NCBI RefSeq assembly: GCF_004010195.1
Contig: NC_057758.1
Coordinates: 3,540,269 to 3,604,268 of the forward strand
Length of the DNA stretch: 64,000 bases
Direction of reading: 5' to 3'
Source: Chiloscyllium plagiosum
Taxonomy: Eukaryota
In this document: piece after piece, positions 1 to 64,000 of the stretch
Layout of the letters: the number at the start of each line of letters is the position of its first letter
Position numbering within the stretch: position 1 is the first letter of the stretch
Position numbers and translations under genes: made by a program
Notes under the pieces: model-generated
Told to the model about the DNA's origin: nothing
The model's input: the letters and a program-made list of their open reading frames with translations, nothing else
Databases searched by the model: none

Positions 1-400
1 GAAGAACGCCTCATCTTCTGCCTCGGAACACTTCAACCCCAGGGCATTAATGTGGATTTTAACAGTTTCCTCATTTCCCCTTCCCCCACCTCATCCTAGC
101 TTCTAACCTCCAGAAACTCGGTCCCCTGACCTGTCCGGACTTGTCCGACCTGCCCAGCTTCTTTTCCACCTATCCACTCCACCCTCTCCTCCCTGACCTA
201 TCACCTTCATCTCCTTCCCCACTGACCTATTGTACTCTATGCCACTCTCTCCTCACCCCCACTCTCCTCTAGCTTATCTCTCCACGCTTCAGGCTCTCTG
301 CCTTTATTCCTGATGAAGGGCTTTTGCCCGAAACGTCGATTTTGCCTGTCCTCGGATGCTGCCTGAATTGCTGTGCTCTTCCAGCACCACTGATCCAGAA
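1..400 (+). mobile_element. Penelope-like element family A, 3' end (GIY-YIG C-terminus and pLTR)
   Basis: Start translates EERLIFCLGTLQPQGINVDF, matching 53268-53642. It is followed by a pyrimidine-rich tail and a hammerhead motif. Confidence 0.85.
306..341 (+). ncRNA. Minimal type I hammerhead ribozyme motif in Penelope pLTR
   Basis: ATTC-CTGATGA-A-GGGC TTTT GCCC-GAAAC-GTC-GATT. Core intact, 4-bp stem II, palindromic ACGT stem III. Confidence 0.75.
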
Positions 401-558
401 TATGCTTTCATCCAGACATCCGAGACTGCTTAAAGCTAGATTGGCAACTTCAAGGGAGGCTGCCCTCGTCTGGTGTCATGCCTGGCCTTGGGGAAATAGA
501 GGTCCTTCATGTGTGCTTTCCCACGCAGTAAGCATTCCATGCATATGTGCACAATGCA

Positions 559-601
559 GGGGGGTGGGGGTGGGGTGGGGGTGGGGGTGGGGGGGGGTAG
601 G
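559..601 (+). repeat. (GGGGT)n G-rich tract, potential G-quadruplex
   Basis: Seven consecutive G runs of 4 or more separated by single T. Confidence 0.7.
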
Positions 602-1041
602 TGTAGGTTATTTTTGTGAAGATACAATGCACATACTTAAAAATTACTATCTTTCAGCTTGTCAGCCATTATTCTCTTCCCCATTGCAACTGTATTTTGC
701 CAATTTTACTGATCAAGAAAAGGCCTGATTGGAACCATAATCACTTTCGTTAATTATTTCCCATCCCATTGGTAGGGCAGGACCACGATTGTTCGTTGCA
801 GTGTGAGAGAGGTCGGAAAGGAGTAAGTCTGGAAATCGTCAGAACCACATAAATCTCAACGACAGAAGATCAGATAGATTAAAGAAAACATTGTGCTGAT
901 TGACATCTCCTGCTCTCCCCAGTACACTCTTTGATAAATTAGGTCTCTTTGATCATGAAAACAAATTGGAGACTCCACTGAGGGTGAATACGGCACACAT
1001 CATACTCTTCAATGTCCACCAGCATGAATTTCTCCACTGGA

Positions 1042-1223
1042 CTAAGCAGGCCGAGGCAGGAAAGGCCCAAAAACTAGACTGCAGTAAGGGATGACTGAAC
1101 CAACAACGCTGATGCATCTTGGTTGAAATGCTTCTGTGCCAATACACTTGTCACAGATGCATCGCCCATAACAGAATCGCCAGGAGTGTCCAGACCACAG
1201 TCCTGGTGGAGTTGGAATCCCAT
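1042..1223 (-). CDS. Putative defensin-like Cys-rich peptide exon with variant spacing
   Basis: Acceptor gtgatag, phase 1. Reads DGIPTPPGLWSGHSWRFCYGRCICDKCIGTEAFQPRCISVVGSVIPYCSL..., i.e. W-x6-C-x4-C-x9-C with GxC and CxxxE. Confidence 0.4.
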
Positions 1224-2209
1224 CTATCACAAACATACACTCAATATTTTCATCTCATGGAGTAGTATCCAGCGAATCTAAACTGGTAGTCCAAGAGGAA
1301 ATGTGAGTTGTCAGAAACAGAAGTGCAATCAAGCACAAATATTTAACTCAGACATTTTCAGGATTTTCGCCTGTCAGAGGGTGTGAACCTGGAATACTTC
1401 ACTGTAATGCCTGTCAACGCTTGACGATTATGTGTATACAAGACTGAGATATGCATTTTTAATCAGTACAGGTTTTAAGAAATATGTGAATAACGTAAGA
1501 CAGTGATACTAAAGATTGTTAGATAAAGATGAGCAGAGATGATTGCAATTTCTTCATTCATATTTATGGAATTTAATAGAAAGTAAATTGAATGTGGAAG
1601 TCGTATGAGATTCAATCAATTGCACATCACATGCCTCCATCCGCATGGCAATCCATCAATGCGTCCCTCAGTACCTGCTAAAAGTTACTCATCATGTATT
1701 CTCCACTTTATCAAAGCAGTTCTCATCGTTCACGAGTAAATTAATCAATTTTCTATACTGACTGACTTATTTTTGCCATTTAATAGTGACTGCCAAATGA
1801 AATTAGAATACAGCACATTCAGCACTTTACATTATTCTGTGTACAAACCTCATTATACCTTATTCGTCTCAATTTGAACACCACACATAATTCCTAAACA
1901 ACAGAATAATGTCAACGCCCGCTCAATGGTTTTGAATCCACATTATTTTGCTGATGTTAAAATACGCTTGTACAGGACATGTACACCCAGTAAATACATC
2001 ATCATCGTTTCTTGGCAGCTTTGAAAATCACAAATCTGACAAACAATCCATGAGTTGTCATTGATTTATCCAGAAGAATGTAGAAAACCATGCTCGTTTA
2101 ATGATGCTTCTGGAGAAATATGTTTCCGTCACGTTTATGCCATACTGCCAAAGGCGCTCATTTTAACTTTTTTTTAATGTGATTCCTTTATTCCAAAAAT
2201 CACACCGAC

Positions 2210-2640
2210 TAGTCCAAGGCTATTATGAAACTAGAAAGAGTGCAGAAAAGATTTGTAAGATATTCTGCCCAAACTTTTCCGGGATATGGGGAGGTGGACA
2301 GACGGTGGTGTGATTGAGTTATACAGAGAGGCTGGATAGGCTGGGATAATTTTAACTGGAGCCCAGAATGTTGGTGAATAACAAAGGTCTTTTGCCAAGG
2401 AAAGGGAAGCTCAAAGCAAGAAGGCATAATTTTAAGGCGAGATGGGGAAGATTTCCAAGGGACCTGAAGGGAAATATTTTCGTACAGACTGTGGTTTATA
2501 TGTGGAATACGTTGACAGATAAAGTGACAGATGTAGCTACAGCAACAACATTTAGAAGTCATTTAAATAGATGCATATATAAGAAAGTGTAAGAGGGATA
2601 TGACACAAATGTATACAAATGGGATTAGCTTAGTTTTAGG
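2210..2640 (+). mobile_element. CR1/HER1 LINE 3' fragment
   Basis: LERVQKRF and RRHNFKARWGRF...FVQTVVYMWNTL, typical CR1 ORF2 C-terminus. Confidence 0.8.
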
Positions 2641-2659
2641 CTAGTTTCACTTAAATAAC

Positions 2660-3850
2660 TTCGCTGGATGTATTTCCGGGAATATCCTCCCTCAGCACAG
2701 CTGTAATGCTATCCCTTATCAAAAATGCCACTCCACCCTCTCTTGCCTCCCTTTCCATCCACCTTGTGTCCTGGAACCTTAAGCTGCAAGTCATGCCCAT
2801 CCCTGAGCCATGTTTCTGTAATTCGTGTGATATCCCAGTCCCATGTTCCTAATCATGTCGTGAGTTCATCTGCCTTCCCTGTTCGGACCCTTGCATTGAA
2901 AGAAATGCACTTTAATTTATTAGTCCTTTATTGTCCCTGCCTGTCCTGACTGTTTGACTCGCTTCTGTTCCCAATTGTACCAGTCTCAGATTGATCTCTT
3001 TCGTCAATATCTCCCTGGGACCCACGCCCTCACCTTACTTGTTTAAGTCCTCCCAAGCAGCTTCAGCAAATTTCCCTGCAAGCATATTAGTCCCCTTCCA
3101 AATTAGGTGCCAACTGTCCTTCTTGTACAGGTCGCTTCTACCCCAAAAGAGATTCCAATAATCCAAAAATGTGGATCCTTCTCCCATACACCAGCTCCTC
3201 AGCCATGCATTCATCTGCTCTGTCCTCCTATTCTTGCGCTGAACAGCTCGTAGCTCCCAGAGTAATCCAGATATCACAAGTCTCAAGGACCTCATTTTTG
3301 AATTTCTGCCTAACTCCATGTAAAATGCCTCCAGAATCTGAGCCTTTAAACTTCCTATGTAGCTGGTTCCAATGTGGACAATCAACTCTTGCTGGCCCCT
3401 GTCCCCCGTGAGAACATTCTGCACGCTTTCTGAGACATCCTTTATCATGGCACCAGGGAAGCAACGCAGCATTCTACTTTTTCGCGGCTGGCCACAGAAA
3501 CATCTGTCTGTAACTCGGACTAGAGAATCCCCATACACAATAGATCTCTCGGAACCCTCTCTGCATTCGAGCCTGTCTCAATATCAGAAACTTGGCTGTT
3601 CCTGCTAGGTTCCCCTGAGAATCCATCACCCCCCTGCATTTTCCAAAACTGCATACCTGCTGGAAATGGGTATATCCACAAAATACTAATGCACTAGCTG
3701 CCTATCTCACTTAACTTTCCCGGAGTTACCCCATTTATGTGACTGCATCTGAGATTTCTCCCCTTCCTATAACTGCCATCCATCACATACCGTTGCTGTT
3801 GCCAATTCCTTATTGCATCTAACTGTCTCTCCAACTGATCCATTCAATCT
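2660..3850 (-). mobile_element. CR1 LINE ORF1 (SGNH esterase) and start of ORF2, degenerate
   Basis: ORF 3035-3538 has GDSLVR, CFPGA, VHIGT, ISGLL and D..HL motifs. Confidence 0.85.
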
Positions 3851-4260
3851 GAAAAGATTGGCAGCCAACAGCATTTTCCGGTGCTTTACGCTGATATTTT
3901 CGGCAAAAAACACAAGATTTATGGACATAAATAACGTTCAAAATGCCCTCTCTCTGTAATACTGAAAGAAATGTAAACTTGTCCAACTCTGTCAGAAATG
4001 TGAATTATGGCCAATAAAAGTTTTCACAGTTCTGACCAATGAAGATTGCATATTGGAGATTGCATATTGCACGCGCATATTACTTAATGACATTGTGCAG
4101 GCTAATTTTGGAATGGCGGGGATGCTACGAGCTCGATAAAACACAATATTTAATATTGTTTAATAATTCGTTCCCTTCGATGTCAGACCATTTTTACAAT
4201 TGGAAAGTTGCGGTTCGGAGATTTATTAAATGGTCGATGGTTAGCATTTGTGCAATACGA

Positions 4261-4561
4261 TTAGATTACTTACAGTATGGAAACAGGCCCTTCGGCCCAA
4301 CAAGCCCACACCGCCCAAGCGCAAGTCACCCAATACCCCTACATTTACCCCTTACCTAACACTCGGGGCAATTTAGCATGGCCAATTCACCTGACCTGCA
4401 CATCTTTGGACTGTGGGAGGAAACCGGAGCACCCGAAGGAAACCCACGCAGACACGGGGAGAATGTGCAAACTCCACACAGTCAGTCGCCTGAGGCGGGA
4501 ATTGAACCCGGGACTCTGGCGTTGTGAAGCAACAGTGCTAACCACTGTGCCACCGTGCCGC
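4261..4561 (-). mobile_element. HE1-type tRNA-derived SINE
   Basis: Reverse complement closely matches the SINE at 51826-52140 (A/B boxes, AATCT tail). Confidence 0.9.
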
Positions 4562-4913
4562 ACACAATGTGCCCTGTTGTTTGATAATTGCAGCGGTTTG
4601 TGCGCATTTATGTTGATCTCGGATAGTGCAAGTGAATATGGACTTTCTTCAGCATTAAACAGCATCTGGTTCTGTATTTGACCAAGAGTTTCTCCCTGTC
4701 TCTCACTGTCAGATTCATGAATGCATAGCACTGTGGGATTCTGTTGCTGGACATGCACTGATCGCAAGATTGATTCTGTCTCTGAATCATACTCTCTGTT
4801 AGTGTGTATTATGTAGTTCAGATTCTCCTCTCATGTACGCGAGTTTGACATTCACTCAGCACTCAGGTCACTCTTATTGTTGTGGTTCTGTTCGCCGAAC
4901 TGGAAGTTTTTGT

Positions 4914-4953
4914 TGCAAACGTTTCGTCCCCTGGCTAGGCGACATCATCAGTG
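4914..4953 (-). ncRNA. Hammerhead motif, family B pLTR (core intact, stem I shortened by a 4-nt deletion)
   Basis: Reverse complement reads CA-CTGATGA-T-GTCGCCT AGCC AGGGGAC-GAAAC-GTT-TGC. Confidence 0.6.
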
Positions 4954-5605
4954 GGAGCCTCCTGCGAAGCGCTTCTTTGATGTTTCCTCCGGTGTTTATA
5001 GTGGTCTGTCCCTGCCGCTTCCGGTTGTCAGTTTCAGCTGTCCGCTGTAGTGGTTGGTATATTGGGTCCAGGTCGATGTGTTTGTTGATGGAGTTTGTGG
5101 ATGAATGCCATGCCTCTAGGAATTCCATGGCTGTTCTCTGTCTGGCTTGCCCTATGATAGTAGTGTTGTCCCAGTCGAATTCACGTTGCTTGTTGTCTGC
5201 GTGTGTGGCTACTAAGGATAGTTGGTCGTGTCGTTTCGTGGCTAGTTGATGTTCATGTATGCGTATTGTTAGTTGTCTTCCTGTTTGTCCTATATAGTGT
5301 TTTTTGTAGTCCTTGCATGGTATTTTGTACACTACATTCGTTTTGCTCATGTTGGGTATCGGGTCCTTCGTTCTGGTGAGTTGTTGTCTGAGCGTGGCTG
5401 TTGGTTTGTGTGCCGTTATGAGTCCTAGGGGTCGCAGTAGTCTGGCTGTCAGTTCTGAGATGCTCCTGATGTATGGTAGTGTGGCTAGTCCTTTTGGTTG
5501 TGGTATGTCCTCGTTCCGTGGTCTTTCTCTTAGGCATCTGTTGATGAAGTTGCGCTATAAACACCGGAGGAAACATCAAAGAAGCGCTTCGCGGGAGGCT
5601 CCCAA

Positions 5606-5645
5606 GCACTAATGATGTCGCCTAGCCAGGGGACGAAACGTTTGC
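5606..5645 (+). ncRNA. Hammerhead motif with G5A core change (predicted inactive)
   Basis: CTAATGA at 5609-5615 in place of CTGATGA. Rest is identical to 7834-7873. Confidence 0.6.
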
Positions 5646-7210
5646 AACAAAAACTTCCAGCTCGGCGAACAGAACCACAACAACGAGCACCCGAGCTACA
5701 AATCTTCGCACAAACCTTGAACACTTACGGGCGAGAGACGCTGAGACAAGCCAGGAAATAGGAATCCTGCACTAACCCACTAAGCGCCACATACGAACAA
5801 CTCCGGTTCCTACACGAATGCCGAAAGAATCGAATCCTTTCACAATGTGTCAGATACAGACCGCCAGTCAACAACCCACAAGCCAGGGAAACAGCCAAGC
5901 ATAACGGATGATCCAGGTAATGATCACAGACGCGCACAACCGACTCCACAAATACAAACAAGAAATTGCGCGCCAAAAGTCGTTAATTTCAAAAACCACT
6001 AATCGTGAATGGACCCGGACCATAGAACAGGCTGTCACCATAGGACAGAACAGGACAACGCACCGCAAAAAAACGGCACTAAAAGAAAAAATGGCCAAAC
6101 TAACACACAACAAAGAGGACACTACAACACACACCTGGGTTAAAAACCTCTCCCACAGACAGCTCACAGACACGGAAAGAACAATACTGGCCAAGGGACT
6201 CAACTACAACCACAGGGATGCCAAGACAGCAGACTTCCTAGCAGCACTAGAAGGCACACTCAGGAACAATGGACTGACAGAAGAGACACAACAAACAGTG
6301 AGACAAAGTATCGTAACCCTGATAACAAGGAAAAGACAAACACATAACCTCAAAACCAAGGAGAGGGAAGCACTGAAATCACTAAGAAACGATAAGAACA
6401 TAATCATACTACCAACAGACAAAGGCAGAATGACGGTCATCCTGGACAAAGCAGAGTACATCCAAAAAGCACAACAACTACTTGCAGATACCAACACCTA
6501 CCAAAAGAGGGAGTTTGACCCCACCCCACAGCTCACCAATAGGATAAACAACACACTGAGTCATCCTAAAGATAACAGCGCTGACATGCACAACACCTGC
6601 AATGCACCACTTTAATACGTGCCTGGATTATGTCGTATGTGCTCATTGGAGGGGGACTCAAAGCCACAATCGTCTGACTCCGGATGTGGAAATGCTGGCA
6701 ACTGAGTTACATCATACCAAGGGAGCCCTGGACCTGTCTGAGTGAGAGGGAAATGGCTGCAGAGCTCAATATGAGGGGAAGTAATATGGAGGCTAGAATT
6801 TGAAGAGGTCAAGTAAATTGTGTCATACACGATATTAATGTGTCGGAGACTGCAAGGAGGAAGAGTTAATATCAATGCAGGGAGAGCATGGAGGAGAAAC
6901 ATAAAAGAAAAACTAATAAGTTCAAGGCTGAAAGCTGAATCTGAGCTCAAGGATATTAGAGTCATAGAGTTATACAGCATAGAAACAGACCCTTCGGTCT
7001 AACTCGTCCATATAATATAGAACCTAGAACAGTACAGCCAATGATGTTGCACCGAACACAATGCCAAATTAAACTAATTCCCTCTGCCTGCCCTTGGTCC
7101 ATATCCCTCCATTCCTTGCATATTCATGTGCCGATGTAAAAGTTTCTTAAATGCCCTATCTGCCTCCACCACCACCTCTAACAGTGCATTCCAGACTCCT
7201 ACCACTCTCT

Positions 7211-7543
7211 GGCTCAGTGGTTAGCACTGCTGCCTCACAGCACCAAGGATCTGGGTTTGATTCCAGCCTCGGGTGACTGTCTGACTGGAGTTTGCACATT
7301 CTCCCCGTGTCTGCGTGACTTTCCTCTGGGTGCTCTGGTTTCCTCCTACAATCCAAAGATGTGCAGGTTAGGGCAATTAGCCGTACTAAATTGCCCATTG
7401 TGTTCAGGGATGTGTAAGTTAGGTGCATTAGTCTGAGGTAAATGTAGAATAATAGGGTCTGGGTGGGTTACTCTTTGGAGGGTCAGATTGGACTTGTTGG
7501 GCCAAATGGCCTGTTTGCACACTGTTAAGGATTTTATGATTCT
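7211..7543 (+). mobile_element. HE1-type SINE nested in a minus-strand CR1 3' fragment (~7015-7600)
   Basis: GGCTCAGTGGTTAGCACTGCTGCC head and ATGATTCT tail. CR1 sequence resumes after it. Confidence 0.85.
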
Positions 7544-7833
7544 ATCTCCTTTGAGCTTTCCCCCTCTCACCTTGAATGCATGCCCCCTAGTTTTAGGCAT
7601 TTAATTCGACTGGGACAACACTACTATCGTAGGGCAAGCCAGACAGAGAACAGCTAGGGAATTCCTAGAGGCATGGCATTCATCCACAAACTCCATCAAC
7701 AAACACATCGACCTGGACCCAATATACCAACCACTACAGCGGACAGCTGAAACTGACAACCGGAAGCGGCAGGGACAGACCACTATAAACACCGGAGGAA
7801 ACATCAAAGAAGCGCTTCGCAGGAGGCTCCCAA

Positions 7834-7873
7834 GCACTGATGATGTCGCCTAGCCAGGGGACGAAACGTTTGC
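7834..7873 (+). ncRNA. Minimal hammerhead ribozyme motif, family B pLTR (intact)
   Basis: GCA-CTGATGA-T-GTC G CCT AGCC AGG G GAC-GAAAC-GTT-TGC. Stems I and II can pair. Confidence 0.75.
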
Positions 7874-9149
7874 AACAAAAACTTCCAGCTCGGCGAACAG
7901 AACCACAACAACGAGCACCCGAGCTACAAATCTTCGCACAAACTTTGATCACTCTTATTCTTTTCATGCAGTTTAATTTTACTGGAAAGGACTTGGAATT
8001 CCATCTTCAATACTTCAATACAAATGGGAGAAGGGAAGCAACAAAATGAGTGTCTGGAAATGACAGGATAATGCACAGTTACCATGCAAAAGTTAACAAA
8101 ACCAAAGAAAATAAAGACAGAGGTTACAATCTGGCTTAATGTGTCTTGTCCTCGTCACTGGTTACAAGATACTCAATATCTATCAGATTATGCGCGAATT
8201 CTGCCAGATTTCCCAACATAACCCAAAATGGCAAGTGTCACTCGGTTCAAAACCATCTTGTTCCAGCAAGTGATCCTGGATTAAAGCCTCCAGTTCACTG
8301 GATTTGCAGAAATGCCGATTCAGTCCCACTTCCGTGTGAAAACACTTCTGAAACTTTTCACTGGAATTTGAAGAGATGGTAGTTTCTTCTCAGGGGATTG
8401 TTTCCGACTGCAATCCCTGATTCAAACGAAAACTCACCATGTCTGTTTCTGATGTACAATCTTGATGGGCATGACAAATTCCAATAAACGAAATTATTTT
8501 CCATTTGAAAATCTAATACCAGTGTCATGTTTTCATTATTTAAATGAACTCATTAGACTTGCCTGCCCAGTAAATTGAATCCTAAACGCCCATGATACAG
8601 ACGGGGTTACTAACGACTGTGAGAACGAGGAGCAGACATTGAAGCTTTGAAATTTTGGCGTTTAGATCAGATATTGAATCCTCCATTTGTTAATAAAGGG
8701 TTGGCCCAGTCCATTCTGATATTTAACTGCACTTATGGGACTGAGCAGCTGTGTTTGCCTTCAGTTCTGTCGGATTGAGAGTACGAGGATGACAGGGAAC
8801 TGTTCTCTGTGTGCACTGATTTCGCTTCGATTCGTGAATGCTATTTATCAAGTTTATTAATACAAGATTGAGAAGTTTGTTGAATTGCCGAAATTCTCTG
8901 GAACTTCAATTCACCCCGATCTGTATGACTCCGTATTCGTTTATCTGCGTGCGTTTGGGAGCATGCGCAGGTCTGAATATCTCTGGGGTATTCAAAGTGA
9001 TTAAATGCCTTCCTTTGTGGCCTCCGAAAACCATGCACAGTCAGCAGTAGATTTCACCGAAAATCGTTCGGGATTCAGCCAGAGGGGCAGAGAAGGAGGA
9101 CAGTAGTTCACTGCATAATACGGGAGAAGGATTCACAATTTTCAGCAGG

Positions 9150-9950
9150 ACCTTTATCAGCACGGAAAGTTGGCCGGGAAATGGCAAACAGAGCTTAATA
9201 CAGATACGGGTGAGGTGTTGTATTTTGAAGTAAACAACATTCAGAGTTTCATGGTGAATGGTCGGACCTTAAGGCGTGTATTGCAATAGAGGGGACTTGA
9301 AATTCAGGCACATGTTGATCCGAAGTGAAGTTAGGGGTGGACAGGGCAGTGAAGAAGGCTTTCAGCATACTGGCCTTCATTTGTCAAGGTATTGAATATT
9401 GAAGTTGGGAAACTATGTTGTAGTTTTACAGGATGTTGGCTAGGCTACAGTTGAAGTATTGTGTTCAGTTTTGGCCGCTTTGCTATAGGAAGGATGGTAT
9501 TAAGCTGAAAAGAATGCAGAATACATTTAGAAAAATGTTGCCCGAGCTCAATCGCCTGAGTTTTCGGTAGAGTTTGGTCAAGCTAGGGCTTTTTTCATGA
9601 GAGTGTATGACACTGAGGAGTTATCTTGAAGACCACGAGAAGCTTGGATAGCGGGAATGCATTCAATACTTTTCCCAGGCTTTGCGAATCGAGGAATGCA
9701 GGGAACTAGTTTACGGTTCGAGTGGAAAACGTAAAAAGGGAAACTGAGGAAATTTTTTTAGACAGAGGATTGTACGCATATAAAGTGAGCTGCCAGTGGA
9801 AGTGGTTGAGTTGGGTACGTTAACAACAAGTATGCGTCATTTGGACAAATACCTGGATAGGAAATTGGTGTGTATGGACCAGTTGCAAGGAACTGGGCTC
9901 AGCGTGGTTGGATGTTTTCATTGGCAAGGACCAGTTTGGATCAAAAGCCC
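9150..9950 (+). mobile_element. CR1 LINE ORF2 3' fragment, degenerate
   Basis: Similar to 36940-37483 (LKYCVQFW, LKRMQNTF). Confidence 0.75.
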
Positions 9951-10186
9951 TGTCTCCGTTCTGTAAAACTCTCTACCTCTATGACTGTATTGCAGAGACG
10001 CCATTGAACAGAGGTGCACAATACAATACAATCATTGTTACACGCATGAATGCGGAAACACACACAAGATAGACACACATATAGAAGCACATAGCAACAC
10101 AGATAAAGACACATGCATGGAATCATAGCCATGGATAAGTAGATAGAGAAAGGGGCTGATATACGCACACATAAGCACACCCCACT

Positions 10187-10187
<1 letters not shown>

Positions 10188-10233
<46 letters not shown>

Positions 10234-10260
10234 CACACAGAGACGCACACACACACACGC
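10188..10260. repeat. (CA)n microsatellite
   Basis: Directly visible. Confidence 0.95.
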
Positions 10261-10977
10261 TGAACAACACATTCCCAGAAACAGCTACATATGCAAACTT
10301 ATGCAGTACACACACATACGTAAAGAGAGGCATGCATATTAACATATAGACTAACACAAATGGAGAATCACCAACACACGCACAAGAATATGGTGTATCT
10401 TTTTTCAATATGAGGTCTTTAATTTCTGTGTGGGGTCCGTTGTTCAGTGTGTGGTCCGGGAGTTCTGTGTCAGGGCCGCACATTAAATGCGAGGTCCCCT
10501 TGTTCAGTGTGGGCAACTGAGACAGAGTCCTTCAAAAACGGCACATATTTCCCTTCATTACCCCCTGTTCTTCCCGAACCTATTCAGCCAAAATAGATAG
10601 AATGCCCATTCCCCAGATGTATCGCGAGATCTATACCATGAAACGTGTGTGACTTTAGCCGCAGGTGATCAAGCAATGCAGTTTTGTTTGTATCCTGAAA
10701 CCTGGGGGAGTGGCATTGGTGGGGGGGGGGGGGGGGTGGGGGGTGGGGGGGCGAGATTGACATATGTCAGTGGCAACGGCACCTAAACCTTCTCAGGAAT
10801 AACTGAACTGGGATTAGTCTCTCTTGGAGGTTTGCAGGCTATCATATTGGCTAACATCTCTCTGAGGCCGAGATTGAACTTTGGAGAAGCATGTCAGAGA
10901 CTAGATGCAGCCTATGTGTCCCAGGTTTGTCCTGGATGAGAAAGAAGTATGGGGCAGTTCCAATCAGGTTGGCATCT

Positions 10978-11565
10978 GTTATGGAGAAGGTCAGACTCCC
11001 TCAAAATGTTTTAAGATGACACACCAGAGCCGAACATTCTTTCTTAGGTGGATGGACAGTGGAAATTCCAGGAGTGGTGTAGCTGATCAAACAGTACGTT
11101 TGGATGGAAAACAAAATTTGTTTGAACACTATGTATAAAAAAGGAACAGAATGAAAACAGAATTTTGAATAACTTCACGGAGTTGAAAACCCAAACGTCT
11201 CTATTGCAATTAACGAGGGAGCTGTTCCAATTTCTGCAACATCCCAAAACGCACCACTTACCAAAAGGCAAATTCAAACTCAGGTTCAAACGTACAGGAG
11301 AGATTTCAGAGAGAAAGCTGATGATAAACATCTGTTGAAGCATGGGACATCTTTTTGTTGTAGCTGCTTCTCTGTTCCATGGTATTTCTGACAACCTGCT
11401 AAAAAATAAACAAACTAGAAAATATCGTGAACAGGGAGAACTTGCCAATTCCCTCCCACTATTGAAAGTAGCCTTCTACAGATCTATCAGAAACTCTGTC
11501 TTCACGATCTCTCTTCAATATAAATAAGGACAACATAATCTTGTTAAAGGGCCAGAATCGACACA
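10978..11565 (+). mobile_element. Probable solo LTR; related copies at ~33097-33690 (+), ~35300-35880 (-) and fragments near 37490-37750 and 39000-39080
   Basis: Shared start TGTTATGGA..AGG.CAGAC and shared end GG.CAACATAATCT.GTTAAAGG among the dispersed copies. Confidence 0.5.
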
Positions 11566-11954
11566 CACGTCAGCATCAATGGTGAAAACTACAAAGGGAA
11601 AACAGACTGCTGACACAGCCCATCAGCCCAACAGCCCCAACCTCAGCCCGTTTGACAGACACTTTCATAAACCCAATTCTCTTTCCGGTTATGTATTCAT
11701 GCCTTCACCGCTTATCCCCTTCATAGCCTTCCGAGTTGGCCCCATTCTCAGTCCATCATTACTTGTTGCCAATTGGACTTCAATGGTGTTATCCCCACTG
11801 ATTTGCTCCCTGCCAACATTTAATGTCCTGAAGCTTACCATTAAGAGAAAATCAAACCATTCCCACTTAACGTTCAATGGAACGTTCACCGACAACCACC
11901 CATTCCCCACCCTGCCACCCACAGCGTTCAACTACGAACATCCTGGGTTTGAAA

Positions 11955-12830
11955 ATTGAGCCAGAAACTAACCTGGACCAGCCATATCAATACAGTGTCT
12001 AACGAGCGATTCAAAGGTGAGAAATCCCGCAGCGACTAATTCAGCTCCTTACTCTCCCCTCCACTCACCTCCAACCCTCGCAACTCGCAAAATCTATCCA
12101 CCATTGACAAAGCACAACTCAGTTGTGTAAAACCCTGTTGCCTGGATTTTTGCAGCTGCTATTACTCTCAAGAGACTCGATCCAGGACAAAAAAGTTCAC
12201 GTGATTGGCAGAGCATCCACACACATAATACTCGCTTGACCACCAAATCTCAGTGGCAGTGTGTACCTTCTACAAGATGCACATCAGAAATTTACCAGAA
12301 CTCCTAATTGAGCACCTCTGTACCCTGTGACCATTTCCAGTTGGCTGGACAAGGAATGCAGACGCAAGGGAATATAGCCTCTCCAAGCCACTCATCATCG
12401 TGACTTGGAAGTATATCGCATTCCTTCACTGTCGCAGGTTAAAATTCTGGAAGTCCCTCCCATATGGAATGATGGGTCTACACCGAGCACACAGACTGCT
12501 TTGTTTCAATAGCGCAGCCCACCACCACCTTCTCAAGAGGAACTATGGAGAGCAAAAATGTTGGCCGAACAAGTGGCTCTCATTTCAATTGAATGAATAG
12601 GAATGAAAGGTAAGTGAAATATTTCGAGAGTTCCTTCAAAGTCACTGGGTCAAAATTCTCTAACTGCTTTCCTGACGGCTTATTGTTAGTCTGGGTGCAT
12701 CACACTGACCACTGCAGTTCAAGAAGGAGTTCAGCCGCTTCTCTTCTCAAGGGGCGCAAATAGGGATGGACAACAAATGACGGACCGGCCAATGTGCACC
12801 ACGTCTTGTGAATGAAATGTAATGAAGGGT
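11955..12830 (+). mobile_element. L2/CR1-group LINE 3' end with duplicated tail
   Basis: CACCACCACCTTCTCAAG...GAATGAAT tail. The terminal ~200 bp recurs at ~12630-12830. Confidence 0.6.
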
Positions 12831-13934
12831 AAGTGAAGACAAAGATGATGTGCTTTCAGAGGGTACTGATCTGTGAGATGTCCTTCTTCTCTCCCTCATC
12901 ATCTCAGATCCCGACGCCATCTTATTGCATCCCTATCGCCGAAATATTTCCTATCACTCTGTCTTGATCCAACTTCAGACCCCACTGTGAAATGTTATTT
13001 CACACAAGCGTTCAGACATGAATGGAAGAAACCAGAGTCATTACGACGGTATAGTAATGTACAGTCCTCGAGCTGACATTTGCTGAACTACATCCGAGGA
13101 TATCCGTAACAAAATAGATCACACTGAGGTTCTCTCTATATATCTGTGCTGTTGATTTTCTTTTCACACTTTATGAATTTCTCTCTCCTCCCTCATTAAT
13201 GTCGCTGTCGCTGTTTCTATCTTGAACGCCGTTAGTTTTATTCCCTCACCTATGTCACACAATATATATTTCACTCTCTCTGTAAAGTCTTCATTCAAAC
13301 ACTTTTTCACTCTCATTGCCCAATCTCTGTTTCTCCAATTCTTTTTCCATGTATCTCTCTTTCATTACTCTTTGCTCCTGTTTTTTTCCTCTTGAACCCC
13401 TTCATCTTCTTTCACTTTCCCCCATTAATCATTCTCTCACGCACACTTCTCTCTTCATTCTCTGCTCTGCATTACACTCTAACACATTTATCTCCTTTCT
13501 CTTTGCCACTCTATTCTCTATACCTGTATTTCCCTTTCTAACCCGTTTATTTTCCTTCTGCATACCTCATATTATTCTCTCTAACGAGAATGGTGGATGG
13601 ACAGGAAATATTCAATGGCAAGGCAGTAAAATGACACAAACCCACGATTGCATTATTTTAGGGTAGGATAGAGTTGAAGTTTTGAGGCAATAATACAAAG
13701 CAGTGGGATAGAAATAAAAGTTTCTTGCTGTTTTTGGATGTAAGGCAAGAATCATCATCTAAATATCTAACAATGCTCTGAAACATATCAAGGCTAAAAT
13801 GAAGGAACAACGCCTTAAACTTCTGGACATGTGTGGATATCAGGTGAGGATGGCAGAATTGCTCACCAAAGGGCAGCATTGAGTCAAGTTCTTTTTTTTC
13901 CAACTATCTGGGAATGATGATCTCTGTGGAGTTA

Positions 13935-15315
13935 TCTCACCCAAAGCCAACTCTGTTCTGCGAGCAATGCCCGGTCACACTACCCCCTCTAATCCTCTGG
14001 GAATGGACCTTTGGCCTACCACATAATTAGTCCAATATCAATGGCCTCCTACTCCACCCCATCTCACTTGACATAGCAACAGTCAGTTGTCCCACAAACA
14101 TTGTTCCCCCAGCAACGGTCTGTAACCCTACCCCTCTACTCCCACAGCAGCATAATAGTCACATACAAAATCTGTTCCCTCAGACTTGGCCTGTGTAGCA
14201 TCTGTACTCTGTTCCTTATCAATGATCAATGGTTCCACTCCCTTACTTTCCCCAAGGAAACGTCAGTAGTCCACCCGAAACGGTTCTCAGGCTATATACC
14301 TACAGACCCTTCCGATTCTGCTTAACGAGCAACAGACTGTGGCCTATTCTCAACCATTTACCAAGCAGAGGCTTGCAGCACGACAGCCTGTACAGTCGGC
14401 TCTCATTCCACCCACACTTCCTCCTTCAGAAAGGATCGTGGCAATGCACACACACTGTTCCAAAGCAAAGCCATTTGAAACCACCTGACCCACCTTTCTC
14501 ATAGCATCAGTGTGTGACCCCGCAAACACAGTGTTCCCCTGGACACCGAAGGAGGCTTAAACGACTACTGTTTCGCCTAACAAACACCCTCTCTGTTCCC
14601 TGAGCAAAGGCTTGCTGCAATGTTACCACGCTGCTCCCCCAGCAACTGACTGCATTCTCACACTCACTCTCGTCCCCTAGCAACGGACTGTGGACCTACC
14701 CAAAACCTGTTCTGGAAACATCAGTCAGTGATTCTGCATCTAATCTTCTCATGGCAAAGACTGCTGGATCCATCACCTTTCTATTCCTCTTGTGGTCATA
14801 TACCCATTTCGATTGCCGAAGAACTAGCAATTGTTGCATCGCTACTCTGATCCCACGTGAACACCCAACGTCATCAGCTCCCTCTGTTATCCTTTCCAAT
14901 GCTTATGCTCTCACTACCTTGCTTTCCTGTCAGCAGTGGCCTGAGAATCTGTACCTAATCTGTTCCATTAACAAAGGCCTGTGACCCATTCCTCATTCTA
15001 TTCACCCAGCAATCGTCTGTCCACCTTTCCCCAACCCTTTCTACAAGCAATAGCCTTTGTGCACATAGCCACTCTGCCCCCCAGCAAAGGACAGTGGTCG
15101 AACACCAATTATTTTCCCCTGGCAACGGAATGTGGGCCCATCCCACATTCTTCCAAAGACAACATCCGTCAGCCCCATCACCACACTGTTTCTCTGACAA
15201 GGGTTCATGATCCTACACCTGCTTTTCTTTCCCTAATGATTGGCTGCTGGACCACCACTGCACTGTTGCATTAACAACCGGCTTTGTCCACTTCCACATA
15301 ATTTTCTCCAGCAAC
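13935..15315 (-). repeat. Cryptic ~38-bp period array of X-box-like cores, copy A
   Basis: Reverse complement of 59003-60790, lacking a 400-bp block. Confidence 0.8.
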
Positions 15316-15936
15316 AGAAGCTAAGAGGGAGTTGGAGGTGGACAGAATTTGAAAGAGAGAGAATGGAGGAGGTACAGGGAGAGCAAGACGAAGAGACAGT
15401 GAAGGAGAATGGGGGAGGGAGATACAGTGAAAAGCAATTACAAAATAGGAGGTGCAGAGAGTACAAATGAGAGAAATTGTGAGAATGGGAGAAAGAGATG
15501 AATGGAGAGGAACAGAGAGAAAGTTGAATTCTGCTGAGGCCAGGACGGGGTGATCAACACAGAAGTGAAAGCAAGGACAGAATGATTAAACAGAATTATT
15601 GTGTCCCATCCGGTTCCATCCCCTTCTCGGATGACAAGGACATGGGTAAAAATCTCCAGCTTAGTTTCTTCAAAGCAAAGACAAACTCTTCTGCTTGACA
15701 CTTTTTAATGATCTTTTTAATCAGTTACGAGTTGAAGTTATGGATACAGTCAGGTGAGAGCAGTGCCTTGTCAGGCTGGCCCCTGAGTTGAGAGAAACGC
15801 TGAGATATACCCCTGTAATCACTTGTCAGAGGATAAGGATGGACAAACCAGTACTGTCCTCATTCTATTACCATATTGACAAGCTGCTTAACTGCTGAAA
15901 CATTGAATTGAAATATGAAAATCCTGAATTGATTGA

Positions 15937-16844
15937 TTAATGAGTGAATTGGATTGATTTATGAATTTGGATAAAGGGATACTTCAGCACATTCTTCAAC
16001 TGCTGTCTGAACTTTTTCTGGGTCACAGCATATATCGCTGTGTTTGTGCAGCAACTGAGGAGCTGCAGCATGAAGCCTAATTCCTTCACAAATGGATAGA
16101 CATACACAGACCTATACCCGAAATACCACATCCGGTTCCATATAGAATACACCATTAGCATTGACCATAACAAGATGAAATTGCCCGAGATCACAAACAG
16201 CAAAATTATGGATCTTTATCGATTTTGCATTTCTGTGTCACACTGACCGTCCCCATTTGTGTGAGCACGCAGTCTCTTGCGGGCTCTGCTGGTCACTAAA
16301 ATGTGTCTAACGGTGAAAATATTGAGAAGTACAATCAGGAGAAATGGAAGAGCCGGGTTTAGGACGTGATGGAGGAACTCGATTGAAGTCCAGACACGAG
16401 AGGATTGAACACTGCTTATTACGTGACAAAACCAGGGGATGTTACTCATATTATATGTCCCTGCCAGCATGAAATACCAGAAAATGTTCTTTAAGCAGCT
16501 CAGCACAGTCACTGTTCCAAGAACCAAAGCCGCCGTTTGCTCACTGCAGTATTTACCTTTCAGGTTCTGGCAACAAATGGCTACAAACCGATCAAAGGTG
16601 AAAGTGACTGTGAATCAGACAGAACAGTCAGTTGCTGCATAAAACAGGACGGCGTGGATATTACACACTTGGATGTTCCACAGGAAAATAAACACTTCCC
16701 AATAAACAAAGGGAATGTGTCTCAATATCAGATCGAGGATAATTACCAGTAGATCCGCCACTGCCATGGCCCCCAGGTAACGACTGACACAGGGAGACAA
16801 TCCACAATCTTTATGATGCAGTATGAAGATTGTCGCTCTGGTAA
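15937..16844 (-). pseudogene. GPR139/GPR142-like class A GPCR exon 2, pseudogene (copy A)
   Basis: TM motifs MAVADL, DRFVAICC, NTAIY. In-frame stops at 16615-16617 and 16216-16218. Acceptor AG changed to GG at 16845-16846. Confidence 0.9.
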
Positions 16845-17899
16845 CCGTAAGGAAGGTAAACAAAGAAAATATGCATCATCTTGGAGGTAAAATTGTCAGT
16901 TTTATTGTGGACAGGGCCAGATTTCAAATGGCTCACTGTATTTAAAGATCTATTGAAATTACTGGAGCTGTAATAACACAGCGCAATGTCTGAATTACTT
17001 TAGAAATGTGACGTAAATACAAGAATTCCTCCTTTCCCAAACATGGAAACGAACATTCATAAGAACATTCATAAAGTTTCTAAGACACTGTCACACACTC
17101 GATCACTTGTAAGTAAACAAAGGTTATTTCTTTACATTTCCTGACAGGAAAAGTGAAAATCATTCTTAATGGTTCTGAACGGTTCAACCAGTTCCTTACA
17201 GACAAACGGAAGTTGGAAATTCCTGTCTTTCAGTCTAAGTTGTGGTGGTCATTCTGTCCTGAAGAAACGCAAACACAAACAAAAAAGTTCACTCCTTTAA
17301 CTGCCTGAATGTACTTCGAAACAATGTGTCCTCCTCCCTGCAACGTGATGTCTTTCTTGAGAATCATGTCTTTTGGTCAATTCACTGACTTTTGGCCAGT
17401 GACTAATACCATCAGTTGAAGAACGCTCCATAGATTGCTCCACTCCTTTTTCTGTCCAACTGTTCTTCTCTCTCTTTGGGATTTCTCCCCAATTATCGTT
17501 TACGTTTGACCCCTTGGTTCTGGAAAAATAAATGACATTTTCCGCCGATAATCAGTTCACAAGTCAGGGCACCAGACTGCATGGCTACTTCATAGAGCGT
17601 CTAAATTCGACCCGCAAAAGTGAACCAGAGGTTCCAGCTGTCTTACACATGCACACACGAACCTATTCGCTGTCCATGATCTTTCACAGGCTTAGTCCAG
17701 TGCTTCAGCGAAGCTCACCATCATTTGGAAAAGAAATACCTCATATTCTGAGAAGAGACTTTGCAACACTCTGGACTCAATATCGAGTTCAATTTCACAA
17801 ATAAGACTAATTGAAAGACAGGTGTCAGAGGGGTCCACTTGACTCGGGGCGGAGCTGAATGCGAGAGAGCAGAGAGCAATCTAGAAAGATATGTGAAAT

Positions 17900-18720
17900 A
17901 AAATCTTACCTCGTGGATTTTTGTTCAATCCATATGCGTAGCACACTCTTTGCAAAACAATTGCGCCTCAGTTTCCATTTTACTCTTTCCACTCTAACCT
18001 TAAACCTATGCCTGCTCACCCTCGGTTCCCAATGCTGTGAAAAATGATGAGTGCATTCAGTCAATCCATGCCCCTCATGACCTGATACACTTCTATGAGG
18101 ACCTCACACAGTCTACAACAAAATATGGAAAAATGTCAGAGTTTATCCAAACTCTGTCTACAAATGAGAGCATTGAGTTCTGGCAACATTATTGCAAATT
18201 TCTTCTGCACTCTTTCCAGTTTAATACTATCCTTTCGACAGCAAGGTGGCCCAAGCTGAACACTTATACTCCGAGTTCGGCCTCATTAACGTCTTTTTTT
18301 AGTTCTAACATAATTGTGCAACTTCTGTACTCAGTGCCCTGATCGATGAAGGCCAGTGTACCAAAGGCCGTCCTCACTACCCTGCCGATCTGTGACTCCA
18401 CTTTAAGTGAACCTGAACTCCATGGTCCCACTATTCTGGTACACTCTTTCAGGTCCGAACATTGACCATAAAATTCCTACCTTTATTTGAGGTGCCAAAA
18501 CACAACACCTCACACTTATCTACATGAAACTGCATTTTGCATTACTCGGCCCACTTCCCCAGCTGATCAAGATCCTGCTGTAATTTCTGATAACCATCCG
18601 AACCTTCTATGGTATCATCTACTTCAGTTTCATCAGCAATTTACGAATCATGCCTTGTCCATCCTCATTCAAATCATGGATGTCGATAAGAAACTTGAAT
18701 GTGTGACATGAGAATGCGGT
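17900..18720 (-). mobile_element. CR1 LINE ORF2 fragment (duplicated at ~55470-56260, +)
   Basis: LERVQKKF..MLP and LIEVY..M.G.D motifs. Confidence 0.8.
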
Positions 18721-19400
18721 AGGAATAGGTACCAAACAGCAATCAGAAACTCGAAATAAATCATCCTTGATCAGTTTGACAGAACATTTCATGTCGAGTC
18801 ACACAGGAAGCAGTACAGGGTGTTCAGCTGTTTGGAATCGGTATCAATGATTTAGCACAAATGCACTGTAACTATGTTAGGCGATGACGTTAAGGTAAAC
18901 AGACATGACGTTAAGGTAAACATCATTCAGAGAAGGTGCAGAGTGTCCAAATGAATACTTGGAGGTGAAAACAACGGGTGAAAGTTTGGAAGATCGAATA
19001 TAACATGACATATCCCATGTCATTTTATTTTCAGGACGAATGCGAGGCAGTATGTGAGTGAAAGGGAGAGAGATGGCAGCATTCGTGATACAGTGTGAAC
19101 TGAAAGATTCACTCTTACCCGTCAGACTTCGGAAGTTTTGCTAAATCTGATGGACTGCTCTGTCATGTTCTCAGTTGTCCCATTTCTCTCAGTGGCAAGT
19201 GATGAGCAGGGGGGTGTTTCAAGCCCCGTATTAAGGAGATGACGTCAATCTGAAAGGCCATTTTTCCTTGCACGTGAAGACATGAAGCCGTTGTGAATGG
19301 CTGACTGCTTCTAAATGAAGAGGCTCTGGCTGTTTTTCGGACTGTGGGTATTCACCAACACGACGTGCCATGCATGGGCACATTGCAACATTAGATTCTT

Positions 19401-19666
19401 TTAGATTAGATTAGATTAGATTAGATTCTCTACAGCGTGGAAACATGCCCTTCGTCCCAACAAGTCCACACTGACCACACCCCCCCCCCCCCCCTCCAAG
19501 AGTCACCCACCTAGACCCATTTCCCTCTGACTGAAGCAACTAACACTATGGACAATTTAGCATGGCCAATTGACCTGACCTGCACATCTTTGGACTGTGG
19601 GAGAAAACCGGAGCTGGAATCGAACCTGGGATCCTCGTGCTTTGAGACAGCAGTGATAATCACTGA
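19401..19666 (-). mobile_element. HE1-type SINE with internal deletion (paralog of 54444-54770)
   Basis: (TTAGA)n tail and SINE body; about 65 bp missing at ~19613 relative to copy B. Confidence 0.85.
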
Positions 19667-20996
19667 GAGCTCCTTCAGTCCTCCTACTTCTCCGCGATGA
19701 CATGTGGACCACGTAGTTCCATGTATATGATCGTGAGTACCGCTATACTGGGAAAACAAGCATACACTGGGTAGCTCCCTGCTGAGAGAGAACGCATTGT
19801 ATTCCCCTAATCCGCAATATATATCCTCCTACATTGATGTAAGCATCATGGGAGATGATTGATATGTTACCCATACGTGCCAGGCCATTTCCGGATATTC
19901 GAAGCTGAATGAAACTGTGACTCTCGCACCATCCTCCCCCTGGTGTGAAGCTGCTAGTTGTGTTGCAGGAGGTGACACCGCTCTGTGACCAGCTCCTTGA
20001 TAAATCAGGGTTCCCTCACACACTGCTCCTGGGTTAAGCGTAGGTTGGGAAGGTGTTCTTGGAAATCCTTGGATGGATACATCAAATTACTTCCCTATCT
20101 CACCCACACTCCAAAACGCACGCACACACACACACACACGCACACACCTGTGGTCATTGCATTTTCAGATTTCAGTAGGGCGTTCAACAGAGTTCGTCGT
20201 GGTAGACTGTTAAGTACAGTAACATTGGATTGAAGGTCGTAGTCAGAGAGTGTGGTGAAGGCCTACGTTTTGTGACCAGTGGTGCGCCAGAATAATTCGT
20301 TTAATGTTCATCTTTTGTGATTTATATGAATAAGTCGGAAAGGAATATAGGAAGTCGATCGTTAGTGAGTTTGCAAATAACACCATAAGTGATGGTTTAA
20401 GGGGCAGAGATGAATGGTATCTCCGAGTCCGGTGAGGCCTTAAGTAACTGGGCGGCAAGGACGGCATTCCCCTTTTTGCAGTTTCCCTCAGTCAATTCGA
20501 ACAATTATTAGAGAAACAGAGACTTTCAGGGTGAAGGCGATTCAAGTTCGACGTCCAGAATGGATTTGGAGTGCTGGCATCTCATTACGGTTTATTATTG
20601 TTGTTTAACGTTGTAGAGGGCAAGACTATCAGCTGAAGGAGGGTGTTAGGTGGGAACTAGCTGGAAGATTCCTTTAACATATCTCCCAATATGACAGAGC
20701 CTCCCCGCAGGTGGTAATAGATGCATGTGACTGCACAAAGTGACTCTGTGAGGCTAACACTGTTTAAACTACAATTTCTGAATGATTCTGCTTGATTTTT
20801 TTTCGGTGACCTTCCCTCCTTCCGGTCGAATGGATGGCAAAAACTAGGGCATGGACAACAGGCAATATAACGAATGTTTTTGATACAATTCAGAAAGCAG
20901 CAGGTCAAGTGTTATTGGATCCATATAATTGAACGCAGTCGATTTACAGAAATAAGTTGGTCGGTCTCACGGTTGTCACTTGGGATTTATTTTGCT

Positions 20997-21121
20997 TCAC
21001 GTCAATTTCCACTTGCAGCAGTGTCCTCCGACGACACACATGCCCATTATCGGGATTTCATGCCGAAGACAAGGGGATCGCTTGCAGATTCCATTCTCAA
21101 ATGCACAGTCTTTGAAGAAAC
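20997..21121 (-). CDS. Beta-defensin mature-peptide exon (exon 2)
   Basis: Strong acceptor ttcctttctctttttcag, phase 1. Reads (G)FFKDCAFENGICKRSPCLRHEIPIMGMCVVGGHCCKWKLT*, i.e. C-x6-C-x4-C-x10-C-x5-CC. AATAAA a few nt after the stop. Confidence 0.85.
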
Positions 21122-21841
21122 CTGAAAAAGAGAAAGGAATATTTCAGTGATGTCCCCAGCCAAACAATTAACTCTCAGTTTGTCACAAAATCAAGAATTA
21201 TGACGGCCAGAACTTTATCCAGTGAAGCTAGAGTGATTCAATCGAGGAGGTGCACACCAGAACTTTGCATAGTATTCTCAGTGTGGCCTTACCTAGGGGT
21301 TTAAAGATGATAACCGCACCCAGTGCTCTCAGTGCTGTCTTATCTCGGGACATTGAGACTAGAACTGTCTACTTGCTACCTATGTGATCACCGAGAGAGG
21401 ACGGTGCCCTGTCGTGCAACTGTTACCGAACTGAGAGATGTGGAGTCCAGAACCATTTACAGTGTGATCATACAAAGGGAGATTGAGACCATCTCTATGT
21501 ACACTGACCAATGTGGAGAGTAACTAAGGGATATTTGGACAAGAACCTACCCAAGGGTGGACTAAGTAAGGTACACAGAGGTCGGAAATGAGCACAGTGC
21601 TCTCAAAATCGAGTAACTGAGAGATAAGATGCGTAGGAAGCTTCACAGAGGTCTTACCGAGGGATATCAAGGCCATCCCTACATTATGCCAAGTAGCGTC
21701 TACCTAGAAATTGTGCAAAGTGCTCCCATTGTGACTTAACCAATTGATGTGCAAAATAACTTTGTGAACAGTGTTTTCTTTCATACAGGAAGCAAAGAAA
21801 AATACAGAAGGATATACACACGAGCAGGCTACAAGACCCCT

Positions 21842-22085
21842 TTAGATTAGACTCACGCTATTGTGGAAACAGGCCCTTCGGCCCAACAAGTCCACACCGA
21901 CCGGCCAAAGAGTAACCCATCCAGACCTACTTCCCACTGACTAATGCACCTCGCACTAGCATGGCCTGTCCACTTGACCTGCACAACTTTGTACAGCGGG
22001 AGGAAACCGGAGGAGCCCCAGAGGATGGAATCGAACTTCGGACGCTGATGCTGTGAGGGATCAGTACTAACTGTTGAACCACCAC
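21842..22085 (-). mobile_element. HE1-type SINE, internally deleted
   Basis: TTAGATTAG tail followed by GGAAACAGGCCCTTCGGCCCAACAAGTCC. Confidence 0.8.
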
Positions 22086-22578
22086 GTATGTAAAGTATTT
22101 TATTTAAAGGACAGTTTTCGAGAATACACTCTGTTTGTACGGAGTGAATTCCACAACTCGGGACTAATGCAGCTGAACAAAATGCAAACAATGGCTCACT
22201 GTCGAATCTCTGAGAATTCATCAGAATTAGAATGGTATGGGCATCCAGAAGCGTTATCGGGAATGGAGGATATTGCAGAGATTGAGAGCAGCTGGTCAAA
22301 GAGAGATTTGAAAGCATGTCCCTTTTAAACGTGGAAACGAAGATGCTGAGAACAGCATTTTGGTGAATTGTTTTTGATGGTCGATAATCAGTAAGTTAAA
22401 TTAAACTGTTCTTCGAAAATTTTCCAAAATGGGATGATAACCTTTCATTCAAAACAGGTGGAGTTGGGAAACCGGGCTGATTGAAACAAGGCAAACAATG
22501 AGTCAAATTCATTTGCAAAACAGCACACGCTTGAGGGGCTGGTTTTGCTCCAGTCCGTTTTCAAATAAATGTGCTAAC

Positions 22579-22670
22579 CAGTAAAGAAAAACCCTGGTCT
22601 TGGTTGACCATCCGCAGTGATTGGCTCGACAACCACCAAGGACGGTTTGCAGCAAAACCAATAATTTCAT
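22579..22670 (-). pseudogene. Putative beta-defensin signal-peptide exon 1 with a frameshift
   Basis: ATG MKLLVLLQTV, then +1 frame LVVVEPITADGQPRPGFFFT G|GTTAG. The 92-nt length is out of phase with exon 2. Confidence 0.55.
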
Positions 22671-23279
22671 CTTTCTCTATGGAGTCTTTCAGAGTCACGA
22701 TTAACTGACTGACTGTAACAGCGAGGTACTTTATCACAAATGAGACGCTGTTCTGTGGTTAATAACCAGAAATCAACGTTGAGGATTGGATCCACGTTGT
22801 GTTCATTATTAAGACATTTCACAAGCTAACATCAAATGTAACTGGAATCAAAGATTAAGCGTTTCTGTTAATCAGTTATTTCTCAGTGAACAGAGAGACC
22901 TAACTGTATAATTGTTGATATCATGAAGGTTCACAGGAAACGCTCAAACTGGGCAACTAGGTCTCGATTATTAGCTAAGAAAACCGGTTGGTCCATCATT
23001 CCTGCGCTGGCTGTTTTCAGTTCTCCCACAAAGCGCTCGCAGTGACACACTGGACCGAATGGTTGAACCTTTTCTTATTTTTTAATGCATTATTCGTTTC
23101 ACATTGATGAACCTTACTCCTGCTCCAAGTTACTGCTGCTCTTGGTGAGGAAACTGTTGCTGATGAGTAGCACGTAAGTTCTGAAATTTTTTATCGGATT
23201 ATGCAGCAGCAGCATTGTCAATTTAATGTTAACAGAATGTGATATTTTCCGGATTAATTAAGTTAAATGGGACCATCTT

Positions 23280-26200
23280 GCAGGACAAATCCAAATTGTA
23301 AACTGCTTCTCTTGCTTGATGTGGGAACACGGAGAAATGTTTAAGAGTCGGAGAGTATCGTGAACGGCATGGACAGAGACGTGGTCACACCACAGACTCA
23401 GACGCAATAAGGTAGGGCAGGATGGCTAATCAGGAAATGCAGGAATCCTCTGTGGATGTTCTCCTGCAAAAGAGACATACCATTTTGGAAAACAGCAGCA
23501 TCCACATTCCTGCAAACATGGTTGGCTTTGCTGCGGAGGAAGTGAGAAATACGAATAGAAAAGATATATTTATAGGGAATTCACTTGTAAAGGGAATTAG
23601 TAGGTGATTTATGGTAGGTTCTATCCCTGTCGCGCGAATGCCAGAAGTCTCTGAGCGGTTGCAGGACATCCCACAAGGGGAACGCGAACGGCCAGTGCTT
23701 GTGGTATATGTTCGTGCTAACAACATAGGTTAAAAAATGGAGGAGGTGTGAAAAGCAAAATATCGAGAACTGGGACGGAATTTGAAATGTAGGAGCTAAA
23801 AGATGGTTTTCTCAGGATTACTACCAGTGCGACGTGATGGTCCTAGCAGAAACAGCAGGACATCTATGAATACCACGTGTTTGAGAAGTTAGTATCGTGG
23901 ATAGAGACCAGTTCTGGGTCAGGTGTGACCTAGATAAACTAGATTATTTACACCTTAGTAGGACTGGGACAGATGTCCTCATTAAGGAAGAGGCTGGTAT
24001 GTATTGCTTGTTAGATTGGTTGTGGAGCGCGCAGTCCATTGTGGCAGAGGAATGGCAACCTGAGGAGTAGGGCAGTACATGCAGAAGTTAACGAGAGTTA
24101 GAAATCATGGCAGACACGAGAAAGAGCAATAACTCGCAGGGAAACGCTGCTCTAAAGAGCAGGAGTGCTTTTTTTAGGAAATGCACGTTTGTCAATATGA
24201 GAAATATAACAGGCACTTATGGATTTAGTGAGAACTTGTACTATGACATGATGGCGATTACACATTTATTGTGATTTATTTGTTGAAAGAGGGACAGGAC
24301 TAGTAGCTGGATGTCCCAGGATTGGGATATTTCAGGGGCCATAGCAAGAGAAGTATTTGGTGATTTACATCATTGTTGAAGGAATACCCCATAACTACAT
24401 GGGATAACTGAGAGACGGTACAGCATAGTACTCGTGCAGCGAGTCAAACTGTGTTGAGGTCAGGCACGGGAAAGGTGGAATTACAATGCTTGTGATGAAC
24501 AGCAGGCCTCGCAAATTCCAGCGTGAGAGATATGAGAGAATATATGGACAGTGTTTGGGAAGATGTAATAAAAAAAGAGGTTGTGTTGAGTGATTTGCAC
24601 TTGCTAAATTAACGTGGATTCAAAACATGCTTGGGGCCTGCATTAGGCATAATTTGTCAGGATAATTCAGGAGGCTTTCTTTGCACAATTTGTAAACATT
24701 CCAGCCAGGGAGGGCGGCATACTGCATCTGGTATTTGGAAATTAGCCTGGCCAGGTGAATGAAATTTCATTGCTGGAGCGTTTGGGAGCAGTGACCACAA
24801 TACCACAATACCGTAAGGTTTTGTAACAGAAATTAGGCCATTTAGTAAATCGAGTCAGCTCTACCACTAAAACAACACTGAAAAGTTTCTCATACCCATT
24901 CTCCTGCTTTCTTTTCCTAACCCTGGATTCCCTTGATAATCAAGAACCTATTTATCTCTACTAAAATGTATTAAATGAGCTAGCCCGCACAGCGTTCTTT
25001 GGCAGTGAGTTCCACAGATTCACCACTCTCTGGCTGAGGTTCGTTCTCCTTATCTCCGTCTAAAACGTCTTCGCTTTACTCTAATGCTGTTACCACTGGT
25101 CGTCGTCTCTCCTACCAATGTTTCCCACAGCCACTTTGTCCAGACCATTCAGTTTTCTTACGTTTTGAGATACCGTGAATTTTAAGATCCGCGCAGATGG
25201 GGATAAGAACAGTGCTCATGTGACGGTGTGAAACTGGGGAAAGGTGAACTAAAACAATATTTGGCAGAAAATGGAGAAGTTTGATTGGAACCGGATGTTT
25301 GAGGGGAAATCCATATATGAGACTTGCGAGTATTTCAACAAGCATGCGCTAAAAATTCAGTAGCAGCAAATTCCTGATAGAATCAGGTGTCCTGAGAAAT
25401 TATTAGGAAATAGAATTAAGGGGATTCCTGAGTCTGTTTAAAAATGCATATTTTATACATTTATAAAATGAAATAAGGTAACGAGGAAAAGCATTGATCC
25501 TCTCAAGGACAAAAGAGGGAATCCCAGTATGGAGCTCCGGGCGATACATTGACTGAGTATTTAGCACTGCGGACTCACATCGCCTAGGACCTGGGTTCGA
25601 TTGGAGCCTCTGGTGACTGTATGATTTTGCAAATTCTCCCCTTGTCTGCGTGGGTTTACTCCGGATTCCTTCCACAATCTAAAGATGTGCACTTTTCCTG
25701 AAATAGCCATACAAATCTGCCCATTGTCTTCAGGGATGTAGGGTATCATTTTTGGCGGGTTGGTGTGGTCTTGTAGGGCTGATGGGCCTGTTTGCACGCT
25801 CCAAAGTTTCTATGATTCTGAAACGTCCGTGAGGCCTGAAATGAATACCTTGTGTCAGTATTCACTAAAGAGAATGAATCGGTGGAGAATGATCTCAGGT
25901 AACAGAGTGTCAAATCTTTTCGGCAAGCTTCTATAAAAAGGAAGAGATTTTAAAAATCTTCAAAGATATTAAGGATAGATAGTTCCCCCGCTCTTGATTG
26001 GATTTTTTCAAGAATATCGTGGGTGGCAAAATGCCAAATTTCTGGAGTATTCATAGACATCTTTGTATCCTCTTTGAACACAGACGAGGTCCCAGAGGTC
26101 TGCAAAATAGCCAATGCTGCTCCATTATTTAAGAAGGATCACTGAGATAATCCTGGAAATTACAGGCCTGTGCATTTCATGTCAGTGGTTGGGATATTTT

Positions 26201-27060
26201 TGGAAAAGATTCTTCGGGACAAGATCCATATGCATTTAAAATCAAAAGGTCTTATAAGCTATCGACAGCAAGGATTACTGCGGGGATGGTCCTTCCTCAC
26301 TAAATTGACCGAGTGTTTTGGGGAGATGATGAAGATGAATGATGACAGGAAAGCGATTGATGTTATCTACATGGAATTCAGTAAAGCCTTCGACAATACC
26401 CCCCATGGCATTCTGGTACAAAAAGTAAATTTACATAGTATTAGGAGAAACCCAGCTGTATGTATAGAGAACTTGCTAAGTCCTAGGAGGCAGAGAATAA
26501 GGGTGGAAAAAATGCTTCTCATAATGGAGCGATTTGACTAGCGGTGTTCAACAGGGATCAGTGGTGGGTCCCCTGCTGTTTGTGATCTCCATTAATCATT
26601 CGGAGGATAACGTGGCTGGTCTAATTAATAAGCTTCCAAATGGTACATAGATTGCTGAAGTTGTGGATGGATTTCACGGGAATGCAGGAGGTTGAGGGGC
26701 GATCTGTGAGAAGTTGCAAGATTGTGAATTGGAAAGTTATGCAAATTATGAAGCTTTATCAAAGGTTCGATGGTACAATTTTTAGTGGACACAAGTTCAA
26801 CGTGCGGGGAAGGGGAGATTGTAGGTGCTGATGTTTAAAAGAGATGGGCGAGGCATTTTTTTTTCTAACTAAAGATGGTGAATGCCTCCAACATACAGCC
26901 AGAGGAGATAGTTAAAGCAGACACAATAGAAGAAGCACCAGGACGAATGCATGAGTCTGAAGGGAATAGAGGGGTATTCATCCTGTAAGTGAACACAGCT
27001 TTAATATGGAAGAGTATCACGTGGAGGCAAATGTTTGAATGTTTGCACGGCTTGTTCCTG
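23280..27060 (+). mobile_element. Degenerate near full-length CR1 LINE (ORF1, endonuclease, RT) with nested minus CR1 3' end (~24825-25150) and SINE (~25555-25820)
   Basis: FIGNSLVKG (ORF1), LFKK..NPGNYRPV, and DVIYMEFSKAFDNTPHG in ORF 26170-26541. Confidence 0.8.
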
Positions 27061-27804
27061 TGCTGTGTTGTTCCTTGTTCTTGGAGAAAAGTGGCGAGAC
27101 AGACAGAAGTACAAAGTAGGATGATGGTGATGGAAAGAGAGAAATGGTGCAACAGAGCAAAGATGAAAAGAAAGGGAAAAAGATATAATAGAGACAAATG
27201 GCTGGAGGAAAGCTGTAAGTGGAGAGTGCGGAAATTTGTACCTCCGAGGAACTCGTGAGGACGTTCACGAGTGAGTGAGTATGAAGGAGAAAGGAGGAAG
27301 AAAGAATGGAAGAAACAGCAGAATTGGGACGACGTTGCATACGGAGAAGAGAGAGATAGGAAGAAAGAGAGGTTTAGAGCGTGTGTAGAGCAATGGGAAG
27401 CAGGGCAAGATGAAGAGAGAGTTGTAACTTCAGAAGTGAAATTAGGAGCTGGACTACTTGAACTCACCTCCTGAACTCGTTCACGGTCCCATCACTTTCC
27501 CTGAAGACCAGGCGTTGGGCCTGAGTTGGTCTTTATTTGGTTCAGCCGTTTGAATGAAAAGGCAAAACCACCAGTAAGCTCTGCCGCTCGGCAGTTTTTA
27601 CTGAGCATGTTTATTACTAACAAATTGAAGTTGGAGACAGGGGAAGTGAACTAGTGCTTTGTCCTCCTGGTCCCGAAGTTGACATAACCTGTGTGGGAAG
27701 ATTGGAAAACCAGAACTACACACAGAATTTGACCATAGTGACAGGCTGTTTCATTGTTGCAAACTTGATTTGAAATTGGAAAATTCTGGATTTATTGAGT
27801 AGTT

Positions 27805-28285
27805 AGTCACTTTTGATTGATTGATATATTTGGGGATAATTTAGGACAATCTTCAGCTGCTGCCTGAACGTAGCCTGAGTCACAGCATATATTGCAGTTT
27901 CTGTTCAGCAGCTGAAGACCTGCAGCATGAAGTGCAAATCCTGCACAATGTAAAGTAGGTACATCGATTGACAACTTTAGCCAAGCATCCGGTATCATAC
28001 AAAATTCAGTGTAATATTGACAATGACAGGTTAAACTTGTCCAAGATCACAAACAGTAAAATGAAGTTTTTTTTCTTGAAATTACATTTCAGTTTCTTTC
28101 TGACTCTCGCCGTTGCTATGGGACCAGAGTCTCCTAAGGGATTTGCTGCTCATTAAAATGTCTCTGATGTTTAAAAAATGGAACAATGTGAAGCGTAATA
28201 ATGAGAAATGCAGCATTTGGGTTTGAATTTGGTACAGAATATTAATTGTTACCTGAGAGAAATTCACACCGACTGTTCCATCGCA
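27805..28285 (-). pseudogene. GPR139-like GPCR fragment (TM5-TM7), old pseudogene (copy D)
   Basis: Reverse complement reads FMLQVFSC*TETAIYAVTQATFRQQLKIVLNYP, homologous to copy A. The 3' flank also resembles 15330-15930. Confidence 0.8.
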
Positions 28286-29352
28286 AATTAAGACAGTTTG
28301 TGAAATTGAATGAACTCATTTCTGAAATCCAGGTCTTTGACATCTAACACGATAACACTCTCCCATATACCATTCTTTCAGAGTCTTTCCAGTCATTTAC
28401 CCAGTCACGACTGATGCACTTTTAAGCAAATCTGATTGAGCCAACTTCTCAATCGACCATACTGCACATGATACTCAATGTCTGCAAACGAAGCCAATTG
28501 CAAAACAGAACCGCACAGGAAAGGAGTTCTAGTTTTCTATGTGAGCCACGAGCGCGCTGACAAGGGAGAATTAAAATTGAAACTACACAGATCACACACG
28601 AGCGATATTTCTACTGACATCTCGTTAAATTTGAATATTATCACGGTTAACGTTTTTGCAAATGTCAGCATATTCTTGGTGCCATTTCTTCTAAATGATT
28701 TACATAAATAATCTCAATGCAGATGAAGTTAACTTAGAAACTATGAAAACTGCAACAACCTGAATAAAATGGTATTTATTAGAATCTTGCTGCCCAAGGA
28801 TGGATACTTCACTGTTTCTCTGATTCATCTCTTCGCAAATGTTGCCAGACATGTCGATTTTCTCCAGTATTTCCTTTATTTATAATGTAACCAAGTATAC
28901 TGCTGTACAAATTAGGAATAGTGAGAGAGGCCAATTTGAATGAATACATTACCGCAATTGTAAAAAATGTGCGAGGCCGAACACGTGAGGTGGAACATCG
29001 ATGGAACGTGACTGTTTTCTCCACACGACATTCGTTGTCTGAAAAGAGTCCTGCCAGATTTCACATCGACGAGCTCTCTCCCATAACGTGCCCACACCAT
29101 AGAATATTCAGATCCCGTTGCTGACAGAATTGTCAATACCTGTGAACATTCTGTAACGCCAGTTCCGATTAAAATTAATCTTGATTGATTATTTCAAATG
29201 GACGTCTTCCATTTCAGTGGATGAAATTGAATTCTTTGTATTTAATATGGATGCTTAAATTCATAAACATCAGGTTATATTAGGTCTATGACTGCAACAT
29301 GTGCTGTATTTAATGGACTAGGTTGTCTTTACTCAACAACAATAATAGGTGT

Positions 29353-29939
29353 TCTCGAATATCCAAGATGTGTGAATGTAGATATGAATCATGTCACATA
29401 TTAGCAGAAAGAAGGCTTTATTCCGATGGAGACAGACCAGAAAATAAGACTATTTGGGCAGAACTGCTGCTCAGCTAAATTTAATTTATGAACTTAATTC
29501 GAGATTCCAAACTCTTGCCCTCCCTGGCCCCTGCCTTTGCTTCATTGAGTTCAAATTCCCCAATCACAAATGTAGTGAAGAAGGTTCACCGGACTTAAAA
29601 CGTTAATATCTCACCACTCACTCTATCCGCACTAACTATCTTTGTAAATGCAATTCATATATTTCTGAACTGTTGGCCGAGAACTGCTTTGATGACCCGA
29701 TTGATAAAGGCGTGGAACTCAAACTGCACGATGAGTTAGCTCACTGTAACCCAGCAAAATAGAGAATGCTACAGAAATCCAACAGACTTTACAGAATCTC
29801 GAATATTAAAGATGTGTGAATGTAGATATGAATCATGTCACATATTACTGGAAAGAAGGCTTTATTCCGATGGAGACAGACCTGAAACTAAAACTATTTG
29901 GGCAGAACTGTTACTCAGCTAAATTCAATTTATGGACTT
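29353..29939. repeat. ~143-bp direct duplication (29353-29495 and 29797-29939) of the GPCR C 3' region
   Basis: AAGATGTGTGAATGTAGATATGAATCATGTCACATATTA...CTCAGCTAAATT is present twice. Confidence 0.9.
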
Positions 29940-29980
29940 CTGTCGAACCTCTCTTTGGATTAATACCCACAGAGATTTTG

Positions 29981-30840
29981 TCATTTTTTCAGCTCTACTC
30001 TGAATTTGCTCTGTGTCGCTGCATAAATACAAGGCTTCAGAAAGCAACTGAAAAGCTTCAAGATATCTCCCACTTCAATGGCGATAAATTCAGGGTTGGT
30101 GAACTTGACTCGATAATTAACCATGTTTGTTAATTTGGTAACACCTAAAGTCACGGCATTTGTCAACCAGAGCAAGAGAAAACTTACTGATATTGAGAAT
30201 AATAAAATGATGGACTTTCTGCGGTTCTCCAATTCTGAGTCACTATGATTCCCACTCTTGGAGCTCCGCAGTACAGTGCGGGTTCTATTTGCCAGTACAA
30301 TGCGTTGGACAGTTAATGTATTACATAAGGTAATCAAAGTGAATGGAATCCAAGTGACACAGGCGCTGTAAAACCAGACATAACCTATACCTGCAGAAGA
30401 GGAAAAAAATGCTGCACTTGACTGACAGCCCCACTGCATGTTGGTAATAATTTTCTTAGGTTCATAAGCAAAAAAAAACGGAATTTCCTTCAATACGATC
30501 ACAACTGTGATGAATATTACGAGAGCGATTGCAATCCTTTCGGTGCAATATTTTTTTTGAAAGTTTTGGCAACAAACCACAACAAATCGATCAAGTGTGA
30601 ATGAAACAAGGCACCAAACAGATACATCGGGTGTGACAGCGGTCAAATATATAATGACTCTGTAAACATGAGTATGCGACAGAAATGACAAAGGGAAGTG
30701 ATAACTACAGATGTGATAGAATACGACATTGTTGATCAGGACTAATAGGTCTGTTGTTGCTATGGCCATCATGTAAACAGTGATACATTTAGAAAGACCA
30801 CATTTCCTTTGTGAAAGAATCCAAATTGTGGCCAAGTTCG
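29981..30840 (-). CDS. GPR139/GPR142-like GPCR exon 2 (copy C, divergent paralog, possibly a pseudogene)
   Basis: Acceptor ttttcctgtcttatag then (A)NLATIWIL; CGLSKCIT.YM, LDRFVVVCC, RRKSIILLF, KPCIY. ORF is continuous. Confidence 0.85.
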
Positions 30841-31697
30841 CTATAAGACAGGAAAAAAAAACAATGCATAATGCATCAGTGCCTGATTCAAATGAAACAT
30901 GATCATGTCAGTCTATGTTATGTACTTAACAATATACAAGAAATATTTTGTCACCTAGCACAGGGATCATTCTCTGAGGGATAACAAGGCAGTCCAAGTA
31001 TACATGGAATCATTAAGGAGCCTTAATATCATGCCATAAAGATGAAGCAAAACCAGTGACTAAAATGCAAGGTAGACAAACCAGTTCTCCAAGTTAGTTA
31101 TTCTGCAATGGTGGCACGAAAAAATTTGTTCACTTGATGAATTATGCGAATTAGCTAGAAGAGTGATGATAGGGATAAATACAGATAGATTACAATGACC
31201 TACAAAGTCCTCTAGTGGAGCAATGGCAGTAGTTGTTACTCTGGAGTGAGAAACACTGAATCAAGTCCCCCCACTCGCCGCTTCAGACGTTTCAAAATCA
31301 TCTTCGAAAAAGTTCATCAGGAAAAAATTGTTTAAAAATGGAATCCACTCACCCGGAATGGCTACAGATGCAAGTAGCGGGTAATAAATTTCTTTCACGA
31401 GCAGAATTGCAGGCTTCTCCATTTTTGATGACAGTTAATGATATCTGCAGAAGCTGGAACACTTTGAATACCCACTGCAGAATCAGTAGAAGGGATTCTG
31501 TATTTATGCATACATTAATTCCTCGGGGAATCAATCAGTTACAGTAATCACACGCATTTAATAAAGAGAATCAGGGAAGATTGTTTTTGCTGAAACATGA
31601 GATTGAAAGAAACAAGAACTGCAAAGTGGAGAAAATTCTACTATATACCTACTGAAGTAACATCAGGAGTACTTCTCGTGTAACCTGTGGATAATGT

Positions 31698-31770
31698 CTG
31701 GGACCCCAACTGCATCTGATAATGTACTATCTCTCTTTAATCTGTTTCAGGCCTGGTCCCTCTGAGCCAT
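31698..31770 (-). pseudogene. Degenerate exon 1 candidate for GPCR C
   Basis: QIKER*YII then frameshifted AVGVP, the usual end of exon 1 in this family. No GT donor follows. Confidence 0.4.
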
Positions 31771-32109
31771 CTGCGCTCTTGCATTTCCAGCAGTTTGGGA
31801 ATCGCCCACTTTGGAGACAGTTCTTATTCCAACCTCCTAAACTTCTCACGTCTATGAATTCACTAGGCCACACCGGACTCAGTATTCCCTGAAGACTGAC
31901 GACATCACTGTTTTCTGGCCGAAATCGCCTTCCCCTGTGAACAGGACCACCTTCACCGACCCTTTAACCTTTGGTCGATGCCAATCGACAAATACTGAGT
32001 GTTTGAGATGCTGGGTGACTCATCGCCTCTGAAAAATGGTCAGGCCTTTAAAGGATATAATCAGTCAGTGATTTTTATTAATATTTATATATCTTAATAT
32101 ATATTACGG

Positions 32110-32540
32110 AGACAGCTTCTTATGAGGAAGGGCTAAGGGAGTTCAGGCTGTTTTCGTTAGAGCGAAGAAGATTAAGAGGTGACTTAATGGAGGAATACAA
32201 GATGAACAGAGGTTTTGAAAGGGCGGACAGTGAGAGCCTTTATACTAAGGTGGTGACGGCTAGGACGAGGGGACGTAATATTAAACTGAGTGGCAGTAGA
32301 TTGTAGGATAGATGTCAGAAGTAGTTTCTTAACTCAGCGAGCAATAATGGGGCACAATGTCATGCCTGCAAAAGTAGTAGACTCGCCAGATTTATGGGCA
32401 GTTAAATGCTTAATGGATAAATATATGAATGATAATGGAACAGTGTAGGTTAGATAGGCTTCAGATTGGATTCACAGGTGGCGCAACATTGAGGGCCGAA
32501 GGGTGTGCACAGTGTTGTATTTTTCTATGCTCTATGTTCT
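32110..32540 (+). mobile_element. HER1/CR1 3' fragment
   Basis: Similar to 37070-37483, with a TTCTATG-type tail. Confidence 0.8.
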
Positions 32541-33719
32541 AAAATTGTTTCCGCTCACAGTCTGTGGGTACGCATAAGAGTCCAAGGAGAATGTCATCGA
32601 AGGTCGTGTGATTTAATTCACAGAAACAAGCTGCTGAGGGAGATTTTAGTATTCACTGCTAAAAGATTTCCATTTTCTCACATAACAAACACCTTCTCGA
32701 TCATCTGTCAGGAACTTAGTTGGCTGCACCACTTGTTCCCGGTATGTGCTCACCACATTCTCTCATACATATCTTTATTGTGGAAGACGACATCTTATGA
32801 TCACGCTCATGAAATGCATGAACGAAATGCTTGTGAACTAAGTCCACATCTTTGAATGTTACTCCTACACCTAATTCTTCCACGAATGGAAGATGGGGAA
32901 AAAACGACCGTGATTTATTTTTGTTTACAAACCCTACAGATCCAGCAGCTTTTTCTCAGCCTTTCTTCCTGTGCTGCTATTTTTGTATTTCTTTTGCTTC
33001 TTCCTGAATGGGTCCTATCCATTATTTGTATGACTACAGTCGCTTTCTGCAAAATATGTTATCCAAATTGAATACGTTGACCGTTAAACTCTTTCATGTG
33101 CTATCGAACAGGCCAGATCTCCACAAATACTTCAAGAAAGTAGCCCGGTCCAAACCTTTTGTAATCTTTTTGAGCAGCTGTGTTGTAGATATTCCTGGAG
33201 TGATGCAGCTGGCCGAACTAATTAGTATTTAAAAATGTATTTGCAACTTTACTGATTGAACCACAAACAAAACAGAACGGAATGTAGAATAACTTAAGAA
33301 ATGTGAAAACCCGAGAGATTATCGCAATTTACTGATGCTGTCCCAAATAACCGCAACAATCCCCAAATGCACTCCTTTGCCCAAAAAAGGAAACGCCAAC
33401 ACTGGTTCTTCCAGGAGAGATGTCAGAGAGAGGGAGCATCAGCACGAAACTGCTTCTCTGGGTCCAGCAACTTCAAAAATGACTGCTGGCTAACACCAAA
33501 CCAAACCAATCAAAAGCTAAGCTTGCAGAATTGCCCCAGACCCTTTCATTGTATAAGTTTTTACTTTTAAAATTGAAAGCCTTTTTTTCCTGAGGAAATA
33601 TATCTGTTAGCTATAAGCAAATTGGTCCTGAAACCCTTTAAACTTTGACAATCTTGAAGCTGTGTTTTTTGAGCTCTTTGAACTGAAAACAAGGACAAAA
33701 TAACCTTGGTGTAGGAGGA

Positions 33720-35270
33720 GCATCACCACACAGTTGATGATGCATTCTGTTGTACCAGATCCCCTCCATACCATTTCCTTTGAACACGAATTCTCTCCTT
33801 GTCCCAGAGACTCCTTTACTCTGCTCCAACACTCTGCCTGCAAATGCACCACTCCCTCTGACCTTTCACCTGAAATTGATCTATTCATTGAGAACTGCCG
33901 CCATCAAATTGGTCGCCTCAATTTCTCTGTGAATTCTATCCCATTTCAGCTGATATCCCCCTGAACTGACTGCATTCTGTATTTTCTGATTCAATCCTGA
34001 CATTGTTATAAAGCCTGTCACCAAGGACTGTGCTGCCGTTGTCTGACCTATCGACCTCTGCTTACAGCTGTTGAGCAGTAACTTTCGAATAACTCCAGCT
34101 AACTCCATGTGGACCATGCCTCCAACATTGAACAGCCGACCAAAGTGTATACAATGGTCACTGATCTTCTTTTAACTTCTGAGCTCCCTTCCACTGCATG
34201 ACATGCTCATACTCTCCCTACTCCGTACACCCCACTCCCATATCCTTCCCAAAATTGATAAACAGGTCTCACTGGCATACCTGTGGATTCTGTCCGCTCT
34301 TGCCCAGCAGAACCCATCTGTTCCACACTCGATTCGATGTTACTCTCCTCTTCGGTTCATTCCCACATACCTCCCCCATTTCTCTGATGCTTCACTGCAG
34401 TTTCGGGATTGTCAGGTGGGGGACTCTAGCCAACGTTTCTCTAGCGAAGGACATTCAATCAATTTAAAACCCCATCCCCATCAGGGTGGTCTCAGGACTT
34501 TCTGGTAGTTCTTTATAATAATAGGCCACATGTACCCAGACTTTCTTTAACCTTGCCCAGCTTAGACTCACCCTGAACAAAAGCTCAACTTCTCCAGTCC
34601 AAAGCGGTCATGGGTTCTTGCGTAGTCCACAGTGAAATCTGCGTCCTTGTGAAGTAGGATTGACGTCCCTTGTTCCAGTCCCCGCCCACAGCTCTCTCTC
34701 TCTGATATCGATGACGTTATCAGTGCTCTTTTATTGTCTCATTCAGAATTGAAGGAAGATTATCTGCTACTTTTCCAATTTCCACCCTGCTCTCATGTTC
34801 ACGTGGTCGAATTTGGATCTCCTCTTCCCCGCCCCCCTCCATATCTACATTTAGATTTCTGGCGATGGGTTGCCCACTAATATCCATTAAAAGTCCATTG
34901 GCGACACAATTATGTTGACGATAAGTCCTCACACCCTGCTTTCTCGAAAGACTCTATTCCATTCTCCTTGTTTCTCTGTTTCTGTCGCATCGTTTGTGCT
35001 GATGCGAAATTAAACAAGGAAGCTTTAGAAATGTGCACCTTTATGCCCAACGTTGATTTTCGGAGCTACCAGGGCCCTCGAACCGTCTCCCACACTTCTG
35101 CCCCAACCTCTCTCTTCCCCCCCCCCCCCCCCACCCCAACTTCGATAGTGGTCATCTTGTCTGGACACACCAGCAGCAGCATTCAAAGGATCATTATCAA
35201 CCATTTGTGCTTTCCCGCGGATTGCCTCTACGATTTATATGTTCCCCTCTAGTCTCGTGTCAGCCTTCCG
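33720..35270 (+). mobile_element. Old Penelope-like element, RT region
   Basis: Frameshifted NPDIVIKP, LPKI.K, A.MG and IDD remnants in the expected order. Confidence 0.65.
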
Positions 35271-36939
35271 CAAAGAGCTGAGGCTCCCTGGAGTACTCTG
35301 TGACGATACTCTCATTTTAACAAGGTAATTTTGTCCTTGGTTCTTTTTGTAAATGAGACATCGTACACACAGAGGTACTGAAGAGTCGAGGAAGAGCCCA
35401 GCCTAGCCATGGCAGGGGAGTTCAGGTTGATTTTAGTATGGTTTAGCTGGATTGGACATGATCTACTGGATTCCAGGATAAGTTGCAGTGTCCAGGAAAT
35501 GTTTCATGTCTAATGTTCTCTATGAAACATATTTGAACGTTGTTCCTTCCTGCGTGCAAAAAATTGTTTTAGAATTTACTTTTTTTGCCAATAGGTGTGC
35601 TTCTGGGATGAGAATTGGATTGGAACAGTTCATTGGTTATGACTTTGTCGGGTCAGCTAAGATTTGAAAAAGCTAAAGTTTTTTCTAAATTCCGTTTTCT
35701 TTTGGTTGTGTCTCAACTGTAGCGCTTAAATAGATTCCGTCTTGAGTTATGCCGAGTCGTTTGAGTAGCTGCACCACACCTGGAATATGCACTTCACATC
35801 TGCCAATAAAATGCAAAAACATTAGCGTCGAGGTAACTTTTGTAACATATTTTTGCGGGTGTCTGGCCTGGTCCATAAAGCTCTTTCTTTTCTCCCAAAT
35901 CGACTCTACAGTCTTGTTGCACATTCGTATGCAATTTTAGAATGTTTAACTCGTGCCTGTTTACTCTTTCAGTCCTGATCTTCCCTTTTTCCAGGCAAAG
36001 TTTTACCTTGACTTAAGTCAAAGTTGTTTTCTCTATTCACTACTTTCAATGCCGTGCCCCCTACACGAAGGCACTGAAACGCAGAACATGCTATTGTTTC
36101 TTTGAACAACTACTTGGTAGACATGACCATTTTACCCGCTATTGCAACGCACCACCGTATTTTCCGGTGATCATTCCTGTCTCAGGCTTGCTGCAGTGAA
36201 ACTCAGCGCAATATGGAAAATCAGTACATCTTTTTTTGATTGGGAATATTGCAGCTTAATATCGCACTCACTAACTTTTCTGATCGAACATCTTCCCCAA
36301 CGATTTTCGCCAACCTCACACACGAGGCCTCGTCGCCCCATGGCCTGCTACCATAAAATAGCCATTTTCAGCCATTAGTAGGCCACATTGTGCTGATGCT
36401 GTCGCTGTAATTGTTTCCTTTGTCATAGCGTCTTTTCACAGAGGGGGTGAAAGATTTTCACACCTGGCCACTGAAGAGCACTTGAAGACACAGTCTGTGA
36501 AGCTTTGAGCTTATTTTTAAAATTTGGAACAATGTAGCAACTTTTTCAGTGTAGATTTAGTCGGACGCTGTTGGGCTTTTAAAACATTTACAAACTTTAG
36601 TGAATGTCTCTTAGCTGCTTCGTTGACTACGTTTTCATGTGTTTTTTTGTCCATCCTGGAATGGATTGTTGCATTTTACATTCTGTGGCTGAAATTTCCT
36701 TTATTTGCCAAGGGATGCGTTCACAGAATGGTTATATCTTGGAAGAATTTTAAATGAAACGTTATTTATGCATGGACTACCGAAGAAAGCATGAACAAAA
36801 GAGAACACCCCTACTTCCCACCCGATTGACTCTATCACAAAATAATGACGCTGTTCGAAAAAAAACTTGCAAATCCCCATAAACACCGATTTGGCAAAAA
36901 AAAGCGGTAAAATAAAACACAGGTTTTACCAAATAGATG

Positions 36940-37483
36940 TATAAGACTCTGGTGCGGCCGCATCTGGAATATTGTGTGCAGTTTTGGTCGCCATACTATA
37001 GGAAGGATGTGGAGGCACTGGAACGGGTGCAGAGGAGGTTTACCAGGATGTTGCCTGGTATGGAAGGAAGATCGTATGAGGAAAGACTGAGACACTTGGG
37101 GCTGTTTTCATTAGAGAAAAGAAGGTTTAGGGGTGACTTGATTGAGGTGTACAAGATGATTAGGGGGTTAGATAGGGTTGACAGTGTGAACCTTTTCCCG
37201 CGTATGGAGTCGGGTATTACAAGGGGGCATAGTTTTAAATTAAGTGGGGGTAGATATAGGACTGAAGTTAGGGGTAGGTTCTTCACTCAGCGAGTCGTAA
37301 GTTCATGGAATGCCCTGCCAGTAGCAGTGGTGGACTCTCCCTCTTTATGGGCATTTAAGCGGGCATTGGATAGGTATATGGAGGATAGTGGGTTAGTATA
37401 GGTTAGGTGGGCTTGGATCGGCGCAACATCGAGGGCCAAAGGGCCTGTACTGCGCTGTATTCTTCTATGTTCTATGTTCTATG
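36940..37483 (+). mobile_element. Young 5'-truncated HER1/CR1 LINE with 6-bp TSD
   Basis: Intact ORF 36937-37401 (YKTLVRPHLEYCVQFWSP), (TTCTATG)n tail, TAGATG at 36934-36939 and 37484-37489. Confidence 0.92.
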
Positions 37484-39229
37484 TAGATGGCAGGGACCAA
37501 AAGGATCAGCAGTGAGCTGCTTTCTTCGGTCCCCTGTTAAAACCTGACCAGCAACGTCAAGTATACTGCTTGCTAAAAACCTAGCCTGGGAGGACTGGCC
37601 ACTTCCCTTACATTGTACAAGTATTAAAAAAAAACTTAAAACACTTTCAAGTCCATTTTTCCAGACATCTCAGACTCTCTGCTTTCCAAAGTCTCGGAAA
37701 AGAATAAACAATTGCAACATAACCTTGTCACAGAAGCAACTTCGATGCACTATCTCCAACAATCATTTACTCTCCTTCGCCCTTACACACACCCTTCCAT
37801 ATGCCATCTTGTGAAAACACATATGTCCTTTTCCTCGCTATCATCAGAACTGAAGTAGGGTCACTGGAGTAGAAAACTTAGCTGTGCTATCTCTGCAAAG
37901 AGGTTGCCGAACCTGCTGAGATGTTCCAGTGATCGCTGCTTTTGTTATAGAATTCCAGAATGCACAAGTCTTTCAGAATTTTGGCTGATGTATCTTGCAA
38001 ATTGCATCTGACCATCTCAGCATCATGGCTTTTCAGGGGTGATGCATCTTTTTTTTGATTGTTGTCTGTGGTTATGCCTTTAATAACCAAGTCCGGTTAT
38101 ATACCTTGCTTGATCATTATTTTTGGATTCAGCGATAATGTACAACCACAAAACATGTCATTGCCCTTCTTCTGATTCAACAAATCAGAGTTGATGCTTT
38201 GCTTTATTTCAATTTATTTTACGCTATAAACGTAATAATTAAGGACGTGCCATACGTACTTGTCCAGCAAGTGGTACCCAAATCCCATGAATGAATATAG
38301 TCGAAACTTAAAATTCTGCTACAGCTAACTGCAGGTACATGGAGAAACTGACACGAATTTTATGCCTTGAGCTCAAACCCACTCTCCCACCACATAACGC
38401 CACCCAGCATGCGGTCTTCTGGTCGACTGATCTTTACCCATATGTTCTCAACACTCCACTCACAAAGTATACTGTTAACTAAACATCTGTGAACAAGACA
38501 CTGCTCATTTCACTTCCTCAGTTACAGTGTTCATAATAATCGGCATTGATGTCAAAAATCTTGTGAACTCCAAGAAGTCTGTCACATGTTCAGACTACTT
38601 GTTTTCGGCAGATGAACATAAATGTAAAAGTCTCTTGGTCTTCCCGATATATTCGCTTTGAAGAACAATTCCACTCGTGCATGTTATTCCAAGCATTGCT
38701 CCAGACTGACGTTAATGTTTCTCTTTAAGGTTGTACAATCCATGCTAGTTGACGTATTCCAACATTTTGAAGTAATGCTGCAACTGCTCGATTTCTTTTA
38801 TCACATTCACAGTTTCGAACATCTATCACCTTTCAATGATTATCTCGCAAATCTTTATCTTGAAGTGTCTGTATTTACATGGTTTTTACTTCTGGAACAA
38901 ATTTCAACAGCTTTGTTTGAGAAAAGCAGACACAGACAGCTGGTAGATTGAAACCTCCTCTGCTATCTAACCCCGTCTCACAGACTTGCAGTTGTCTTAC
39001 AAGACAGCCCAGAATCTTTGTCGTTATGACTGCTATGAAAAGAATCAGGGCAACATAATCTAGTTAAAGGAGCAACATCATCAGAATGCGGAGACAACTG
39101 GTTGTGGTTTCATCTGACGTTCGCCACACCTGAGGCGAGGGGAGAGTCTGGGCAGGTCGTAACTGCACGGTATTAACGATTTGGAGTAAGGTAATGAACT
39201 TTCTGCCACCAAAACTGCAAATGTCATGA

Positions 39230-41146
39230 ACATAAATGAAACGGCAGGTTGTGAGAGGGATCCAAACAATTTCTTGAACTATATTGATAGTTCAAGTCGA
39301 TGGGCCAAATGTTGACAACTGTTGAATAATGTAGGAAGACCTGAAGGTGCCATTTTGCAAGAGAGAACGAAGAACAGAATATTATTTAAATGAAAAAAAT
39401 ACTACAAAACAATGAGGCTTCTGAGCACTTGTGCTGAAGCACAGAAAGCTGGCACATGGGGCAGCAGGCAATCACAAAAGGTAATGGAATGTTGTCTCTC
39501 ATTTCCTTGGCTTGAAGTATCACAGTGCAGTAGTCTGACTGCAACTGAACAAGGTGCTGGGGAAACAACATCTGGAATATCGTGAGCAGTTATTGTTCCT
39601 TTATTGGCGGAAATTTGTTATTTGCTTGGTGGCAGTTCAGAGAAGGTATACTGGAATAATTTCGTATTTGAAGGTCGCATCACATAAGCAAAGGCTAAGT
39701 AGTTTATGAACTATTCAATAAAGTTTGGAAGGACGAAGCAGGCAGGATTCCGAAGATTGCTTGACAGTGTAAGTGCTGGAGGAACATTTCCTTAACGGGG
39801 ATTTAAGGACCAGGGAGTCTCAGAACAGAGAGGCACCAATTTAATACTGAACAAGAGCATAGAATATAGAACAGTACAGCATACGACAGGCCTTTTTGCC
39901 CTCGATGTGATGCCAATCTTTTATACCACTCGAAGAAAAGTTTCGCCTCCACGCCCTTAATTTTACTATCATCCATGTGCCTATATTAATTAATTATCCC
40001 TAATGTGTCTGACTCTACGACTACTGCTGGCAGTTTTTCCACGCACCCACGACTCTCTGCACAAAGAAACAATCTCCGCTACACTTCCTGCAATTAACTT
40101 AAATTATGGACACTCGTGATCGTCATTCCTGTCCTGGGAAATCTTTCTGTCTTTACACTCAATTTCTGCCGCTCAACATCTTGTGCACCTCCATCAATTC
40201 ATATCACATCTTTCTTGACGCCAATGAGAAAGTTCCTAGATCTCTCAAGCTATCTTCGTAAGACCTGAACGCCTTCCCCGGCAGCATCCTGATAAATCTC
40301 CTCTGCAGCCTCTCTAAAGCTTCCGCATGTTTCCTGTATTGATGCATTCAGAAATGAACACAATGTTCCCAGTGTGGTATGACCAGGGTTTTATAGAGCT
40401 GCACCATAGCCTCACGCCTCTTAACCTCAATCCCCGTGCCAATGAATGCCAACACACTGTTAGCCTTCTTAACACTCATGTCAACTTGGGTATTAGCTTT
40501 GAACATTCTGTGGATGTGGACCCCAAGATTCCTCCGTTCCTCCACACTGCCAAGAATCCTGGCTATATGCCTGCGTTCTGCATTCAATTTACATCTACCA
40601 AAATAATCAGTTCACACTTTTGCAGAGTTAACTCCAGCTGCTACTTCCCAGCCCAGCTCTGAATCCTATCGATTCACCCTTCAAAAGGCCTCCACACTAT
40701 CCACAACTCCTGCAACTTTCGTGTCATTGGCAAACTCACTAACGAATCCTTCCACTTCCTCACATAAGAAAATCACATGGAGCAGAGGTCGCAGAACTGA
40801 TCCTTGCAGACCACTACAGGTCACTGAGCTCCACACTGAATACTTTCTATCAACTAGCACTCTCTTCCGAATATGGGCCAGCCAACGCAGTGTTCAGATT
40901 GCCAAAGTTTCCTTTGTCTAACACTTCCTTGCTTTCCTAATGAGCCTACAATAGGGAACCTTATCAATCGTCTTGCTAAAATCCATGAACATAACATCCA
41001 CTGCTCCAGCTGCATCAGCGTGTTTTTATCACGTTCTCAGATAATTCATTAAAACTTGTGAAGCATGACGTGCCACTCGCAAAGCCATGCTGACCATCTC
41101 TAATCAAGCTATGATCTTCCAAAGTATCGGAAATCCTGTCTCTCAT
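39230..41146. mobile_element. Two CR1 fragments (+ 39230-39855; - 39860-41146)
   Basis: ORF 40348-40587 ERRNLGVHIH...LYKTLVIPHWEHCVHF; ATAGA tail near 39860. Confidence 0.8.
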
Positions 41147-44100
41147 ATCATGAAGGTGCAGAGGTGTACTGTACCCTTAAGCGTGTGAAGGACTTATCAA
41201 GCACGCAGAGTTCTGGAGAACTTGCAATGTAGCATTTGGTCCGGCAGCTAACAGTACCTGGATTGTTATGAGACAAAAAAATCACATTCGAGTTCGGCCA
41301 GTTAATTTAAATTATACCGAAGATACTAAATTCCAATCAAGTTTGAATTTGATATTTGGACAATATTAAAACCAATGGAACGATCCGATTCTTTGAAATA
41401 TAAATATTAATCAAATTGAACATTTGGGGGAGAAATGCTGAAATATTATCAGACAAGGGCTTCCATTCAGAACTCTCTGAGAGGTACCTGTCAGAGAGGG
41501 AGTTTGCACAGAGAAAAAACTATCGACACTGAACTCAAAAGAAAATCTACAGAGGAAGATACCAAGACAAGATCCGACAATTGGCTGGTTTTGAAATTTG
41601 ATTTTTTTTTCTGGAAACATTAATGTTTTCTTTTATCGGACCAGTGAAAGAGAGAGAAAGTAGAAGTTATGTCAGAGGAAGGAGATGTAAATATTTGATA
41701 AGTAATTATTCTCTGTTCCACTTTTAAAAGTTAATCTTTCTTTCAAATAGTGCTTATTGCGATAGGTCCTGACCTCTCGAATTTTGAAAGATTACATCAC
41801 GAGTTGAACTTCTGTCCTTTGTTGCTAGTTTAAATTAGCAGGGAGTGATTATCGTGTCGTAACCGTTGGCAGCTCGTCATCAGGATTCCAACAGTTTGGA
41901 GGCTTTTGTCTGCGATTTAAACTGTTTTAGATGGATCCAGTCTGAGTTTTGCAGTATATTAGACACATGTGAATAGATTTAGGGGTATGAAAAAAATCCG
42001 GCAGATTTAAACACTTGCTCTAGATATTTATAGAAAACTTAGGTGAGACATTTTTTCCTTAATTTCGCTGACTCGTGATTGCTTAAATTAAAAGTGAAGG
42101 AAATGGCACTTAAAACTGCAGAATGCATTCTGACATTTAAGGATGATTCTCAAATTTGCCAAGAAAGTTTAGAAAAAAACAAAAAGCTGATACTTTTAGA
42201 ATCAGCAAAAAACATAGATTTGGATTTAACCAAGGACAAACAACGAAAGCTGAAATTGGAAGGGAATTACTCAAACACATAGGTATGTCAAAGAAACAGA
42301 CAGGTGCAGTAGAGTAGAAAACCTTAAAATTGATGAATTGGAGTTAGAAGATAAACAAAGAGAGCGCGAGGAAAGAGAGAGAGGAGAAAGGGAGCGAGAA
42401 AGAGAAAGCGAGGAAGAAGAAAGCAATAAAGTTCTGACGTGAGCAAAAGGAGAGAGAATTTGACGTTGAGAAGTTGCGACTTATTCAGCGAAATGTAGTT
42501 AAGAGGATGGAGATTAAAATAAAACGTGGTGATACATATAAGTATGTCAAAATTATGCCACATTTTGATGAGACAGATGTTGGAGCCCGCATTATTCCAT
42601 TTTTGTAAAAATTGTCTTCGCCGATGGAGTGGTCTGAAGATCTATGGTTACTGCTATTTCAGACTAAACTGGTAGACAGAGCTGGTGAGGTATTTGCCTC
42701 GCTGTCAGATGAAGGGAAATAGTTTGTGAAGATGTGAAACAGGATATTTTAAGTGTTTATAAATTAGCACCAGAATCATGTAGACAGCAGTTCAGAACGT
42801 AAGGAAGCAACCAGGTCAGACTTCCGTTGAGTTTGAAAGAATTAAGCATAGTCATTTTGATAGGTGGCTGCGTGTTTTAAAAATACATAAAACCTTTGAG
42901 GCTCGATGAGAGATTATTCTGGGTGCAGGAGTTTGAACACTCACTTCTAGTGATGGTAAGAATTCACGTGGAGGAACAGAACGTTCAGGAAGTGAGAGAG
43001 GCAGCAGGATTAGCAGATGAAAGCACGTTGGTGCCTGAGACAAGCTTCCAGCCAGAAATTCGTCCTGAGAAGAGGATTGTACACTACGAAAGAATGACTA
43101 GAGAGCACTGGAAATAATTTTCCACATGTTAAAGAGGCCCAAAAAGGTGAAAAGGAGGTGAAAGGCCTCAGGAGTTTTCACTGTAATGGAGTGAGACACA
43201 GAAAATTACAGTCTAGATTAGAGTTTGCTGGAACACACCTTACCCCAGTTCCAACCTTCCAGCTCAACACCATCCTCATTACCTGTCCTACTTGCCAATC
43301 TTCCTTCCAACCCAACCCTTCTCGCCTCACCCCTCTGATCTATCACCTTCATCCCCACCTCCATTCAACTATTATACTCAAGGCTAGTTTTCCCCCAGCC
43401 CCACCCCCTCACATTTATCTCTCCACTCCAGACCCTCCCAGCCTGCATTTCTGATTAAGTGCTTTTGCTCGAAACGTCGATTTTCCTGATCCTCAGAAGC
43501 TTTACCAGCACAACTCTAATCTGGACTCTAATCTCCAGCATTCTGCAGTCCTCAGTTTTGCCACAGAAAATTACAGTGCTGGTGCTTTCAGAAGGGCACT
43601 GGGAAAATATGTTTTCACTGCCAGAAGGTCGGACATGGAAAGTCACAGTGCGAGTTGCGAAGGAAAGGTATTGTTGGAAAAGATGTGGTAAATGAAGCAA
43701 AACCAGTAACTGTAATGAACGATGTAAAAGTGACCCCAAGAAAAACGCCCAGGAGCTGCGGGAGAGCGCACAGCCTGGACACAGGCTCAGTATGGAGTTC
43801 GGACTTGATCTCGACAAAGAATTCGCCTCTTGGGTAAGGTTACTCAGAAAGAACACGGAGTGAAGGACAAAACGTTACAATTTGAGAGATACAGCATTTA
43901 ACCAGTCGCTGATAGTAAGAGATGAGCAAATATGCACTCTTTCTGATCTGCTACCGAGAGTGTTGTCATAATTTGTGGGACAGATGAACAGACATTTAGC
44001 GTTCTCCTATGTAAGATTAGGTAATCTTGCCAACTCAAGACTGGGGGATTAACAGTGTGAGTGACTGCCACAGTGTCAGTTCCAGAAATTCAGTTTGTTC

Positions 44101-46680
44101 TTGGGAATGATTTGGCAGGTTACAATGTGGCAGTGATAATCTTGTTGTGTCGAAACCCAAGGAAGACCAAGAAACTGAAGAGTCAAAACAGAAATACCTT
44201 GATATTTTCCGAGACTGTGTCGTAACCAGATCCCACCATCATAAGTTACAGCACAAAGCGAAAAGTAAAGAGAAAGATGAAGCATTAAGGTTCAGTTTGC
44301 GGACACGCTGGTTGACGTAATGGTGCAGGAAGAACCTGAACAGGCAGAGGATCAGATGGAAATGTTTAATCCTGAAAAGCTAAGGGACTTGAACTGCAAG
44401 ACAAGACGATGACAGATACTTAAGTGGAGGCGTACTCCGGAAAGGAGGCAGTCAATATTTCTGAGAGTAATTATCAGAAAGATAGAATTCTAAGTTGGAA
44501 ATGGAGACCACAGCAGGTTAGTGCAGAGGAGAAATGGGCCAAAGTGCACCAGATTGTGTTGCTGGTAGCATGCAGACAGGGGGTGTTACGGGTAGCACAT
44601 GAACTACTCTAGGAGGTCACCTAGTGATGTGAATTTCTCAGGCTGAGGTACAAAAATCTTTATTGGTTTGAAATGGAATTTAATCAAAGTCCCGCATTCA
44701 CACGTGTTCCATTTGAATGTGTAGGTCCCTTCCCAATAACTTAAAATGGGAAGTAATAGTTGTTAACCATAATGAATGTATCTACCAGATTTCCAGAGGC
44801 AATTGCATTATGGAGTATCAAGGCAAAAAAGCATAGTAGAGGAGTTAGTAGCTTTCTTTACAGTGTGTGGGATTCATTCGGTCCAAGGGTCAAATTTTAC
44901 TCTAAGTTGTTTAAGGAGGTTGTGGATAGCATAAGTATAAAACACTTCAAGTCTCGTGCGTATGATCCCGGTTCCCAGGGAGCTTCAGATCTGAAGACCA
45001 TATTGACAGCATACTGTTAGAGTTACCGGAACGTTTTGGGATAAAGCTATCCCATTCGTATTATTAGCAGTTAAAAATGCCGCAAACGAAACTACTCAGT
45101 TCACTCCCTTCGATATAATATTCGGTCATGAAGTGAGAGGCCCTTGAAATTCATTCATGAAAAATTGACACGACCAAATTGGGACATGCCACAATTCGAT
45201 TATATATCGGCTGAGTTAATGGAGTAGGTAGTTCTTAAATACCACCGAGAATGGGCTCAATATAGAATGAAGGTGGTGGCAGATCAAAGCTCTGAGACCC
45301 TGACGTTTTCCCGAGGGAATGTCGTGGTTATGCTCTTTCCCATGACAGGAGATCACTTCAAAGCCAAGCTTAGTGGTCCCTTCCAAACTGAGAAAAAGGG
45401 TGAGTCAAGTGTACGACCTAGTAAAGATGCCAGATATAAAAAAAATCGGCCTGTCATTTGAACATGTTCAAACCGTATTATACCAGAGAGAAAGAACTGG
45501 AGAAAGAGGTGTTAATTATTGCCCCATAAAGTGAGGAACCATTTCCAGATGATATCGACGTTAATTTGCGTCAAAATAGATTAAAAAGTAAAGACGTTCT
45601 TGAGGAGTGGGTTAGGTGAGTAAGCTACCTGTCTCAAGAACATAGAATGCAATTGATAGATTTGGTACTACCGCATATGGACTTATGTGAGAATCAGTGG
45701 GGGAGGACAAATGCAATTGTACACAAAGTAGAAAAAGGTTATACTGCTGCAATGAAACATATCTCCTACCAGCTTAATCCTTTTAAAGCCATACAGGTCC
45801 AGACGTAGGTGGAGGACATGTTGAAGAGGATGTCATCGAACCAAGCCAGATTCAGAGGAGTTCGTCATACGTCTTATTTCCAACACTAAGAGATGGAGTA
45901 GAATAATTCTGCGTGGATTTTCGGAAGGTCAACGCTGTTACAAAACCAGGCTCAGATCCAATTTCTAGATTGGAGAACTGTATCGAAAAAGTTAACAAGC
46001 CAATTTCATCACCAAGTTTGACAAAGTGCATGGTTACTGAAAGGCACCTTTGTCAGAGATGGCAAAAGAAACTTCTGCGTTTGTAACCCCAAATGGACTA
46101 TATCAGTTTAAAGTGATAGTCTTTTGATCGAATAGGCACCGGCCACATTCTGAAGACTCAGTAATAGAATTTTGGCTGGATTACCAAACTGTGCAGTCTA
46201 TTTGAACGATGTCGTGACCTTTATTACGTCCTGGCAGAGTCACATGTTACAGTTGGCAGAGCCCTTTGAATGACAACCAGAAGCAAAACTCATGATAAAC
46301 TTAAACAAAATTGAATTCGTTAAAGCAGAGGTGACGTTCTTGGGACATAACATCAGTCATGGAAGGTTGACCCCCCGGAACATAAACAAGAAGTTCATCA
46401 AGGAATTTCCAAAGCAAACCTCGAAGAAACAGATGCATCGTCTATTAGGAATAATGTACTCTATCAGAGGTTTGTTCCAAACTTCAGCAGTGTAGTGGGG
46501 CCATTATCCGATTTGCTGAAGAAGAAGACAAAGTTTCAGTAGACAGTACAACGCCAGGAGGCATTCGACCATTTGAAAGCAATATTAATCATTAAACTAA
46601 TTTTAACTACAGCAAACTTTTCAAACATTTTCAAGTCACCATTGATGCTAGTGACATCGGAATTGGAGCTGCACTGCGGG
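41147..46680 (+). mobile_element. Degenerate Ty3/gypsy LTR retrotransposon, Gmr1-type (LTR-gag-PR-IN-RT-RH), 3' truncated
   Basis: LTR to ~41863 and PBS-like TGGCAGCTCGTC. Integrase LTIMNVSTRFPEAI..SQGA (44760-45020) precedes RT (FCVDFRKVN ~45910, VTFLGH ~46340) and RNase H IDASDIGIGAAL (~46650). Confidence 0.85.
43213..43561 (+). mobile_element. Penelope family A pLTR insertion in the gypsy gag region, 16-bp TSD
   Basis: CACAGAAAATTACAGT at 43197-43212 and 43562-43577. Short inverted 5' piece and a decayed hammerhead (CTGATTA) at 43451. Confidence 0.85.
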
Positions 46681-47040
46681 TTCTCCAGGGCACAAACACG
46701 GAGGTGATCCTAGTGGAATCCACGGACGATGTGATCTTCACTTTCATGTACCCAGCTGAACTCGGAGCATGTGCACGTGCCAAGCAATGTACTAGTTAGT
46801 GTCCTCCTCCTGGATCAATTGGGGCCAATTGTTCTGGACTCCAGTGGTGGGTGGACTCTCTGCCGAAGGGGTTATGGGGATTCAGCTGGACTACCACCGA
46901 AGTCCTCCAACTGGGTGCCTACCTATACCAAGCTAAGGAATCCTGGGCGACGAATTAGCAGAAGATGGACCCCAAAATCTCTGCTCTCATAGGCCGGTAG
47001 ACAGGGCGGCACTCGGTGCTATCTTACAGGAGTCTTGTTA

Positions 47041-47330
47041 AGAGGTGCGAGGCAGGAGCGAACGACTTCTGGGAAGGTGAGTTTAATGGTTTGAAAACTT
47101 TATTTCAGGCGTCGAGGCCTCCATTTGCCGAGAGGTGCGAGGGAGGAGCTAAGTATTCTGGGAAGGTGAGTCTAACGGTTTAAAACTCTTAGTTCAGGCG
47201 TCGGTGCCTCCATTTGCCGAGAGGTGCGAAGGGCCTCTGAGATGGTGAGTCTAACGGTTTAAAAACCTTACTTCAGGCGTCGGGGCTCCATTTGCCAAGA
47301 GGTGTGAGGAAGGAGTGAAGGACTTCTGGG
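47041..47330 (+). repeat. ~90-bp tandem repeats in CR1 5' UTR
   Basis: AGAGGTGCGA...GGTGAGT.TAA.GGTTT...TTCAGGCGTCG...CTCCATTTGCC, about 3.3 copies. Confidence 0.85.
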
Positions 47331-47339
47331 TAGTTTTTA

Positions 47340-49375
47340 AGTGGGTGGGAAATGGAGCTGGAGCTGGATGATCGACGGATCATCCGGGAGACAGAGGGGG
47401 AAACTGAGAGGATGTACAGGGAGGTGGTCACTCCCCAGACACCGGATAAGGACAGCTGGGTTACAGTCAGGGGGAGGAAAGGGAACCGACGGTCAGAGCA
47501 GGGATCTCCTGTGGCCGTTCCTCTCAGCAATAAGTATACCGTTTTGGATAATGCTGGTGGGGACAGCCTACCAGGGGAAAGCCATAGTTTTCAGGTCTCT
47601 GACACTGAGCCTGGCATTGTGGCTAAGAAGGGAAGGGGGGATAGAAAAGCGCTAGTGGTAGGGCGACTCAATAGTTAGGTAAAAACAATGACTGCAGATG
47701 CTGGACACCAGAGTATAGATTGGAATGGTGCTGGAAAAGCACAGCAGTTCAGGCAGCATCCGAGGAGCAGTAAAATCGATGTTTCGGGCAAAAGCCCTTC
47801 ATCAAGAGTACAGCAACAATAGTTAGACAGATTTACACGCGATTTTGTGGTCAGGAACGGGACTCAGGGAAGTTATGCTGTCTCCCTAGTGCTAGGGTCC
47901 AGGATTTACAAGATTCTGAAAGGGGAGGGTGAGCAACCAGAAATCTTGGTACATGTTGGCACCAATGATATAGCCAGGAAAGAGATTGAGGATGTGAATA
48001 GTGACAACAGAGAATTAGATTGGAAGCTGAAGAGCAGGACCAGTCGAGTAGTGATCTCAGGTTTGCTACTGGTGCCACGAGATAGTGTGATAAGGAATAG
48101 TCAGCGAATGCAGCTTAACACGTGTCCGCGACGCTGGTGCAAGTGAGAGGACTTCATACAACTAGACCGTTGGTATACCTTCTGGGGAACGTGGGACCTG
48201 TAAATGAAGGACGGGTTGCACCTGAACTGGAGGGCCACAAATGTCCTGGTTGGGAGATTTGTTCGCGTGATTCTGGAGGGATTAAACTAGTTTAGCGGGG
48301 GTGGAGGTGGGGAATCAGAGCCACGTGTCTGAGAGGGGTCAGTTCCACGCAAGGTGGAGGAAGCAAGGATCTAGTACAGTTTTAGAGGATTACAGGCTTG
48401 CTGGAAATGAGCTCAGATATGGACTGAGGAGAGCCAGGAGAGGACACGAAAAAGGCTTGGCAAGAAGGATTAGGGAGAACCAAGAGACATTTTACACATA
48501 CGTGAGGAATAAGAGAATGATCAGGGATAAGATAGGGCTGATCAGTGATAGCGGAGCGAACTTGTGCGTGGAATCTGAGCAGATAAGCCCTAAATTAGTT
48601 TTTTGCTTCGGTTTTCACCGAGGAAAGTAAACCTGTTGTAAATCAAAAGACTTAGAGGAGCTGGGATACAATCTTGTCCAGATCAAGATTGATGAACTTG
48701 ATGTGCTAGAAATTTTGGAAGATATTATGATTGATAAGTCCCCAGGGCCAAACCAGATTTATCCTAGGCTGCTCCGGGAAGCGGGAAACAAGGTTTCTAT
48801 GCATCTGGCGAGGATATTTTTCTCCTCCCTCTCCACAAGAGTCGTACTGGATGATTGGAAGGAGGCGAATGTTGTTCCTCTTTTCAAAAAGGGTAATAGG
48901 GAAATCCATGGCAATTACAGACCAGTCGGTCTTACGTCTGTGATCAGCAAAGGTTTGGAAAGAATTCTGAGGGATAGGATTTATGACTATTTGGCAAAGC
49001 ATAGAGTGATTAAAGGCAGTCCACATGGCTTTGTGAGAGGCAGGTCATGCCTCACAATCTTATAGAGTTCTTTGAGGAGGTGTCAAGACAGGTCGATGAC
49101 AGTTGGGCTGTGGATGTGGTGTATCTGGACTTCTGCAAGGCATTTGATAAGGTTCCCCATGGGAGGCTCATTCATAACGTCAGGCAGTATGGCATACAGG
49201 GAGATTTGGCTGTTGGATTCAGCATCGGCTGGCTGACAGAAGGCAGAGAGTGGTTGTGGACGGCATGTATTCTGCCTATAGGTCAGTATTGAGTAGGGTC
49301 GCGCAGGGCTCTGTTCTTGGACTCTGTTCTTTGTAGATTTTATAAAAGATGTGGATGAGGAGTTTGAGGGGTGGG
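47340..49375 (+). mobile_element. CR1 LINE ORF1 and internally deleted ORF2
   Basis: LSNKYTVLD, VHVGTND, KSPGPNQIYPRLL, NYRPVGLTS and YLDFCKAFDKVPH. Confidence 0.88.
47679..47816 (-). mobile_element. Penelope family A pLTR fragment, 10-bp TSD
   Basis: CAATAGTTAG at 47669-47678 and 47817-47826; mutated hammerhead at ~47777-47805. Confidence 0.85.
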
Positions 49376-50165
49376 CAGTGCATTCCAGGCATAACATCTT
49401 TTGTGGGAAAAACGCGGCACGCACATCTAACTTAATTGCCCCGCATACCTGTATTTTGAACCTGTGTCCCCTAGTAAATGTCCACGCCACACTGCGAAAA
49501 AGCCTCATATTTTCGAATCTATCCATGCTATTCACAATTTTTTAAACTTCCATTAGTTTCCTCTTTCAACCACCTGCATTTCAATGTAAGGAAACGCAGC
49601 CTGCCCAAACTTTATTTAAACATGTAATCCCCCCAACAAACAACCGTATAAATAGTTTATGTGCCCTCTCCAAAACATTCATGTCCTTCTGGTAATGTGG
49701 TGATCAGAACTGTACACAATATTCCAAATGTGCATTTTAAAATTAATGTTTTAAAAAGCTGCAGTATAACTTGACTATTGTTATAATTCATGTCCCTTAC
49801 ATTGTCGCCAACTATGCCAAATGCCTTATTTTTACGATCTTAGCGATTTGCATTCCCAACCTCAGTGATCCGTGGACTTGCCCACACAGATCACACGGCA
49901 TTTCATTTTTTTACTCTACAATTATCGTCTGTACATCTCCGAACAAAATGTATCACGTCATACTTTTCCAATTAAACCTTCATCTGCCATTTGTCTGCCC
50001 ATGTCTTCAAACGCTGTACCGCCTGCTTGATCCGCTAACAATCCTGCTCACTTTTGACATTTCCATCAATTGTTCCATTGCCAAAAACTAATCTTAACAA
50101 CAATGTTTTTCTCCAAATCATTTATGTCAAAGATGAACAGCACAGATTCCAGCACTGGCCCTTGT
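49376..50165 (-). mobile_element. CR1 ORF2 3' fragment
   Basis: TRGHRFKI in ORF 49083-49535; LEYCVQF on the reverse complement near 49715. Confidence 0.7.
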
Positions 50166-50837
50166 AATGATACCTATAACTGTGGTAATCTCTTTGACCA
50201 TGAGTTGATTTCCGACACCATGCCCTACCATTTCCTTATTTTATTTCCAGAAACATCCAGAACATACCTGACTGGCTCATCCAAACTTCTATTTAAAGTT
50301 CAGCAGGGAAATATGTTCTGATTGATTCGAATAATCTGCAACTGACACTGCCAGCTTCAAATGTGTAGAAATAAATTCTGATTCGATGCTCCATCCGAAC
50401 TGACACCAGAAATCCCCTCGAGCGATCATTCCTGTGAAAACATCTCTGCATTGTTATTAGATCCGGCAATACACTAATGTTAATGTGCTTAATGACATCG
50501 TCCTGCCTGTCCATTAAATGTTCATCCATCTCTCTCTTTTGAAAACCGCAACTCCTGCTAGTTCATCTTTAAACTAATTTCCTTCATGGACGTATTTTCT
50601 CAAACAATGATTCTCACGGTTCCCAACTTAGTCACACAGACTCACTCGCTTTTTTTTCTCTTGATCTGTCACGCAGACACAGACACATGCGCGCACGCAC
50701 ACGCTCACACACACACTCATACTGACACAATCACACACGTACACACACCTACACGCACCTTGAACTCGTACAATTGAGATTTGGAGACATCAATTTAGAG
50801 GAGAAATTTAGGACTGCAGATGCTGCTGTGATCAGAG

Positions 50838-51013
50838 TCAAAGAGTGTGGCGCTGAGAAAGCAGAGCTGGTCATGCAGTATCTGAGGTATAGGAATATCG
50901 ATGTTTTAGGGACAAGACGTTCCTGATGAAGGGCTTATGCCTGAAATGCCGATTCTCTTGCTCATCAGATACTGCCTGAGGGGTTGTGCTTTTCCAGCGC
51001 CACACTCTTCGAC
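50838..51013. repeat. Foldback of two inverted Penelope pLTR ends
   Basis: GTCAAAGAGTGTGGCGCTG pairs with CAGCGCCACACTCTTCGAC. Centre ~50922 at CTGATGA. Confidence 0.75.
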
Positions 51014-51825
51014 ATAAGTTTATAGGAGCCATGTTTAGTTTCACTCACAGCATAGGATGCAACTTCCCCATGATATGCAGTTATGTACTGCTTGTAGTAC
51101 CAATATGCAGGCTTTTCTAATGCTCGCCATACCGTCAGATAGTTCAGCTTTCTGAATAATAAACTAGCATAGTCCATGCAGCACTCCATATTGGCCTGTC
51201 GTCTTGTAACTCCTTACTGTGTCTGGGTTGGTCCAGATTCAGATGTTGAGAGAGCGAAGATCTTGCGATGCCTTTATTCAATGTTCTCATTCTTATGATT
51301 TGGACCGTCTCAGGTCTGAATCCTTCAGTTAGTACCACTCCTCTTGTCTTTTTTTCCCTATTTCTACCATATGTTCTCAGGAGAGTAAGTATCTGTTTCT
51401 ATTTTTAATACGAATCTTCCAGTCCCTCTGTACTTTTTCTGACCTTGTTGTATTGCTCTTTAGATTATCAAGTACCGGCCTTGTGAACCTCAGAAACAAT
51501 AAAATGGTATGTTTCGGGCTGTCGCTTACTTTCTACTGTATCCCTTGTGGTGCTGTATGTTGGACAAGGGGTTGATCAGGTTTGACTCACGTCTTTGAAA
51601 TGTTTTCTCTGTCTTTGCACTCAGTGCCAATGTGTGCCACTCTGAGCTGATCATGCGTTCAGTAACTAAGGTATGCTAGGAGGAAGCTCATCGTGAATTA
51701 CTGGACAGAACAAAACATCTAACTTGCAGCTGAGGGGGATTTGACTGACTCCTGTTGTTGAACATTTAGTGGAGTTGCTGGAGGTGGTTTTCTGGATGTT
51801 GTTCTGTGACATGTCTCAGACATTA

Positions 51826-52140
51826 GGGGCGGCACGGTGGCACAGTGGTTAGCACTGCTGCATCACAGCGCCAGAGATCCGGGTTCAATTCCCGCCTCAG
51901 GCGACTGACTGTGTGGAGTTTGCACGTTCTCCCCGTGTCTGCGTGGGTTTCCTCCGGGTGCTCCGGTTTCCTCCCACAGTCCAAAGATGTGCAGGTCAGG
52001 TGAATTGGCCATACTAAATTGCCCGTAGTGTTAGGTAAGGGGTAAATGTAGGGGTATGGGTGGGTTGCGCTTCGGCGGGGCGGTGTGGACTTGTTGGGCC
52101 GAAGGGCCTGTTTCCACACTGTAAGTAATCTAATCTAATC
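51826..52140 (+). mobile_element. Young full-length HE1-type SINE
   Basis: A box TGGCACAGTGG, B box GGTTCAATTCC, (AATCT)n tail. Confidence 0.92.
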
Positions 52141-52244
52141 TTTGGAGCATGAGTACTGCAGTGCATCATCAAGGTCTGTAACATGAGCAGCAAATGGAGT
52201 CGAGTCTGCAGGGGGGTGGAAACTCTGAAAACGTAGTGCCATAA

Positions 52245-53296
52245 ACTCATAGAGATGCGCAGCAGCGAAACAGCTACTTTGGTATGACTCATCCAAGTCG
52301 ACTAGACATTATGCATTAATCTAGTCCCATTTGCCAGCATGTGGACCATATCACTCTAAACACTTAGTATTCATCTACTCATCCAGATGTCTTTTGAATA
52401 TTGCACTTGTACCAGCCTCCTGCACTTGCTCTGGCAGCTCATGTTGTACAGGCACCATCCTCTGCCTGAAACATTTGATTTTACATTCTTCTCGCATCTT
52501 TCCCTTCTCACCTTAAACCTATGCCTTCTAGTTTTGGGCTCGCCCACTCTTGAAAAAGAACATTGACTATCAGGTGTATCCATGCCTTAGCTTATTTCAT
52601 GTTTTTACTCAGCCTCCGATGCTCCAGGGAAAGCAGCCCCAACATATTCAGCCGGTCTCTACAGCACAAATTCTCGAACACTGGGAACATGCTTGTGAAT
52701 CTTATTGGCGCCATTTCATGTTTCACGCCATTTTTCCAATAGTAGGGAGATGAGAAATAAATGCTGTAATCCAAAAGTGGTCTAACTAATGCCTTTCATG
52801 GCCACGACATGATTTCCCTACTCCAAGACTCAGTGCAGTGACCAAAAAAGGCCAATCGTAAAGAACACCTTCTTCACTATCCTGTCTGCCTATGCTACTG
52901 ATTTCAAGGATTAGAGAATCTAATCTAATCTAATCTAATCTAACGTTGCAATGTGCCCATGCATGGCACGTCATGTTGGTGAATACCCACAGCCCTAAAA
53001 GTAGCCATAGCTTCTTCATTCAGAAGCAGTCAGCCATTATCAATGGTTTCTGAACTTGTACTCCAAGGACTCTTGGTTCGGCAAAACTCTCTTGATTCTG
53101 TACATAAGTCAAGCCTTGATTTGCCAGACCAAAATACAGCAACTTACATTTATCAAAGTTAATCTGAATCTGGTACTCCTTGGCCCAACGACCCATTTAC
53201 TTAAGGCCTCAACGGACTCGGAGATAACATTCATCGTTGCCCATTAAACCATCAATTATGGTGTCATTTGCAAACTCACTTACGATCGGCTTCCTA
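52245..53296 (-). mobile_element. CR1 ORF2 3' part
   Basis: KTRRHRFKVR and RLNMLGLLSLEHRRL in minus-strand ORFs. Confidence 0.8.
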
Positions 53297-53726
53297 TAAT
53301 ATCATTTATTGTGCATCCACTAATATCATTTATTGTATCCGTTGCTCCCGATGCGGTCTCCTCTACATTGGGGAGACTGGGCGCCTCCTAGCAGAGCGCT
53401 TTATGGAACATCTGCGAGACACCCGCACCAATCAACCACACCGCCCCGTGGCCCAACATTTCAACTCCCCCTCCCACTCTGCCGAGGACATGGAGGTCCT
53501 GGGCCTCCTTCACCGCCGCTCCCTCACCACCAGACGCCTGGAGGAAGAACGACTCATCTTCCACCTCGGAACACTTCAACCCCAGGGCCTCAACGTGGAA
53601 TTCAGCAGCTTCCTCATTTCCCCTTCCCCCACCTCATCCTAGTTTCAACCTTCCAGCTCAGCACTGCCCCCATGACTTGTCCGGACTTGTCCGACCTGCC
53701 TAGCTCCTTTTCCACCTATCCACTCC
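53297..53726 (+). mobile_element. Penelope family A GIY-YIG fragment, absent from copy A
   Basis: NIIYCIRCSRCGLLYIGETGRLLAERFMEH...PVAQHFN. Confidence 0.9.
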
Positions 53727-54443
53727 AAAATCACAAAAAATGAACATTACACCAATTATTCTGGCGCACCATTGGTCACAAGCATCCATTCCAAAACGTA
53801 TGCCTTCACCACACTCTCTGACTACTATCTTCAATCCAATTTTGTATTCAAATATCTTTTTAGCGCTGTATTCCATGCAATGTCACTGTACTTAACAGTC
53901 TACCATGACAAACCCTGTTGAACGCCCTACTGAAATCTGAAAATGCAATGACCACAGGTGTGTGCATGTGTGTGTGTGTGCGTGCGTGCGTGTGTTTTGG
54001 AGTGTGGGTGAGATAGGGAAGTAATTTGATGCATCCATCCCAGGATTTATAAGAACACGTCCCCAACCTAAGCTTAACCCAGCAGCAGTGTGTGGGGGAA
54101 CCCTAATTTAATAAGGAGCTGGTCACAGAGCGATGTCACCTCCTGCAACACGACTTGCAGCTTCACACCAGGGAGAGGATAGTGCTAGAGTCACAGTTTC
54201 ATTCAGTTTCGAATATCCGGAAATGGCCTGGAACGTATGGGTAACATATCAATCATCTCCCATGATGCTTACATCAATGTTGGAGGATATATATTGCGGA
54301 TTAGGTTAATGCAATGCGCACTCTCTCAGCAGGGAACAACCCAGTGTATGCTTGTTTTCCCAGTATAGCGGTACTCACGATCATATACATGGACCTATGT
54401 GGTCCACATGTCATCGCGGAGAAGTAGAGGGACTGAAGAATCT

Positions 54444-54770
54444 CTCGGTGATTATCACTGCTGTCTCACAGCGCCAGGATTCCAGGTTCGATTCCAGCCT
54501 TGGGCGACTATCTGTGTGGAGTTTGCGCATGCTCCCGATGTCTGCATGGGTTTTCAGAGGGTGCTCCGGTTTGCTCCCACAGTCAAAAGATGTGCAGGCC
54601 AGGTTAATTGGCCATGCTAAATTGTCCATAGTGTTAGATGCATCAGTCAGAGGGAAATGGGTCAAGGTGGGTGACTCTTGGGTGGGGGTGTGTGGGGAGG
54701 TCAGTGTGGACTTGTTGGGACGAAGGACCTGTTTCCACGCTGTAGAGAATCTAATCTAATCTAATGTAAT
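54444..54770 (+). mobile_element. HE1-type SINE
   Basis: GGTTCGATTCC B box and (AATCT)n tail. Confidence 0.85.
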
Positions 54771-57360
54771 ATAATAGAATCTAATGTTGAAATGTGCCCA
54801 TACATGGCACGTCGTGTTGGTGAATAAACACAGTCCGAAAAACAGCCAGAGCCTCTTCATTTAGAAACAGTCAGCCATTCCCAACGGCTTCATGTCTTCA
54901 CGTGCAAGGAAAAAAATGGCCTTTCAGATTGACGTCATATCCTTAATACGGGGCTTGAAACACCCCCCTGCTCATCACTTGCCACTGAGAGAAATGGGAC
55001 AACTGAGAACATGACAGAGCAGTCCATCAGATTTAGCAAAACCTCCGAAGTTTGAACGGGTAAGAGTGAATCTTCCAGTTCACACTGTATCACGAATGCT
55101 GCTATCTCTCTCCCTTTTACTCACATACTGCCTCACCTTCGCCCTGAAACTATAATGAATGGGATATGTCATGTTATATTCGATCTTCCAACCTTTAACC
55201 CGCTGTTTTCCCCTCCAAGTATTCATTTGGACACCTTGCACCTTATCTGAATGATACAATTGTCTGTTTACCTTAACGTCATCGCCTAACATAGTTACAG
55301 TGTATTTATGCGAAATCATCGATACGGATTCCAAACAGCTGAACACCCAATACTGCTTACTGTGTGACTTGACATGATATGTTCTGTCAAACTGATCAAG
55401 GATGATTTATTTCGAGTTTCTGATTGCTGTTTGGTACCTATTCCTACCGCATTCTCATGTCACACATTCAGCTTCTTATCGACATCCATGACTTGAATGA
55501 GAATGTACAAGGCATGATTCGCAAGTTGCTGATGAAACTAAAGTAGATGATACCATCGAAAGTTCGGAAGGTTATCAGAAATTACAGCAGGATCTTGACC
55601 AGCCGGGGAAGTCGGCCGAGTAATGCAAAATGGAGTTTCGTGTAGATAAGTGTGAGGTGTTGTGTTTTGGCACCTCAAATAAGGGTAGGAATTTTATGGT
55701 CAATGTTCGGACCTGAAGGAGTGTTCCAGAATAGTGGGACCATGGAGTTCAGGTTCACAGTTCTCTTAAAGTGGAGTCACAGATCGGTAGGGCAGTGAGG
55801 ACGGCCTTTGGCAGACTGACCTTCATCGATCAGGGCACTGAGTACAGAAATTGCACAATTATGTTAGAGCTAAAAAATGACGTTAATGAGGCCGAACTCG
55901 GAGTATAAGTGTTCAGGTTGGGTCACCTTGCTGTCGAAAGGATGTCATTAAACTGGAAAGAGTGCAGAAGAAATTTGCAATAATGTTGCCAGGACTCAAC
56001 ACTCTCATTTGTAGCGAGAGTTTGGATAATATCGGACATTTTTCCATATTTTGTTGGAGACTGTGTGAGATCCTCATAGAAGTGTATAAGGTCATGAGGG
56101 GCATGGATAGACTGAATGCACTCATCATTTTTCACAGCATTGGGAACCGAGGGTGAGCGTGCATAAGTTTAAGGTTAGAGTGGAAAGAGTAAAATGGAAA
56201 CTGAGGCGCAATTGTTTTGCAACGAGTGTGCTACGCATATGGAATGAACACAATTCCACGAGGTAAAATTTTATTTCACATACCTTTCTAGATTACTCTC
56301 TGCTCTCTCGCATTCAGCTCCGCCCCGAGTCAAGTGGACCCCTCTGACACCTGTCTTTAAATTAGTCTTATTTGTGAACTTGAACTTGATATTGAGTCCA
56401 GAGTGTTGCAAATTGTCTCAGCAGAATATGAGGTGTTTCTTTTCCAAATGATGGTGAGCTTCGCTGAAGCACTGGACTAAGCCTGAGAAAAATGATGGAC
56501 AGGGAATAGGTTCGTGTGTGCAAGTGTAAGACAGCTGGAAGCTCTGGTTCACTTTTGCGGGTAGAATTTAGAGGCTCTATGAAGTAGCCATGCAGTCTGG
56601 TGCCCTGACTTGTGAACTGATTATCGGCGGAAAATGTCATTTCTTTTTCCAGAACTGATCATCGGATGAAATGACAGTTTTCTTTCCAGAACCAAGGGGT
56701 TAAAAGTAAACGATAATTGGGGAGAAATCCCAAAGAGAGAGAAGAACAGTTAGACAGAAAAAGGAGTGGAACAATCTATGGAGCGTTCTTCAACTGATGG
56801 TATTAGTCACTGGCCAAAAGTCAGTGAATTGACCAAAAGACATGATTCTCAAGAAAGACATCACGTTGCAGGGAGAAGGACACATTGTTTCGAAGTACAT
56901 TCAGGCAGTTAAAGGAGTGAACGTTTTTGTTTGTGTTTACGTTTCTTCAGGACAGAATGGCCACCACAACTTAGACTGAAAGACAGGAATTTCCAACCTC
57001 CGTTTGTCTGGAAGGAAACGGTTGTACCGTTCAGAACTGTTAAGAACAATTTTCACTTTTCCTGTCAGGAAATGTAAAGAAATAACCTTTGTTTACTTGC
57101 AAGTGATAGAGTGTGTGACAGTATCTTAGAAACTATATGTTCTTATGAATGTTCAGCTCCGTGTTTGGGAATGGAGGAATTCTTGTATTTACGTCACATC
57201 TCTAAAGTAATTCAGACATTGCGCTGTGTTATTACAGCTCCAATAATTTCAATAGATCTCTAAATACAGTGAGCCATTTGAAATCTGATTCTGTCCGCAA
57301 TAAAACTGACAACTTTACCTCCAGGATGATGCATAATTTCTTTGTTTACCTTCCTTACAG

Positions 57361-58268
57361 TTACCAGAGTGACAATCTTCATCCTGCTTCATAAAGATTG
57401 TGGATTGTCTCCCTGTGTCAGTCGTTACCTGGGGGCCATGGCAGTGGCGGATCTACTGGTCATTATCCTCGATCTGATATTGAGACACATTCCCATTGTT
57501 TATTGGGAAGAGTTTACTTTCCTGTTGTACATCAAAGTGTGTAATATCCACGCCGTACTACTTTATGCAGAAACTGACTGTTCTGTCTGTTTCGCAGTCA
57601 CTTTCATCTTTGATCGGTTTGTAGACATTTGTTGCCAGAACCTGAAAAGTAAATACTGCAGTGAGAAAACGGCGGCTGTGGTTCTTGGAGCAGTGACTGT
57701 GCTGAGCTGCTTAAACAACATTTTCTGGTATTTCATGCTGTTAGGGCTGTATAGTCTGGATAACATCCTCTGGTTTTGTCACACAACAAGCAGTGTTCAA
57801 TCCTCTCGTGTCTGGACTGCAATCGAGTTCCTCCATCACGTCCTAAACCCGGCTCTTCCATTTCTCCTGATTGTACTACTCAATATTTTCACCATCAGAC
57901 ACATTTTAGTGACCAGCAGAACCCGCAAGAGACTGCGTGCTCACACAAATAGGGACGGTCAGTGTGATACAGAAATGCGAAATCGACAAAGATCCATAAT
58001 TTTGCTGTTTGTGATCTCGGACAATTTCATCTTGTTATGGTCAATGCTGATGGTATATTCTATATGGAACCGGATGTTGTATTTAGGGTATAGGTCTGTG
58101 TATGTCTATCCATTTGTGCAGGAATTAGGCTTCATGCTGCAGCTCCTCAGTTGCTGCACAAACACAGCGATATTTGCTGTGACCCAGAAAAATTTCAGAC
58201 GGCAGTTGAAGAATGTTCTGAAGTATCCCTTTATACAAATTCAAAAATCAATCCTATTCACTCATTAA
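57361..58268 (+). CDS. GPR139/GPR142-like GPCR exon 2 (copy B); ORF intact, exon 1 not found
   Basis: Acceptor ccttccttacag, phase 1. Hydrophobic TM segments, FDRFVDICC, SIILLFVIS, LQLLSCCTNTAIF. Confidence 0.88.
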
Positions 58269-58332
58269 TCAATCAATTCAGGATTTTCATATTTCAATTC
58301 AATGTTTCAGCAGTTAAGCAGCTTGTCAATAT

Positions 58333-58453
58333 CCTCGACCTGATATTGAGACACATTCCCATTGTTTATTGGGAAGAGTTTACTTTCCTGTTGTACATCC
58401 AAGTGTGTAATATCCACGCCGTACTACTTTATGCAGAAACTGACTGTTCTGTC
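58333..58453 (+). repeat. 121-bp copy of GPCR B coding sequence (57467-57587) in its own 3' flank
   Basis: Two mismatches to the source; absent from copy A. Confidence 0.92.
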
Positions 58454-59002
58454 TGAGGACGGTACTGGTTTGTCCATCCTTATCCTCTGACAGGTGATTA
58501 CAGGGGTATATCTCAGTGTTTCTCTCAACTCAGGAGCCAGCCAGGCAAGGCACTGCTCTCACCTGACTGTATCCATAACTTCCAACTCGTAACTGATTAA
58601 AACGTTCATTAAAAAGTGTCAAGCAGTAGAGTTTGTCTTTGCTTTGAAGAAGCTGAGCTGGAGATTCTAACCCATGTCCCTGTCATCCGAGAAGGGGATG
58701 GAACCGGATGGGACACAAGAATTCTGTTGAAGTCATTCTGTCCTTGTTTTCACCTCTGTGTTAAACACCCCGTCCTGGCCTCAGCAGAATTCAACTTTCT
58801 CTCTGTTCCCCTCCATTCATATCTTTCTCCCATTCTCACAATTTCTCTCATTTGTACTCACTGCACCTCCTATTTTGTAATTGCTGTTCACTGAATCTCC
58901 CTCCCCCATTCTCATTCACTGTCTCTTCGTCTTGCTCTCCCTGTGCCTCCTCCATTCTCTCTCTTTCAAATCCTGTACACCTCCAACTCCCTCTTAGCTT
59001 CT

Positions 59003-60790
59003 GTTGCTGGAGAAACAGGGTGCGTTTACGTTTGCAATCTGTTGTTTGGGGAACAGAACGGGACGCACATATAGAGTGTGGGGTTTCATCAAAATGCAAT
59101 TTCTCGTGGACTCTGTATGTGAGACCAATGGATGTTACTCGGGCAAAGGGTGACCGTCGGACAATATTCCTGTGAATGCAACACATTGTGTGCAACTACT
59201 GTTTGTTGCTGTGGAAACAGAATGGTTATGAGTTCACAGCCAGTTTCTACTGGGTTAGAGTGAACATGTTGTCAGAGGCGGTTGCTCGGAGAATAAAGCA
59301 GGGACGTGCTCAAATTAGAGATGCAATTGTTATGGGAAAAGTATATACGTGGAACAACTTGGCTTTCGTAGGTGTTCACTGGGATGGTTTTGACAATGTT
59401 TTATTCCGAGGGAAAATTATGTGGAAGTGGACAAAGCCTGTTGTTAATGCAACAGTGCAGTGGTGGTCCAACAGCCAGTTATTCGGGCAAGAAAAGCAGG
59501 TGTAAGATCATGAACCCTTGTCAGAGAAACAGTGTGGTGGTGGGGCTGACGGATGTTGTCTTTGGAAGAATGTGGGATGGGCCCACATTCCGTTGCCAGG
59601 GGAAAATAATTGGTGTTCGACCACTGTCCTTTGCTGGGGGGCAGAGTGGCTGTGTGCACAAAGGCCGTTGCTTGGAGAAAGGGTTGGGGAAAGGTGGACA
59701 GACGATTGCTGGGTGAATAGAATGAGGAATGGGTCACAAGCCTTTGTCATTGGAACAGATTAGGTACAGATTATCAGGCCATTGCTGACAGGAAAGCAAG
59801 GTTGTGAGAGCATAAGCATTGCAAAGGATAACAGAGGGAGCTGATGACGTTGGATGTTCATGTGGGATCAGAGTAGCGGTGCAACAATTGCTAGTTGCTC
59901 GTCAATCGAAATGGATATATGACCACAAAAGGAATAGAAAGGTGATGGATCCAGCAGTCTTTGCTAAGAGAGAATATTAGATGCAGAATCACTGACTGGT
60001 GTTTCAAGAACAGGTTGTGGTTAGGTCCACAGTCCGTTGCTAGGGGAAGAGAGTGAGCGTGAGAATGCAGTCTGTTGCTGGGGGAGCAGCGTGGAAACAT
60101 TGCAGCAAGCCTTTGCTCAGGGAACAGAGAGGGTGTTTGGCTGGAAACCATTGTTAAGCGAAACAGTCGTCGTTTAAGCCTCCTTCTGTGTCCAGGGGAA
60201 CACTGTGTTTGCGGGGTCACACACTGATGCTATGAGAAAGGTGGATCAGGTGATTTCAAAGGCTTTGCTTTGGAATAGTGTGGGTGCATTGCGACAATCC
60301 TTTCTGAAGGAGGAAGTGTGGGTGGAATCAGAGCCGACTTTACAGGCTGTGGTGCTGCAGGCCTCTGCTTGGGTAAAGGTTGAGAATAGGCCACAGTCTG
60401 TTTCTCGTTAAGCAGAATCGGAAGGATCTGCAGGTATATAGCCTGAGAACCGAGTCGGGTTGGACTGCTGACCTTTCCTTGGGGAAAGTAAGGGAGTGGA
60501 ACCATTGATCATTGATAAAGAACAGAGTACAGATGCTACACAGGCCAATTCTGAGGGAACAGATTTTGTATGTGACTATTATGCTGCTGTGGGAACAGAG
60601 GGGTAGGATTACAGACCGTTGCTCGGGGAACAATGTGTGTGGGACAACTGACTGTTGCTATGGCAAGTGAGATTAGATGGAGTAGGAGGCCATTGATATT
60701 GGACGAATTATGTGGTAGGCCAAAGATCCATTCCCAGAGGATTAGAGGGGATAGTGTGACCGGGCTCGCAGAACAGAGTAGGCTTTGGGT
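59003..60790 (+). repeat. Cryptic ~38-bp period array with RFX X-box-like cores, copy B
   Basis: Cores at 59440, 59478, 59517, 59555, 59592, 59630, 59667, 59705, 59743, 59781, 59818, 59856 and 59960, 59998, 60036, 60074, 60112, 60150, 60188, 60226, 60264. Confidence 0.85.
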
Positions 60791-61199
60791 GAGATAACTC
60801 CACAGAGATCATCATTCCCAGATAGTTGGGAAAAAAAAGAACCTGACTCAATGCTGCCCTTTGGTGAGAAATTCTACCATCCTCACCTGATATCCACACA
60901 TGTACACAGATTCAAAGCGTTGTTCCTTCATTTTAGCCTTGATATGTTTCAGATCATTGTTAGATATTTGTATGATGATTCTAGCCTTACATCCAAAAAC
61001 AGCAAGAAACTTTTATATCTATCCCAGTGCTTTGTATTATTGCCACAAAACTTCAATTCTATCCCACCCTTAAATAATGCAACCGTGGGTTTGTGTCATT
61101 TTACTGCCTTGCCATTGAATATTTGCTGTCCATCCACCATTCTCGTTTACCAACATTGAACTGACTTGAGCAAGGACTCCCAAGTCCACATTCTTTCTT

Positions 61200-61715
61200 G
61201 TCTTTCCCTGTTTATAAGATGAGTGAGACTTGGTTTATCTGGCTGTTTCAAGGCACGTTGGAACGAAGTATGTAGAGAGATGGTCAGGTTAGGATTACTT
61301 TCACTGGAGTTCAGTGAGTGAGGGAGGGTATCATAAAATCTTATAAAGTTTCTAACATGACTAGACAGGGCAGATGCAGGGAGGCTGTTCCTAATGGTGC
61401 ATATGTCCAGATCCAGGGGTTACTGCCTGAAGATTCGAGGTGAGCCATTTATGTTCGAGATGAGGAGGCTTTTCTTCACCCAAATAATGGTGGACCTCTG
61501 GAATTCATTATCACAGGAAGTATTGATTCCAGAACAGTGTATGTTTTCAAGAGGCGGTTAGATGTTGCACTTAGTGCAAATGGGCTGAAAGCTTATGGGG
61601 AGAAATGAAAGGTCAGGCTATTGAGCTGAAAGATCAGTAACGGACGTGATGAATAACGGTGAGTTGTTGGAAAGGCCGTATTGCCTCCTCCTTCTCCTAT
61701 CTTCTATGTTCCTCT
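61200..61715 (+). mobile_element. CR1 3' fragment
   Basis: RLGLLSLEF and FFTQ..V.LWNSL motifs. Confidence 0.75.
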
Positions 61716-62424
61716 GATATCAGTGTTGTGCTAGCATGAACTGGCTGCTGTGACCAAACTTTAAATAGTTGACTGACACCTTCTAATTACTCGTCCTGGT
61801 TTGCAGATTAAAACGTACCTTACTTTTTGTATGTCTCTCAGCCTCCTACAGATGAATCTCAGCGAGATGTGAGCTGGTTCTTGTTTTAGAATTAGAAGGG
61901 ACAATATAAACTCAATATTAAAGATTTAAACTGGGTGAAGGAACAGATAATCCTTCAGTTTGGTTGTGGAAATCTGACAGCACACGTGAGAGACAAATGT
62001 GACAAACGTGTTTTCATTCAGAAATCCCTGCCTTGCAAAGATATCAGTCTGAAATGGAGAAGCAGGATATGTAGAACTCTGTTAGAAATAATGTGCAAGT
62101 TTCGATTGACGAAGATAAAAATTCCTGAATATGTTTGAACTTACTGCTCTGAGAGAATTAGACGTTTCAGTAGATCCTGCTTACTTCTCAAGCTTCAAAC
62201 GGACAGAGCGACATACATGTACAAAACGTGACATTTCAGGTCATCCACTGAATAATAGGTGTGGAACCTTGTTCAGGATCTGTCTCAGAATTTACCTCGT
62301 CTCTGCCTTGTTTTATGCAGAAAACATAATTTTATAAAAAAAAACGCATTTGCTTCAAATGTTCTGCATTTAAAAGGAAGCAGAATTACCAATAAACGAA
62401 TGCCTGGAGCTTTTGGTACAATTT

Positions 62425-63460
62425 AGGGAGTGGACGTGAGAGTGAGGGATCTAATGTGACTGTAAGCGAGCGGCTATAACTGTGGGAGTGAGTGAGACAT
62501 TGAGGGATTGAGTATGACTGTAAGGAACTGAGCTAGAGAGTACGATATTCAGTGCGAAATGGAGGGAGTGACTGAGACTGAAGGAGTGAGTGATACTGTG
62601 AGAGGGTGAGTGAGAATGACGGAGTGACTGTGAAATTGAGCGAGGATGTCTGACAGTAGAGGAGGCAGAGTGACGGAGTGAGTAAGACTGTGTGGGATTC
62701 AGCATGGAATGTTGGAATCAGTGAGACTGTGTGAGTGAATAAGGCTGTGAGTGAGTGCAACACTGAAGGAGCCAGTTTGACAGTGGGGGTTGAGAGCAAC
62801 AGTGGAGGAGTGAGTGCGACAGTGTGGAAGTGGCGACACTGTGAGGGAATGAGAGTGGGAGCGACGTAATCAGGGTGACAGCGAGAAAATCATTATGACA
62901 GTGAGGAAACAGTGGAATTGTGAGGGAGTTAGACTGTGTCAGAATCAGTGAGATTGAGGAGGAAGTGACATTGAGGGAGTCAGTTTGTCTGCGAGGGAGT
63001 CAGTGCATCTGCAATAATGTCGGTGTGCCTGTGAGAGTGTCAGTGCTTTTCCGAGGAGTCGGTGTTCCTGTGAGGGAATCAGTGTGACTGTGAGGGAGTC
63101 AGTGTGATTGTGAGGAATTCAGTGTAACATAACTGAGAGATTCAATGTCACTGAGAGGGACTCGGTGCGATTTTGGTGCAGTCAGTGAATCAACGATAAT
63201 TTCTGAATGATTGTGAGGGAGCTGTACTCTCTACGAGGTAGTCATTATGTCTGTGAAAGTACCGGTGTGTCTGTGCGCAATTCAGTTTGTCTCTGAACAA
63301 GTAAGAAAGGCACATCGAGAACAAAGTGTGAGAGAGAAAGTGTGAGGGGGAGTGCGTGAGTGAGTGCGAGGGACAGAGTGTGAGACAGAGAGCATGTGAC
63401 TGTGTGACAAAGTTTGAGGGATAATGTGTGTGGGAGATGCTGCTTTAGTGTCTGCGTGTG
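62425..63460 (+). repeat. Degenerate ~20-bp minisatellite (GTGTGACTGTGAGGGAGTCA-like)
   Basis: Clearest units at ~62980-63125. Confidence 0.75.
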
Positions 63461-64000
63461 TTAGAGACAGTGTCTATGTGTGTGTTTAAGAATGCCAGTA
63501 CGTAAATGTGTGCATGTGTGTGAGAAAGGGAGAAAGAGAGGGAGAGAGTTTCAGGGAGGTTGTCATTGTTTGTATTTGACTGAGAGAGTGCTCTGAGTGC
63601 GTGAAAATTATGTGTGAGATTGATTGACTGTGGGTGATGGTGAGTGTGTAATAATGCACACGTATGAGTGTGACTGCATGCAGACAGTGTCACAGAGAGA
63701 CTGTGAGAGCGAGACTCTCTCAAAGGATACTCAATAGTGGGGAAAATCTCAACTAGAGAGATTCCTAACAAGACATCCTTATGTACCTGATACAATCTGT
63801 TGGCATCTCCACGCTGCCTCCACCGCCATGTAAATTTGTGACAACATTAATCCTTCTGGGCAATAATGTTTCATACTTTCACGTTATTTTTAACGGAAAC
63901 ATTCATTTTTTTCTCTATTCTTTCTACAAGCATGAATCATATTTCACCATGTGATACTCCATCTCCTAATTCTTTTAATAATATTCGTACGACATTTTCT

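What the first reader, a model, noticed from the sequence alone, without database searches (positions are those of the whole stretch)
20997..21121. Hidden intact beta-defensin exon, too short for the ORF track
Seen: a strong polypyrimidine acceptor followed by a phase-1 frame FFKDCAFENGICKRSPCLRHEIPIMGMCVVGGHCCKWKLT*, then AATAAA. Established: vertebrate beta-defensins have C-x6-C-x3-5-C-x8-10-C-x5-6-CC with GxC motifs, encoded in an exon after a phase-1 intron. Inference: this is an elasmobranch antimicrobial peptide gene that annotation could easily miss, lying inside a GPCR cluster.
Basis: partly seen in the sequence, partly recalled or inferred. Interest (0 to 1): 0.82.

Follow-up and report, generated by a model that had tools for sequence, protein, structure and literature searches.

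The report
Broken copy of expressed shark defensin
The flagged exon is real and encodes a six-cysteine peptide of the beta-defensin type in a shark, but as assembled this gene copy has a frameshift in its first exon and is likely dead, while close sister copies are spliced and extremely abundant in one public sequencing run, likely as messenger RNA.

Summary
The exon is real: six cysteines spaced 6-4-10-5-0 behind a top-ranked phase-1 acceptor. Its only Pfam match is Defensin_beta (18 bits, under the cut-off of 21). The neighbouring GPCR points to a carpet shark. I found the missing exon 1 (ATG 22670, donor 22578); a public contig joins it to 21121 across a GT-AG intron. As assembled, exon 1 is one base too long (92 nt, phase 2), so this copy gives a 38-residue product without the cysteine motif. 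In run X3, contigs on the two exons reach 10^4-10^5 depth against about 10-40 in the intron. They are paralogs, at least some with an in-frame exon 1; this copy's own exon 2 stays at background. Another 4-6 copies carry an exon-2 frameshift. Verdict: a likely pseudogene of a multi-copy, likely expressed, two-exon shark beta-defensin family. The frameshift is not independently confirmed. Eight targeted paper searches showed no shark defensin. This scan noted the family five times before in this genome; four of those notes call expression untested. Fold, disulfides and activity are untested.

The parts
20997..21121 (-). Exon 2 coding part: phase-1 start, six-Cys beta-defensin-type peptide, TGA stop at 20999-20997. 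Open and intact.
21122..22578 (-). Intron, 1457 nt, GT..AG, with a strong polypyrimidine tract just before the AG
   Evidence: predicted; a contig of run X3 skips exactly 1457 nt with matching ends (table 5)
22579..22670 (-). Exon 1 coding part (signal peptide plus short pro-segment). 92 nt from ATG to donor, phase 2: one base too long for the phase-1 acceptor.
   Evidence: one of only 2 M-K/R-aliphatic starts in the 64 kb; high depth in X3
22637..22641 (-). Site of the extra base. The hydrophobic signal reading changes frame here; paralog contigs are one base shorter.
   Evidence: 1-nt deletion at 22637 in X2 record 6; X3 loose end at 22646 compared by eye; frames
20986..20991 (-). AATAAA 5 nt after the stop; likely not the sole poly(A) signal of the family
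   Evidence: X3 depth stays high into 20801-20900
20801..20996 (-). Approximate 3' untranslated region, judged from paralog depth (100-nt bins)
   Evidence: table 2: X3 depth 10,553 and 24,201 in these bins, 12.3 in the next bin down
22730..22735 (-). GATAAA, a weak TATA-like hexamer 60 nt upstream of the ATG (function not shown)
21842..22025 (.). High-copy SINE-like repeat inside the intron
   Evidence: matches other window copies at 69-77%; depth in the millions; the SINE label is recalled

Best explanation
This is a two-exon gene copy for a six-cysteine beta-defensin-type peptide in a shark, and as assembled its first exon is one base out of frame with the second, so it is likely a silent pseudogene of a multi-copy family whose in-frame sister copies are spliced and likely highly expressed. 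Shown: both exons, the GT-AG phase-1 junction in a family member, the frameshift in the window, paralogs at about 92% identity, and background depth on this copy's exon 2. Inferred: a working paralog makes a precursor of about 71 residues (signal peptide, short pro-segment, six-Cys mature peptide). It would be secreted, fold with 1-5, 2-4, 3-6 disulfides, and act as a moderately cationic host-defence peptide that attacks microbial membranes or attracts immune cells, as other vertebrate beta-defensins do. The family likely evolves by duplication and decay, and this copy would be one of the decayed ones.
For: Frameshift: ATG to donor is 92 nt, phase 2; the spliced product as assembled is 38 residues, stops at 21099 and lacks the motif; the only other ATG in the 220 nt upstream of the donor is in phase 0. 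Paralogs lack the extra base: X2 record 6 has a 1-nt deletion at 22637, and 2 X3 contigs leave the window at 22646 with letters one base shorter that keep the hydrophobic frame. Expression of the family: X3 depth is 140,367 on the exon-2 bin and 18,518 on the exon-1 bin, against 1.5-36 in ten non-repeat intron bins; one contig carries the joint 21118-22576; 4 contigs have loose ends at 21122 that match the end of exon 1 at 27 of 30 letters. Silence of this copy: X3 record 9 (824 nt, 2 differences) runs unbroken from 20501 to 21210 across exon 2 at depth 10.7, like upstream record 16 (8.77). X2 record 2 (13) and X4 record 20 (33.7) also equal their flanks. X5 has no reads on either exon among 12.96 million records. 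Decay around it: a paralog class at 3.9-6.3 times this copy's depth has a 1-nt insertion at 21100 in 3 of 3 contig runs; 2 of the 4 longer GPCR pieces in the window carry stops. Identity; phase-1 intron position as in PMC7203481.
Against: No listed contig carries the window's own haplotype across the frameshift. At sites such as 21345, 21354, 22359-22403 and 22869, all laid depth in all three contig runs has another letter, so the extra base is not confirmed and could be an assembly error or a private haplotype. Exon 2 has no lesion, and its acceptor is among the best in the window. The library kind of X2-X4 is not on record, so 'RNA' for X3 is inferred from the depth pattern and the joint, from one study. 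Only 4 runs (one read at about 2 in 100) were laid, so silence in other tissues is not shown. The Pfam score is below the gathering cut-off, atlas scores (0.79-0.83) are leads only, and no significant homolog was found.
Confidence: 0.65

Rival explanations
1. This copy is a working gene. The extra base is a sequencing or assembly error, a chimera between paralogs, or a private allele, and the gene is expressed in a tissue or stage that was not sampled.
For: Exon 2, both splice sites and the start are intact. The extra base lies at adjacent doubled letters, where long-read errors are common (general knowledge). The window haplotype from about 21345 to 22869 is not seen in 3 of 3 contig runs, while both flanks are, with 0-3 differences.
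Against: This copy's exon 2 is at background in all three contig runs, including the one where paralogs are over 1000-fold higher. Other broken copies and broken GPCR genes are common here. The tool warns that a filter makes holes.
Confidence: 0.25
2. The copy is rescued by another first exon or a near-cognate start, giving the six-Cys peptide with a different or no leader.
For: TTG at 22639 and GTG at 22636 are open to the donor in the defensin frame.
Against: Those starts leave only about four hydrophobic residues and lie behind a normal ATG. No in-frame signal-like phase-1 exon passed my filter anywhere upstream in the window, and no phase-repairing micro-exon was found in the intron. No other joint to 21121 was listed within 20501-23500.
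Confidence: 0.04
3. The family has the beta-defensin gene plan, but its working members are mainly not antimicrobial: they serve as receptor ligands, enzyme inhibitors or reproductive-tract coat peptides. This can hold together with the best explanation.
For: The net charge is modest (6 K/R against 3 D/E, pI 8.66). The nearest solved sequence is helianthamide (E 0.23, not significant; recalled as an amylase inhibitor with this fold). Very high depth in 1 of 4 runs suggests narrow tissue use. Mammalian beta-defensins act through chemokine receptors (PMC8231796 passage).
Against: Nothing here tests a target. GPCR adjacency alone is weak evidence. Teleost beta-defensins are antibacterial (PMC6795676 section 14).
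Confidence: 0.2
4. A chance cysteine pattern in non-coding DNA.
For: No significant sequence homolog. The loose motif appears in 3 of 300 simulated windows.
Against: Spliced contigs join the two exons at the predicted sites, and depth is enriched about 10^4-fold on exactly these exons.
Confidence: 0.01

Closest known systems
Mammalian-type two-exon beta-defensin genes (Pfam PF00711 Defensin_beta)
   Same: Spacing within C-X4-8-C-X3-5-C-X9-13-C-X4-7-C-C (PMC515299). One exon for signal and pro-sequence and one for the whole six-Cys peptide. Phase-1 intron just 5' of the Cys region (PMC7203481). Multi-copy.
   Different: The Pfam score of 18-18.4 bits is under the cut-off of 21. No significant sequence match. 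It lies among GPR139-like receptor genes. This copy is frameshifted.
Teleost beta-defensins (e.g. sea bass beta-defensin 1 and 2)
   Same: Six conserved Cys, leader exon first, mature region of about 40 residues (PMC8231796).
   Different: Teleost genes have three exons, with exon 1 of 55-58 bp in sea bass. Here the coding part has two exons, exon 1 is about 91 nt (30 codons, with a pro-segment), and exon 2 includes the stop. The CPRR(Y/L/F)K motif of teleost type 2 is absent.
Big defensins (amphioxus, molluscs, horseshoe crab)
   Same: Beta-defensin-like Cys array at the C-terminus and the same phase-1 intron position (PMC7203481).
   Different: No hydrophobic globular N-terminal domain: exon 1 holds only about 30 codons, most of them the signal peptide.
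Helianthamide (PDB 4x0n_B)
   Same: Best solved-sequence match, over residues 10-39.
   Different: E 0.23, not significant. A sea anemone enzyme inhibitor (recalled); a lead only.

Membership tests
Vertebrate beta-defensin | Six Cys spaced C-X4-8-C-X3-5-C-X9-13-C-X4-7-C-C | tested here: met
   6-4-10-5-0 against the consensus in PMC515299
Vertebrate beta-defensin | Match to Pfam Defensin_beta at the gathering score | tested here: inconclusive
   Sole hit of 24,736 models, profile positions 4-36 of 36, E 0.002-0.003, 18-18.4 bits against a cut-off of 21
Vertebrate beta-defensin | Phase-1 intron at the 5' end of the Cys-rich coding region | tested here: met
   Acceptor at 21122 in phase 1; spliced joint in X3; criterion from PMC7203481
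Vertebrate beta-defensin | In-frame signal peptide on the preceding exon (this copy) | tested here: not met
   92 nt, phase 2; the product is 38 residues without the motif. This lowers 'working gene', not 'derived from the family'.
Vertebrate beta-defensin | In-frame signal peptide on the preceding exon (paralogs) | tested here: inconclusive
   Paralog contigs are one base shorter at the site and keep a hydrophobic frame, but only short pieces were seen and no signal-peptide predictor was available
Vertebrate beta-defensin | Three-stranded beta-sheet fold | tested here: inconclusive
   Single-sequence model, pLDDT 47; fold searches on it gave nothing meaningful
Vertebrate beta-defensin | Disulfide pairing Cys1-5, Cys2-4, Cys3-6 | not testable with these tools
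   Needs peptide disulfide mapping
Vertebrate beta-defensin | Cationic mature peptide with antimicrobial or chemotactic activity | not testable with these tools
   Computed charge about +2.9 at pH 7 and pI 8.66; activity needs an assay
Big defensin | Hydrophobic globular N-terminal domain before the Cys domain | tested here: not met
   Only about 30 codons precede the intron, and the spliced joint links them directly to exon 2
Alpha-defensin | C-X1-C-X3-4-C-X9-C-X6-10-C-C | tested here: not met
   First spacing is 6, not 1
Teleost-type three-exon beta-defensin | Mature peptide split between exons 2 and 3 | tested here: not met
   All six Cys and the stop lie in one exon; compare PMC8231796

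The most novel reading that the evidence does not exclude
Sharks carry an undescribed, very highly expressed, two-exon beta-defensin family, which pushes the vertebrate family back to the root of jawed vertebrates, and it has co-expanded in the same chromosomal arrays as hundreds of orphan GPR139-like receptors because the peptides are their ligands: a linked peptide-receptor array under birth-and-death evolution. The first half (an expressed, unreported shark family) I put near 0.6. The ligand link rests on adjacency only and sets the probability given here.
Probability: 0.07. Interest if true: 0.8.

Novelty: new member of a known kind. Interest (0 to 1): 0.45.

Why it matters
Passages I read give the range of beta-defensins as teleost fish to mammals (PMC7203481), and a review section on fish antimicrobial peptides names no defensin for sharks (PMC6795676). 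A spliced, abundant shark family would extend the range to cartilaginous fishes. It would also test the proposal that the two-exon plan is ancestral and that fish and birds gained introns later (PMC8231796); the structure seen here fits that proposal. It offers new natural host-defence peptides that the protein databases searched lack. The flagged copy itself is likely dead, so synthesis and assay should go to the expressed paralogs. It also shows that an intact-looking exon is not an intact gene.

Tried and rejected
No whole genome is held for this window, so copy numbers come only from contig depths. Homolog searches with the 41-residue frame found nothing at near or longer lengths. The 1.84-billion-protein search gave 2 Cys-rich repeat proteins without the motif, which I rejected. 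Solved-structure sequence search: 4 weak rows, best E 0.23. The single-sequence AlphaFold model was poor (pLDDT 47), so the empty fold searches say nothing. The run search listed no RNA holder. The first scan for an in-frame signal exon found none; exon 1 was then found by reading the sequence. No second defensin copy lies in the window. The exon-1 frames match no Pfam family, and the as-assembled frame gives only low, unnamed atlas hits. A complex prediction with a GPCR was not run, because adjacency alone does not justify it. One paper sought by DOI was not held. One search (five terms) returned 0 papers. Look-ups of earlier findings by words, sequence, nearness and relatives were empty.

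Full report
Observation. An AG at 21123-21122 follows a tract with 16 pyrimidines in 17 bases, a level reached by 3 of 4070 minus-strand AGs. The exon starts at 21121 in phase 1, encodes 40 whole codons and ends in TGA at 20999-20997. The cysteines are spaced 6-4-10-5-0, inside the published beta-defensin consensus (PMC515299, Background section read). It is the only such motif in the window. Simulated windows gave 0 of 300 matches for the strict spacing and 3 of 300 for the looser consensus.

Family evidence. Pfam Defensin_beta is the only hit among 24,736 models (E 0.002-0.003), but at 18-18.4 bits it is below the cut-off of 21. The three best atlas clusters are beta-defensins, at 0.79-0.83, which the tool rates as a lead. 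No real homolog was found in the large protein collections or among solved structures. The structure model was too poor to use. The 40-residue peptide is moderately cationic (6 K/R, 3 D/E, pI 8.66).

Host and neighbourhood. A search with the GPCR at 57330-58265 listed 120 hits; the 119 with a name are all from sharks, mostly 'probable G-protein coupled receptor 139', with the highest identities (up to 78-80%) in zebra shark and whale shark. A carpet shark is therefore likely; I did not establish the species. GPCR pieces lie at 15940-16845 (two stops), 27812-28285 (several stops), 29984-30838 and 57360-58265 (open over the aligned part), with a short duplicate at 58322. The stretch 13583-20323 is duplicated in inverted form at 53728-61147 at 85-94% identity, and it ends before the defensin gene, which has no second copy in the window.

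The missing exon. A scan for an in-frame signal exon found none. Reading upstream showed an ATG at 22670 that opens with Met-Lys and an aliphatic run, one of only 2 such starts in 64 kb. After ten codons the hydrophobic reading moves to another frame, which stays open to a GT donor at 22578. ATG to donor is 92 nt, phase 2, while the acceptor needs phase 1. Spliced as assembled, the copy gives 38 residues, stops at 21099 and has no six-Cys motif. No other in-frame ATG and no phase-repairing micro-exon was found.

Public runs. The run search listed 16 runs, 4 of which hold the stretch, all from one study and with library kind not on record. I laid 4 of the 16 on 20501-23500: X2, X3 and X4 (contigs, three samples) and X5 (single-cell RNA raw reads, about 2 in 100 read). 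In X3 one contig skips exactly 1457 nt with GT-AG ends, which confirms the predicted donor and acceptor for a family member. Four more contigs leave exon 2 at 21122 with letters matching the end of exon 1 at 27 of 30 places. Summed depth in X3 is 140,367 on the exon-2 bin and 18,518 on the exon-1 bin, against 1.5-36 in the ten intron bins outside the repeat. X2 and X4 show 95 and 235 on the same exon-2 bin. I infer that X3 holds messenger RNA over a genomic background. The tool warns that summed contig depth is a poor measure of expression, so only the order of magnitude counts.

Which copy is expressed. Not this one, by inference from contig structure. X3 record 9 matches the window with 2 differences and runs unbroken from 20501 to 21210 through exon 2 at depth 10.7, like the upstream record 16 at 8.77. 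If this copy's exon were in the abundant transcript, the contig would break at the exon edge or have a far higher mean. X2 and X4 show the same for their near-identical contigs (13 and 33.7, equal to flanks), and X5 has no reads on either exon. Paralog exon-1 pieces are one base shorter where the window changes frame: X2 record 6 has a deletion at 22637, and two X3 contigs leave the window at 22646 with letters that keep an unbroken hydrophobic frame. The table does not give the depth of those two contigs, so their link to the abundant transcript is inferred. A third class, about 92% alike and at 3.9-6.3 times this copy's depth, has a one-base insertion at 21100 that would break exon 2; it appears in 3 of 3 contig runs. 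So three kinds of copy are visible: this one (exon 1 broken), a multi-copy class (exon 2 broken), and in-frame spliced copies.

Results against this reading. The frameshift is not independently confirmed. At listed sites from 21345 to 22869 the laid contigs mostly carry other letters, while both flanks match the window with 0-3 differences; 102 further difference rows and most contig records were not shown. This may be a filter hole, a converted or private haplotype, or an assembly chimera. Exon 2 and both splice sites are undamaged. Only four runs were examined. High X3 depth extends into 20801-20900, past the AATAAA at 20991, so that signal is likely not the only one used.

Mechanism. Shown: gene plan, splicing in a family member, frameshift in the window, several paralogs. 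Inferred from known beta-defensins: an in-frame copy makes a precursor of about 71 residues that is secreted, trimmed and folded with 1-5, 2-4, 3-6 disulfides (pairing as given in PMC7203481), and acts on microbial membranes or as a chemoattractant. This copy most likely makes nothing useful (0.65). A working gene hidden by an error or allele is the main rival (0.25).

What is in print. Eight searches paired defensin with shark terms (8 to 30 papers each, seen as listings and abstract starts), and no listed title or abstract start describes a shark defensin. A five-term search on origins returned nothing. I read passages in PMC6795676 (also its section 14), PMC10707392, PMC6780625, PMC13337447 and PMC12734493; none reports one. 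Passages of PMC7203481 and PMC4364288 give teleosts as the most distant vertebrates named. Passages of PMC8231796 and PMC515299 give two exons for mammals, three for teleosts and four for chicken, and the former calls two exons ancestral. Subscription journals and supplements were not seen, so an earlier report is possible.

Earlier notes of this scan. Five notes on the same genome describe other beta-defensin copies, a large and partly decayed family, and four of them call expression untested. These are unchecked AI notes; I had reached my reading before seeing them. My data agree on multiple, partly broken copies; I could not test their counts or the 'bamboo shark' label.

Verdict. A real exon of a likely pseudogene, in a likely expressed shark beta-defensin family that I could not find in print. 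New member of a known kind; interest 0.45.

Noticed in passing
window 13583-20323 and 53728-61147: Inverted segmental duplication in four pieces at 85-94% identity, each arm with a GPR139-like gene; the 15940-16845 copy has two stops, the 57360-58265 copy is open over the aligned part.
   Followed up: partly
window 21345-22869: The window's own haplotype was not seen in the listed contigs of three runs, though both flanks match almost perfectly; possible gene-conversion tract, structural polymorphism, assembly chimera or filter hole.
   Followed up: partly
window 21100 (paralogs): A paralog class at about 4-6 times this copy's depth carries a one-base insertion in exon 2 in 3 of 3 contig runs: a broken copy that was likely duplicated after it broke.
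   Followed up: partly
window 22801-22900: Depth of 751 in 7 contigs (X2) and 420 in 9 contigs (X4) at 22869, far above single-copy depth: the region upstream of exon 1 is shared by many more loci than match the exons at 90%.
   Followed up: no
window 22580-22610 (paralog loose end at 21122): The spliced paralogs differ from the window by 3 of 30 letters at the end of exon 1, adding a second arginine in the pro-segment; a possible processing site (my reading).
   Followed up: no
window 58322-58540: Short tandem duplicate of part of the GPCR coding sequence directly behind the 57330-58268 gene.
   Followed up: no
window 29984-30907 and 27812-28315: A more distant GPCR subtype (32-37% identity to the other two) that is open, and a decayed GPCR fragment, lie 5-8 kb upstream of the defensin on the same strand.
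   Followed up: partly
window 4874-6615, 26146-26541, 36937-37401, 48631-49065, 53205-53642: Frames that look like fragments of LINE or Penelope-type retroelements (labels recalled, not searched).
   Followed up: no

Follow-up and report, generated by a model that had tools for sequence, protein, structure and literature searches.

In the shark Chiloscyllium plagiosum, a GPR139-like receptor gene is followed by about 1.8 kb of DNA in which a short palindromic core recurs at nearly constant steps. The question raised by this locus is whether the array serves, or once served, as a cluster of protein-binding sites, or whether it is a tandem repeat that has simply decayed. A first-pass annotation had read it as RFX X-box-like cores every ~38 bp between dissimilar spacers, and had proposed an old minisatellite that might act as a homotypic RFX enhancer or locus-control element. 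We analyzed the array within the window, that is, the whole stretch of 64,000 nucleotides of contig NC_057758.1, together with contigs of other organisms, and the coordinates of the features are collected in Table 1. Neither the array nor an expansion of GPR139-like receptors in sharks was found described in the literature covered, which included few subscription papers.

Table 1. Features of the receptor locus, with positions counted from the first letter of the window.
Feature	Position	Strand	Evidence and remarks
Array copy 1	58995..60790	+	48 decayed 38-bp units; autocorrelation and tandem profile
Array copy 2	13940..15325 (about)	-	~36 units, 94.5% identical to copy 1; profile scan
Inverted segmental duplication	53192..61147	+	Partner at 13583-20452 on the minus strand; ~93% identical over most of its length
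GPR139-like rhodopsin-family GPCR, copy 1	57342..58268	+	Open frame; lacks the N-terminus and first helix of its relatives
Sister GPCR, copy 2	15937..16863	-	Two in-frame stops
Third GPCR paralog, older	27275..28315	-	Heavily broken; homologous 3' flank (68.5%) and pyrimidine tract; no array
Fourth GPCR	29981..30835	-	Open frame; 32-37% amino acid identity to the sister pair; no array
3' flank common to many family members	58460..58790	+	ATTAAA at 58596 and 58608
Pyrimidine-rich tract directly 5' of array copy 1	58790..58998	+	Sequence; ends in AG
Decayed 20-bp G-rich minisatellite (control)	62421..63290		~43 units, 72% identity to consensus; 1.6 kb from the array

The periodicity of array copy 1 was confirmed by two approaches. 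In the autocorrelation of 58990-60800, identity was highest at lag 38 (0.351; z 9.6 relative to 200 dinucleotide shuffles), and the harmonics 76, 114, 152, and 189 stood out as well. A circular tandem profile arrived at the same 38-mer from 11 of 11 different start stretches. Unit lengths fell within 35-39 bp in 41 of 47 cases, including 24 gap-free 38-mers, in agreement with the spacing and the few irregular steps noted in the first-pass annotation, and the six cores quoted there as examples all lie where it had placed them. The array begins ~730 bp past the GPCR stop at 58268, close to the ~750 bp first estimated, and holds 48 core-like sites, most of them degraded. The units are G-rich on the + strand and share 62% identity with the consensus and 47% with each other, and the unit nearest the consensus (60028-60065) matches it at 32 of 38 positions. 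Tandem Repeats Finder, run at score 30, does not report this array.

Each unit carries at columns 9-22 a core with the consensus GTTGCT-AG-GGGAAC, a 14-bp imperfect palindrome whose TT and AA are 10 bp apart. A majority base was present in all 38 columns of the unit (at 0.38-0.98), indicating head-to-tail units from one consensus. The spacers had at first been described as largely unrelated, which does not hold, since the spacer columns keep the consensus base in 38-85% of units, with a mean of ~0.59 against ~0.69 for the 14 core columns. Pairwise identity between units was flat at 0.46-0.48 over distances of 1-15 units, and neither clear subfamilies nor shared variants were detected among the units (column permutation p 0.053 for the sd and 0.24 for the maximum, range to 0.33). 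Signs of homogenisation, such as neighbouring units that are more alike or subfamilies, were not seen in copy 1, and the history of the units is star-like, from a single 38-bp ancestor. Because the whole unit descends from one consensus, the array is one old minisatellite and not a repeat-spacer array.

A second, inverted copy of the array, which the first-pass annotation had missed, is present in the window within a segmental duplication of ~8 kb that carries LINE and SINE-like remnants, the GPCR, its 3' flank, and the array. Loss of whole units was seen once, in copy 2, where 400 bp (corresponding to 59012-59411 of copy 1) were removed in register from core to core, so that 10 units went in one event. 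Some further repeats were found in and around the duplication. At 58322-58455, in the 3' flank of copy 1 only, 134 bp of the GPCR coding sequence are repeated (from 57456-57589, 97% identical), a 37-bp tandem duplication at 56614-56692 is likewise confined to copy 1, and an 89-bp unit occurs in 3.3 copies at 47041-47330. A GIY-YIG match at 53268-53642 (E 1e-4) marks a retrotransposon remnant, and a weak reverse transcriptase match at 48703-49065 stayed below the Pfam cut-off. The retrotransposon remnants at 4874-6615 and 36937-37401 gave no Pfam match; we take the retrotransposon remnants to be of the Penelope and CR1 types.

The duplication provides a comparison of recent change in cores and spacers. 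Between the two array copies, 33 of 502 core sites and 43 of 874 spacer sites were substituted (Fisher p 0.22), and the array as a whole (76 of 1379) changed much as the LINE did (101 of 1668). Among the well-kept core columns, 14 of 235 sites had changed, where 13.5 were expected under neutrality and 6 under the old constraint (P 0.003). The well-kept spacer columns had changed at 2 of 138 sites only (P 0.013), and their continued slowness points to intrinsically slow sites rather than to released selection. Both array copies and the gene now change at the neutral rate, and nothing at the locus suggests present function. The proposal of a working enhancer or locus-control element at this place is not borne out, since the cores have changed neutrally from the duplication onward and the adjacent gene pair also drifts.

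The older history of the array left a different record in the columns of the unit. T at column 11 was kept in 44 of 45 units and A at column 20 in 42 of 45 (0.93 each in a second alignment), and the two centre columns and several spacer columns stood at 0.38-0.50. The retention at column 11 has a probability of 0.011 under 0.15 substitutions per site, and the units lie 0.52 from the consensus. The conservation profile was mirror-symmetric about the centre of the palindrome (r 0.89); a second reflection centre reached r 0.86 among the 76 tested. Columns were overdispersed, with a residual sd of 0.118 against a binomial 0.068, compared with 0.087 against 0.067 in the 20-bp control array.

We compared these features with neutral simulations passed through the same aligner as the array, in which mean identity was 0.612-0.630 (observed, 0.622). 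The retention of TT and AA was reached in none of 146 uniform, 144 context-drawn, and 142 gamma alpha 3 runs, and in 2 of 145 runs with alpha 1.5. The symmetry was reached in 1 of 146 uniform runs and in none of the other three sets (0/144, 0/142, and 0/145, in the same order). The gamma alpha 3 model matched the overall spread of the columns in 67 of 142 runs and the excess of the core in 8 of 142. In addition, the context rates, which are trinucleotide rates from the non-array DNA of the duplication and from older repeat pairs of the window, failed to predict the profile (rho -0.11, p 0.52) and predicted a faster core. On this pattern of columns, the core is kept beyond simple random decay, and the array was likely once a cluster of protein-binding sites. 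The column profile and the simulations thus lend support, for the deep history, to the view that an old minisatellite preferentially kept its core.

The identity of the protein that might have bound the core was examined with the published X-box of RFX factors, GTNRCC-N1-3-RGYAAC according to the accessible part of bioRxiv 10.1101/2021.02.03.429678, and with the X-boxes of the DYX1C1 and DCDC2 promoters, which are bound by RFX1/2 as far as the available text of PMC5024701 describes. The consensus core differs from the published X-box by one mismatch and from the DYX1C1 and DCDC2 X-boxes by two each; at 59205, a unit comes within one mismatch of the DCDC2 X-box. The label of X-box-like cores therefore fits the consensus but not the individual units, of which none of the 48 matched exactly, 4 had one mismatch, and 15 had two, with a mean of 3.10 mismatches against 3.13 under uniform decay of the consensus. 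Near X-boxes were enriched over background, with 19 of the 48 units within two mismatches compared with 4% of background tiles, but the mean is that of uniform decay. These 19 units, ten times the background, represent a slight excess over the 12.4 expected from decay (P 0.026). Perfect half-sites were present in 11 of 41 cases (8.3 expected). Of the outer X-box letters, G was kept in 21 of 45 (47%) and C in 24 of 46 (52%) units. With the published pattern and all 48 units, the units did not appear as good X-boxes beyond what they inherit from the consensus. The kept part of the core is the TT..AA frame, which appears as TTGCT in the left half and as GGAA in the right. From these X-box comparisons, RFX is the best named candidate for a putative binder. 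The core may also resemble the X1 box of MHC class II, a likeness given no weight here, and motifs of EBF, C/EBP, ETS, and CTCF, immunoglobulin switch repeats, and nucleosome phasing would be further conceivable explanations of the pattern.

The gene next to the array belongs to a large family of receptors. GPCR copy 1 had 946 matches, the best 120 of which were all from sharks where the organism was named, with the best at ~78% in carpet sharks, and the relatives are named 'probable G-protein coupled receptor 139' or 'neuropeptides capa receptor-like'. At 159 conserved columns, defined as those kept in at least 90% of 21 relatives, copy 1 has 9 private departures. The sister copies share 5 departures, mostly conservative (relatives: 1-23), a further 13 are private changes of one copy or of both, and the pair gives a dN/dS of 1.05. 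Copy 1 is likely a pseudogene, judged on these changes. The 5 shared against 13 private departures, together with the dN/dS, suggest that the receptor stayed intact-like up to roughly the duplication and drifted thereafter.

Exon 1 of the GPCR was not found in the window, and no match lies near either sister copy. A weak exon-1-like match (iE 0.026) occurs at 31354-31401 on the minus strand, ~500 bp upstream of the fourth GPCR, and a 143-bp direct repeat (29353-29495 and 29797-29939) is present in the 3' flank of the same gene. Additionally, many shark GPR139-like proteins (among them P0005, P0042, P0058, and P0077) start with a variable number of 14-residue repeats containing N-x-T sequons, which would make a glycosylated stalk possible.

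The segment between gene and array was characterized from RNA reads and contigs. Ten reads of one single-cell RNA run, of which about 2 in 100 reads were covered, came mostly from the 3' flank of paralogs, with AATAAA in a loose end. None of the ten covered any of 58640-60529, and over 60530-60889 they reached a depth of 1 at most. From these few paralog reads, 58460-58790 is likely a 3' UTR with a polyA region, and the polyA site likely lies some 400 bp before the array. The contig depth at 58550-58730 was very high in three organisms (up to 6649 against ~200 in run X1), and the loose ends there show diverged versions from paralogs; the window copy lacks ~12 bp. We read this segment, on the basis of the contigs, as a 3' UTR or downstream element that the receptor family has conserved.

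The comparison with contigs over 58460-61147, in which all 30 bins were covered in organisms A, B, and C, drew on 4 of 24 listed runs. In the listed pieces, the divergence of array versus flank from the window was 2.4 vs 1.5% in A, 8.2 vs 6.7% in B, and 7.6 vs 9.1% in C. Nine of 29 listed array differences fell in cores, as chance predicts (40 of 367 rows, leaving aside an array row that falls inside an insertion). Between the recent copies and in organisms A-C, no conservation of the motifs beyond that of the spacers was seen, and the window copies adjoin drifting genes. Contig depth over the array was like that of the flanks in A and B. In organism C, depth was ~20-fold higher at 59990-60169, the two most consensus-like bins, which suggests a younger or high-copy relative of the unit there. 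Moreover, in 4 of the 15 joints listed (of 21 in all), the family 3' flank runs into core-like positions of an array in other contigs from A and B. These supporting joints have 21-22 letters on their short side and hint that more distant paralogs may carry array units.

Searches in metagenomes and a phage collection gave no relatives. A two-unit core pattern had 2 matches in metagenomes (L001 and L002); both lie in bacteria-like DNA and are coding repeats of short period, and we discarded them as chance matches. Two exact multi-unit patterns matched nothing in the window itself, so such scans are insensitive. Neither blastn of the array against a phage collection nor a metagenome scan with the GPCR alignment (35 pattern matches, 0 confirmed) identified a relative, and a scan for bacterial promoters, which is irrelevant to shark DNA, found nothing above shuffles.

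Several explanations were weighed against these observations. The array may never have functioned: a unit with a chance X-box-like word would have expanded, homogenisation would have stopped, and the uneven profile would stem from site-rate variation and early turnover beyond our null models. All recent change is neutral, the X-box quality of the units equals that of uniform decay, gamma alpha 3 rates reproduce the column spread, and the G-rich control array is also overdispersed, though less. Simple tandem repeats are, moreover, general in shark chromosomes in the available portion of PMC10620051. This explanation nevertheless leaves the retention of TT and AA and the symmetry almost never reached in four neutral models, and the profile unpredicted by local context rates. 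The early turnover that it invokes would be expected to leave subfamilies, shared variants, or an effect of distance between units, none of which is seen in copy 1, and indels number about half of those expected from the local ratio (32 against ~70, a count that the alignment may understate). We give a history free of function a real chance, though one below even. If the array instead derives from a DNA transposon of the foldback, Academ, or Helitron type, as one of its arms or as an array inside it, the cores would have been selected while the element was mobile, and the array would have inserted, already diverged, behind one receptor gene and been duplicated with it. Old constraint and neutral recent change would then need no host function. 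Under this account, the older paralog could share the 3' flank (JC 0.41 pairwise) and lack the array while units stand 0.52 from their consensus, and the ~20-fold depth in organism C would also fit. Elements built from internal tandem repeats are documented, as described in the accessible parts of PMC4079207 and PMC12001565. Against such an origin, neither a second arm nor terminal inverted repeats, a target-site duplication, or an empty site could be identified in the 64-kb window, and the inversion at copy 2 takes in the gene and the flanks along with the array. Sequence common to the two sides of the array does not exceed 10 bp, and nothing homologous to its right flank follows the older paralog. 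The flank-like depth in A and B argues against a large family at 80% identity or more. An insertion exactly where homology to the older paralog ends was also considered and dropped, as alignment to the array edge was not above shuffles (40 of 500). A transposon origin appears unlikely to us.

The strong form of the first-pass proposal, in which the present copy would still work as a homotypic RFX enhancer or locus-control element, gains from the excess of near X-boxes over background tiles and from the finding that tandem X-boxes can drive expression in worms, at least in the available text of bioRxiv 10.1101/2021.02.03.429678. The pair test, furthermore, cannot separate the two lineages, and one copy could be constrained. 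The equal substitution of cores and spacers, and of array and LINE, speaks against present constraint, as do the loss of 10 units from copy 2 and the drift of the neighbouring gene, and we regard a working enhancer as very improbable. A role of the units as RNA hairpins, or as a repeat within coding or exon sequence, is largely refuted and hardly credible, although one might cite for it the palindromic core and a pyrimidine tract that ends in AG before the array like a splice acceptor. The fold of the five best units was no better than shuffles (z +0.32), and paired positions had no excess complementarity. Rfam gave 0 matches over the window, each of the six frames contained 15-28 stops, and, as a weak indication, the few single-cell reads left most of the array uncovered.

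Taken together, these results lead us to favour, tentatively and at not quite an even chance, the reading that the array is the relic of a binding-site cluster of a receptor subfamily, with RFX as a putative candidate factor. This relic-cluster reading is preferred because the retention of TT and AA and the mirror symmetry were rarely reached in neutral simulations, because local context rates fail to predict the profile, and because columns 11 and 20 allow little free decay, yet the units lie far from the consensus. It is also favoured by the well-kept core columns, which since the duplication have changed at the neutral rate and not at that of the old constraint, and by the parallel history of the gene, with 5 shared departures followed by unconstrained change. 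The flank-array joints, the X-box-like consensus, and the unit at 59205 weigh on the same side. Counted against the relic-cluster reading are the poorly kept outer G and C and the lack of any perfect X-box. The column spread under gamma alpha 3, the second reflection centre, and the slow spacer columns also count against it, as do the equal divergence of array and flank in A-C, the 2 of 4 GPCR copies in the window that lack an array, and the shortness of the joints.

As a mechanism for the relic cluster, one early expansion of a unit with an X-box-like palindrome would have been followed by a period in which a two-fold symmetric DNA-binding protein held the palindromic core in place and the array served a working receptor gene as a clustered regulatory element. 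Long selection would have maintained the TT..AA frame while the rest drifted to ~0.5 substitutions per site. Selection would have ended with the death of the receptor copies, close in time to the duplication, and both array copies would have decayed neutrally from then on. A bolder version, in which a receptor subfamily has an ancient array of ~48 phased palindromic sites past its polyA site, an RFX-type dimeric factor kept only the core and the 38-bp spacing as the units diverged to less than 50% mutual identity, and the array dies with its gene, is decidedly unlikely. If it were true, the array would be a cis-regulatory cassette that duplicates along with its gene. It would reveal which regulator and which cell type (ciliated sensory, germ-line, or immune) belong to a huge family of orphan receptors, and the state of an array could tell live receptor genes from dead ones. 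Any regulatory cassette here would provide a direct handle on the factor and tissue driving the very large GPR139-like family of sharks. It would also provide an example of a tandem repeat worn by long selection to a skeleton of motif and spacing that repeat finders miss. If the array is a neutral minisatellite or a transposon relic, it would be only a well-dated example of repeat decay.

A comparison with known systems places the array more precisely. CRISPR arrays consist of near-identical repeats and unique spacers in prokaryotic hosts with cas genes. The shark array resembles them in its regular ~38 bp period and short palindromic core, but it is vertebrate DNA with spacers from one consensus, cores far from identical, no cas gene among ORFs of at least 120 aa, and no Rfam match, so a CRISPR array is rejected, as the first-pass annotation had also held. 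The Tetris foldback element and the minisatellites of Heli2Xen Helitrons, in the accessible portions of PMC4079207 and PMC12001565, are alike in that such an array could travel as a block and arrive diverged; unlike these elements, the shark array showed neither terminal inverted repeats nor a partner arm, an empty site, or a dispersed family in the 64-kb window and the contigs of A and B. With ordinary G-rich minisatellites of sharks, such as the 20-bp array in the window and those in the available part of PMC10620051, the array shares a G-rich strand, a single consensus, and neutral recent change. It differs from the 20-bp minisatellite in being older (62% against 72% identity to consensus), in its more uneven columns, and in a symmetric peak on the palindrome.

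The RFX X-box itself is matched by the consensus core as a 14-bp imperfect palindrome with one mismatch from the pattern. The known X-boxes are single promoter sites in the accessible texts of PMC5024701 and bioRxiv 10.1101/2021.02.03.429678, whereas the shark locus has 48 worn copies 3' of a gene, none of them perfect. IFNB1-MRE, one of several tandem repeats with homotypic motif clusters that are restricted by MORC3, carries ~45 SPI/PU.1 motifs near the gene it regulates, with binding and enhancer activity shown and copy number still variable. Mammals have retained this cluster of motifs although the size and consensus of the unit vary among them, as the available part of PMC13373173 describes. 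Both systems are tandem repeats near a gene, and the shark array has 48 core-like sites, most of them degraded. The shark array differs in units that are 47% alike, in its X-box-like palindrome, in being known from sequence alone, and in that both copies are neutral now, and it lacks at present the conservation of motifs over spacers that an enhancer of the MRE type would show. IFNB1-MRE is nonetheless the nearest described system, and by this analogy the shark array may once have worked alike.
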